This document shows positions 1 to 64,000 of a stretch of 64,000 bases of DNA, in pieces (position 1 is the first letter of the stretch; every line of letters begins with the position of its first letter). Source of the DNA: Eledone cirrhosa (Eukaryota). The stretch is from contig OZ024743.1 of NCBI GenBank assembly GCA_964016885.1, positions 363,940,001 through 364,004,000 of the forward strand, written 5' to 3'. Below the pieces are notes generated by a model. It was not told the DNA's origin. It did not search any database and saw only the letters and a program-made list of their open reading frames with translations. The translations under genes were made by a program, and so were the position numbers.

Positions 1-655
1 GTATTAGTGTTTATCATATATTCATTTGTATATATATATATATATATTACTATATTTAGCTCTAGACTTAGCTATTGACCAGTTAATTTTATTGTTCATT
101 TTTTGTCGATTCTATTAAATGATGAATAGCCCCTGTTTATTTTAACATGTCTATTGAGCACTCTTATTCGATATGTGTTTTTGCCACATTTTTCCGAATA
201 TTTTTGCGGATATAAAGGTTATCTCCCTTGCTGAAATCCATGTGCGTATTTTTAGCCTGGGTCTTGTCTTTTCATCCATTCGGACGAAGCTCGTTGATGA
301 AGTAACTCCAGTCCCCCGATTGCCTGTAAGTCTTATATTTTTATATGAGCTGATAGATGACGGTTTAAGGATTTACAGAAACCCAAGAAGCTAGATATTC
401 CATCTCTCTAGTGGGTCCGGGTATGCATTTTACATTCATTTCATTTATTGATTTATTGATAATTTATCTGAGTGTCCCGAATCTTCCATATCGAACTTTT
501 CGGTTATTTGGTTGATTGTAGACATATTCTACGTGTGACGGTATTTTAACGATAGTTATAGCTCTAATTTATTTGAATTATAGAGCCCTCTGCCGCTCAT
601 CTCGAATTTTGTTTATCGTGAACTCGTGCGCCGATTTTTCGATACTCGATTATTC

Positions 656-727
<72 letters not shown>

Positions 728-916
728 CCTGTTAGTTTTTGGTCACTTTGGTATTGTGTGTTACGTTTTGCTTACCACAATGTTCAATTTGTCAACCTAT
801 TTAAACGTATGTTATTACTCTAAGGACCTACCCTTATTGAGTGCTTTGCTAACTCATTCATATTGTAGGTCGACTTTGCTTGCCCACAGCCAAAGATTCG
901 ATTTGACTAAGCTTCC

Positions 917-974
<58 letters not shown>

Positions 975-1016
975 TTCAAAATATTAATAAATGTAGACAT
1001 TTACTTAATCAAAATA

Positions 1017-1082
1017 TATTTTATTATATATATTTCGGAGGTACTGTGCTGTTTTTTCAGTACGTCCTCATCAGATAAAATA
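1017..1082 (-). ncRNA. Minimal type I hammerhead ribozyme
   Basis: Minus strand: TATTTTAT-CTGATGA-GGACGTACTG..CAGTACCTCC-GAAA-TATATA-TA|ATAAAATA. Stem I is 8 bp, stem II is paired and stem III is palindromic. Confidence 0.8.
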
Positions 1083-1540
1083 CATACATTGTTGTATAAC
1101 ATACCTCAACTGTGCTGATGGTCCAATTCCAGTCTTGCTTAAATTTTGGTTATATATATATATGTGTTCGGAAAAGATTGTTTAGTAAAAACAGGAGTAA
1201 GCAGGAGAAAGCTCTCAACAATCGTTGTTTTAGTTACGATGGAGAATTTTATAAAAATAACAAAATAAGATGCTGAGGTTACATATATCGTTTAATCATA
1301 ATAATTTTTTCTACGGTTCTCCATGCAATCGAGACGTCCTTCATGCATTTGCTGTTGATTATGAGTACGGTTTCCTCAAATGAAGATCGATATATTTGAC
1401 ATGTCGCTGGCAGGAAAACACACATCCTAATGCCTGTGCGCCCAGCATACATGAGAACGGTTTCCTCAGATGAAGATCGATATATTTGATATGTCGCTGG
1501 CAGGAAAACACACTTTCTTTGCTTGAACTTTAATCTGTTA

Positions 1541-1620
<80 letters not shown>

Positions 1621-1624
1621 AAAA

Positions 1625-1938
1625 CAAGATGGCGTAGGACAGAACAAAGGAGAGGCACAAAACCAAAGAAAAGAATCCCCAGTCACTGAAGAGGTCACAG
1701 AATGTGTGACAAAAGAACTTTGACAATATATGAACAACCGTCCGGTTGTGGAACCAACCAACCAGCTAACCGGAAATTTATAAATTCTTAAATTTATAAA
1801 TTTAATTTATAATAAAATGGAGTGAAAGCGACTGATGCGTGTGTTTCTTATTGACCCTCCTCCCAAAGCATAACAATATCGATTTCAACACACGTTTTCA
1901 GATAAAGAATCTTGCTAAACAAATTCAGAAACGAAATA
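1625..1938 (+). mobile_element. ~315 bp non-coding HHR-bearing repeat module (copy 1; HHR 1682-1724 with GAAA>AAAA)
   Basis: Closely similar to 34248-34560. Starts CAAGATGGCG and is flanked by microsatellites. Confidence 0.7.
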
Positions 1939-2127
1939 TATATATATATATAGATAATTTAATATATCTACTAACATAAGCGCACAGATGTACGCTAATG
2001 CCAGCAAATACACAGGTTATGTCATAGTACCTAGGTGGTTCAATGCAGGAGGATGCAGAACAATAATATAAAAGACGTAAAATAAGAAAATTAAAAAAAA
2101 ATTTTTTTTTTAAATTAACTTACTTAA

Positions 2128-2227
<100 letters not shown>

Positions 2228-2915
2228 GTGTGCGTGAATGTGCAGTTGTATATCCTGTGGTTTTCTTGTTTGCTGTGTTTGATTGGAGAATGTCAACTGT
2301 TTTTGTTTGTTTTTTACATGAGAGAACTACATAAAACAAAATATATAAAACAAAATATATGTGCTTACTGAATTACCTCCCCTAGATCTACCGTTACAAG
2401 AAATGCTGCTTATCCCCTTTACAAGAACACGAGACTGTGAAATGAGTGCACTTGGAGTGTTGTAATAGGAAGGGGTAATGTGACAGATAAACGTCCCTCT
2501 CAGTCAGTGATAGGATTGGGTCACACACTGTGGACATGTGTTAACCTTAAATTGTAAAGATAGTTGTCAAAGTATCGGCTGCTCTGATAGATTTGTGGTC
2601 GAGTCTGTGACACATTTCCTTGGTTTCAACCTACACAATTTGATAGATCGTCAATTACTCAGAGGTTTGTGTTATTCACTTTAAAATAATCTGATCAAAT
2701 AAAAACGGATCGACTCACTTGATAATCACCACTCAGCCTGCTAGATATAGCAACCGAAGGTTCTTCAAACGACAGCCTTACTCTTGTAAATAACAAAAAA
2801 AAAAAAGAACACATTCAATAATATAGTTCTAGATACGTGTTATCACGACTGAATGATTTTGATAATATATGCATGAGAATGACTGATCTGTGGCAAGACA
2901 ACAACAGCAGCAGCA

Positions 2916-2986
<71 letters not shown>

Positions 2987-3226
2987 TACTACTGCTACTG
3001 CCGTCGTCGCCACCACTACGATGATGTTGATAAGGAGCAAGGTGAGGAAAAAGAAGAGGGTTTAATAGATATATGGCGATAATGTTCTAAATATAACAGT
3101 GATAATAGACGCAACTAATTCAATAATGCAAGGGAGGTAATAAAGACAACGTTTTCTTGAGTTATGTACCTTTAGTTACTGTTATAGCTACCTCACTATT
3201 TAGGATTTCTTTTATTACATAGTCAA

Positions 3227-4946
3227 CACTTTTGCTGACTTAGGGTTCGTTGTTGATTTTAGCTAATTTTGATTTCAAATATGGCATCTATTTTTTCCTA
3301 ACACAGCAGGTTTTCATTCTATAGCATATCCTTATTTTATTATGAACTCTATGAATAATATAATTTACTTAGGATGGATTACTAAGTTTGAAACCATAAG
3401 TTATAATATCAATAGAATCTGATATGATAGATGAAATATAAGATAACATCACCTTTAACTAAATATATCTTGTTAATTCTCAGATAAAATGAATAATGCA
3501 CAATCAATCGTACACAAGCCAACATATTAATGGAACAGATTTTCACTTACGAGAGAGTACCTGGAGTGTTTCATGTCTACAGAGACTCTTTGAATACTCC
3601 AACAGTAGTCTGCCATCATATGTGTATTCCATTTACCTTGATATCTCTTCTCCATAACCTTGATATCTTGATGGAAGCGCTCGCCATGATCATTGTTCAC
3701 GTCTCCAAGATTAGCAGGAAATTTATCGAGCTAGCTCTTAAGGAAATGTATCTTTATGTTGTAGTTTGCAGCCGTTTTGCTGCCCCAAAATCCTTTCATA
3801 ACAGACACAAATGAATCTGACTTTCTTTTTTCTAGGTTTGGCATTTCATTTACTTTCTGATTTGTGTCCCGTCAAAATCACCAGCCTTTATTTTAACATA
3901 ACTTAGGCCAGGAAATGTATATATGAATTTGAAACAGTCACCGTCCACATTAGGAGATTTGACAAACTGCTTCATTAGTCCTAGTTTAATATGAAGGGAA
4001 GATGATTTTCTCTCGCTAAATAAGTGGTTGGTGTATGACATTCTTCTCCCTAACGTCAAACCTTTTCTAACTGGCCAGTGCTTCTGTTCCCAATGTTTGT
4101 CTTTCATTCGGCTATCCTATAAACACAGGAAACATGGATATTTTGTATACCCTCCTTGTTAACCAAGTAAAAAGTTGACCATTTTCAGATCCACACATAT
4201 GTCCTATTTGTGTTCATCATACTTGAGTAAATCTAATGCAGTTTTTATGTTTTCATGCTTCTCTTTTAAGTGCACAAAATGACCAATAGGAATTGCACCT
4301 AACAAGTTTCCATGATGGAGTAATACACATTTTAGACTCTTCTTTGAACTATAAAGAGTCTCCATTCACGAGGATCATACTGTAGAGCACCCATCGCTTT
4401 TAACAGTCCCGCCACGTCACAGCAGTAAACAAAATATTTTTCAGTTCCGATAAAAGTTACATTTGTTTCTTTCTGCAGCATATTATTCTCTTTAAGCCTA
4501 GAAGCTAACAGTTCTGATAACTCTTTTGACAGGCCTAAGTCTCTAACTAAATCATTCAGTTCTGCCTGGTTGAAGTTTTCATGTTCCTTGGTTGCTGTAA
4601 CTACAAACTCTTTGTCACTGTTAAGTTCATGATTTTCATCTGATACACATATATCACTTTTATCTTCCAGTGAAGGTAATTCTGTGTAAACGGGTAATGG
4701 TACTTCATCTGGATTTGCTGAATTGCTGAATCCAGATTTGGGTAACTTATTTTCTATCGAGTTTTCTTGCTATAACCAGAAGTCTTTGTGAAACAAAAGT
4801 AGCAATCTTCTGCATGGTTCTTTGGCTCCCATCATACCATAAAAAAACTAGACGTGACAGAAAAAAAGTATTGTCATTTTAAAACTTAGCGGCCCCACAT
4901 TACTCAAAAACTTAGCAGAAAAAAAGCAAAGTTTTGTTCACCAGTG
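3227..4946 (-). mobile_element. Chapaev3-type (CMC) DNA transposon, degenerate transposase
   Basis: Frameshifted translation gives FNQAELNDLVRDLGLSKE, GGYTKYPCFLC, LHIKLGLMKQFVK and GERFHQDIKVMEKRYQGKWNTHMMADYCW. Terminus CACTGGTGAACAAAA at 4946 (minus); left boundary approximate. Confidence 0.75.
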
Positions 4947-4959
4947 TTATAATTCAATT

Positions 4960-5180
4960 CTTGAGCCGCTACTTAAGATCACAACTCCGGTACTTTGGGC
5001 ACGAGGCTGGAATGTCTCAGGAAAGAAACGGTGGACAGATTTTAGAGGCAAAACCAACTGGCAGGAGACCCAGGGTTAAACCACAAGCAAGATGGTTGGA
5101 TAACATCCATGAGATCGGCTGGTCTCGCTTGGGGATCCAGTCGGATCTGTTGGAAACGGACACTTTTGACAGAAGAGAGA
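4960..5180 (+). mobile_element. RTE-clade LINE 3' fragment
   Basis: RSQLRYFGH...GRRPRVKPQARWLDNI is typical of the RTE C-terminus. Confidence 0.7.
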
Positions 5181-5282
5181 AAAGAATAGTAGGTGGATAG
5201 AATTATAGATAGATAGATAGATAGAAAGATAAAAAGGTATAGTGATAGATTCCTTCATTCATAGACACAGATACAGAGACAC

Positions 5283-5339
<57 letters not shown>

Positions 5340-5459
5340 GGAGAAAATATTGCCGGGAACAATTGCACTTCAGGTTTCATTACCCACATTCAAGTTTTAG
5401 TTAATTTTTATCAAAATATCAGGATTATTCCCTGCTTTCTTTTAACCATCATTTGTCAT

Positions 5460-5725
5460 CTTCTTCTTCGCCCACTTATTCCTGAGAGAGTCGTGGGGGC
5501 AGAGTCCTCAAACACTCCCTCCAACGGGTCCTGTCAGAAGTAACCGTCTCCAACTGATCCGACTAGATCCCCAAGCGTGACTAACTCATGGATGTTATCC
5601 AACCATCTTGCTCGGGTTCTACCCCTCGGTTTCCTACCTGTTGGTTTTGCCCGTAAAATCTGTCCAGCGATTCTTACCTGAGACATTCTAACCATATGCC
5701 CCTAGTATCGGAGCTGTGATCTCAT
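5460..5725 (-). mobile_element. RTE-clade LINE 3' end, inverted relative to 4960-5180
   Basis: Reverse-complement homology to 4960-5180, with a (GAA)n tail. The same 3' tip recurs at 15840-15897. Confidence 0.7.
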
Positions 5726-5978
5726 TTGTATTACACGGCTCAGAAATATCTCTTTCTTTGAGCTATTTAATTGTAAAAGACTTTTTGAGTTTATAACTCT
5801 TCATTCATAATATTCTTTTCCATCCAAACTGAAATCTACCTTCCTCTACCCATAATTTAAGGTTCTTCTACTACTATATTACTATCTTGACCCTCACTAT
5901 CTCTCTATTGGTCAATTCAAAACCTGTTCCCAAACAGACCTATTGTATTGAATCTTTGTTTTTTTCAATAAACAAATA

Positions 5979-6120
5979 TCATTATTTCTGAAGACAGCAT
6001 ATATATGTGTAGGTATGTATATTCCCTCTGATAGTTTGTATAAATATTGTACATAGATCTATAGAATATGCATACCAACTCTAACACATATATATCCTAG
6101 AAACGATCGTAAAATGATGA
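5979..6120 (+). ncRNA. Type I hammerhead ribozyme with ~105 nt stem II
   Basis: TCATTATTT-CTGAAGA-[ATATATATGTGT..GGTATGTATATTC..GAATATGCATACC..ACACATATATAT]-GAAA-CGATCG-TA|AAATGATGA. Stem I is 9 bp, including one G-U. Confidence 0.75.
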
Positions 6121-6170
6121 ATTTTTTTTACTATAAGGAACTGTTTCTTTGTTTATTCATTATTTTATTA

Positions 6171-6267
<97 letters not shown>

Positions 6268-6361
6268 AAATTAAAATTAAGGGTTGTCATTTCTGAGAGA
6301 CATGCGCCATATCCACTGTAGAATAAGCTCAAAGATTCCAATGAATAGATCTGAGCATTAC

Positions 6362-6753
<392 letters not shown>

Positions 6754-6984
6754 AGAGTATTGAGTTTGCTTGAAGCATTGTGGTATAATAAGATTTATTA
6801 TCTTTTAGTCGTTTTGGAAGCCTCAACAATGCAGATGGGTAATTCTCCGGGTAACAGGATCCGGTGGTGAAGAGAGAGATGTAAGGGAGTGTAGAATGAG
6901 ATGTATAGTGTGTAGAGGAACGTAGGAAAGAGCGTAAAAATAAAAATAATAACACGAGATGTAAGGGAATGTAGAATGAGATGT

Positions 6985-8738
<1,754 letters not shown>

Positions 8739-8750
8739 TTATATATATTT

Positions 8751-8820
8751 TTATTAAAATAACAGATTAAAGTTTAAGCAAAGAATTCTTTGCTTAAATT
8801 TTAATCTGTTATTTTAATAA
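8751..8820. repeat. 70 bp spacerless palindrome
   Basis: TTATTAAAATAACAGATTAAAGTTTAAGCAAAGAA|TTCTTTGCTTAAATTTTAATCTGTTATTTTAATAA, one mismatch. Confidence 0.9.
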
Positions 8821-9068
8821 ATATTTGCTCTAGGGTTCTTATATATTTGATATATATTTATCCTTATCGAACCCTCTTGGGATTTTAGTCTTCCCATTTA
8901 TTATTATTACTATAAATATATATATATATATATATATGTTTATGGGGGAAACGGGTTGAGCTCTGCTGTCGGCGTCTTAAACATTTTCCTATCACCCACT
9001 CTACTACCCTAAGTATTGAGTACTCTAGTGCGTTATGGTCCATCTGGTTCCTTACCACACTCCCTTCG

Positions 9069-9106
<38 letters not shown>

Positions 9107-9374
9107 TGGGGGGGACAAGTTATCGTTTTAGGTAATCCAGTTAGAAGTTGTGAGTACTCTGAACTATAACTTCAACTACCACCACCACTACTACTATCAG
9201 TAACCGTATTTTTTACTTATTTTTACTTATTTTTTATATCTTTTTCATTTTCATTTTTACTTCTTTATACTTTTTTTTATTATTCTTTTATTATCTTTTA
9301 TTATTGGTGTTATTATTTTCATTCACTTGTTTCTACGATGTATCTATAAATACCAGTGCCATGTGTTACACCCT

Positions 9375-9491
9375 GCAGTATTCCGATGATTTGATCAGAG
9401 ATGCACACTGTATTTAAGGTCGAGTGACGCAACGTCGAGTGATCAGCGGCCTTTAGACTCACCTGATCAATGAAACAATTGTTAACACTGT
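9375..9491 (+). ncRNA. Hammerhead-like motif with long stem II (core CCGATGA)
   Basis: CAGTATT-CCGATGA-T-TTGATCAG..CTGATCAA-T-GAAA-CAATTG-TT|AACACTG. TATAAA lies ~30 nt upstream and AATAAA just downstream. Confidence 0.6.
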
Positions 9492-9563
9492 AAATAAAAC
9501 GCTTTTTGTACAGCCGACCATGTTATTCTTCATTCTTTCACTATATATATATATGTGTGTGTG

Positions 9564-9669
<106 letters not shown>

Positions 9670-9984
9670 GTGAGTGCGTGCGTGCGTGTGTGTGAGAGTG
9701 TGAGTGCGTGTGTGTGTGTGCCATTGTCTTGTGTTCCCCCTTCAATAGGTATGTTTACTTCTTTTTATTTCCTTTTTTCTTCTCCCTCTTTTTCTTTCTT
9801 TCTCTCTCTCTCTCTATTCGGTGTCACATCTTCCCCCTGATGACTTTTTGATAGCTAAAAGGCTATGAGCGCGCTATGGATAGATGTTCCGTTTATAATG
9901 TACCGAAATATACATGATCCGTAATAAACAGCTGACGAAGGGAAACTGTCCGTCCATCTCTTGTTTCTGTCGCGTTACCTTCTA

Positions 9985-10903
<919 letters not shown>

Positions 10904-11047
10904 TGTGTGTGCGCGCGCGTGTGTGTGTGTGAGTATGTTTTGAAACAGTGAGCGAGTTTGAAATTAGAAATATAAGCTTTCACCGTATTTTTTACTAAAG
11001 AAATATTTTAGCCTGATAGTGGGGTTTAGAACCCTCAGAGAAATGGA

Positions 11048-11091
11048 AAAAGATGAGTATTGACGTACCTTTACGTCAATACTCATCTTTT
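11048..11091. repeat. Perfect 20 bp hairpin, 4 nt loop
   Basis: AAAAGATGAGTATTGACGTA-CCTT-TACGTCAATACTCATCTTTT. Confidence 0.9.
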
Positions 11092-11359
11092 CGTCGTTAG
11101 TTGATTCCAGAAGTCAAAACTTAAGTAAAAAAACGACGTATGTCGAAGTAACCCCTTCCATAGAAACTACTAATAGGCATTCCCCAGTGCTGTATTTTAG
11201 CATACATACACTATACACTATTTATGTATTTTAAACAAGACAGATTTAGTAATAGAAACTATTGTATATTTACCAAGAAATAAAATTTATTTTTGCAATA
11301 AGAAAAATCACCATAATTTCGAAAATGACGAAACCCGAAACGTCGTTAACCGATATATG

Positions 11360-11466
<107 letters not shown>

Positions 11467-11749
11467 GTGTGTGTGTGTGTTCACTATTATTCTATCTAAT
11501 TAAGGTAGGATCACGCTGTTAGAACTCAGGTGAAATCTGTTTCTGTGGAAGAATGGTATCTTATACATTACAATAACTGTCTAATTAGCTGTGCAGCGTA
11601 TGCAGGTATACATAGGAGCAATTGCTAACTCTTTTAGAAAACGATTTTACTCGGACTCACACTCCTTCAAATATAACAAACTTGCAAATACAACTTCATT
11701 AGCCGATTCATTTAACCGGTGCAAATTTAGAAATATCATTTATAACTGG

Positions 11750-12215
11750 AAATGAAGCAACTGATGAAGAGCCAAATCCAATCAGAGAAAACGTGATTTT
11801 CTGCTAGCATGTTTAGGGAGCATATTGATATTATACGCATATATATAAGCATGCTGACTGGCCTATCTGCTGATATGCAAATCTGGCTGATCAGTGGGTC
11901 TGCTAATATGCAATATGACTGATCAGCCAGTCTGGTAATATGCAAATCAGGCCGATCAGTCACTGTATATTTCAGAAAATATCATATATTTTCACTAGCT
12001 CTTCTGACAGTTGGCAGGTAAGCAGTAAGCTGCACTGATGAAGAGTAGAGTAATCACCCAGAAACATTAGTGTCTACAGTTCTGTTTGCATGCCAACACA
12101 AGAGCGAGAATGAGGGGCTCATTCTACTGACATGGCTTATAAAAGAGGTTGTTTGCATAATTGCAAACGAATCAAATATTATTATTAATATTCGAAAAAC
12201 TCAGATTACATTCAT
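11750..12215 (+). mobile_element. HHR-bearing repeat with 33 bp internal minisatellite (copy 1; HHR 12028-12081)
   Basis: Homologous to 31340-31861. AGCTGCA-CTGATGA..GAAA-CATTAGT-GTC|TACAGTT; stem II poorly paired. Confidence 0.7.
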
Positions 12216-12364
12216 ATGCATGTAGTTATGATAAAAAGGTTAAAGATCCCATAAATCCTCGCGGAGTCGTAGAGGCGCCATAATACGACGTGTCGAGGGA
12301 ATTTTTAAACCTGGCAGAGCGCAACCTTCTCTAGGTCTGAACACAGCCGATTTTTTCTATAACA

Positions 12365-12890
12365 GAAGGATCGACCCCAGCACTGGACTGGTACTCTTTT
12401 ATCGATCTCGAAATGATGAAAGGCAAAGTGAGCACGGAGCGCGCAATGAGGTGGTACGACTACCGTACAGCATTCTATCTGTTCTTAACGACTCTGCTAG
12501 ATATGATACGCCAAATAAAATCATAATTGATAATATGCACAGAAATTGAAGAGACAGCGTTACACTCTCTTCTGTAATCAATAAAGTAATCCATGATAGA
12601 TTTTAAAAAGACAATATTATATATAAACTGCATTACGGCAAAATGTTATGAAAACGAAAAAGGAGAAAATTAGCGACGGAAATATAAGTGACGTGATATA
12701 GCGTACAGCTAAGTGTTATGATATAACTGTTTCTACTTTTGGCACAAGGCCAGCAATTATATCAGTGCATTACTGGTGATTTATTTTATCGATCCCGCAA
12801 GGATGAAAGGCAAAGGTAACCTCGACGGGATATGATCTCAGCCCGTAAAGCATGGCGTGCGACCCTCTACCGATACTGTCAATCCGTGTT
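12365..12890 (-). mobile_element. Two degenerate tRNA-SINE copies (~12365-12500, ~12725-12890)
   Basis: Reverse-complement matches to the SINE at 62580-62805. Confidence 0.7.
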
Positions 12891-13619
12891 GACATTTGAA
12901 AATGTTAAAGAAGTAAATCTTAAAAAAAGCAATCATTATATATAGGAATATTTATGTTTAATCAAGAGCTACAAAATTTGGTAGATAAATTACATAATAT
13001 TCATTCATGATTTTTTCAATGACGTGTTCAGAAAAAATATCCCTGACAGAGTCTCACATACCTTCAATCATTATATATAAGATACACAAACATACACACA
13101 TACACATACACACATACACACACACATATACACACACTCACACACTCACTCGCACACACTCACTCACACACACACTCACACACTCACTCACACACACACA
13201 CATACACACACACACATTCACACACAACACACACACATATATTTATATATATATATATGTGTATGTATATATATGTATATATATAGAGAGAGAGAGAGAG
13301 GGGGGTTAATATATACTTATATGTGTGTGAGTGTGTGTCACATATACTTATGATTAATTTGTATTATTCTATATGCTAATATATTTAAAATAGAAAAATA
13401 CATCGGATTAAGTAATCCTACATAGATTATGATGTATCCAAATGGTATCAAATTAACGGATTGTCGCTGCTGGACTACCTCTGATAGTAATATTAAGTAT
13501 TTGGAAATACGACTTGCTTATAATCATTTCAGGAAAGTTATTGTAATTTGAATAATTGTATATTTCGATAATTGTTCCTCTGCGCATTTATATAAGATTC
13601 ATCGCTCATTTGAAAATAC

Positions 13620-14356
13620 ATCATCACCATCATCACTCGTCGACTACTGTCGAGATGATGGATCTCACTCTCATACCCCAGAATCCCCTGTCCCCCATCG
13701 CTTCCCCCAGGTCCTGTCTGCTGATTCCCGTATCCCTAGAGATAACGTCAGGGAATGACAGCTTCCTACACCTAGTCAGGCTGGAGCCAGGGTTCCAGAG
13801 CAAGAGAGCGGATATGATTTCATTGCTGGCACGGTGACAGTGGCCAGCAAATTGAGCTCTCCGGGATTTTAGAAGAGCAGAGGCTCGAGGGAGTTTGCCA
13901 TAGATTTTAGACAAGGTGGGATGTCGTTTCCAGGATAGGTTTTGCACTCTCATTAAGAGGCAGGTATATGTGCCATCCAATCTCCTCTCAAGTTGTGATG
14001 TTAGTGTCCAAGTTTCGGATCCATAAAGTAATATGGGCTTAATGGTTGCTTGGAATATTTCCAGTTTTAGCTTGTTGGTAAGTTGAGATGTCCATATGGC
14101 GTGCATGTCATTGCACGCTGACGATGCCATACCCTTCCTGGTTAGAAAATCTTTTTGGAGGAGGAGATATATGAGCCAAGATACTTGTAATCTTCCACCT
14201 GCTTAAGGGTGGTACCATTAAGGGTTCTGATGGGGTAGTTTGGGCTGTTTGCGCATCTGTTCACACACTCAGTCTTGGATTCGTTGAGGTACAGTCCAAC
14301 ACAGTTGGACGCTTGCTCTAATGACTTCAAAAGACTCTCACCATTTTCCAGTGACC
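13620..14356 (-). mobile_element. RTE/RTEX-type LINE, RT 3' half
   Basis: VGLYLNESKT, QVEDYKYLGSYI, ILLYGSETWTLT and RAQFAGHC, followed by a (TGA)n tail. Confidence 0.8.
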
Positions 14357-14843
14357 GACTGATCAATGCGAAATACATAGAATTAACGAATGTAAATAAA
14401 AACATTTTAATATATGGCCCATGGATAAACAAAGTGGTCGATATCGGTCCCCAGGGAGCCGGTAGTCTGAAAGTGAAGACTGCAAATTGGTAGAGTCGTT
14501 AGAACTCTTAATAAAATGCCTTACGGTTTTTGTTATTGATCTCTGCGCTCTTGGTTCAAATCACCCTGAAATCACTTTCGTCTGTCACTTTTTGAGGTTG
14601 ATATATGAAGCATCAATTAAGGGCTGTATATTGGCCGAATATATATACATACATATATCTTTTATAATTGTTTCTACTTTTGGCACAAGGCCAGCAAATA
14701 GCCAGTGTATTACTGGTACTTTATTTTATCGACCCCGTAAGGATGAAAGGCAAATAATCCAAGATAACGTGGTAACCACTTCGTGATGGATTTGTTTGGG
14801 AAGTGGTACATTGAGTATGTATGTGCTGTGATATCATTCTCCC

Positions 14844-14881
<38 letters not shown>

Positions 14882-14959
14882 CTGACAAGACATATCCACC
14901 ATTTGGCCAGTGGTGCGGCAACAGGCATCTATAGCTCTCTACCAATAGGTATGCGCGCA

Positions 14960-15084
<125 letters not shown>

Positions 15085-15122
15085 TGTACAGACACAGATA
15101 GATATCCTTCTCAGATAGATAG

Positions 15123-15680
15123 ATTTCTTTATTTGCCACAAGGGCGCACAAAAAAAGGGGACAATACAAGGACACATGCCGGGGATTTTACATATAGTCG
15201 TGTAAAAATATTTTTTAACAAACAAATTCAACAATCGAAATTCCCAATAGGGGGTGGGGGGGGGGGGGGGGGGGGCGTTACAAATGGGTTGTTTTATACC
15301 CCGTAGATAGAACAACCCTCAACTCCAGGAGCGTGTTGTGCAAGTGCTCCTTTCTTCCTTTTGCTTTCTTCTTGAGCTTACAGGTTTATAAACAGAGAAG
15401 GCCCAATCACTCGGGCCATTTTTTGCTATATTCCCCCACCTTTCAGTAAATTTACTGGGGTGCAGTACCTCTTTCTCCACTTTGATTCTCCTTCTAAAGT
15501 GGTATCTAAAGAAGGGAATGAGTTGTTGTCCGGAGAGAAAGGCATTTGTCCTCAGTCCTCTCAATCTTGTCCACCATAAACCTCTTTTACCATAGCCACT
15601 GTACAGATGAAAACCGCCTCTCTTTCGTTTTTGAAAGAGGCTGGTGGTTTGATCCTTACTATGGACTCGGCAGTCAACTG
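15123..15680 (-). mobile_element. Tx1/L1-clade LINE 3' fragment
   Basis: WWTRLRGLRTNAFLSGQQLIPFFRYH matches the 3' ends at 48.9 and 54.4 kb. AATAAA-containing tip. Confidence 0.8.
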
Positions 15681-16185
15681 GATTATAGGCAGATAGGTAG
15701 ATATATATATATATATACATATAAATATATTTACATATACATACATAGATCTGTAATACACGTATTTGCATACATATGTATATGTAAATATATACATATA
15801 ACTAATATAGTACCCTTCAAAAACGGAGTTTATCTTATTTTCTTCGCCCACCTATTCCTGAGAGGATCGTGAGGGCAGAGTCCTCAAACACTCCCTTCCT
15901 TGATCTTCTTCTTATACCTCTCATAGCTCCGATCATCGGCGTATTTTACATTCATTTAAATCAATTACGATTTTCTTACATATTTTTATGAATCATTATC
16001 AAACATGGGTAATTGCTGGCCTTGTGCCTAAAGTAGAAACAATTATCAAACATATATCCACTTAATTACGATGACTTTGTTCTGGCTATGCCTTACCCTC
16101 TTTCATTCGGCTACTATTTGGATTCGTGTATTATAGTTGTTGCTGTTGTCAGAAGTTAGATAGATAGCTATGGGTAGACATGCAA

Positions 16186-16250
<65 letters not shown>

Positions 16251-16475
16251 GGGGGAGAGAGGGAGAGAGAGAGAAACAGACTGGCAGAAGACAGAGACAG
16301 TTAGATGAATAGGTAGCTTGATTAGTTAGCTAGATGGATACATAGATACCTATAAATAGCTGCTTTGATACCACACCCATCCAGATGGTTGTAAACTTTT
16401 GTATTTTTAAACAAAAATCTATAATCCCACTCATATCTAAACATATACACACACACGCACACACACACACACACA

Positions 16476-16570
<95 letters not shown>

Positions 16571-16624
16571 TTGTGTGTGTGTGCGTGTGTGTGCGTGCGT
16601 GCGTGTGTGTGTATATATATAGAA

Positions 16625-16855
16625 ATAATTGTTTCTACTTTTGGCACAAGGCCAGCAATTAACCAGTACATTACTGGAACTTTATTTTATCGACCCGGTA
16701 AGGATGAAAAGCAAAGTTAACCTCAGCGAATAATAATTGTTTCTACTTTAGGCACAAGGCCAGCAATTACCCAGTGCATTACTGGTACTTTATTTTATCG
16801 ACCCCGTAAGGATGAAAGGCAAAGTCAACCTCGGCGGGATTTGAACTCAGCGAAT
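16625..16855 (-). mobile_element. Two tandem 5'-truncated tRNA-SINE copies
   Basis: ATAATTGTTTCTACTTT..GGCACAAGGCCAGCAATT..CGACCCCGTAAGGATGAAAGGC occurs twice. Confidence 0.8.
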
Positions 16856-16862
16856 AATAATG

Positions 16863-18470
16863 ATTTCTTTATTAACTACAAAAGGTCCACATCAAAAAAA
16901 ACCTTATCACAGTACAGGACGAAAACATAGAGTGTGTGTTTGTGTGGGGGTTTTGTGTGTAAACAAATTTTAACAATGTTAAAAAAAAGAAGATAATAAT
17001 AAAATTAAAACAAAGAAGTTTCCTCAATAGGGAGACGTTCGAGGGTCATTCGTGGAAAAAACTCCATAAAACCACGGATGCTCTGATCCTTAGGACGAGT
17101 GCACTGTCTTAGTTGTACTCCTCCAATCTACAGGCTTACACTCAGAGCGGGCCCATTCACTCGGGCCATCCTCGCTTCTCTCGCCCACCTTGCAAATTGT
17201 TTTGAAGGTAGCACTTCTCTCTCAACCCTAATTTTCCTCCTCAAGTGGAATCTGAAGAACTTAATCAGGGCTACTCCAAAAAGGAAAGTGCTCGTCTTCA
17301 AACCTTTAAAGCGTGTCCAACATACAATCTCTTTCGTCATGGCCACACGACATATAAAAATGGCCTACCCTTCTTGAGTAAAAGAAAGCGGCGAGACAAT
17401 CTTCACAATGGACTCGGTTGATAACCGAATTTGTCCTACACATGACAGTAGGTGTTCAACATAAACCCACAAGTCAGCAATGCTCGGACACTGGACGATT
17501 GCGTGCAGGAAGGTTTCGTCGTCCTGCGCGCATCTTGGACAGGCACGATTGACGGCACTTCCATGTCTGTAGAGTTTAACTCGAACTGGCAAAGCTCCTC
17601 GGTAGCGCTGCCATGCCAGAGATTTCTGAAAATTATCCGTGGACCCTGGACCGAAAGCCCTTTCGAAAAGAGTGGCTAGTTGATTTTCGTTGATGTCTAG
17701 AGTTTCTCCAAGAACGTCGTTGCTTTTATCTACCACTAACTCTCTATAGAAAGCCAAGGTGGTGTTTCCACCGATCATATTGCCTGATTGTTGAAGGGCT
17801 GTAAACGCCTAGAGACATTCCAGTTTCCAAGCGCTCTCTCTCGGGCTCTGCTTGATCCAGGACTGTAGCTCTGTTAAGGATACGAGCTGGGGGAACATGC
17901 CCCTGGTGAACGGCGACCACGCCTGTTCACCGTTGAAGAAGAGACAGAGATGTCGTGCCCCGCGATGAATGTGTTCGCCACCTCTGGCCTACCTTTCAGG
18001 GACAGCTTTCTTTCGGCCCATTTCTGGATGAGATTCGCCAATCTGTTCGTCACCTCATCCCAATCTCTGTCCATCTGGAGGTCAAGACCAAACCAAACCC
18101 TGAGTAATTTAATCGGCCGATCTGTCTAGCGCCCGATGACACTGTTAGACGGCATGGACTTGCCCCTCCATGTGCCGAGGTGTAGGCCCACGGATTTTTC
18201 CTGGTTGATTTTCTCTCCTGTCAGCGCTTCGTATTCTTTCAGAGCAGTGCCGATCACCTTAATGTGTTTGGTGTTCAACACTACGACTGTGACGTCGTCG
18301 GCATAAGCCGACACAGATCTTCCATGTCCTAGTTCACGCGGGGTGCCTCTCAAAATGTCTAATTTGTGTAATAGTGGCTCGAGGGTCAGTATATACAACA
18401 AGGATGAGAGGGGACATCTCTGGCGGACCGAAAGCATGATGTTAAATGGTTCCGAGAGGTGACCGTTCAA
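16863..18470 (-). mobile_element. Tx1/L1-clade LINE, 3' ~1.6 kb
   Basis: RT SAYADDVTV, INQEKS, LSLKGR and zf-RVT CPRCAQDDETFLHAIVQC; has an internal deletion. Confidence 0.9.
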
Positions 18471-18479
18471 TCTGATCTA

Positions 18480-19440
18480 CCTGTTTATTACGGTGATAGA
18501 TAAATGGCTATGTTTGTAAGATAAGTTATGGTAGATTTGCGATGTGGTGTCCTTTAATGGTGACAAGAGAGATGTTTAAAATGCTCAGTGGCGCTAAATT
18601 TTCAGACGCTATAAGTCTGGGGAAGTATACTGTTTATACAAACAGTTAAGTTATTGGATCGAATCCTGCTTATTTTGGTTTGTAGTTTATGAATGTGTTG
18701 GCGACTTTGTGCCTACAGTAGATTGTCCGTTCAATTTTGTTATTGTATTGAAAAATATGGAGTAATTCCATATTACATAATTTGCATTGGGACATCCCGT
18801 GTGTATAAGCCCTGGCAATTGATAATTTAGACCAGCTTATTTTGTATTCTTGTTTATTATTCGCAAGCTGCAAGATTTTATTGACCAGAGTTGTCGTGCT
18901 TCTGAGCCTGCGGTTCATAATCGAATGTCTATGCACATACCAGCGTTTCGTGAATTCCTTTACTATAGAACCTATGTAATACCATTCTTGGTCGTCTGAT
19001 TTTATAGTACATAGATACATTATATTGGATTCAAGACATTTGTTTTGTAGTGGGCATTTATATGGTAGATGGCAGTTACACTTAGTGGACTTCCTTGTGT
19101 TGGCTCTCCGTTATAGTCAGATGTGTAGCTTGAATTAGGCTGTGATGTTGGTCTGTTTATGTTGTGTTGCTGCGTTGTATATTGTCGACCGACTGGTTGC
19201 GATGTAGTTATAGAGTTGCGTTTGATGTTAGATGTTGTGTTGGTATGTGTGGACTAATACTTCTAGAGATTATTTTTGAGTTGAGTTTTCTTATGTATGA
19301 TTCTATATTTGCTGCAGTAGAATATGATAGTTTAATAGTTTTTCTATTGAAGATGTGGTATTTATGTGGTTTTGGTTATGCTTATCTATTAGATTAAATA
19401 AGATAAAGGGTAGATTGGTACTTATTGCATAATTGAATAC
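18480..19440 (-). mobile_element. Penelope-like element 3' fragment (Cys-linker GIY-YIG type)
   Basis: HKYHIFNRKTIKLSYS thumb, YKCPLQNKCLESNIMY..YYIGS..FTKRWYVH..CKLC..CRHK. Confidence 0.8.
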
Positions 19441-20164
19441 TGGATTTTATATATATATATATATATATACGTATGAGTATGTGTATATGAATGCATATTT
19501 TTTGTAAGTAGGTGTGTGCACATGTACGTGTATGTGTGCGTGCGTGTATTGAATATTTATGTGTGTGTATATATGTATATGCACGCGTGTGTGTATATTA
19601 TATTCGTATATGTGCGAGTATATGTATGTGTATGGATATATTTGTGCGAGCATATGTGTATATGTATATTTTTTTTATTACACTGTATCCTCGTTTATGC
19701 ATGCTTCCATACCGCTCACTGCATACTTATGTACGAGCCTAAATCCTATAACAATACGTTTAATGTTAATCTCATTATTATTACTTTTACTACAGTTTTA
19801 TTACAGTTTTTTCGTTTAATCATTATAATTTATTTACATCATTTTCTATACATGGTAACTGGAAATCATTCGGTTATTCTAAAATGAATGTGGTCTAATG
19901 TTTTTTTTCATAGCAAAAATGTGTTCTGTTCTTAGCAAGAAATTGTTCTTCTCGCTCCACATAATGACGTAATTATCCTTGCATATTTTCCGTCCATTGC
20001 CAAAGAATGTCTTCACGAACCACCGTTATGTCTTCTTGTTTTCTTTTGGTTGTAAAGTGTTTTGAAATATTTACTTCTGCGTTTACAGATTGATTTTTCT
20101 CAGTTTCAGAAGATCCCGTAGTAGGATGAAAGCAGAAAGTCTTTGCTTAAATTTTAATCTGTAC

Positions 20165-20376
20165 TAATAATGGTTTCATATATAGGCACAAGGCCAGCAA
20201 TTTTGGGGAGGGGAAAGTCAATTAAATCGACCCCAGTGCGTGACTGGTACTTTATTTTATCGAACCCGTAAGGATGAAAGGCAAAGCTAACCTCTGCGGG
20301 TTTTGAACTCAGATCATAAAGGGCCGTAACTCTATGCTGCAAAGCATGGCGTCCGAACCTCTACCGATACTGCCAA
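20165..20376 (-). mobile_element. tRNA-derived SINE
   Basis: Near full-length reverse complement of 62580-62805. Another partial copy at 20628-20750. Confidence 0.85.
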
Positions 20377-20455
20377 TATATATTTTTATATGTGTGTGCG
20401 CTTGTGTGTGTGTATGTGTGTATGAGTGTGTGTGTTTGTGTGTGTGTATATGTGT

Positions 20456-20538
<83 letters not shown>

Positions 20539-21244
20539 TGTGTGTCTGTTTGATAGGGCTCAACAGTTAAGAGGTATAAATATCAGCTACAAGCACAAGG
20601 TGAGGAAAAGCTCAATGCCAAAATATATAATTGTTTCTACTTTTGGCACAAGACCAGCAATTATCTCAGTGAATTACTGATACTTTATTTTATCGACCCT
20701 GTCAGGATGAAAGGGAAATTAAACCTCGGCGGGATTTGAACTTAGAACGTAAAAATATATATAATACTAGACCACCCGTGACCCGTTGGTTCAGAGTTCA
20801 CTTCAAAATATTCTTTAAAAATCATGTTCACTTATTTAAAAAATAATTTCTAAATAATTAAAATTTACACAGACATGTATATAATGTGAAATAAAACTGG
20901 AAGGCCCATATATATACGTGTGTATGTATATATATATATATATGTATGTGTGTATATACATATGTGGGTGTCTGTGATCTATATACACTGGTCATAGACA
21001 CATATACACACATATATATATATACACACACACTCACATATATATATGTATACACAACAACATTACCAGCTCTCTCTCTCTCTCTTCCATTCTCCTTCTC
21101 TATCTCCTCTCCCTCTCTCTATGTCTCTGTTTCAATCTACTCTCTCACAACCACTATCTCTTTCTCTCTATGTTTCTCTCTCTCTGTTTATGAAGGTACC
21201 CGGAAAAACTCCATATCTCGGGAGCCAGTGCTTCGATTTATTTC

Positions 21245-21282
21245 TCTGAGGAACTGGAATCATATGATTCCAGTTCCTCAGA
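21245..21282. repeat. Perfect 38 bp palindrome
   Basis: TCTGAGGAACTGGAATCAT|ATGATTCCAGTTCCTCAGA. Confidence 0.9.
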
Positions 21283-21378
21283 AAAATAACAACCCAACCA
21301 GGAGCTGGACATATCGAAGTATTGACGGAGTAAAACACTTCAACAACATGTGTACCTGTCTCTATCACACCAATTCGG

Positions 21379-21433
21379 ACTGCCTGAAGAGGTCACAGCC
21401 AATGATGCCTGTCACCGAAATATATATAGCAGT
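21379..21433 (+). ncRNA. Minimal type I hammerhead ribozyme
   Basis: ACTGC-CTGAAGA-GGTCACAG..CTGTCACC-GAAA-TATATA-TA|GCAGT. Confidence 0.85.
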
Positions 21434-21436
21434 ACA

Positions 21437-21665
21437 TCTATATATATAAAAGCAAGTCGGTCTGTGTGTGTGTCTGTGTGTCTGTCTGTGTACAAATACT
21501 AGGCTCCTTTTAACTTTTGAATTACTAGGCCGATTTCAACCAAATTTGGCACACATGTTGCTTATATGCCAGAGCAGATTTTGAAGAAATCGATATTGGA
21601 GCGGAAAAATCGATTTTGTGTGTATCTGTCTGTGTACAAATACTAGGCTCCTTTTAACTTTTGAA
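21437..21665 (+). mobile_element. Helitron-like non-autonomous 5' fragment
   Basis: A|TCTATATATATAAAAG start, (TCTG/TG)n, GGCCGATTTCAACCAAATTTGG motif and an internal ~45 bp direct repeat. Confidence 0.5.
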
Positions 21666-22344
21666 GTACATACATACAGCAATGTGGAAGACATCCACGT
21701 ACATAATATGAAAGAGTACTGGTGGAATGTTCCAGTAAAAACCCCAATAAAATGCAGGCATAACAGACCAGATATAATGATATGGGATAGGGAAAAGAAG
21801 CATGCACAGTAGTGGAAGTTAGCTGCCCAGCAGATGCCAATATAATATCAAAGATTAGCGAAAAGGAGAATATTTATGCAGAACTGATGAGAAATCTGCA
21901 AATACTCCACCCTGATTACACCTTCAGATTTATACCTGTGATTATTGGGGCACTGGGGTATGTTAGTAACTGCCTTAATACAAGTCTTGAGAAGCTAGGC
22001 TTCACAGGAACAGAAAGAACACAACTAATTAGGAAATTACAAGTACAATCCATTAATGGAACAGTAAAAATATGTAAAACATTCCAGAAATTTTACATCT
22101 AATAACTGCATGTACACATGTACAGATACTAAGCATATACACATGCACACATACAACTCAAAACATACACATCCACACATACAATAACATCCATATCTAC
22201 ACATGCATGCATACATAATCTACCTAGTTGATGTTGTGTAAATTCCAATGAGAGAGTCTTGTGTCTATGTTAGAAACCGACTCTCTCTCTATTGGTAAAA
22301 CTTTGTGAAATTATAAAACCAGAAGAATATACATACATACATAC
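21666..22344 (+). mobile_element. R4/Dong-type LINE 3' end with (CATA)n tail
   Basis: RLE domain HNRPDIMIWD..VEVSCP..EKENIY..IPVIIGALG, then 3' UTR. Confidence 0.85.
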
Positions 22345-23135
22345 ATGGTGGCTGCCAACTCGTTTTCGAGTACAGCCACTACTTTATATCCATGTAGGAG
22401 AACCCCTACCGATGCGCTGAACGAGTGTGACTTTTTAGTCCAGCCAGCGACTTGAAACCTCTGGTACAAACACTACACTTATGACAATTATTGACACATA
22501 GTGCTGGGCCCATGGTACCATGCGACGATAAGTGCAGAGGAGTCTCCAGATATAAAGCAATGCCTGTGCCGTGAAGCTTTTATAGTGAGCAAAGGCACTG
22601 CACAAAGCCAGTCCCACTCTCTTAACCAAGATTATATTTACCAAAAAGAAGAACAAGTCAACATCATTGGATACCATCAGGGTTGCAGGTGTTATATCGG
22701 AGTTTTCCTTCTCCTAGAATTCTGCCTTGACAAACGCTAAGAGGTCATCTCTCCCGGTGATTTTGGATGGTCATTGACTCTTAAGAGCAACTTTGCCCTT
22801 TGACAGGTTTTGTTTTTAGTCCTGCAGAATGTCCAAAGTCACCCTCCTCACCAAGAAACCTTGGTGGGGTTGCCAGTTTAGTCGCCAACGACCCGACCAT
22901 GAGACGGGTTGTACTGGGATACATGTTACCAGTAGCACCAACTGGTGACCTGACATAACACATACATACATATATACATACATGGTGGCTGCCAACTCGT
23001 TTTCGAGTACGGCCACTACTTTATATCCATGTAGGAGAACCTCTACCGATGCGCTGAACGAGTGTGACTTTTTAGTCCAGCCAGCGACTTGAAAACTCTG
23101 GTACAAACACTACATCTGTGACAATTATTGACACA
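22345..23135 (-). mobile_element. RTE-derived non-autonomous element: full copy 22345-22954 and 3' fragment 22982-23135
   Basis: Multi-copy in the window. RTE-5'UTR-like TAGGAGAAGGAAAACTC motif, RTE-type C2H2 remnant [14 protein letters not shown] and a (TATG)n tail. Confidence 0.75.
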
Positions 23136-23175
23136 TACATACATACATACATACATACATACATACATACATACA

Positions 23176-23206
<31 letters not shown>

Positions 23207-24309
23207 CAACTTGACCAGTCTCACATATTGGCGTGGGAGACTATTCATTGAATTTAAGATGAATAGTGTCCCCAACGGTAATGCCACAACAAAAAGATAT
23301 GATGGGAGGGTTTTTAGATAAATAGATACACTTACATGAGTGTGTGTCTGTGAAACATGTATATACGCACCAAGTCCGAACACAAAAGAACCAAATTCCA
23401 ACCGTCACTGCCTCCGTCCCTCCCGCTCTCCCCATCTCACACTATTATGAGCAAATGGGGCCCACGTGCTGGCCGCCCCGTGGCCCCGGCGGACTGGTCG
23501 CTCGACAGACAGAATAGAGAAGGCGTTTCCCCGGAGGATGGTGAGGGAGACACACTGGATGAGCCATCCCACTTCACGAGGCTCACACCTGCGGGTAGCC
23601 AACCCTGTGCCGATGGTGTTGGCCCTAGGAGCATGGAGGTGGCCCTAGGACCAAGGACATCAGAAGTATCCATTGTCACGAGCTCGACCGCAAACCTGTC
23701 GGAGATCTACCAGTCAAATTGAATAACTGGATAATCTTCTAATTATACTAACTGAAAACACCTTTTATTCAATTCGTAGAGATATCCGACAAAAAGTTCA
23801 AACATTTATTCCACAAGGATTAGCTACAAGTAGTATGGCTGAACACAACAACAATATCAACAACATTGGAGGAGAACCGAAGAAAAACAACAACGATAAA
23901 GGTAAACAAAATGTCTGGCTACAGAAGGAACCGAATTTATAAATCGCATTTTTCTTGGAGTTACGAACTTAATAATTATTTATTTAATTGTTATGAAATG
24001 GCAAAAAAAGATCCCTCTGTCGACTATACGAACAGAATGAAGCTATACTGGGACAAAATACATCCAGGTCTAAATCACTTCACAGCCAAACAATTATGCT
24101 AACAAGCAACGTTTGTTAGCATAATAACATGAACATTATTCATTGTAATTCCCCCAGATTGAACATGCAATCAGCCACAGGTGCTGCATGCCGCCATGTT
24201 ACTAAACTTTCTAGCAGCCAGACTGAACATCAGCAAACAGCAGCAATACACAAATAGTCCCTTGAAACAACTATGCCGGTAAAATATTTGACACCAATTT
24301 TGTTACATC

Positions 24310-26470
24310 TGTAGCGAAAAAGCTGTTTTCCCACGGTGTTTTTCTCCCTCACGGACACGAACACCAAAAGAGTGACCGAAAACGGCTATTACGACTCCTT
24401 TCAGTCTCTTCAAGTTTCTTACAATGCCATTCGGTTTACGCTATGCTGCATCAACCTTTTAGTGTTTCATCGGCACTGTAGTACGTGGTTTACCCTTCGT
24501 CTACACGTATATTGATGATATTCTGGTAGCCAGCACATCCCACGAGGAACAAGAACGACACCTGCGACTGCTTTTCGAGCGTTTTTCTCAGTTTGGTGTC
24601 ATCATCAATCCCAACAAATGCCTTTTCGGGACACCACACCGACGAACAAGAAATCCGCCCTCGCCACAAGGTTAAGTCGATTTTAGATTTCCCCACTCCT
24701 ACACGTCCTTGAGGAAAGTACATCAGTTCCCTGGTTCATTCCTCGCTGTGCAAACGGAAGAATAAGCTTATCACTTTCAATGAGGCACAAGCAGCTACCT
24801 TTCTTAAAATCAAGAGGGTCTTAGCAGAAGCTACAGTGTTGGTTCATCCTGAACTCGACGCACCGCTCTGTCTCTTCGTCGACGCGTCAGATGTCGGGGT
24901 TTGTGGCGTCCTGCAACAATGTGTAGACGTTGCATGGCAGCCGATTTCTTTCTTCTCTGGGTGCCTCAAACCGGCTGAAACGAAGTACAGCATGTTCGGC
25001 CAGAAGCTTTTTTGGCAGACATTTCCGGCACATGTTAGAAGGTTCTGTGTTCTCTATTTACACGAACCACAAACCTCTCACGTATATTCCAAGCCTGACC
25101 GCCACTCACCTAGAGAAGTACGCCAACTGGATTATATATACCAATGTACTACGAATTTTCACCATATCAAAGGTTCAGACAACTCTGCAGCCGACGCTCT
25201 TTCTCTGCACAACCTATCACATCCTCGTGTCAACTCCACCCTAAAGTTAATAACAGCCTGGTTTGTCTGAGTTGGTATGAACAAGGCTGTCAGGGAATGG
25301 GCCAGTGTCAGAGGGCAACAATTCACCACCATGTCAGAACTCTTCTGCAAACCTTCGCAACACCAGATGCATGTTTCCAACATGCGCACATCGACATCGT
25401 CGGACCACTCCCTCTTTCTCGGGGTTGCACTCACCTTTTGACCTCTGTAGACAGAACCTTTCCCCAGCCTAATACGTCTATTACCAAGGCGCTAATACAG
25501 CATTGTATTTCGCGTTATGGTACACCTTCTATCGTCACAATGGACAGAAGAGGCCAGTTCGAATCGAACCTCTTTAACGATACGCCTCCTAGGTTAGTGG
25601 AACGTTTCCATCGGCAATTAAAATCTGCTCTCAGAGGTTATGTCAACAACTGGTTGAAAATCTTATCTCTTATCCTTCTTGGAATTCGCTCCACCGTAAA
25701 AGGAGGACTTGGTTTTACACCAGCTGAGCTGGTTTATAGCACGACATTAGTAATACCCAGGCAAATGATTGCACCTGATTCTCAACACCCAGCGGATACA
25801 ACAAACTACATCCATCGTCTGTGGACATATATGTCAAACCGGCCATCCGTTTCTCCTTGTCCTCAAGTATCACTGCTCACGTTCCATCTGACATACAGCA
25901 ATGGATACACGTTTTTTGTCAGAAGGGACACTGTCAGAGCTCCTTTACAGCCACCATACTGTAGGCCCTACCAAGTACTCAAAAGGACACCCAAACATTT
26001 CATTTTAGACATTAATGGTTAGATGGGTGCTGTCAGTGTCGACCGATTATAAAAATCTCACGTGGATTTGGAAACACCCTCACCATCAGACCAAGCTAAC
26101 CCAACATCAGCGCTCCCGTTCACCGGTACTCCTAACTCTATGCCAACAACAAGCACCAGATCCGGTCGACGGATGTACTGGCCATCTCGCTATGTCCAAT
26201 ATTTCGAGTAACATTCTTCATCACATCTATAATTTGTCCATCTTTTTTATTTTATTTTATTTTATTATATTTTTTATTCTTTTTTTTTCTCTCTTTCTAT
26301 AAGGGAAGTATGTAGCAGTTTCCTATGGCGCCATTGGTTCTCTCTTTCTTTACCTTTTCGATTATCTATCGCTACTCTGTTTTGATCTGGGCGGGGAACT
26401 AATGTAGCGAAAGAAATGTTTTCCCACGGTGTTGTTTTCCCCTTACGGACACGACCACCAAATGAGTGAC
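24310..26470 (+). mobile_element. Gypsy/Ty3 LTR retrotransposon remnant
   Basis: RT MPFGL..YIDDILV, RNase H LFVDASD and integrase HIDIVGPLP..VERFHRQLK. ~68 bp direct repeats start TGTAGCGAAA at 24310 and 26403, the latter after a purine-rich tract. Confidence 0.85.
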
Positions 26471-26716
26471 CTGCTACCTTGCATGGAAGATAATAGATAA
26501 ATTTCCCTGATAGAAGGATTTACGGCACCAACTGTATAAAAGAACATTTTCTAGGGCCATCTGTTATCTGTAAAGTAACTGGCAATCGTTATAAATATGC
26601 TGCCGTGTGGCTTTAGCATCACTTAGTTCACTGCCACTTCGCCTGTACAACACAGCCTGTCCATATAACAGTTTACTACAATCTCTGCTGGCTACATACT
26701 GTCTGACTACAACTTT

Positions 26717-26987
26717 TTAACCCTTTAGCATTTACATTACTTTATATATACTCTTGTATTTTCACGGTAAAGCCTCACATAATTATTTCATATAATATCG
26801 AATCTGAGATTTTGATATTATTTATACACTGGGGTAATTCCTGGCCTTGTGCCAAAAGTAGAAACAATTATTTATTTTGAGAATAATGCCTTAACATTAG
26901 TATGAGTGGCCGGTTACAGCCGGTTTGAACAGAAAGAGGTGAGAGATTTCTGGCCGGATATGGCCGGTTTAAATGCTAAAGAGTTAA
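26717..26987. mobile_element. piggyBac-type MITE
   Basis: TTAA-CCCTTTAGCATTTA ... TAAATGCTAAAGAG-TTAA. Contains a SINE tail at ~26828-26870. Confidence 0.8.
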
Positions 26988-28747
26988 GGTAACATCCCAT
27001 GGTAAATAAAGAGACTCTCGCACAATACAGAAGCCTTATGGAACACTATAGTCATTTGTGAACACTATATTTACGATTCAAAGTAGTTGTAATTTTTCCT
27101 TTTATTGAGGTGAAGTAAAGTTAATTATTAAACCAGAATTGTTGGTATTTGTCATAGTTCGTCATTTTTTCTACAACAAATAGACTTCGCTTCATATCAA
27201 CTGATATGGAATCTCGCAACCAGGCTGATCAACATCAAAACACTGCCAATAATAATACGTCTGCCATTAGCTGGGAAAATCAAGAGTATAAACAAGTGAA
27301 CTTTACCATCAGTGAAACTTTCCAGAGGGAAATTAATACATTTATAAACATATCCCTCGCGGAACTATATAGAACAAGAATATTAAACAAAAAGAAATCA
27401 AATAATAAAATTCTGCGTGATATTGATGAAATTAGTGGTAAATATTTATGACGAATTGAAGCCTCTACATGAAACGTAAGCAAGGAGGCAGAGGCCTAAC
27501 ATCAGTCCAGACAGCATTTGAGTGTCATATCATATCCCTCCGACAACATCTACGGCCCTCCAAGAGTAGAAGCCCATCTACTAAACAAGTCTGTCTACAC
27601 GAGACAGACAAGATCATGAGAGTTGAGAAGGAACTCCTTGAGAAATACACCCAGCATGATAATCAAAAACTCGCACCCAGGGAAATTGCCCAGCAATACC
27701 GCAATGTAGACATGGATGCATGCTTATCAACGAAAAATCATGTATGGAAACTCCAAAGTGAGAGTAATATAGATAAGTAAAGTAGTTTATCTTGAACCAA
27801 CAACCGCTATATTGGCTCCCATTTTGAAGGATATGCTTTTGCAATCGAAGAACAGGAAATCAATACAAAATACTTGATTCACAAAAGAGATAGGGATGCA
27901 GGGAAAACACCTAGATGTGACAACAAATGCAGACTCTGCAGAATTGACATCGAAGATGTCACCCATGTTATAAGCAGCTGTCCAAAAATGCCATCACGGT
28001 ACTATGTACCTATGAGGCATGATGTAGTGGTCAAAACACTATACAATGCAATCCGCAGAAAAGATAGCTCTGACAATAAACATTAAAAGTTACAGCAATG
28101 TGGATGACATACACATACATAATATGAAAGACTATTGGTGGAATGTTTCAGTCAAAACCCCATTAAAATGCAAACATAACAGACCAGATATAATATGGGA
28201 CAGGGCAAAGAAGCCATGCACAATAGTGGAAGTTAGCTGCCCAGCAATATTATTAGAGATTAGCAGAACTATGCAGAACTAATGAGGAATCTGCAGATAC
28301 TACACCCTGATTATACCTTCAGATTTATACCTGTGATCATTGAGGCTCGGGGATATGTTACTAACTGTACAGTACATATATTGAGAAGCTGAGCTTCACA
28401 GAACCAGAAAGAACACGTCTAGTTAGAAGGTTACAAGTACAATCCATTAATGGAACAGTAAAAATATATAAAACATTCCACAAATTCTGCATGTAATATC
28501 TGCATATACACATGTACTGATACAAAACATAAGCGCGTTTATACATATAACTCAAAGCATACAGATCCACACATACAATAACACAAACAGATACGCGTGT
28601 GCGCGGATGCAGACATGCTGACATATTTACCTAGTCGATGTCTAAATTCCAATGAAAGTGTCTTGTGTCTATGTTAGAAACTGACTCTCTCAATTAGTAA
28701 AAAATTGTAAAATAATGAAATCAGTACATACATACATACATACATAC

Positions 28748-29950
28748 ATGGTGGCTGCCAACTCGTTTTCGAGTACGGCCACTACTTTATAGCCATGTAG
28801 GAGAACCCCTACCGATGCGCTGAACGAGTGTGACTTTTTAGTCCAGCCAGCGACTTGAAAACTCTGGTACAACCACTACACTTGTGACAATTATTGACAC
28901 ATAGTGCTGGACCCATGGTACCATGTGACGACAAGTGCAGAGAGATGTCCAGATATAAAGCAATGCCTGTGCCGTGAATCTTTTATAGTGAGCAAAGGCA
29001 CTGCACAAAGCCAGTCCCACTCTCTTAACCAAGATGATATTTACCAAAAAGAAGAACAAGTCAACATCATTGGATACTATCAGGGTTGCAGGTGTTATAT
29101 CAGAGTTTTCCTTCTCCTAGAATTCTTCCTTGACAAAGGCTAAGGGGTCATCTCATACATACATACATACATGGTGGCTGCCAACTCGTTTTCGAGTACG
29201 GCCACTACTTTATATCCATATAGGAGACCCCTACCGATGCGCTGAACGAGTGTGACCTTTTAGTCCAGCCAGCGACTTGAAAACTCTGGTACAAACACTA
29301 CACTTGTGACAAATATTGACACATAGTGCTGGGCCCATGGTACCCTGTGACGACAAGTGCAGAGAGATCTCCAGATATAAAGCAATGCCTGTGCCGTGAA
29401 GCTTTTATAGTGAGCAAAGGCACTGCACAAAGCCAGTCCCACTCTCTTAACCAAGATGATATTTACCAAAAAGAAGAACAAGTCAACATCATTGGATACC
29501 ATCAGAGTTACAGGTGTTATATCAGAGTTTTCCTTCTCCTAGAATTCTGCCTTGACAAAGGCTAAAGGGTCATCTCTCCCGGTGATTTTGGATGGCCATT
29601 GACTCTTAAGAGCTCCTTTGCCCTTTGACAGGTCTTGTTTTTAGTCCTGCAGGATGTCCAAAGTCACCCTCCTCACCAAGAAACCTTGGTGGGGTTGCCA
29701 GTTTAGTCGCCAACGACCCGACCATGGGTCAGGTTGTACTGGGATACATGTTACCAGTAGCACCAACTGGTGACCCGACATATACATATACATATATATA
29801 TACATACATATATATATATATACATACATATATACATATCATCATCACCGTTTTATATATACACATATATATATATATACACATATATATACATACACAT
29901 ATATATATATATATATATACATACATACAGAGATATATATATATATATAT

Positions 29951-30016
<66 letters not shown>

Positions 30017-30973
30017 GTATGTATGTATATATATATATATACATATATATGCATATACATATATATATATACATATATATGTATATACATATATATATAC
30101 ATACATATATATACATATACATATACATACATATATATATACATATATATGTATATACATATATATATATATACATATATATGCATATACATATATATAC
30201 ATATATATACATACACACACATATACATGCACATACATATATATATATACATACATATATACATACACATGTATATACATATATACATATACATACATAT
30301 ACACATACATATGTATATATATATATATATATATATATGGTGGCTGCCAACTCGTTTTCGAGTACGGCCACTATTTTACATCCATGTAGGATAACCCCTA
30401 CCGAAGCGCTGAACGAGTGTGACTTTTTAGTCCAGCCAGCGACTTGAAACCTCTGGTACAAACACTACACCTGTGACAATTATTGACACATAGTGCTGGG
30501 CCCATGGTAGGACAATTATTGACACATAGTGCTGGGCCCATGTGAGGACAAGTGCAGAGAGATCTCCAGATATAAAGCAATGCCTGTGCCGTGAAGCTTT
30601 TATAGTGAGCAAAGGCACTGCACAAAGCCAGTCCCACTCTCTTAACCAAGATGATATTTACCAAAAAGAAGAACAAGTCAACATCATTGGATACCATCAG
30701 GGTTGCAGGTGTTATATCAGAGTTTTCCTTCTCCTAGAATTCTGCCTTGACAAAGGCTAAGGGGTCATCTCTCCCGGTGATTTTGGATGGTCATTGACTC
30801 TTAAGAGCTCCTTTGCCCTTTGACAGGTTTTGTTTTTAGTCCTGCAGGATGTCCAAAGTCACCCTCCTCACCAAGAAACCTTGGTGGGTTGCCAGTTTAG
30901 TCGCCAACGACCCGACCATGAGACAGGTTGTACTGGGATACATGTTACCAGTAGCACCAACTGGTGACCTGAC
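28748..30973 (-). mobile_element. Three stacked copies of the RTE-derived element (28748-29154, 29171-29779, 30337-30973)
   Basis: Highly similar to 22345-22954 and separated only by (CATA)/(TA) microsatellite. Confidence 0.85.
29780..30336. repeat. Compound (TA)/(CATA) microsatellite
   Basis: Direct reading. A similar tract lies at 39160-39650. Confidence 0.95.
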
Positions 30974-31266
30974 ATAACATACATACATAAATACATATAT
31001 ACATACATACATACATACACACTTATGCCGACACGCATATACATACCTAAATATATATATAAATATACACGCATATGCCGACATATGCATACAGTGGCAC
31101 TAATACATATAGAATATGTGCACACAGCCGCATCTACACATGCACATGAATATACTACATAAACACGCACACACACACAACACGGTAGCTAAAATCATAT
31201 ATGCAAAAACTATAGTTACACGCACGCATGGGTAAGACATACATATCTAGATATCTATCTATCTAT

Positions 31267-31861
31267 ATGTAATCTGAGTTTTTCGAATATTAATAATAAT
31301 ATTCGATTCGTTTGCAATTCTGCAAACAAGCCTCAATTTTATAGCCAGATCAGTGAATCTGCTAATATGCAGATCTGACTGATCAGCCAGTCTGCTAATA
31401 TGCAAATCTGGCTGATCAGTGGATCTGGTAATATGCAGATCTGACTGCTCAGCCAGTCTGCTAATATGCAAATCAGGCCAGTCAGTCACTGTGTGTTTTT
31501 GAAAATAGCATATATTTTCACTAGCTCTGACAGTTTGGCAGGTGAACTGTGAGCTGTACTGATGAAGGGTGATACCCAGAAACATTAGTGTCTGCAGTTC
31601 TGTTCGCATGCCAACATAAGAGCAAGAATGAAGTGTTCATTCTCCTGGCTTGTTTGCAAAATTGTAAACGAATCGAATGTTATGCTTTGACGCATAGAAT
31701 TACGGCCCTTTCCCTTTTGAGTTCAAATCCCGCCGAGGTCAACTTTACCTTTCATCCTTACGGGGTCGATAAAATAAAGTACCAGTAATGTACTGGGTAA
31801 TTTGCTGGCCTTGTGCCAAAAGTAGAAACAATTATTAATATTCGAAAAACTCAGATCACAT
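31267..31861 (+). mobile_element. HHR-bearing repeat (copy 2) with inverted termini, 33 bp minisatellite and a nested SINE (31684-31833)
   Basis: 31267-31332 is the reverse complement of 31647-31683 plus 31831-31861. About four TCTGCTAATATGCA.ATCTG.CTGATCAG units. Confidence 0.75.
31551..31600 (+). ncRNA. Type I hammerhead ribozyme, GUC site
   Basis: GAGCTGTA-CTGATGA-A-GGGT-GAT-ACCC-A-GAAA-CA-TTAG-TG-TC|TGCAGTTC. Confidence 0.85.
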
Positions 31862-32024
31862 TTATTGTATTCAACCATGTAGAGCGAAATTTTCTTTTTT
31901 ATCTATCTCTCTCTATATATATATGAATGTATGTATATGTATAGGCACACAGACGCGCGCCCGCGCATATGTATGTGATGTTATATTGATACTTTGCTCC
32001 AGCTTGTTATTATTATTAACACTC

Positions 32025-32222
32025 TGAGAGCGGTTGATTGGCAGTATCGGTAGAGCGTCAGACACCATACTTTGCAGCATAGAGTTACGGTACTTTATGA
32101 TCTGAGTTCAAATCCTGTCGAGGTTAACTAAAATAAAGTACCAGACACCCACTGGGGTCGATTTAATCGACTTTCCCCTCCCCCAAAATTGTTGGCTTTG
32201 AGCTTATATAAGAAACAATTAT
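32025..32222 (+). mobile_element. tRNA-derived SINE, internally deleted
   Basis: A box-like TGGCAGTATCGG, B box GAGTTCAAATC and the shared 3' tail. Confidence 0.8.
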
Positions 32223-32517
32223 TAACACTCTGCTTGTTACGGACACGAAAACTGGTGAAGACGCAAACGTAGAATCCCATATTGGTAGTCGGACCATTGG
32301 CTTCTTTGTCAGACGCTGTGACACAGGGCGGACCAGCAGCAACGTTGGTGGAGGTCGAAACTACCAAATTCCATCTCAACGGTTGAAGACCTTGGAGCTC
32401 TGTATCTTTCGTTTGTCTTTTTATTTAAAAAAAGAAATTTTAAGGCTTCTCCTTTAAATTGTTTTTTCTTTCTGCCTTGTTTTCGTTCGTTGTTTTCTCT
32501 GTTAATTATGCTAATTT

Positions 32518-32600
<83 letters not shown>

Positions 32601-32865
32601 TACATACATACATATATATATATATGGGTGGGTGGGTGTTTGTGTAAAAGGTAAAAAAGAAATAACAAAAATAACAAAACAAACACCACAGTAAATGGAA
32701 GAAATATGTTAGTTTATCGCTTGGAATAGCCGGTAGATTGAGACATAACGTTTCGGACACTAGTCTTTTATCAGAAGATAGAGTTAGAAATAGAACATAA
32801 ATAGAAAGGAGAGAATGGTGAGATGAAGGAACTGGTAAAATGAGAAAAAAAATGTGTGTGCGCGC

Positions 32866-32931
<66 letters not shown>

Positions 32932-33419
32932 GTTAAACAGAAATAACAAAACAAACGGTACAGTATATGGAAGGAATATATTAGTTTAACGCTTGAAATA
33001 TCAGGAAGAAAGTCTTAACACTTCGGACGCTAGTCCTTCGTCAAGAGCAAGGTACATAATATGAAACTGAAATTAATAGTGGCAGATAACTTTGAGTGAT
33101 GTTTATAGGCAAACAGTTTCGGGGAAGTTTGTAAATATATCGTCATTATAAGTCTATGTATATCCATGTCGTAGTTGCATCTCGGCGATTTTTCTGATCA
33201 GTTAACATGCAATGTAAAATGTAAAAATATGTGGATATTATAAACTAATGTATAATTGTTTCCAGAATGTGTAAGAGAGTTTGTTGTATATGAAAACACA
33301 AGCTTTTTGCATTTGAAAGTGCTTCAATAAATATTTATTCTGAATAAATATCTATTAGAAACTATTTCGTTTTTGTTGTTTTTTTTTGTTGTTGTTGTTG
33401 TTTGCTTTTGTTTTTAGTC

Positions 33420-33780
33420 TATATTTACTTAATAATATATGACATTTTACAGCTATACTTACCAGCCATTTTTGAATCCCATTTGTTTAGGGGGCTGCAA
33501 TTTCCTGTATATATACTAGGTTATAGCTCATTGTGTCATTTTCTTTAAATGTCCTTACATATTTCGCTAACGCTGAATTAATTTTGTGCCCAGGATAACT
33601 AAAGAAGCACATATGTTGGTAATAACGGCTCGTAAATGAGTTTTTTTTTATAAAGACTACCTGCACTGTTAATAGAAGATATTTTACTCGATACACTACT
33701 GACCTTTCGCGACACCTTCCATTAAGTGAGGAAGCAGGTGTAGATGCAATTACAAAGTTGCTCGGGCCTGTTTTTGTAAG
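33420..33780 (-). mobile_element. Degenerate Penelope-like GIY-YIG fragment
   Basis: LNGRCRERSVVYRV..NSFTSRYYQH..SALAKYV resembles the 18.7-19.0 kb element. Confidence 0.55.
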
Positions 33781-34247
33781 TATTTATATTTATGGTGGGA
33801 TTTGAATTTGTATTAGCATCAATTCACATGTATTCGCGCGTGTACTTGGATTTGTAATAGTATTTACGTTTGTATTGGGGTCTATGATAATGCATGGATA
33901 TGCATTTGTATCAGTGTCATTGTCTTTACATGTGTTTGTGATAGCCTGATTGTTTCAGATCATGTTTATATCTTTTATTTTGTTGGAGTTAGTATTTGTT
34001 CTTATTTTGGAGGTTATGTTTGAATGTTTTTATTAGTATTGTTATTTATACTTGTTTCTAAATTGGTGCCAGCAATTGTATTTGTATTGGTATTTGTTTT
34101 TGTAATGGTGTTTGTGTTATACTTGTGTTCTTCTTCTTCTTCTTCTTCTTCTTCTTCTTCTTCTTCTTCTTCTTCTTCTTCTTCTTCTTCTTCTTCTTCT
34201 TCTTTTGGAATTAGGAGACCTGATATAAACACACACACATACACACA

Positions 34248-34560
34248 CAAGATGGCGTAGGACAGAACAAAGGAGAGGCACAAAAACAAAGAAAAGAATC
34301 CCCAGTCACTGAAGACGTCACAGAATGTGTGACGAAAGAACTTTGACAATATATAAACAATCATCTGGTTGTGGAACCAACCAACCTACCGGAAATTTAT
34401 AAATTCCTAAATTTATAAATTTATTATAATAAATTGAAGTGAAAGCAACTGGTGCGTGTGTTTCTTATTGGCAACATGACCCTCCCAAAGTATAACAATA
34501 TCGGTTTCAACACACGTTTTCAGATAAAGAATCTTGCTAAACAAATTCAGAAACGAAATA
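34248..34560 (+). mobile_element. ~315 bp HHR-bearing module (copy 2; HHR 34305-34347)
   Basis: GTCA-CTGAAGA-C-GTCAC-AGAATGT-GTGAC-GAAA-GAAC-TT|TGAC; homologous to 1625-1938. Confidence 0.75.
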
Positions 34561-34587
34561 TATATACATATATATATATATATATAA

Positions 34588-34625
<38 letters not shown>

Positions 34626-34626
34626 C

Positions 34627-34708
<82 letters not shown>

Positions 34709-34828
34709 GGAAGAAAGAGAAAGAGAGAGGTAGAACACTGGAAGGTAATATCCGTAGTGGTAGAGCACTCAGTCCATGGGACGAGTTAGGTAGAAGTGAT
34801 AACACAACACTTAGTTCACCATACCGAG

Positions 34829-34915
<87 letters not shown>

Positions 34916-34978
34916 GAGAGAGAGAGAAGAGAGAGAGAAAGAGAGAGAGATAACGAAAGAGAGAAGAGAAGAGAGAGT

Positions 34979-35119
34979 GGGGTTATTTCATAACAAATTA
35001 CCATACCATACTCGAGGACGTGCGTTTCACCTACCGAATTTTGAACTCGGGTTGAAAATCCGCTGGGTGAAACGCGTGTCCTCGAGTATGGTTTGCTCAT
35101 TTGTTGTGGAACTAACTCT
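34979..35119. repeat. Foldback of an HHR 3' half
   Basis: ACCATACTCGAGGACGTGCGTTTCACC pairs with GGTGAAACGCGTGTCCTCGAGTATGGT; arms ~67 bp. Confidence 0.8.
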
Positions 35120-35154
35120 AAACCAAACTCGTCCTCTGGACGTTGTTTGTTGTC

Positions 35155-35219
<65 letters not shown>

Positions 35220-35239
35220 TGTATGTATGTATGTATGTA

Positions 35240-35624
35240 TGTCAAGGCAGAATTCTAGGAGAAGGAAAACTCTGATATAACACTTGCAACCCTGATGGTA
35301 TCCAATGATGTTGACTTGTTCTTCTTTTTGGTAAATATCATCTTGGTTAAGAGAGTGGGACTGGCTTTGTGCAGTGCCTTTGCTCACTATAAAAGCTTCA
35401 CGGCACAGGCATTGCTTTATATCTGGAGATCTCTCTGCACTTGTCGTCACATGGTACCATGGGCCCAGCACTATGTGTCAATAACTGTCACAAGTGTAGT
35501 GTTTGTACCAGAGTTTTCAAGTCGCTGGCTGGACTAAAAAGTCACACTCGTTCAGCGCATCGGTAGGGGTTCTCCTACATGGCTATAAAGTAGTGGCCAT
35601 ACTCGACGAGTTGGCAGCCACCAT
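35240..35624 (+). mobile_element. RTE-derived element, 5'-truncated, opposite orientation
   Basis: Reverse complement of 22345-22730. A diverged relative lies at ~41480-41680. Confidence 0.85.
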
Positions 35625-35973
35625 GTATGTATGTATGTATGTATGTATGTATGTATGTATGTATGTATGTTCTTCTGGTTTTATAATTTCACAAATTTTT
35701 CCCAATAGAGAGAGTCGGTTTCTAACATAGACACAAGACTCTCTCATTGGAATGTACACATCAACTAGGTAGATATGTATGCATGTGTATGTTTTGAGTT
35801 GTATGTGTGCATGTGTATATATGCTTAGAATCTGTACATGTGTATATGCAGTTATTAGATGCAACATTTTTGGAATGTTTTACATATTTTTACTGTTCCA
35901 TTAATGGATTGCACTTGTAATTTCCTAACTAGTTGTGTTCTTTCTGTTCCTGTGAAGCCTAGCTTCTCAAGAT
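35625..35973 (-). mobile_element. R4/Dong-type LINE 3' tip
   Basis: LEKLGFTGTERTQLVRKLQVQSINGTVKICKTF, matching 21990-22330. Confidence 0.85.
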
Positions 35974-37186
35974 TTGTATGTATGTATGTATGTATGTATG
36001 TATGTATGTATGTATGTATGTATGTATGTATGTATGTATGTATGTATGTATGTATGTATGTATGCATGTATGTATGTGTGTATGTATGTATGTGTGTATG
36101 TATCATATAGAGTATCAGTTGTTACATTTTTAGCTTAAATTTCCGATACGAAAGAAACCAAACCAAGCTGACTGCATTTATAACAAATTAGAAATTAATA
36201 TGAATGTAGCAACTTGATCTTTGTTTATTTAAACACCCATCACATCCACATGGAGATATCAGAATGGTTCATTGAATTGTCGTAGTGAATATCATTAACA
36301 GATGAACGTCTTAATATCTTATACCGTAGCTGCTTGGAAAGATCGGAATCTTACCGCAAAGTGTCTGGGGCTGGGTGTATGGGTACATGGTGTGGGGGTC
36401 TTCGTTTTGTTTGTTCCTAAGTTTCTTTTTAATGCTGACGTGTGTGAGTGTGTTAGTTGTATGAGTGTATATGTGTATGTTGGTGTGTTAGTTAAATGTT
36501 TTTGTTTGTGTTTGTTGTATGTGTGTGTGTGTGTGTGTGTGCATGTTAGTTGTATATGTGTGTATGTATTAGTTGTGTGTTGTTGAGAAAGGGACGGAGG
36601 GGGGCGTTGTTTTCTCAAAGCTTCCATTAAAATACACTCACCTTCATTTACTTGTCTTTACACAGGCGTTTTAATTCTATTAGTGTTGTTTTTGCTGCTG
36701 TTTTATTATTATTATTATTATTCCTTTCAATTGACGCCATATTGTTTGGTTGAAAGGTGAGGTCGTATGTTGGGTGTTGTGTGTGTGTGTATGTATGTAT
36801 GCGTGTATGAGTGTGTGTCTTTCTGACTGTCTGTGTGTGTGCCTGTATGTGTGTTGCTATTGAAAGAGGGATAACATGAAAAGTGGGAGTCAATAAGACC
36901 TTAATGGACAAATTTCGTTTTCATTTTGATTTTATTATTGTTATCATTCGTCTCTTTCATTCCATTCTCTTTCGTTTCTCATCTGTTTAAGAGTTTTTGC
37001 TATTTCCGTTATTTACATTCTACAATCTTTGTTCTTTGACTCAAAGCCAATGGCTTGGCTGAGTTTGAAGGGACGTCTTCAGCTGTTAACATCCTCCTTT
37101 TCGTCATCATACTCTTCCTCCTTCGCCTCCATCTGTATCTCCTGTATCCTCCTTCACCTGCTTCACCTCCACCTCTTACCACTCTC

Positions 37187-37241
<55 letters not shown>

Positions 37242-39177
37242 CACTTAAACACATTTATAACCATGAAAAAGGAGATTTCTCGACATTATATGATGTTGTG
37301 GTACGCAGCGGGACGCCGTTCGCCGACTTTTCAGTTTCCAGGGAAGCGGGTGGTTTAAAGTGCAGATTTACCTAATGTAGGAATTCAAAAAATATTTTAA
37401 TCAATTGGAATTACATCCGTAGTGAGAAGACAAATCCCTGGCCTTAATGATAATTCTTGTCAAGAAAGACATGTGGGCGAACTCCCAAATTTTGATTAAA
37501 AATTAAATAAAGATATGTAGTGGACAGTACTTCTAGTCTTTATTTCATCGTATGTTTGCTACCTTTCAATCAGTAAATGAAAGATAGTTGGCCAAGTTCG
37601 TCCGTTGTGGGTTACGTAAAATTGCATACTGTGAACGCCCCACATCTTTAGAGTTTCTTTAATTTTGTCAAGCTGTTTACAAAAAACAATAATATACAAT
37701 TTAGACTGAAGAAATACAAGAAACTAGCAATAAAACGACCAGACGGTCCGATGGAGCAGATTATTTAGGAGTTCCAAAGAGGTAGGGGTGGCATAACATG
37801 CCTTCTCCAAATATTTGGACATACATAAGAGTTAAATTGTGTAAAAGGTGTTCGAATGAGAAATTAATGTCCTGACAGAGTAAAAATAATGTTTTAAACT
37901 CATCTCATTAACAAACAGGGACACTATCTGTGCCAACACATTTGTAGTGTTAGCTATAACATGTGGCTCCATGAGAGTAACAGAACTAAATTTAATAGAA
38001 ATCATTAATACTAGAAATTAATATTTGCTTTTTTGTTTTTACTGTTTGGACAGAACGGGAAAGGCTGTGTCCGTAACCCTTCACAGGAGATCTGAAACTG
38101 GTGGGAGAAATGGAAGAAGATATCTTCTAACTGGAGACTTGATCTCAAGAAGGGGAACTCCGCTAAAGATACCCAAGGGCCAAGTAGTGATGTGAAACCG
38201 GGTGACGGATTAAGCCAAGCAACATGTTAAATCTACTACCCTAATTAAGTCTATCACCCTTTACTACTATAAAATAAGTCTAACACTCAGCCACTGTACA
38301 ACCATGTAAGAGAGGGTGGTAGATGACTACTGAGCGCCAAGGAGCAATATAAGGAGGAAGGTATTAATATTGCCCGCTACTCCCCGAAATCACAAGAAGG
38401 CCTGTTACGTGTCCTTTTTGACTATGATAAAACATAGAGTATTAATTATATCCGTTTTTGTACGTTTTGCCTTCTATCGTTAACCCTCCATAGAATACTC
38501 GACCGGCAAAAGACTGGAGAGCATTAAAATGTTAGATACCCCACCCCAACCTGATACAACGTTTGATCCACTCAAGCGACGAGTTATGGAAAAACATGCC
38601 TGAAAAAGGTGACAATATCTTCTCACCATTTAGAAATATCTATAAATGCCATAACTTCAGCACATCATTATCTACAGCATCCCGAGCTCTGGGCGCAGAG
38701 GGTGATGGCAATAGACGTATCCATCCTTTCCACAAGAAGCGAAACGGCAAACACCTTAACTCGGCCATGGGGGAACTGAGTAAAACAAAACCGCCAGACG
38801 GCAGTACGTTGCGGAGTTGATGTTGGTATTTACCACCGCTTTCTCACACTTCAAAATTAATCTACATCTCATCCAATTTCTGGGTGGTACTCTCTACACT
38901 GCTCGTAATCTCGTACCGGTTCCTATCCACGCTGAGACCATGTTGGGTATCTTGTCCGAACTAGACTCCCATGATCTTTATCCCATGCATCATCATTTGA
39001 AATTTGGACATGGAATATTAGCGTGAGGGAGATAGTATTTGAACCTAAGCTTTCTATTTCACGACAACAAATTATACATGTATGTACAAATGTGCAAAGA
39101 TGCATGTGTTCATCTGAATATATATCGATGCATTACCTTTTGATCTATTACATTTTCATATATATACATATATATAT

Positions 39178-39287
<110 letters not shown>

Positions 39288-39316
39288 GTATATATATGTA
39301 TATATATATATATATA

Positions 39317-39384
<68 letters not shown>

Positions 39385-39432
39385 TATGTATATATACATA
39401 TATATATATACATATATATATATATGTATATA

Positions 39433-39487
<55 letters not shown>

Positions 39488-39577
39488 ATATATATGTATA
39501 TATGTATGTATATATATATATATAAATATAAATATATATATACAAATATATATATATATATAAATATATATATACAA

Positions 39578-39618
<41 letters not shown>

Positions 39619-39737
39619 TACACACACACACACACACACGTATATATGTACATTTATACATTGAATACATGTCTGTAAATAGTTATATGTATACATATGC
39701 GCACGCACAAACATACACATTCACTTATTGTGTATTA

Positions 39738-39817
<80 letters not shown>

Positions 39818-40075
39818 ACGTAATTACTTATTCGTGAAAATATAGATATAAAAAGAAATGAAGAAAACGAATAAATAAAAGAAAACAAATAAAAACAAAC
39901 ATTCAGTTGTTGCAATATCCAGTGTGATGATGTTTACTCGTAGGAATTCTTAGGTTGGTTCGAAACTGCGGTATTCCCACCCACCCAGAGAGAGAGAGAG
40001 AGAGAGTGTGTGTGTGTGTGTCTATGTGTGTGTGTCTGTGTATGTGTGTGTGTATGTATGTGTGTGTGTGTGTCT

Positions 40076-40116
<41 letters not shown>

Positions 40117-40189
40117 TGTGTATGTATGTATGTGTCTGTGTATGTGTGTGTATGTATGTGTGTGTGTCTATGTGTGTGTGTCTGTGTAT

Positions 40190-40252
<63 letters not shown>

Positions 40253-40883
40253 CTTCATAGTAGTGGTGATGTGCTGTATTCTGAAAGGGTAATGGAACAA
40301 ATATTGACGTCACAAAGAACTGTTCAAAAGTGTCAAAGTTAGTCAACACGTCTTTGATATCGTCCGCCAACATCGAACCGTTACTAACACCCTCTACGCT
40401 AAGCAGTCCATTAGCGCCTCAGCGTCCTGTCATCTTCCTTCTCACACTTTTTACCTCTTTCTTTCACTCACCAATTATTGTTATCGTTTTTTTGTTGTTT
40501 TGTTTTTTAGGGGTGGGGGTGGGATTGGGCGGGGGGGGGGGTATTTCTTTTATTATTTTTTTTCTTTTTTGTGTTGGATTTTAGCAACGACACCAGTATA
40601 TGTATTTATTTCAAATGGTTTGTGTTTTTTTTGCTTTGTTGCTGCTATTGTTGTTGTTCCTGTTGTTGTTGTTGTTGTTGTTGTTACTGCTGCTGTTGTT
40701 TTTGTTGGTGTTGTTTACAATTTACTTTGGATATTCGATGAGAACGCCGTGTTTGAAAATGGCTGTCTCTGTATTCCACAATTTCTATTTGATGAAATAA
40801 TCGATCTCACGATTGATTTAGCAAACTGACATTTTTAGACATTTTCAACTGGTACTACAACTATACATACACAAACACAGACA

Positions 40884-40918
<35 letters not shown>

Positions 40919-40919
40919 A

Positions 40920-40964
<45 letters not shown>

Positions 40965-41086
40965 TCACTCACTCACAATGCATACATGCATACAAACACA
41001 CTCACTGCACAATGAAGATCTGCAAATATTACATATCCAAGATAATACTCACATACATACACATATATACATATATATGTATACAC

Positions 41087-41190
<104 letters not shown>

Positions 41191-41763
41191 GGGAGGGAGG
41201 GAGAGAAACTTTAAAGAGAGGATAAGAGAGGACAAGACAACGAACGGAAACAAGGCAAAACAAAAAACAATTTTTTAAGGGGAAACCCTGAAAAATTATA
41301 TTTTTAAGATAAAAATACAAACAGAACTTCAGGGTCATCGGCCGTTGAGATGAACTTTGGCAGTTTCGAGCCCTACCAACAGTACTGCTGGTCCACCCGG
41401 GGTCACAGCATCTGCTAAGCCAAGCGCTGTCCAGTGGAGTAAGAGATGAAAGACATATATATATGTGTGTGTATATAGGGCCCCTAGCCTTTGTCAAGGC
41501 ATTCTTCTAGGAGAAGGCAACTCAGGAAACTGGCAAACTCCAATATAAAACCTGCGGCTCAGTAGTTACCGATGATGTTGACCTTTTCTTCTTTTCGGGT
41601 ACTGTAGCTCAGAGAGTGGGATTGGCTCAGTGCACAGTCTTTCCTCACTTTAAAAAATATCTTCACGCACAGGCATTGCATGATAGCATTAATTGATAAT
41701 TATTAATAATGTTATATCGTGTAATGACCATACTCAATAACGAGGGGGCAGTCATCATCATAT

Positions 41764-41813
<50 letters not shown>

Positions 41814-42159
41814 GTGAGGTTATATATATATATATATATATCTACCTCGAGATTTCCCATCTGCATTGTTGTGGCTTTCTAAACTACATATTTTATATAT
41901 ATATATATATAGGGAGAGAGGAAAAATATACAGGATTATACGCGAGTCCTTTACTCCGTTATTTTACTTGTTATTTGCTCCTTGCGTTCTCTGCTGTTGA
42001 GCACCATAAATTGAATAGTATAGGCTGCCATTTCTAGCGGCTTGTTCTGTTCATACCACTGGTCGCTGCCTCACACACGCATTTCCCCTCCGTTTACACG
42101 TGCTACAGGTCAGTTACTCTAGTTTTCTATGTCTCCCTAGTAGTGCGAACAATATCGGC

Positions 42160-42250
42160 CTAAGAACATGCTGATGATCCACAAAACTGAATTGGAACCC
42201 ACTAACTTATGGTGAAACACTCTCCTAGTGAGTCTGTACATGTGACTTAG
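42160..42250 (+). ncRNA. Type I hammerhead ribozyme with extended stem I and true stem III
   Basis: CTAAG-A-ACATG-CTGATGA-T-CCA..TGG-T-GAAA-C-ACTC..GAGT-CT-GTA|CATGT-GA-CTTAG. It lies in module 41911-42365, which has ~20 bp inverted termini. Confidence 0.7.
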
Positions 42251-42474
42251 TTATGAGGTTGGTTTTTCATTTTAATTTATCCTCTCTTAGCTTATATTCT
42301 CTTCACGCAGGAGGTTTAAAATCCTATAAACGAAAACACACTCTCCTGTGTTTTTCCTCTCTATAATGTATATATATATATATATAAAGCAATGAGCTAT
42401 TTAATTTTTTGGTTATTCAACAAATTTAGTTTATAACAGATTAGGAGCACTCTACAAGTTTCTTCTTGAATATA

Positions 42475-42810
42475 ATATCAATAATATTAATAAATAGAAA
42501 CTATCTTTATAAAACCATATTTATTTTATTATATATATTTCAAGGGTACCAAAACTTTTGGTACGCCCTCATCAGATAAAATACAAAAGTTGTTTTACGG
42601 ATAGTGACATATCCAAAACTAGAACTTCGCGTTTTGAGTAATTCAAACAGAACTCAAAACGCGAAGTTTTGAATATGTCACTATCTATAAAACAACTTTT
42701 GTATTTTATCTGATGAGAGCGTACCAACAATTTTGGTACCCTTGAAATATATATAATAAAATAAATATGGTTTTATAAAGATAGTTTCCATTTATTAATA
42801 TTATTGATAT
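42475..42810. repeat. 336 bp palindrome with a hammerhead on each strand
   Basis: Arms 42475-42639 and 42652-42810 with a 12 nt loop. HHRs at 42522-42583 (minus) and 42702-42763 (plus). Confidence 0.9.
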
Positions 42811-43199
42811 ATATATATACACATATACATACATACATTTATGCACACACTCACCCACACACATACATACTTATATATGCATGTGTTTGTTGTGAACATT
42901 GTAGATAACGGATCTTTTATTCGTTTGAGGCACCAAATTGCTCCATACGCATTCGGAGAGTGTCTTGGATGGCGTTAACGTCCTCGTTTATGATGTAAAG
43001 CCCTGTAATTAATAAGAAAATAATCCCCCTATTTGGGGAATTTTCTTTTGTTTCTATTTTCGTTACATCCTTTGTTTTTATTTTATACTCATTTTTACAC
43101 GCAGAAACCCACATTATACAATTATATATTGTCCTTAAGGAATTTTTATGTAAACCCTTTGTGATCAATAAAGAAAACATTATTTTTTTTTTTTGTGCA

Positions 43200-44790
43200 T
43201 CATTATTGCTTTACCGAGCACAGCTCTGTGTGCCTTGAGTATGAGCAGTGTAGTTTTTGCCGGTGTTGTTTCTATTGTATTGATAGTACTTTTCGTAATA
43301 AGTGTGCAGTGCCTAGAGGTGCTATTTTTTGTATGCTGTATGTATTTGTAAGTCCTGGGGTTTTGGTTATGTATTTGTCTGTGTTTTTTATCATTCCCAG
43401 ACACCTATTATTATATGACTAGCAGAAAAACCGCTCTTTTCCTTCTAGCATGTGTAGTGTGCATATTATATTATACGCCAATATATATGCATGTAGATAC
43501 ATCTACAATCAGGCACGATCTTTTTTCCTTGTCAAAAACCACCAGGTCAGGCCTATTGTGTTCTAATTTCTTGTCTGTCTGTATCCTGAAATCCCATAGC
43601 ACCTTCACTCGATCGTTTTCTATCACCGACTCTGGTTTATGCTCATACCACTTCTCAGAATGTGGTAAATTATTTAGTTTTCATGAATGCCAGTGAATCA
43701 CCTTTCCTATTATATCGTGTCTCCAGCCTTTATAGTGAGCCTGGGCTAGGTGTTTACACTCGGATACGATGTGAGCCACAGTTTCCTCTCTCTTTCCACA
43801 GATCCTACAGAGTGGGCTAGTCTCCTTGTCAATATGGTGTTTCACCCACTTCGTTTGGGGTCTTGCTCCTGTCCAGCCAGTATCATTTCTTCTGTAGCTT
43901 TTTTAAGGTCTCCTCTTTTTAACCAGCTCCATGTCTGTTGATCTCTGAATTCCGTTTTTTTTAAACGGTGTTATGAAGTGTTTTTTCATGAAGGTTGCTC
44001 TTCCTCTTTGTTGTTACTTCCTTCTTGAACATCCCCAGTACATTTTCTCCTTCAGTACATTTTTGAGCATCGGCTCCCTACTCTCAGACAAATATTTGTG
44101 TAGACCGCTCTTCTCCATCTGAACACAGTCCTCTACGCTGATAAGACCTCTTCCACCTTCAGATCTCTTTAAGTAGAGTCTATCAACATCACTCCTCTTG
44201 TGGAACATGCTGTAGGTAGTCATTAGCCTCCTAGTCTATCTATCCATTTCTTTTTGTTCAGTAATATTCCATTTTGGAATTCCCGCTCTGTACCTAATAA
44301 TAGACACAGCTCGAGAATTTATTGCACTTATGAGATTGTTACTATTTAGATGTGATTTTAGTATGTTCCTTACTCTCCTTATGTATTCAGATCTTATCAA
44401 TTCCTTCATTCTGTTGTTCTTGATGCCATTTGCTTCCAGAACACCCAAATACCTGTATCCCTCTTTAGTGTCCATTTCCTTTATCATCTCACCTGTTGGT
44501 ACCTGGATTTTGTTGCTTCTGTTCAATTGACCCCTCTTCATCACTAGGACTCCACACTTATTAATACCAAATTCCATACATATATCATTGCTGAAAATAC
44601 GGACAGTGTCAACAAGTACATCCAACTCCTTCTCACTCTTCCCTAAGAGTTTAAGATCGTCCATGAAGAGGAGGTGGTTGATGGTAAGATCTCCTCTTCC
44701 CAGCTTGGATGCTGCTCTCACTTTTCGCAATATGAGGGACAAGGGTATGAGGGTAAAGACAAACAACAAAGGGGACAAACTATCGCTGGA
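43200..44790 (-). mobile_element. R4/Dong-type LINE fragments (RT, CCHC, RLE)
   Basis: DSLSPLLF, INHLLFMDDLKL, YRYLGVLE, RLYLKRSEGGRGL and HNRPDLVV. A second 3' tip lies at 43200-43415. Confidence 0.85.
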
Positions 44791-44794
44791 GATA

Positions 44795-47700
44795 CTTTTC
44801 CAGATCAAACCTGAAGAAATATAGAAAATCCTGAAGCAGATCCGCCTCCAAAGTGATGACTGAAATCAGCAGGCCGCACTGTTCATTTGCAGCGAAAAAA
44901 CACACTTGCGAGCCTTCTTCCCTCAGCTGTTGAAAAATGCAAGGGGTCAAAAGTTTCTGCTGCTCCCGACGCCGGGGCCTCATCGCGAAATAACAACACC
45001 AACAACAAAATCTGCAGCAGAACCAACAACAACTGCAAAGACAACCAAGACCACCCAGGGACCACTCCAAAGAAGCTCTCCCGGCCCCTCCCTCTCGAAC
45101 ACACACACACACATTGAAACACACACACCCATACACGCACTCCCACTTACATCTGACACAAACACAGAAACCTCTTCATCACTAAGCGAAGATTAGGAGG
45201 AACACCAAAAGCTAAAAAAGACAAAAAAGAAAACACAAGAAGAAATCTCACACACCAACACAAACAGCAAACAAAAAAGACACATTCACACCAAACACTG
45301 ACACACATACTACAACACCCTCCCCCGCAAAAACGCAAACGTCAACACAAACACCATCTCCACCAACAACACTACCACTAACACAAACAACTAAAAGAAA
45401 ACACACAGAGCAACAACTTACAACCACAACACCTAACTTCGTGTTAGTGAGGAAATCGAACACAAAACTACTGAACCTCATAACACGAAGTAAGGAAATA
45501 GAGAAAGAGGGGGAGGTATTTAACACCTGCACCTTCAAGGTGCCACAAACACTTTTGCTGGTGCGAATGGCACTAACCAATTATAAGACAATTAGGGAGG
45601 GCTTCCCCAACAACGTGGGAACACCCAGTGTAAAAGCCTCAAGTAGGCTTTTAAAGGGATTCCTCAAAGAAACCCCACCAACTATGGAGTTCGAACCACA
45701 CGACCTTCACAAGAGCACGGGAGGTAAGTAAACATTTCCTCTCTCTTTTAGCCTGCCAATATGGCCATATTAAGAGTAGGATGTTTAAATGTTCGAGGCC
45801 TGGGATCATCCTGGAAGCAGGGTCACCTGCTCAATGACCTCAGGTCTCTAGAAATGGATGTAATTGCCGTCAGCGAGACCAAGATTTCCGACACGCGTGC
45901 ACTAACCCCTATTTTCGACGACTATCAGATCTTCGCATCTGTTAGTCGGCCGGGAATGGGAGGTGGGTGGCAATGCTGTTTAGGAAAAGCCTGGATCTCG
46001 AGGTAAGGTCGATCTTCCGGGACCCGGACGGTAAGTTGGTGGTCCTGGATGTGAACAATAGCGAAGGTGGTGCCTTTAGACTGGTGGCCGTCTACGCCTG
46101 GGGCAGGACGGCCGGATTTCTTTAGACGCCTGGAAGCCTTTCTGGGTACGTCTCGCCATTTACTGTTAGCGGGGGACTGGAACGGCATCTTAGACGCACG
46201 CTGGGATTGTGTGGGAGTAACTGATAGGAGCGGGGGGTGGAAAAGCCTCAAGTACATGATCAGCAAGTTCCAACTGTCTGACAGGTACCGACTAGATTTC
46301 CCTAATGCGCCAGTGTGGACCTGGACAAATCGTTTAGGGACATCTAGATCGTACTTAGATAGGTTTCTAATTAGATTAGTGGATAAGGATAGTATAGGGT
46401 GTCCACAATTACATACGGTCGCCTATTTAGATCACAAGTTTGTGATCTGTATGGTCGACCTAGATAAGACGCGTAGATTAGGACCTGGTTACTGGAAGCT
46501 GAACATGTCGTTTCTGGAACGTAAGGCTTACAGGGACGGGGTCAACAATTTAGTTAAGAAAAAGTTGACAGGGGGCTCTCAAAAGAGAGATTAGAGTAAT
46601 GTCGATAGAGTTTAGCAAAGAAGTAGCATTAGAGAAAAATAGAAAGGAGGGGGGATGGATAAGTTTGACGAGGCTGTTTGTAGTGGCATTGCAACTAACG
46701 AGCTAGCGGCGAGAATGGCATTAGATCATTTCTTCAATGCGAAACACGAAGGTTGCATTGTCAAAGCTAAGGCGCCTGCTCTGAGAAACGAGAGGACCAA
46801 AGCTGTTCGATGGGCCCGCGTGGCAGAGGTGCAGCATGGTAATAAAACCACGATTCGGTCTTTGGCGGACCGAGACGGACACGAACTGAGCGATTCCAAG
46901 CGGATGTGTGAGGCCTTTCGCCAACACTTTGCTCGGTTGTTCGGGGGAAGTGGCGGGTAAGAGACGGTGGCGGACTTCAGTCCCTACCTCAATGGCTTGC
47001 CGCAACTCTCGACGGCCGACGCTGAGCGCTGCGAAAGGCCGATTACTTCAGCCGAGATTCAGGATACCCTTGTCGGCTGCATGAGGCGCAAGTCACCCGG
47101 TTTGGATGGTCTGGCCTACGAGCTTTACGTAAATATGCCAGACTTGTTCTCCGATCTCCTCAAAGCGCTCTACTACAACTGGTAGCAGAATAGGAGTACT
47201 ACCAGTTTAATGTGCCGGGGCGTAGTGATGCTGATAAGGAAAGACGAGAATAAGAGGGACACATTAAACAATTTCAGGCCCCTAACTCTGCTCAACACAG
47301 AGTTTAAGATTTTGGCCAAGGTGTTAGCGAAGAGGTTGGCGCTTGTCGTCGGGGATTTGGTTGGGGAGGCGCAAACTTGCGCAATCCCAACCACGCCCAT
47401 ACACGACAACCTCCACCTGATGCGATACATCATAGAGAGGGTAGCGTGTAAACCTGGCTTCGGTGGGGCTCTGATCAATTTAGATCAATCGAAAGCTTTC
47501 GATAGGGTCGACCATCGGTACCTGGAGGCTGTCTTCAAGGCGGCTGGCTTCGGCTCCGTCTTCAGAAGCTGGGTCGCTGCAATGCACAGCGGCATCTGCT
47601 CAGTGGTCAAAGTTAATGGCCACCTCTCGGAACCGTTTCAGATTTCTCGATTGGTCCGTCAAGGTGTCCTCTCTCCTCCCTTCTGTACGTATTGACTCTC

Positions 47701-49325
47701 GAGCCTTTACTGCGGAAGCCGGAGCTGTTGCAGGACATCCCGCTCGAACCAGGACGTGTCGGCTTATGGGGAAGACATCACCGTGATGGTGTCGGACACC
47801 TCAGAAATCGAGGTGGTCGGCAACTTATTGGAGGAATATGAAAGGTTGACAGGAGCAAAACTTAACCCGGAAAAGTCGGTGGGCTTGCAACTCAGCACCT
47901 GGAGAGGAAAGTCCATGCCGTCCAACAGCGTCGTTGGGCGCTGGACGGACGGACCGGTAAAGTTGGTCGGGGTTTGGTCCGGGCCAGACCTCCAGGTGGA
48001 TAAGAATTGGGAGGAGGTGACTGGCAGGGTAGCCAGTCTCACCCAGAAATGGGCTGCGAGGAAGTTATCACTGAAAGGTCGGGCGGAGGTGGCGAACGCG
48101 TATATGACGTCCGTCATCTACTACCGCCTGGCCGTCGTCCCTTACCACCGTTCGCGCCTCGCCAAGTTGGAACAGCTCCTCTTCAAATTCTTGTGGAGGG
48201 GTCAGGTTCCGTTGGTGAGGCGGTCCATCTGCTGCCAGCACCCTCTACGTGGAGGGCTGGGCATGCCGTGGCTAATGATGCGCAGACATGTGCTGAGGCT
48301 GCGGCATCTCCAGATATTCTGCCTAAACAGTGAACAGATGTGGTCACCGTTTGTCTGCGGGCCTTTCCGCAGCTCGTCTTTTTGACTTAGCTTCAGTCCT
48401 GGGTCAAGAAGAGACCGATACTGGGTGACTGGCAGCTGGAATGTTGCCAGGCACTCACTGCCCTCTACCAAGCGGGAAATGCGGTCAGTGAAAGTTCCAC
48501 TCTCGAGTGCTATAGAGGATTAGTGGTGGGCAAGTGCAACAACGACTCGGAAAGGGCGGCGACGAAGTCGAGCTAATCAGTTTGTTCCGGAGGACTTCCG
48601 AGCCGGGGACGATGGATAATTTCCAAAAATCCCTCGCTTGACAGGCATGGAAGTGCTGTCAGGCGGACCTACCCGAGATGCGCGCAGAGCGACGAAACCG
48701 TTCTGCACGCACTCGTCCAGTGTCCGTGCATTACTGACTTGTGGGATTATTTTGAATAGCTGTTGTGTAGCACGGATCCGGCTATCGGCCGAGTCCATAG
48801 TGAAGATCGACCCGCCGCCTTCTTTTAGCCAGGAAGGGCAGGCAATTTTCCTCTGTCTCGTGGCAGTAGCGAAAGAGGTTGTATAGTGGACCAGGTTGAA
48901 AGGACTGAAGACAGATACTTTTCTCTTCGGCCAATCCCTCATCAACTTTTTCAAGTTTCACCTGGAAAGGAAGGTGAGGGTGGAGAGAGAAGTGATGCCC
49001 CCCCTCCCCCCAGTAGATTTGTGGAAAGGTAGGCGAATGTGGCGAGAATGGCCTGTGTGAGTGGGCCAACTCTGATCATGCGCCTGTAGGTGGGTGAATT
49101 TGAGGAGGAGCGGGGTGCCCTGCCCGGAAGCTCTCGAAGCGTCGGGTCGTTCAATATTGGTGGGGTACCTGAGTGAACCCTGGGTGACCTAGAGGAATTT
49201 TTCTTGTATTTTTCTTGTTATTTTGTTATTGTTATTTATATTGTTTACACCTTGTATATGTAAACCCCCACTCTTCCTGTCTTTTGTATTGTCCCCTATA
49301 TGTCGGCACTTGTGACCAATAAATC
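44795..49325 (+). mobile_element. Tx1/L1-clade LINE, near full length, frameshifted
   Basis: ORF1 remnant, APE (LNVRGL, AGDWN, SYLDR, DH), RT (NFRPLTLLN, LDQSKAFDRVDH), 3' UTR and AATAAA. Confidence 0.92.
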
Positions 49326-49337
49326 AAACTATTATCA

Positions 49338-49503
49338 TTGGCAGTATCGGTAGAGGGTCGCTCCTTGCCATTCTGAGTTCAAATCGCGCCGAGGTTAACT
49401 TTGCCTTTCATCCTTACGGGGTCGATAACATAAAGTACCAGTAATGCACTGGGTAATTGCTTGCCTTGTGCCAAAAGTAGAAACAATTATTATTATTATT
49501 ATT
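49338..49503 (+). mobile_element. tRNA-derived SINE (short variant)
   Basis: B box, GCCTTTCATCCTTACGGGGTCGATAA core and (TTA)n tail. Confidence 0.85.
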
Positions 49504-49639
49504 GGTCTGTTCGGGCGTTTTTTGCTCTCTCCCAGTTAGTCGCTTTATTTGCCTGTTAAAATTATTTGTTGTTAAATATTTCTTGTTGTGTAAGGGATAT
49601 AAGCCCGTAGACTTTGCCCTGTGAATGGGGAAAGTATAA

Positions 49640-52600
49640 TATTTGGGCATTTTAACCCTATATTTCTGCTGTCGTGTGACACCGGCGTAAAATTTGAGAG
49701 GAGGGTTAGTGAAATTCATACAACAGACACCACCACAAACAACGTGAACAAAGACAACAACACAGAGAACACTAATTTTGAAAACATTACCACACTAACT
49801 ACAATAATAACAGCGTCAACCAAAATACAGACAACAGAAAAAAATTACAACAAATGCAACAACGATATTAACACCACTAACAAGAAAATAAACAACGACA
49901 ACACCACCAGCAACAATACAAATTGCACCGAAAACAATAACAACGGTGGCACCAAAAACACAACCAACTACAACAGTGATAACAGCAACAACACCAACAA
50001 GGCAGCAACAGCAACAATACCAGTAGCGGCAGCAATAATGGTGCGGCTGAAAAAGGGTCCACTTCTTTCGCTGGTGTGGACCGAAATATAGAAACAGTGC
50101 TAGTCACGGAGGAGGAGATGGCAGTCGCAAGAACCATGGTGTCGAGAAACGACAATAGAGTTTCCCTGAAACCTCCACCCTATTTCTTCAAAGACCAGCA
50201 ACTGCGCACGGTGACTTACCGCACCGTAAGCAAAATGTCACATCGGGTGGAGAGAGCCACGGAGGCTCAAATCCAAAAGGCCTTGGGGTGCGTCTGGGCG
50301 CGCAAAACTCACATCACCCGAGGCAAAAAGTACGCCACAGTATGCGTACTATTCGCCGCGAAGTCTCACTCTTTGGAAACCCTAAAGAATGAGGAGATAG
50401 TCTTGGTGTCCTCCTACTGCGGGCAGAAAATTGTGAGAGTCAAAGTGACCCAGGTCCCGCCCGACGTGCCCATACCTTGGCTGGCCAGACATCATAGACC
50501 TCGAAGAAGGGCCCCAACTCCCTATAAGCGTGGAAGGAAGGCGCCCAAAGTGCTATCTCTGTGGGCAGAAGGATCATCTCAGGGCCTTCTGCCCGCAGAA
50601 GGCAGCCAAGAAGAGTACCCCCCTCCTGCCGACACCTGATCCGCTGCTACCAAGAGCAGGGCAGGCAACAGAGGCAGAAGACCCTTCCATGGTGAGTAGG
50701 AGGGCACGTCCGTGGCACCCATACCAAGGCCACGGACAACTAAAGCAGCGGCAGCAGTGGCGGCAACACCAACAGTCGCAGTAGCTACACTGGCGGTAAA
50801 ATCGCCTGAGCGGGTTCCACTACCACCAACAGCAGTAGAGTTCATGCCCCTCCCGGACGCCGCGGGGTCCGACATGGAGTGTGAGGCGGGAGGGAAGTAG
50901 CAAACAGTCTGCCACAAAAAAAAAAAAAAAAAAAAAACCTTAGCTTCACCCTCCAAAAGCGAAGGCAGACAAAGAGGGGCAAAGGCTGCAAGGAGACTTG
51001 CAGCAACATCACCACCATCACCATCACCACAAAAAGCATCACCACCAACAACAACCACACCACCACCAGCATCACCAAAAACACCAACATCACAAACACA
51101 ACAAAACACACACACCCAACAGCAACAAGAAAACAGCAACAAAATCACCCTCCCCCCAAAAATACACAGCCATAAACATGGCAAATGAAGAACTCTTACA
51201 ACATATAAAGCAGCACACAGACATCACAGAAAAAAACTACTACACCACACCAACACCAAGAACTCTCCCGGCAAACATAAACATCATTGAAATCAAAATA
51301 GAAAATTACAAACTCTTAAAACAAAAATTCCCCAACGCAGTTGGAGACTTCAGAGGGTCGGTTACCAAGAAGATATACACTGACATCTTCTTGGAAACAC
51401 CCATGACCAGCCAAAGGGACGGTTCTACTGTCCCTTCACCACACGATCAAGGTAAGTGATCCTTTCTCACTTGCCCCGTTTCTCATCCAACATGGCCGTA
51501 CTTAGAATAGGCAGTATAAATGTACGTGGCCTGGGTCATCTTGGAAGCAGGGTCACCTGCTCAACGACCTCAGGTCACTAAACATAGATGCAGTGGCCAT
51601 CAGCGAGACCAGAATCTCCGAAGCATGAGCCTTCGCACCGATCTTCGGCGGTTACGTTGTATACGCATCTTCCAGCCGTGCTTTTTCGGAGAGGCTTGGA
51701 TCTCGCCATACGGGCCATCTTCCTGGACCCAGAAGGTAAGTCAGTGGTGCTGGACGTGACCAGCAGCGAAAGCAATGCTTTCAGGCTAGTAGCCGTCTAC
51801 GCCCCAACAGGGGCAGGACGGCCAGATTTCTTCAGACGTCTAGAGACCTTTCTTGGAACGTCCCGCTCCTTAGTGTTAGTGGGCGACTGGAACGGTATCT
51901 TAGATGCAGGCTGGGATTATGTGGGACTAGTAGACAGGGAAGGAGGGTGTAAAAGCCTCAACAACCTGCTCAGACGTTTTGAACTGTCTGACAGGTATAG
52001 ACTGGATTATCCGAATGTGCCAATGTGGACATGTGCAAACCGCATCGGGTCATCCAGATCGTATTTAGATAGGGTATTCTGTAGGGAAACATAAGGCTAG
52101 TGTAGGTTGTCCACAATTTAAAGTAGTCGACTAGACGGACCACAAATTTGTGATCTGTGAAGTTGGCTTAGATAGACTCCATAGGCAAGGAAGCTACTGG
52201 AAGCTGAACGCGTCGTTCCCGGCGCGTAAAGCTTACAGAGACTGGATTAGCGAATTAGTTAAGCGTGCATTGACGGATGCGATCGTCAACAACAGGTGGT
52301 GGTTTACTCTGAAAAGGGCTATTAAAGTAGAATCGATAAGGTTTAGCAAAAGAGTAGTGATAGAGGAAAATAGAGTAGAGGGAGAGTTAGTTAGAAAGCT
52401 AGAAGAGGCATTTAGGACAGGCATCACAACCGACTTGCTTGCGGCGAGATTGGCGCTCGACCAATTCTTCAACGCAAAGCATGAAGGCTGCGTTGTCAGA
52501 GCTAGAACGCGCGCTCTATGTACTAGGGGTAAATCTCCAGGTATGGATTCTCTGCTCTACGAGCTTTATGCGTATATGCCAGACTTGTTGGCGACCTCTT

Positions 52601-54862
52601 GGCAGATGTCGAATGCAACTGGCAGCAGAACGGGAGCATTCCCAATTTTGTGAGCCGGGGGGCGGTGGCGCTGCTGAGAAAAGACCCGAACAAGTGGGAC
52701 GTTATAGACAACTTCAGGCCCATAACTCTGCTAAACGCAGAGTTTAAGATTTTGGCCAAGGTGTTAGCAAAGAGATTGGCGCTTGTCGTCGGTGATCTGG
52801 TGGGAGAGGCGCCGACATGCGCCATTCCGGGCAGATCCATGAACGACAACCTCCACCTCATGTGATACATCATAGAGAGGGTGGTTTAGGAACCTGGCAC
52901 GGGTGGGGCCCTGATTAACTTGGATAAATCTAAAGCATTTGATAGGGTCGACCATCGGTACCTGGCTGCAGTCCTCGAGGCGGCCGGCTTCGGGCCCGTT
53001 TTTAGGGGCTGGATCGCTGTGATGCACAGCGACATCTGCTCGATTGTGAGAGTGAATGGTCACCTGTCGCAGCCTTTCAGCATCATGCGCTCGGTCCGCC
53101 AGGGTTGGCCCCTCTCGTCCCTCTTGTACGTACTGGCCCTAGAGCCTTTACTACACAAATTGGAGACGATGAGGGGGGTCCTACGCGAACTGGGATGCGG
53201 GAGATCCGTGTCAGCTTACGCCGACGACGTCACCGTGGTGGTGTCGAGCACCAAACACGTGCAGATGCTCGACAGCGCTCTCAAGGAATACGAAGCTGTG
53301 ACAGGAGCAAAGATAAACCAGGAAAAGTCGGTGGGCTTGCAGCTCGGCACCTAGGGAGGCAAGTCCAAGCCGTCCGACAGTGTCGTTGGGCGCTGGATGG
53401 AAGGACCGGTTAAATTGCTCGGGGTCTGGTTCGATCCGGAATTCCAGATGGAGAAAAACTGGAGCGAGGTGACGAGCAGGGTGGCATCTCCCACCCAGAA
53501 ATGGGCCGAGAGGAGGCTGTCTCTGAAAGGTCGGGCGGAGGTGGCGAATGCGTACATAGCGTCCGTCATCTGCTGCCGCCTGACCGTCGTACCTTTCCTC
53601 CGCCCAACTCTGACCAAAATGGAGCGCCTTCTCATCCGCTTTTTGTGGACGGGGCGTATGCTCATGGTCAGACGATCCATTTGCTGCCAACACCCGTTGT
53701 GTGGAGGACTAGGCATGGCGTGGCTGATGATGCGCAAACATGCGCTGAGGCTGCGACATCTCTGGTGCTTCCTTGACGGTGAACAGGTGTGGTTGCCGTT
53801 TGCCAGACGCGCTTTTCTCCAGCTCGTCTCTTTGACGGAGCTGCAGTCCTGGGTCAGAAAAAGACTGAGGGATAGCGCTTGGAAGCTGGAATGTCTCCAA
53901 GTGCTCACCGCCCTCTACCGGCTGGGCACTAGCATCGGTGGAACATCCACCTCGGCGTTCTATAGAGGGCTAGTGGAGGGAAAGAGCGACGACGTTCTCG
54001 GAGAGACCCTGGCCGTCGAAGACGATCAGCTGTTCGCTCTCTTCAAGTGGAATTTCAGACCGGGGCCTATGGACAACTTCCAGAAATCCCTGGCCTAGCA
54101 GTGCTACCGGGGAGTGTTGTCGGTTTGGTATAAGCTCTACAGGTACGTAGGTGCTGTCAGTCGAGCCTGTCCGAGATGCGCACAGGGCGACGAAACCGTC
54201 CAGCACGCACTCGTTCAGTGTCCGAGGATTGCTGACTAGTGGAACTATGTCGAACAGCTGCTGTCGCGTGTAGGATGGATCCGGTTATCGACTGAGTCCA
54301 TTGTGCAGATAGCCCCGCCATCCTCCTTTAAATCGGAGGAAGGGCAGGCAGTTTTCATCTGCCTGGTGGCCATAGCGAAACAGATTGTGTGGTGGACAAG
54401 ATTGAAAGGGTTGAAGACGGACACTTTCCTCTCCGGCCAATCCCTGATTAACTTTTTCAAGTTTCACTTGAAGAAGAAAATAAGGGTGGAGAGGCAAGTG
54501 CTTTCTTCTAGCAAGTTTGTTGAAAGGTGGGTGAAAGTGGTGAGTCTGGTCCGAGTGAACGGGACCGCTCTGAATATACACCTGTAGTTTGAGAAATGGA
54601 AAAATTGAGAGAGGGCGCTTGCCCTGGTGGTCAGGGTGGACGTGGTCTTTTGTGTGGTTTTCGCCACGAGTAACCCTCAGAGGTTTCCCCCCTATTAGGG
54701 AATTTTCATTTTTATTGTTTATATATATATATGTTTCTATGTCGTTTTTTTCTTTTCTTATATAAATAATAAAAATCTTGACACGTACAAAACCCACATC
54801 GTACCGTCATGTGCCACCTGTAATGTTTTTCTTGATGTCAGCCCTTGTGGCCAATAAAGAAA
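49640..54862 (+). mobile_element. Second Tx1/L1-clade LINE, frameshifted
   Basis: ORF1 with zinc knuckle CYLCGQKDHLRAFC, APE from ATG 51492, RT YADD, zf-RVT and AATAAA. About 300 bp is missing near 52520 relative to the first copy. Confidence 0.92.
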
Positions 54863-54864
54863 GC

Positions 54865-56880
54865 ATTATTATTATTATTATTATTCGTAATGCTTTTGTT
54901 CTGTTAGATGTTATACCATCACTATACCAAAGGAGCGAGCCATACCCAATGGCCAAATGTCTTTGGTGTCATTTCTTACCCTTCAACTTTTCAAACTCTT
55001 CTTAGAATTCTTGCTGTTCCCAGCAAGGCTGTTTTCTGCAACAATCCTGTCTTCATGGTAATTCCTAGTTTCTCAAACCATGCATATAACCTTCTACTAA
55101 CTGCTCCCAGTGCGCCAACAACAATCGGTACCACTTCTACGTGTCTGATTCTCCACAGTTTCCCGATTTCTCTCTTCAACTCCTGGTATTTCTCAACTTT
55201 CTCACTTTCCTTCTCATTCCCCCTGTGGTCCCATAGTGAACCCATATCCACAATACATGCTTTGTTATTCTTCTTTTCTACGACAACAATGTCAGGTTTT
55301 CTAGCCACGATAAAATGGTCGCACTAGATAGTCATGTCCCACAAGATCTTATACTGTTCATTTTCAGCCATCACTTTCGATTGATTTCCATCCCATTTCT
55401 CACTTCTGCTCATGTCATACTTATGACAGAGCTTCCAATGAACCAATATGGCAATGTTGGCGTGCCTTCTTTTCTACTCTTTCTGAAAAAGTATCTTACA
55501 TTCACTAATAATGTATTTATTGACTCACCTCTCAGCCTACAAAGTGGGGATCTCACTGACTTGTCAATATTGAACCTGATATAGTTCGTTCTCAGTGCCT
55601 GTTCCTGGGCTGCAAATATAAGGGCCTCAGTTTCAACTTTTATGTCACTTTTCCTAGTCCATTTCCAGTTCCTATCTTTTTCAACTATCTCGGGCATTTC
55701 AATCGAATTGACCATACATTATTTTCTTCTTGCATTTATTCAATGTGTCATTCCGTCTGTCTTGTTTAAATTCTCTTTCTTCCTTTGCTTCATCACTGTT
55801 TAGTACCTTTATCTTTCTTACTCCTGCCATCAATCTCTCCTTTGAATTCTTTGCATACCATACCAGATTATTTTCCTCCGACTTCACACACATTTCACTG
55901 CTAATGATACCTCTTTCTCCTCTCTGTCGTGGTAGATACAACCTGTCCTCGTCATTTTGGGGGTGTAGAGCTTCTTGTAGTGACAATTTTTCTGGTCTTT
56001 CTATCAAGCTTCTTAAGTCATCACATCTCCACTCTATCAAACCATCGCTATACCTTAGCACTGCAACAGCCAATGTCTTGATAGACAGTGTCTTATTCCT
56101 ACCACTTAACTTCGTCTTTAACACCAACTTCAAACTCCGTTTATATTCCTTTGATAATAGTTCTTTCTTTTCCTTCTATCTCATTTGGTTTGTTCGCAGG
56201 ATGCCTAAGTACTTATACACATTGTCGTCAATTTCCTTCATAACTTGTCCATCTGGTAATTCAATTCCTTCGATCTTATTAATTCACACTTTTTTATGCC
56301 AAATTCCATACCTGTCTGTACTGAATATATGAACTGCCTGTAGAAGGGAATCAATACGTTCATAGGATTTCCCATAAAGTCGTCTTTGAACAGTAGGTGG
56401 TTTATCTTAAACTCGCATCCACCCCACTCGTAACTAGCTTTTGACTTTCAATGAAAGTAGAACCATATACAGTACAAATAGCAATGATGAAAGACTATCT
56501 CCCAGAAATATTCCTTTCTTGATCTTCACAACTCTCAATGTTTCTCTACATGATATCAGCTCAGTCTTCCAGCCATTTATATAGCTCACTTCAAACTGTT
56601 TAACGTTAGCTGCAAATCCAAACATTTTCAAACATTTTACTATCCATGCTATCCATGTTGAAAGTCTAGCGGTAATCGATCCAAGCCATGGCAAGATTTG
56701 TGTCTCCTTTTTTCAATCTTTAAGGATCGCTTTTTCAATCAATAATTGATCCTTAGTCCACCTGCTTCTTCTACTACATCCCTTCTGTTCTGCAGGTAGT
56801 GTCTCCTCCAGATATTCATATATAGCCTCAGCAATGACACCTGTCATAAGTTTCCACATAAGAGGGAGGCAAAAGATAGT
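54865..56880 (-). mobile_element. R4/Dong-type LINE 3' 2 kb with (TAA)n tail
   Basis: GIFLGDSLSSLLF, ETEALIFAAQEQALRTN, ARKPDIVVV and LLQKTALLGTARILRRV. Confidence 0.88.
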
Positions 56881-57700
56881 TATTATTATTATTGTTTGTT
56901 CGCTAGAGATGTATTACAGCGTTAGCTGTTTACTACCAGTGCACTGAGGTAACACCCATGATTTTTCTAGAACCCACCGGAGTATTCGAGCTATCCCAAG
57001 CAATGCTATTTTTCTTTTTCTTTTTTTTTTTTACAAGTGATTCATCCGTATTGCAAACCTTATTTGTTTAATGTACTTCTCAAGATCTCTACTCATTGTA
57101 CCCACGACTCCAACAATTATTGGCTTCACCACTACCACCTTTTTCAGTGACCACAACTGCTCAATCTCCCAAGCCTATCTGTCACACCTACCAACCCTCT
57201 TTCCTTCCTCATCGCACACCCGGCCATCAGCTGGAGAGGCTATATCTATGATCCAACACTGTCTGCCCTCTTTCTCAATCAATACAATATCTGATCTCCT
57301 ATGCCCAATCTCACGGCCACATTGCATCACAAAGTCCCACAGGATCTTTACATCATCATTTTCTATAATGTCTTTAGAGTTATGTTCGTACCACTTTTCT
57401 GATCTGTCAAGTGCATAGTTGCCACAAAGTGTCCAATGGACTATCCTTGCTATATTGTCGTGACGTCTCTTATATTCTTTCTGAGCTAATGGTTTTATGC
57501 ATTCTTTGTAGGTATCCTTTGATAGGGACCCCATTTTCATCTACATGATTGCTCAAGTAGTAACACTCTATTTACTTGTTTACTCCAACTCCGTCGTGGT
57601 TGCTGGTCCATTGTTGGATAACTATCTGCTGATGCCGGACCAGGTACTCCAAGTCTGCCGGGCACGATACCTTCAACACCGAGGGTTCCAGTCCCATTAA
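56881..57700 (-). mobile_element. Internally deleted R4/Dong-type LINE
   Basis: LAQKEYKRRHDNIARIVHW..ILWDF..RSDIVLIEK is joined to an N-terminal-like RRSWSKQVN segment. Confidence 0.7.
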
Positions 57701-60021
57701 TGCCATTGTTCTCAATATTTTTTAAAAACATAATCACTCATATTAGGTAGAAAAACATTTATTTAACGTATGACGTAGCGATTATTAGGTTGCGCAACTA
57801 CCAATGTTTTTATCATGACACCATCACTATGGTTGTTATTATAAAGAAATCATTGTCACCCTCATCACTATCGAACGCATCATCACTATCACCATCACTA
57901 CCATTATTATAAAAATCTTTTCCTTGGGAAGTATTTATATTACTTTCATTGGCCAGTACTGAAATTATTATAATATAGTTTAAGTTATCTAATATTAATT
58001 GTATTTCTTCTGTTGTTCGTATCATCCTCAGGCGGTCAAGATGGTACAGCGGACCTCAGAGGGATTTGCAGGTGTGTTAAGTCAATTGCTTAGCCATCCA
58101 TTGTATTCCACAAAATCTTCCATGCAAAACCTACTTCAGCTCATAGTAGAGAAATAGCATGTCTCTTTGAATAATACTAGATTTGACCTCAGAAGCATCA
58201 CTACTAAAGCTTCCATCTACTATCATTTACTGACACAAAGTTTCCTCGTGTATGTTTCAAATTATATCAGTATAATTTTCTCGATCTCTTCGGCAATGCT
58301 TGTCGTAATATACTATAAAAGGTACCTGGAAATCAACAAAATAAGTTTTGTACCAACCTTGTTTCACTTTGCTTTTGTATATGTTTTATTGTAGCAAAGA
58401 TCTGATCATCACACTTACTCCCTCTACGCCTTATGACTCTACCAATTTCCCGCATAATGATGTAACTTGTGACCAATAGACACATGTGACTAGGAGAGTG
58501 ATATCATCGTGCGTTATCATATAATATAGTTTGTTATCTACGATCTTTTAATAACTACTGACTCATGTTATTTTTATTTTATTACGATGTAGATGTTATG
58601 GAGTAACTGCAGTCTATTTTATTATATTGCCTTCGTCATCGTCATTTTACGTTCACTTTTCTCTACTGGCATGGGTTGGATGGGTCAACATGATCCATAA
58701 CTAGAAGGGTTCGAGAGCAACGTCTTACTTTTACATTCCAATTTTGGCATGGTTTCTGCTGGGTGCAAACCATTTTACAAAGAATACTAGATGCATTTTA
58801 TCGTGACACCAGTACTATCACGTTTTATTAAAAGCAGCGTAAACAGGAAAGGATTTCTTAGGAAGTGTATTCTAATCGGAGAAAGCATTTGAAGTGGAGC
58901 GCGTCCCATCTTGCTACTCTCGGAAGGAATTGTCGAATTTTAAAGAGCAGAGTTTAATATATTCATATCAGGAAATTCCAAAAGAAAATTTAACACAATA
59001 ATGTTTCAATGTATTAAGTATAAAGGAATATCAGTCAACCGAAGTTGGCATGGCTCAATGAATAGTTTCAAGAGCGGTGCTGAAATGGTGACGCGAAAGA
59101 GATGGAGTGGGTATATAACAATCGGAGTTGAAACGTTGGAATATAATAATTGAAGTTCGAACCTTCAGCAGGGTGGTTAGTTATTTTCAAATGTAATAAT
59201 TCAGATCATTTTTTTAGAAACGAAAGAAAACGAACACAAAACAATGGTTTATAATTTGTTAATTATTGAGTGACATATATTATAAATTATTAAACGACAA
59301 AATCTGTTGATTTTTGTATGACGGAAATTATTTACATTATCAGAAGTTTAAAGTGACCCTGGTCACTTTTGGTCAGTTTAGCCAAAGTTTTTAATATAAA
59401 TAATTGTTAATTCTGGTCATATGCTTCTATAAATGTATATTCATATATATAAATACATATAAATGTGTGGGGTGGAGACTTAGAGAAGAAAAGAGACATA
59501 AGTGCGCATATGCTCTCAAATAAGCATACACATGTAATCAGTGTTTTTAAATGAGTATACACTTGGTTGTAGAAAATATAACTATATGTTCATATATACG
59601 TGTATGCTTGTTTAAATGTATTTCCGTGTGTACTTGTATGAATGTGTATGCGTGCCCGTTTGCCAAACCTAAACTTCCCTTTCCAACTTACCAATGAGTG
59701 ACATCACGAAACTACATATCAAACTGTTCTGAAAGACTCAAAGATTTAAACAAGAACCAAATATTTCATGAGAAAATAGTTTGAATTGGTCTCCAGTTTT
59801 GAAATGAGTATTCAGCATGCATGATATTTTACTTAATACATCTAACTACATATTAATAAAGATGGCTGGAACTTTCAACAAAATGTAAAACATTTACGTT
59901 GTCTAAGACAGAATGAATGGACTTCCTTTGTTGAACCTTTTTCTTTCGGATTTATGGAGAGCAGAAATTCATATTTATCAAACAACTCCATTTCCAACAG
60001 TTGACATAAACCAACAAGATT

Positions 60022-60270
60022 TATTAGTGGTAAGGTCGTTAGACTCATGGCCTTAAGATCATATGTTCAATTCCAGAATCGAGTGGCGCTTTGTATCTTT
60101 GAGCAAAACACTTTATTTGCTTCAGTCCACTCAGCTGTGAAAAAATGAATACCAGCGGCTGTACGTTAAACCTATTGCGTCGAACCCAAGGTGGCGGTAT
60201 TTTACTCTCAAGCACTTAACACCAATCAAATCGGAATAAGCACTGGTTTGATAAGCCTCTAGGCTTGAGA
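60022..60270 (+). mobile_element. Second tRNA-SINE family, old (another copy ~60995-61235)
   Basis: TAGTGGTAAGG..GTTCAATTCC head and TTGAGCAAAACACTT..CAGTCCACTCAGC core in both copies. Confidence 0.65.
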
Positions 60271-62579
60271 GATAGTTTAACTTATAATGTTATACACATA
60301 TATAATTAGTGTATTAACTCTTGAGATAAATATACTAAGTGTTAAACACATGTATTGTGGCACTTAAGATGTGCTATATGTAGCAGGAAAATGTGTGATT
60401 GGAAAATAAGTTACACTACAGATATATGCACGAGGTATGTGCTAGAAAACATGTGGTATCACTTGAGACAATTCCCAGCTACAAAACAAGTAATAGGAAC
60501 TTGTTTCATGTGACATTGATTTTATTTTAGAAGCCACTTTTCTATAACATGTATGAAATTCATCACCGTGAAATGTTAGTTTATATCCTTTTGTCGCTGT
60601 ACAGATTTGGTTATATGTACAGCTAGAATTCACATTATGATTTTATTCAGATAATACTGGTATGTTGACAATAAGGATATACTAGCAAATAAATGATGAT
60701 AAAGTAATTATTTTGTTTTGTTTTTTCATGTTTAGTCAAGGAAAGAGAGCAGTGTCCATGACCTTTTACAAGGCCTCTGAGACCGGTAGGAGGGAGGAAG
60801 GGCTGGCTCTGGTAGGATAAAAGGCCTTGGATAAGGTATGAATGTTACTGCCCTCTATACTTTCTTTCAATTAATTCTTATATTGGATATGATCACTATC
60901 TTTACTTTTGTTGTTATTGTTATTTTTCAATGGCACTATGATGACAGGGTCATTGATGTTTTTGTTACAACTTTTATAGTTGTTTTGATTTCGCATGGCT
61001 TTGTGCTTAGGGTATTGGACTCACGAAAATAAAGTCGCAGATTCTATTACCGGACCGGATGATGAATTATGTATTTGAGGAAAACACTTCATTTAACGTT
61101 GCTCCAGTCCACTCAGCAGAACAAATTGAGCACCATTAGCAGCTGGAGATTCAGCCCTACGACGAACATGTACTCTCAGTTGCTTAATGCAAACGAGATC
61201 GAGTTAAGCACTGGCTTAATGTGTTTCTAGGCTTCAGACACAGCTGTTGTTGTTTAGCTTTAGGTATGCCTTCATCCAGCGAGCTTTTGATCAAAACTAT
61301 TCCAGTTGTGACTATACGATATTTTACAATCACTCAACTTTCCAATGTATCATTCTTTAATTTAATATGATTTGTGGGATATTTTTGGCTGCTATCTCTA
61401 GCAGCTCAAGCTAGCAAAAGCCTTCCTGGTGCTATAGTTATTTTTCTTGCTGTATTTGTTGACGGTTTCATGAAGTTAATGGTGTTACAGTTATTATTAG
61501 TATTAATTATTTTGTTGTTGCTGTTGTTTAACTTCAGGTTAGCTCTTATCAAGTAGGCCTATCATCAGAGGCAACCCAGCTATAAACATCTCATCTCTTA
61601 TTCAGATATACTCGTTTCGACTGCAAGAGTACAATTTTAGGGTTTCCTCACAAACTGTCTGTTGTTGTTGACAATGTTGTATTTCTTGCATATATGGTTG
61701 TAAACAATGCCCTTGTTGTTGATGTTTTGTTGGTGTTATTGTTGACCATAAAGTCAATGGTCAAAGTCATTTCAGACGTGATTATTCTATCGTTTTCCTA
61801 TGCACAGTGCACCTAGGACTACATTATCAAATGCGTCATTATTTTCTAGGACAGATACCAAGGGAAACAGCTGATTTTTCTAGTAGGTCGAACATCCTTG
61901 TTAATGCTCCTTCGCTGGCTTATTTTGTTGGTGTTGATATTGATGTTATAGTTCCAGCTTTTGCTGATAATTTTTGTTGCTGTTTTAGTTGTTGATGTTA
62001 TTGTTGATTACGTTTACCATACCATCAGATTTGACTATTTTCCAGTTTCTATATGAAACCAAAGAGAAATTAATTTATTGTAAAGTAATTTTAATAGATT
62101 CTTTATTAAGTACTTATTAGACATGCTGCATTAAAGACACGAATATGTTCCAGTTTGAACATTTTTATAAGTTTCTTTATAATCTCGTTCTGTAAACCCC
62201 TTACAGGCCGTTTGGAACAACAAAGTTCTTAAATCCATCATCAACGCTTCTAGACTTCAAATCATCTTCAAATGATCTTCGGGATTTGAAATGTTGTTGA
62301 CTTTTGTTCGGTCTTGTTTTTTTTTTTGTTTGTTTTTTTTATTGATAATGGATTTAAGAACTCTGTTGTTCCATAAGAGTTATCAAGGACTCATAAATAA
62401 AAATAACTATAAAAACTTAAAACTCGAACATAATCGTGTCTTTAGTACGACATGTCTAGAAGAAAAGCTGTTCCACATATACAAGTACTTATATATTATT
62501 TTATCATAACCATCCTCATCATTTACTGCTCTTTCGAATTCTCCATGTTGGTGTCGTTGTTGATGATGTTATTAGTATT

Positions 62580-62805
62580 GAGGGCGGTGGATTGTCAGTA
62601 TCGGTAGAGGGTCTGACACCATGCTTTGCAGCAAAGAGTTACGGCCCTTTATGGTCTGAGTTCAAATCCCGCCGAGGTTAACTTTGCCTTTCATCCTTAC
62701 GGGGTCGATAAAATAAAGTACCAGTCACGCACTGGGGTCGATTTAATCGACTTTCCCCTCCCCCAAAATTGCTGGCCTTGTGCTTATATAAGAAACCATT
62801 ATTAT
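62580..62805 (+). mobile_element. Full-length tRNA-derived SINE with Nin/Deu-like central domain (octopus OK-like)
   Basis: A/B boxes, GCCGAGGTTAACTTTGCCTTTCATCCTTACGGGGTCGATAAAATAAAGTACCAG core and (TTA)n tail. More than 10 copies or fragments in the window. Confidence 0.88.
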
Positions 62806-62912
62806 TGATGTATTCTGGTCATTTAACCCGTGGTGTATGTTGTTACACATATAAAGTGGTTTTTGGTTGAACCTGAGTTGTTTGAGCAAGTTTCTTCTCT
62901 TTTGATTTAACG

Positions 62913-64000
62913 TCAATCTGATGACGTTGTACTGACATCACTACAAGAAAGTTCTCCACTAAAATCCCCGCGGTCCACACCGGTGGTCCAGCTCTCGAGA
63001 AGGTCACTGAAATCAGGTGTTTTGGAAGAGTTCAACATATAACTGGAACGTGTAGAATATTTTGATTTTGTTGCCACTGAACCCGAACAGGGTTGTTTCC
63101 AGAAAGAACGAGGTAATTTTCTTTGGTTCATCGGTACAATATTATCATGTTTCTTCATATCCAACCGAAGACGTTTTAATTTCTTTGTCGACGTCTTCGA
63201 TTTTGAATCGAAGAAATTACGTAGTCCAAACTCAAACAATTCATTGAATGGTCCCAGTCCAATTGATTTATTCAAACGACCACTAAACTTATCTTTATTA
63301 TCAAAGCCTTCTGACGAAGACAATTTCTCGTGGGCTTGAGACAATGTCGCTGTTGCTGTGGTAGCACTATGCTTTGAAGAGCTTCGACGCGTGTCGGTGC
63401 TCTCTCCATGTGCAATTCTCAATAAATCTGCGTAATAGAGTTCTCGCCCTGATTTATTCGTTATCCACTTATCTTCATAAATATCACAAGAGTCCTCGTC
63501 ACTATGCTTACGACCGAAAAACTTTTGTATGTCGGCACTGATTAACTGAGCAAAATCTAACAGTTGCTTACTCACATTTGGGGATTCTGGTCTCCGTGGG
63601 TAGTTAAGTACGGGGAAGTAAACTTCCTCGAGGTCGGCCGAATAATGGGAATCGTGATCACTAAAATCATCATCATCACCATCACTTTCATTATTAACAT
63701 TCTCATCATCAATCTCGTTGTTCTTGTTGATGTTGGTGTTGTTAATGATGACGTTTGCATAGTCGCCATGGTGACTGCTTTTCATGACATTGTTGCTGTG
63801 GGCTTCGAATTGTCGAAATCCTTGAAAGTGGTCGCCATTGAATACATCATTGCTTACATGTGAAGCTGAAGCAACAGTAGATGTACCAGCAGTACTAATA
63901 GTGCATCTATTGCTGGAATAAATGTCCGTATCTTCACTGCAACTATCATCAAAACCATCGTCATTATCTTGCCCGTCTAGAGAGGCAGCTTTAGCAAGAG
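62913..64000 (-). CDS. PERCC1: PERCC1-like protein, uninterrupted ORF, 5'-partial (frame stays open to the window edge)
   Basis: Motifs QLLDFAQLISADIQKFFGRK, DSCDIYED, SGRELYYADLLRIA, LGPFNELFEFGL, PMNQRKLPRSFWKQP and PDFSDLLESW occur in the order I recall for PERCC1. There is no stop between ATG 63785 and 64000 (LAKAASLDGQDNDDGF...). Confidence 0.85.
   Translation of the reverse strand, partial: LAKAASLDGQDNDDGFDDSCSEDTDIYSSNRCTISTAGTSTVASASHVSNDVFNGDHFQGFRQFEAHSNNVMKSSHHGDYANVIINNTNINKNNEIDDENVNNESDGDDDDFSDHDSHYSADLEEVYFPVLNYPRRPESPNVSKQLLDFAQLISADIQKFFGRKHSDEDSCDIYEDKWITNKSGRELYYADLLRIAHGESTDTRRSSSKHSATTATATLSQAHEKLSSSEGFDNKDKFSGRLNKSIGLGPFNELFEFGLRNFFDSKSKTSTKKLKRLRLDMKKHDNIVPMNQRKLPRSFWKQPCSGSVATKSKYSTRSSYMLNSSKTPDFSDLLESWTTGVDRGDFSGELSCSDVSTTSSD

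Follow-up and report, generated by a model that had tools for sequence, protein, structure and literature searches.

Helix II covariation among related minimal hammerhead motifs in repeat-rich, probably octopod DNA

The window, meaning the whole 64,000-nt stretch analysed here, is repeat-rich animal DNA that holds three copies (A, B and C) of a type I hammerhead motif, with A and B 41 kb apart and B and C forming the two arms of a palindrome. Their positions and parts are as follows.

1017-1082, minus strand: type I hammerhead motif, copy A
1082-1075/1024-1017, minus strand: helix I of motif A, 8 bp
1074-1068 and 1036-1033, minus strand: core of motif A
1067-1058/1046-1037, minus strand: helix II of motif A, with C·C at pair 4
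1033-1026, minus strand: helix III strand of motif A, palindromic
between 1025 and 1024, minus strand: predicted cut of motif A
972-1150, minus strand: short repeat unit around A, a (TA)n tract on either side, ending ~46 nt past helix I
42522-42583, minus strand: hammerhead motif B, whose variant helix II has G·U at both 10.1 and 10.2
42702-42763, plus strand: hammerhead motif C, the mirror arm of B, with G·U at 10.1 and A-U at 10.2
42470-42816: head-to-head palindrome with B and C as its arms, 89% complementary over 354 columns (~350 nt)

The original prediction had placed hammerheads at 1.0 kb and 42.5 kb and called their stem I, core and stem III identical. The sequence check found both motifs where they were said to be, the helix II arm letters were the same on re-reading, and the alignment agreed with the identity, which is also common to C, a plus-strand copy that had been overlooked. 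A, B and C show no differences in the 8-bp helix I, in the core or in the strand of helix III, which is an (AU)4 of 8 nt and thus self-complementary. The core around the three-way junction (CUGANGA, GAAA and UH, with A at H17) is intact in these copies and in a fourth one, D, described below; the pair G10.1-C11.1 is G-C in A and D and G·U in B and C, and the extra nucleotide between A9 and G10.1 that is common in the minimal hammerheads of Penelope-like elements (PLEs) is absent from all four. The unit around A spans ~180 nt between (TA)n tracts, (TA)n flanks were found at the A, B/C and D loci, and A, B and C each extend ~46-50 nt beyond helix I. The flanks had been described as diverged, which they are (22/42 identical columns just upstream of the motif and 35/51 just downstream), yet they are still homologous, with 74.5% identity over 165 nt (blastn).

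Minimal hammerhead variants are as a rule defined by a descriptor and not by the Rfam hammerhead models, the full type I descriptor used here consisting of the core, a helix II of at least 4 bp, a helix I of at least 4 bp and UH. It returned five motifs in the window (A, B, C, 21384 and 34309), compared to a mean of 0.02 and a maximum of 1 in 200 block shuffles, and among viral matches to the core pattern, which served as a chance control, 0/120 loci folded as hammerheads (120 of ~160 estimated). A relaxed descriptor added one motif (1686) against 0-2 in six shuffles, which is not significant. Support from single-sequence folding was weak (z of -3.2 for A, -2.1 for B and -1.5 for C), and the RNAalifold consensus is a misfold over GAAA. 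The Rfam models gave no match at the gathering score across the whole window, and no hammerhead family was among the 21 matches at E<=10 in 42300-42900; the Rfam matches around B/C are of the hairpin type and were set aside as chance. A further candidate, 62918-62950, failed to fold into a hammerhead (z 0.43), and scans of metagenomes by the family pattern and by the C·C-layout pattern gave 0 matches each. Separately, a ~330-nt repeat is present between microsatellites at 1616-1945 and 34240-34570 (both plus strand, copies 94% identical) and bears a hammerhead-like motif (core at 1686 and 34309) with an extra nucleotide after A9 and a 6-bp helix II; GAAA is broken in its 1.7-kb copy.

Helix II is where the copies differ. 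Read from the core outwards, its pairs are:

A: GC GC AU (CC) GC UA AU CG UA GC
B: GU GU GC (CC) GC UA AU CG CG AU
C: GU AU GC (CC) GC UA AU CG CG AU

Between A and B, 8/18 paired positions differ and all 9 pairs are kept. Three of the five changed pairs are double changes (A-U to G-C, U-A to C-G and G-C to A-U), for which the earlier description of stem II as carrying compensatory double changes holds; it does not hold for the two core-adjacent pairs, which are single changes from G-C to G·U. Between A and C there are four double changes and one single change, with A-U at 10.2 in C. In the three-copy alignment 54/54 cells are paired, while slid controls pair 39-59% of cells, and 10/500 column shuffles reached the three-copy score. 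With changes placed at random, the survival of all pairs with at least three doubles had p 0.0007-0.03 for A to B and p 0.0006-0.05 for A to C, the ranges corresponding to transition shares of 0.5 to 1.0. The weaker end of these ranges stays in play because all observed changes are transitions (8/8 between A and B), and a null of transitions only leaves every pair intact with a probability of ~0.07. Single changes appear as G·U on the hammerhead strand and as A·C on the opposite strand, and the C·C mismatch persists; this pattern suits RNA pairing but not DNA hairpin repair. Taken from A, B and C alone, of which B and C are non-independent, the covariation is suggestive.

A covariance model built from only A, B and C matched a fourth copy at 21373-21439 with an E of 4.6e-5 (a rough value).

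21379-21433, plus strand: hammerhead motif D, helix I of 5 bp followed by (TA)n

The helix I and helix II sequences of D are unlike those of A/B/C, while its 8-nt helix III palindrome is unchanged and its helix II has the same layout of 3 bp followed by C·C. D brings transversions into the covariation. With D included, double changes are present at 12/19 pairs, 0/500 shuffles reach the score, and 3/76 cells are unpaired (96% pair), a result that leans towards structure because the alignment was fitted to the model; four related sequences are too few for a formal covariation test. The C·C at helix II pair 4 is common to A/B/C and D though 7/9 helix II pairs are doubly changed, and a tertiary or protein contact is a possible reason for its being kept. 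A small palindrome lies at 21241-21284, ~120 nt upstream of D.

Sequencing reads were then used to place these copies within a larger family. Four of nine runs were mapped on 972-1340 at 80% likeness, which yielded 1470 RAD-seq reads (X7) and 1224 contigs (X1), with 1 and 4 contigs under two other organism labels; mapping by likeness under-counts changed stems, RAD-seq samples few loci, and the mapping covered neither the AT-rich helix III nor the 3' strand of helix I. Reads and contigs show the A-type repeat to be a dispersed high-copy family with several upstream families: X7 depth is ~1030 at 1063-1075 and ~10 at 1141-1153, 69% of the mapped reads continue into unlike sequence, and 121 reads diverge exactly past 1082, the outer edge of helix I. 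Among the 40 of 71 variants that were listed, four lie within 1036-1082 and ten within 1083-1098, just outside helix I. Those listed include a loop II variant (218/788 reads, 28%), a core variant at the free N7 position only (336/1016 reads), and helix II variants at 10.3 and 10.2 (208/1033 and 210/1034 reads, ~20% each) with C-type letters. The matching read shares suggest that A-U at 10.2, as in C, is the state of the subfamily. Moreover, 143 RAD-seq reads run into the B/C-type 3' arm of helix II with an agreement of 0.92, which makes B/C a subfamily and not a case of private decay, and an opposite-strand joint was found in 60 reads, so that fold-backs recur in the family. As a separate observation, A carries GTATGT at 1097-1102 (minus strand), a motif that resembles a 5' splice site. 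It sits 15-25 nt upstream of helix I and recurs in two or more further read families, and B and C are without the GT at this site.

The anatomy of the A to D loci, with (TA)n flanks, a ~50-nt tail and an inverted copy, fits 5'-truncated Penelope-like ends, and A to D likely belong to a Penelope element, judging from this sequence anatomy. No Penelope ORF was found beside them in the window by tblastn with 151 proteins, all near one clade, or by a profile from up to 90 of these; 5'-truncated stubs would have none. Pfam searches of 300 of the 375 filtered six-frame segments returned nothing adjoining A to D, the other 75 being for the most part antisense or overlapping frames from a LINE region and duplicate segments of one repeat. 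The sequence upstream of A had looked by eye like a degenerate GIY-YIG tail, which neither tblastn nor the profile supported. Across the window, the tblastn and profile matches were confined to a strong one at 7.5-8.2 kb and a weak one at 18.8-19.1 kb, the first of which belongs to an element of another family.

7475-8225, minus strand: broken Penelope-like RT-thumb/GIY-YIG remnant, of a family other than A to D (Pfam GIY-YIG E 0.0015, below cut-off)
7040-7405, minus strand: 3' terminal repeat of this element, with an inverted copy at ~8240-8600 (89% identity)

The remnant has a cysteine linker as in the Neptune/Nematis clades, and its relatives carry RVT_1 and GIY-YIG. By eye, both terminal repeats contain a degenerate hammerhead-like motif (~7070-7103, minus strand, and ~8524-8556, plus strand), whose core is changed in both repeats and which both descriptors missed. 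The stretch 7040-8600 reads as a 5'-truncated Penelope-like element with an inverted upstream terminal repeat, and it shows that this DNA is home to Penelope-like elements of the same inverted layout.

Several other repeats and remnants were noted along the window. A second, weak Penelope-type GIY-YIG remnant lies at 18838-19131 (minus strand, profile E 0.0024), and small perfect or near-perfect palindromes include one at 8760-8830, an end of which is common to a repeat at 1510-1545. A ~370-nt repeat is present in 5-6 copies that are up to 95-98% alike (22400-22740, 23046-23240, 28800-29560, 30420-30720 and 35240-35600), with a C2H2 zinc-finger-like stretch, below the Pfam cut-off, on its minus strand. 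Retrotransposon remnants of the LINE type (endonuclease, RT, zf-RVT) and the LTR type (RT, RNase H) lie at 17400-18500, 24460-26000, 43700-44900 and 46000-54300, and the nearest named relatives of a retroelement protein in the window are from Octopus bimaculoides (55-58% identity), which points to a probable octopod host. At the far end, 62916-63998 (minus strand) is a 361-codon open frame that runs off the window, matches Pfam TEADIR3 (E 1.5e-7) and probably represents the final exon of a gene of the host.

Folding was used to predict how such motifs could cut. Helix III is predicted not to form in a single copy (pair probability <=0.003; <=0.007 for the closing pair), B and C misfold over GAAA as monomers, and the active monomer fold lies above the minimum by 3.2 (A), 10.0 (B), 5.6 (C) and 4.8 kcal/mol (D). 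The A-A cofold minimum, on the other hand, is the active double hammerhead at -34.0 kcal/mol, 6.2 kcal/mol below two monomers. Active dimers lie above the cofold minimum by 1.0 (A with C), 4.0 (C-C), 8.8 (B with C), 17.6 (B-B) and 4.2 kcal/mol (D-D), and a dimer of A with D cannot form helix I. B and C would need a chaperone or be less active, given that their active dimers are 4-18 kcal/mol above the minimum. In the proposed dimer, the helix III strands of two copies would pair with each other and their helix I strands would pair crosswise, so that two active cores form. Helices I and III would stay fixed because they pair between molecules, and helix II would be free to covary because it pairs within one molecule; helix I is changed at 0/16 positions and helix II at 9/18 (Fisher p 0.001, post hoc).

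I consider it quite probable that A, B and C are related type I hammerhead copies in which the helix II pairs have been kept, likely lying in 5'-truncated Penelope-like ends (pseudo-LTR plus tail) and predicted to cut only as dimers. Selection would have acted in mobile parent lineages and not on these genomic copies, with A on the one hand and B/C on the other probably representing two subfamilies. Every copy includes ~50 nt past the cut site, so the template RNA was presumably uncut at this ribozyme when reverse-transcribed; the ribozyme would then process tandem precursor transcripts and would not make the priming end. A more far-reaching version, which I regard as decidedly improbable, is that a frozen helix I/III interface lets octopod Penelope subfamilies dimerise and cut each other in trans, so that A would partner B/C but not D. 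Helix II would meanwhile drift freely round an invariant C·C, at which the element's protein would dock, and flanking (UA)n in read-through transcripts would titrate (AU)4 and silence genomic copies.

The fold may also be real with helices I and III frozen as a TATA box, a nuclease target or a protein site, or with helix II swapped by recombination, and I hold this to be plausible though not favoured. A TATATATA box in a rotifer pLTR has been proposed as a promoter (PMC3846280), a Penelope-like nuclease favours AT-rich DNA near the ORF-pLTR junction (PMC11167929), and as both pLTRs of an element are copies, helix I could covary in cis, which it does between A/B/C and D. However, D has another helix I yet the same helix III palindrome, and read-family homology stops at the edge of helix I, both as pairing between molecules predicts, and this explanation would alter only the step that accounts for the freezing. 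It is unlikely that A to D belong to a non-autonomous, retrozyme-like element that moves through circular RNA and not to the ends of an autonomous Penelope-like element. The short ~180-nt unit and the lack of a linked ORF would suit such an element, a mollusc has retrozymes with type I hammerheads (PMC7229834), and a descent of retrozymes from pLTRs has been proposed (bioRxiv 10.64898/2026.07.22.740005); but head-to-tail tandem units are absent from the window, where copies are single or head-to-head, the read families differ in upstream sequence right past helix I, and the canonical loop 1-loop 2 layout is absent.

That the helix II pattern stems from DNA-level hairpin correction or from chance transitions, and not from RNA selection, is very improbable. 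The region is prone to fold-backs, and the uniformly transitional A-B changes with their null of ~0.07 speak for it, but correction gives perfect palindromes, whereas here C·C persists, as does G·U, which reads A·C on the opposite strand; the core is intact in four copies with N7 as the variable core site among the variants listed, and D extends the covariation with transversions. I give almost no credence to the idea that the host has co-opted copy A as a regulatory ribozyme: A does keep all pairs, has the best predicted active dimer and is unlike the read majority at several upstream sites, but it is one of many repeat copies in repeat-rich DNA, and subfamily divergence can account for its deviating upstream sites. 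That the parent lineages were under selection for the RNA fold, as originally proposed, is supported by the G·U and A·C sides of the single changes, by the reads of the B/C subfamily and by the double changes in D, and is the best reading. The helix II covariation is real, modestly supported and was read correctly in the first place.

A to D are a real structure, and their covariation is an expected property of a published class. The case changes little, as earlier work has already published the class together with its covariation and palindromic layout, and is best seen as a small, clean example of minimal hammerheads in retroelement ends under RNA-structure selection. It would be weightier if dimers formed across families through the frozen helices I and III, or if a protein contacted the C·C, because what the ribozyme does for Penelope mobility is still an open question in the literature (PMC8557442, PMC11167929). 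Copy A is a good test substrate, since the active dimer is the best fold predicted for it. Among the papers listed in literature searches on cephalopod and octopus hammerheads, in a scope outside which the survey by Lunse et al. falls, none describes the A to D family.

Short-stem-III hammerhead variants, which Lunse, Weinberg and Breaker reportedly found associated with Penelope elements and cleaving as dimers, are one obvious comparison. Compared by their description in a review (PMC6765202), they and A to D are alike in the diminished helix III, in dimer cleavage (here predicted) and in the Penelope association. In 2014, pLTRs were described as carrying minimal hammerheads that have a long helix II, show covariation and occur for the most part as single truncated copies (Cervera and de la Pena 2014, PMC4209133), together with opposite-strand pairs 100-700 bp apart in Penelope-like elements, which the B/C palindrome resembles. 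As portrayed there, the metazoan PLE hammerheads and A to D are alike in being type I, with a CUGANGA/GAAA core, a palindromic helix III, a long helix II, U-rich or AU-rich flanks, mostly single dispersed copies and compensatory changes. On sequence grounds, A to D have the structural features of PLE minimal hammerheads except for the common extra nucleotide, with a mixed picture at G10.1-C11.1. Unlike the hammerheads portrayed in PMC4209133, those found here have a longer helix I (8-11 bp versus 4-5), a 9-bp helix II, C·C in two distant families, a pure (AU)4 helix III strand, no extra nucleotide after A9 and no linked ORF. Precedents for some of their traits can be found in the 56-row alignment of that paper (Fig. 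S3), which has no cephalopod row: by my own count, G10.1·U11.1 is present in 8/56 rows (e.g. Lottia), helix II pair 4 is a mismatch in 2/56 (U·U and C·A), the extra nucleotide after A9 is missing in two published rows, and the row for Saccoglossus (2) lacks the extra nucleotide and combines A17 with a helix III that is a long palindrome. Compensatory changes at G10.1-C11.1 are also documented in cricket satellites (PMC2837043).

Compared with non-LTR retrozymes (Cervera and de la Pena 2020, PMC7229834), the copies in the window are likewise short non-coding repeats of an invertebrate that carry type I hammerheads, but retrozymes are described as repeated in tandem, head to tail, with circular RNAs and with hammerheads that are mostly canonical, while the window copies are without tandem arrangement. 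Penelope insertions, for which an inverted pLTR and a 31-bp tail (Arkhipova et al. 2013, PMC3846280) and a (TA)n target bias of Penelope-like elements (Craig et al. 2021, PMC8557442) have been described, are like the copies here in their head-to-head repeats, palindromic junction, short 3' tail, 5' truncation and (TA)n bias; they differ in that here the ~170-180-nt ends alone remain, with a tail of ~46-50 nt past helix I. Finally, uncut RNA was the main insertion substrate of the element of PMC11167929, whose ribozyme cleavage needs the element's protein, and the suggestion that the template RNA of A to D was uncut at this ribozyme is in line with that element.

Follow-up and report, generated by a model that had tools for sequence, protein, structure and literature searches.

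Circular viroid-like RNAs with a ribozyme in each polarity carry two distinct ribozymes on the complementary strands of one circular replicon. Hammerheads on opposite strands are also known from Schistosoma, where pairs of minimal hammerheads (dual min-HHRs) lie 100–700 bp apart and were ascribed in 2014 to truncated Penelope-like elements (PLEs) (PMC4209133). In the same report, a short palindromic stem III is the mark of the dimer type and goes along with poor cleavage in vitro, while a G10.1-C11.1 pair closing stem II is described as a conserved hammerhead feature (PMC4209133). For PLEs themselves, the standard insertion layout comprises an inverted, 5'-truncated copy and a tail on one side (PMC8557442; PMC3846280), and a TCACT motif in the pseudo-LTR (pLTR) of a rotifer PLE has been called Inr-like (PMC3846280). 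With PAc, a Poseidon element of Anolis, both strands were cut and extended in vitro and two internal RT starts were found to bound the tail; a dimer is predicted, and uncleaved RNA is the substrate (PMC11167929). Finally, non-LTR retrozymes are defined as head-to-tail tandem units with at least two hammerheads on one strand (bioRxiv 10.64898/2026.07.22.740005).

Here, we describe a palindrome with one hammerhead motif per strand at positions 42475–42810 of a 64,000-nt stretch of the Eledone cirrhosa genome (hereafter the window; contig OZ024743.1). It is very probably a pair of 5'-truncated pLTRs of a Hydra-clade PLE, placed head to head within a (TA)n microsatellite and likely derived from one insertion in which two break-primed cDNAs were joined. 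With the inverted-pLTR insertions of endonuclease-bearing PLEs, it shares an inverted 5'-truncated neighbour copy with 3' ends outward, a tail at one end, a microsatellite target and the Inr-like TCACT in the pLTR (PMC8557442; PMC3846280). It differs in that both copies are truncated inside the pLTR, with no ORF left, and in that the tail is 88 nt long compared with 30–40 bp in PMC8557442. Similarly, the Schistosoma dual min-HHRs are opposite-strand type I hammerheads from PLE pLTRs with a short palindromic helix III (PMC4209133); here, by contrast, the parent, both end points and a 5' hotspot could be mapped, and stem II is closed by G-U and not by the conserved G-C. Two fixed 3' ends bounding a tail, an AT-rich target and, probably, uncleaved RNA copied through the hammerhead are shared with PAc, which belongs to a different clade. 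While the two end points of the present family are upstream of the ATG, PAc starts inside the ORF, and while the end points here are followed by AT letters matching the target, the starts of PAc are reported as non-homologous to the cut DNA (PMC11167929). The non-LTR retrozymes resemble the palindrome in their small size, non-coding nature, type I hammerhead and relation to PLEs (bioRxiv 10.64898/2026.07.22.740005). This identity was nevertheless rejected, as the palindrome has one hammerhead per strand, arranged head to head, and no head-to-tail tandem.

The palindrome and its hammerhead motifs

The segment 42475–42810 is predicted to fold into a single rod of -208.2 kcal/mol (z -36), a stability equalled by 0 of 100 shuffled sequences. 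As the original prediction had stated, it consists of inverted arms around 12 nt, the left arm (42475–42639, 165 nt) and the right arm (42652–42810, 159 nt) differing by seven mismatches and one 6-nt indel. Both arms are pLTR sequence. The left one has its element sense on the minus strand and starts about 65 nt upstream of its hammerhead core, and the right one, which as an element copy covers 42641–42810 on the plus strand, starts 3 nt inside the 5' hotspot of the family. The 12 nt in the centre (42640–42651), described as a loop in the original prediction, are present but are not a loop proper: this head-to-head junction comprises one untemplated A (42640) and 11 nt of ordinary pLTR sequence found in the right arm only. 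The predicted extent likewise fits the palindrome but not the element, which takes in an 88-nt PLE tail borne by the left arm alone (42387–42474, minus strand); the (TA)n target microsatellite flanks it on the left (42369–42386) and on the right (42807–42819). Across the family, arms end at either of two fixed 3' points, E1 or, 88 nt further, E2, and the tail is the interval between them. Relative to the hammerhead core, the right arm of the window copy spans -76 to the untailed end E1, where it stops at G42806 followed by ATAT common to arm and target, and the left arm spans -65 to E2. The flanks of the window copy are (TA)n, and no target-site duplication is readable there.

Type I hammerhead motifs lie at 42522–42583 on the minus strand and at 42702–42763 on the plus strand, their cores (CUGAUGA...GAAA) beginning at 42575 and 42710, respectively. 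In each, stem I measures 8 bp, stem II is long and stem III is a palindromic AUAUAUAU, and AUA triplets place the predicted cuts after 42530 (minus) and 42755 (plus). Of the features of the type I (dimer-type) hammerhead, both boxes (CUGANGA and GAAA), stems I and II, a stem III that is short and palindromic, and the NUH site are all present; an Rfam scan of the whole window gave zero matches at gathering thresholds. The original prediction of a complete hammerhead on each strand is correct for the motifs and their cuts. However, "complete" does not imply active, since the pair predicted to close stem II is G-U, in both arms and in most relatives, and not the conserved G10.1-C11.1. The two hammerheads are one pLTR sequence duplicated, one copy per strand, and they are present because both sit within the pLTR. 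It had also been anticipated that a long hairpin would compete with ribozyme folding, and fold predictions agree: the pairing probability of stem I, merely 0.05–0.25 in single arms, is abolished (0.0) inside the full rod. RNAcofold of the two hammerhead segments did not yield a double-hammerhead fold. As read-through RNA would bury the hammerheads in the long hairpin, the product of the palindrome is most likely inert.

Some further features of these hammerheads were observed. Among 116 arms, hammerhead position +8 (42718 and 42567 in the window) is occupied by all four bases (A 69, G 22, T 19, C 6) and is nearly random between the arms of one locus, unlike upstream positions, and the loop of stem II occurs in both orientations across the family. 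A second type I hammerhead of the window (21379–21425, plus strand, core at 21384) belongs to another PLE family; it shares with the palindrome the AUAUAUAU stem III and the C-C mismatch at the fourth position of stem II, its closing pair is G-C, and a relative lies in locus L243.

The parent element

In the genome, an exact 29-mer taken from the arm is matched 380 times, compared with 0 for the reversed control. The first 100 matches listed were merged into 89 loci, which were chosen blind to structure. Some of the arms run on upstream into an AT-rich body that was traced to copies of about 4 kb with a broken RT-linker-GIY-YIG ORF. In most of the 30 loci that include the ORF start, arm and tail are located directly 5' of the ATG, and the arm is therefore a pseudo-LTR; in full elements the tail runs into the 5' UTR, with the ATG about 55–60 nt beyond. 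Arm and tail also form the PLE 3' end in the decayed full copies L087 and L088, and in L088 an inverted arm with its tail abuts the 5' end of the element. The inverted pLTR of the original prediction was thereby recovered, arm and tail adjoining both the ORF start and the 3' end of the PLE.

The element in L087 is about 4 kb long (5430–9403). Its single ORF, with RT and, at the C terminus, a GIY-YIG endonuclease (EN), is broken in L087–L089, while the related L243 has an open frame of 743 aa. RT and GIY-YIG were assigned by motifs and by tblastn to a Neptune RT, and Pfam searches of the parent ORF pieces returned nothing above cut-off. The motifs KSDKT, CNCRNE[L/I]NC, CHLC and CKH, without CCHH, were found in L087–L089, and the same set recurs in L243. 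In PMC8557442, the Hydra clade is defined by DKT in place of DKG, a CxCX5C linker, CxxC and CxH in the EN and the absence of CCHH. With the PLEs of this clade, Hydra-1_Obim among them, the parent shares the C-terminal GIY-YIG EN, DKT, the CxCX5C linker and the lack of CCHH, together with CxxC and CxH in the EN, insertion into (TA)n and a hammerhead in the pLTR. It differs from them in a distance of about 1.5 kb from the ORF end to the hammerhead, in its length (generally under 3 kb in the clade, which PMC8557442 offers as a remark and not as a strict criterion) and in reading RWR where the clade has RWK, although the Hydra-1_Crog row of the supplement likewise reads RWR (PMC8557442). Compared by eye, the hammerhead sequence is dissimilar to the Hydra-1_oBim row of that supplement. 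With the clade placed by motifs, the arms are almost certainly the pseudo-LTR of a Hydra-clade PLE of about 4 kb.

The intact 856-aa Neptune-type ORF of L054 was considered as a parent and rejected, as its 3' end has no sequence in common with the arm and its target is (CA)n. This open frame of 856 codons (L054, 3971–6541, minus strand) is flanked by 2.1-kb inverted duplications of 96% identity. More generally, an RT query gave 31,857 first-look candidates in the genome, of which 144 were scored; Hydra-type PLEs are very abundant, and related families retain open frames of up to 743 aa. The window itself contains a decayed piece of a related Hydra-type PLE with an endonuclease-region frame and a CNC...C linker (18670–19375, minus strand), a decayed piece of a related pLTR with 75% identity (972–1098, minus strand) and the GIY-YIG endonuclease remnant of another PLE (7472–8002, minus strand; Pfam E 0.0015, below cut-off). 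A SINE-like repeat of about 190 bp, nested in the 3' UTR of one parent subfamily (L037, L024, L087), is common on its own in the window (for example 16616–16850, 31682–31841, 49372–49504 and 62587–62736). By eye, the regions at about 45900–54100 and at 24713–26022 contain decayed non-LTR copies (endonuclease and RT) and an LTR-retrotransposon RNase H/integrase remnant.

Family copies and the origin of the palindrome

Among the 89 loci, an inverted partner was found in 46 and a short double-hammerhead palindrome in 25, while 43 have no partner within 1.5 kb; these classes were drawn from the end points of BLAST matches, with at least one misassigned locus (L189). The 5' ends of the partners range from -1037 to +149 relative to the core. 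For the whole genome, some 1,100 arms and 170 short palindromes are roughly estimated. Arms were compared in a set of 58 palindromes, 39 of them obtained with the palindrome as query and 19 coming from the 25 above (five duplicates and one unparsed locus were dropped), and in 53 of the 58 the tail is on one arm. Arms of the same locus differ by 5.2%, whereas arms of different loci differ by 7.8% (tailed-tailed), 8.2% (untailed-untailed) or 8.1% (crossed), and 0 of 10,000 permutations were as extreme. No alignment column separates tailed from untailed arms in this set. At eight positions with subfamily letters, the two arms of a locus agree at 0.82–0.96 versus 0.51–0.70 by chance, and 25 of 259 rare variants are common to both arms.

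Both 3' ends are used in a regular manner. One arm ends at E1 and the other at E2 in 31 of 34 classed inverted pairs (p 4e-7; the 46 pairs minus 12 with an unclassed end), and at least three TA repeats lie outside 27 of 30 tailed (E2) and 39 of 42 untailed (E1) ends in other copies. An adjacent inverted truncated copy (46/89 loci) and a one-sided tail (31/34 pairs) are what the PLE inverted-insertion layout consists of. At the other extremity, 71 of 135 5' ends fall between -84 and -60, adjoining TC|ACT, with a hotspot at an A located about 79 nt upstream of the hammerhead core (A-79). In copies that continue upstream, the base preceding A-79 is C in 42 of 43 and never G. By hand tally, 55 genome-wide matches have another base than C at this place (G 25, T 16, A 14), a share of G with p 2e-5 against an expectation of 0.20 and 0.04 against 1/3; at a control position 3 nt downstream of A-79, G was found in just 1 of 11. 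None of the 25 G|ACTAT loci continues upstream. Reading by eye, the partner arm is not the source of the junction G in 13 of them (12 events) and could also supply it in the other 12, and in 7 of the 25 the G-bearing arm has no tail while its partner is tailed. In L1, an untemplated 5' G has been interpreted as cap copying (PMC9341517). We infer that the extra G before A-79 is cap-like, the start site and the cap both being read from insertion junctions alone. A search of the openly accessible literature, subscription journals being outside its scope, returned no report of a cap-derived G or of twin priming in PLEs.

Most arms extend across the hammerhead cut site, and the template RNA was therefore mostly uncut. 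Matches without the core upstream number 14 of 42 at the cut, while a control position gave 0 of 15; among ORF-start copies, 3 of 30 have their 5' start within about 4 nt of the cut. Most of the 14 cut-site starts are equally explained by TA microhomology, substitution of the cut base, internal deletion or SINE overlap. In a minority of copies the 5' start may lie at the hammerhead cut, a reading confounded by TA microhomology; if true, such starts would be a genomic trace of in vivo cleavage.

A mechanism can be proposed in which the PLE protein, likely as a dimer, would cut both strands within (TA)n, reverse transcription then being primed at E1 from one break end and at E2 from the opposite one. 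The template would be a capped, mostly uncleaved sense RNA whose first base is the initiator-like A located some 79 nt upstream of the core. Each cDNA would cross the hammerhead to reach or approach the cap, which would often be copied as an extra G, and microhomology or end joining would then link the truncated ends of the two cDNAs. Judged from the insertion sequences, this two-cDNA step is somewhat favoured. It agrees with the in vitro behaviour of PAc, with its cutting and extension of both strands, its pair of internal starts on either side of the tail, its predicted dimer and its uncleaved substrate RNA (PMC11167929).

The main competing explanation keeps the same identity of the arms and supposes that one cDNA folds back or switches template at or near the 5' end of the RNA, copies itself into a second arm and is then resolved at E1 or E2; we consider it unlikely, though by no means negligible. 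It would account for the high concordance of the arms within a locus and for the rare variants that they share, and both observations, the agreement at the eight positions and the 25 of 259 variants, also fit gene conversion. Nine of the 12 loci where the partner could supply the G have one and the same junction, which a capped cDNA could equally make by fold-back, the cap-derived C closing a 2-bp hairpin. Self-priming has moreover been proposed for PLEs, there on an antisense template (PMC3846280). A copy of a cDNA cannot, however, hold what this cDNA lacks. Among the 31 E1+E2 pairs, it is the untailed arm that extends further 5' in 19 and the tailed one in 7, with 5 ties; in the 19 each arm has private sequence, so neither contains the other, which favours two separately primed cDNAs over template switching or fold-back. 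The window copy belongs to this non-nested kind. This is also where the original prediction, which derived the inverted pLTR from template switching, fits less well than two primed cDNAs. The arms of L261 and L263 have no overlap, and the junction still keeps the extra G, while in L248 and L250/L251 both arms begin at -79 with a 3-nt spacer between them. A fold-back on antisense RNA is further disfavoured by the extra G at the start site, which points to a sense, capped template. Loss of DNA from the centre after insertion could make some nested pairs, that of the window included, look non-nested, and both the joining of two cDNAs and the fold-back of a single one may occur.

Other explanations would give the palindrome an existence of its own. 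That it is a self-propagating non-autonomous unit, MITE-like or SINE-like, moving as a whole, may seem to follow from a genome query with the palindrome, which gave 2,685 first-look candidates and near-full-length palindromes (85–100%) at 40 of 40 scored places; such a search selects loci that resemble its query, and the structure-blind 89 loci are mixed. One junction 20-mer, the commonest, does recur 15 times in the genome, but among the loci compared, the 15 with this junction type have the tail on the long arm in 7 and on the short arm in 8, and the junction occurs on different haplotypes. Centre strings (27–91 nt) differ in 45 of 46 cases, later mutation contributing, and the window junction has a single exact match in 3.0 Gb, its own, so that the other copies sharing it which the original prediction envisaged were not found. 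Being unique, this junction marks an insertion by-product, though one of a recurrent kind. A MITE or another foldback propagating as a unit, with the same centre and arm asymmetry handed down among copies, is thus largely refuted and the self-propagating unit very improbable; the varied junctions, the unique junction of the window and the lack of an inherited left/right asymmetry suggest that the palindrome is likely remade at each insertion. Slightly less probable still, in our view, is an RNA of the viroid-like or retroviroid-like type carrying a ribozyme in each polarity, or else a dsRNA/ADAR/Dicer cassette with a function. The rod fold and the hammerhead motif on each strand are indeed shared with viroid-like circular RNAs, and both motifs are intact in 27 of the 58 palindromes, the window copy included (one is intact in 21, none in 10). 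In the present case, however, both ribozymes are a single sequence duplicated, they descend from a PLE that resides in DNA, a unit-length monomer cannot be released with one site per strand, the predicted pairing of stem I is nil within the rod, and the hammerhead core decays across copies at the same pace as the neighbouring sequence. An ADAR footprint was looked for in genomic copies, transcripts not being covered, and no A>G excess was present in element sense (52/5,835, or 0.0089, versus 84/6,683, or 0.0126, for T>C). The viroid-like architecture of the original prediction is accordingly not supported, its ribozymes being copies of one pLTR, one per strand, in a unit that is not inherited as such. 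The chance of an assembly fold-back artefact is close to nil: chimeric reads can yield perfect palindromes and no contig spans the junction (three contig sets from one sample, the pieces being mostly other family copies), but the arms differ by seven substitutions and a 6-nt indel, only one of them is tailed, the flanks are unrelated, and 58 such loci with differing junctions are spread over many contigs.

Implications for PLE integration

Opposite-strand hammerhead pairs from PLEs have already been published, and the window copy itself is an ordinary PLE insertion stub, an inverted pair of PLE ends representing a known and likely dead-end insertion product. Such stubs keep resembling viroids in sequence scans and are a useful class of false positives when animal genomes are searched for ambisense-ribozyme RNAs. 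The value of the family lies less in the window copy than in its junction statistics as a test of PLE integration, and it is useful because the mechanism of this integration is still unsettled: antisense self-priming was proposed and tests were called for (PMC3846280), the tail was ascribed to endonuclease resolution (PMC8557442) and the later integration steps were left unvalidated (PMC11167929).

There is a little better than an even chance that these stubs record how PLEs integrate, a dimer priming two reverse transcriptions from both sides of a break in (TA)n, one at each of two internal start sites, on capped sense RNA, with the cDNAs meeting head to head. If true, this double priming would by itself account for the inversion of the pLTR, for a tail on one side and for a 5' hotspot bearing a cap-derived G, and it would take the place of antisense self-priming as a model. 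The family provides countable predictions, namely that the start site bears an extra G, that each pair combines an E1 with an E2 end and that the arms are non-nested, and these are testable in an existing in vitro system.
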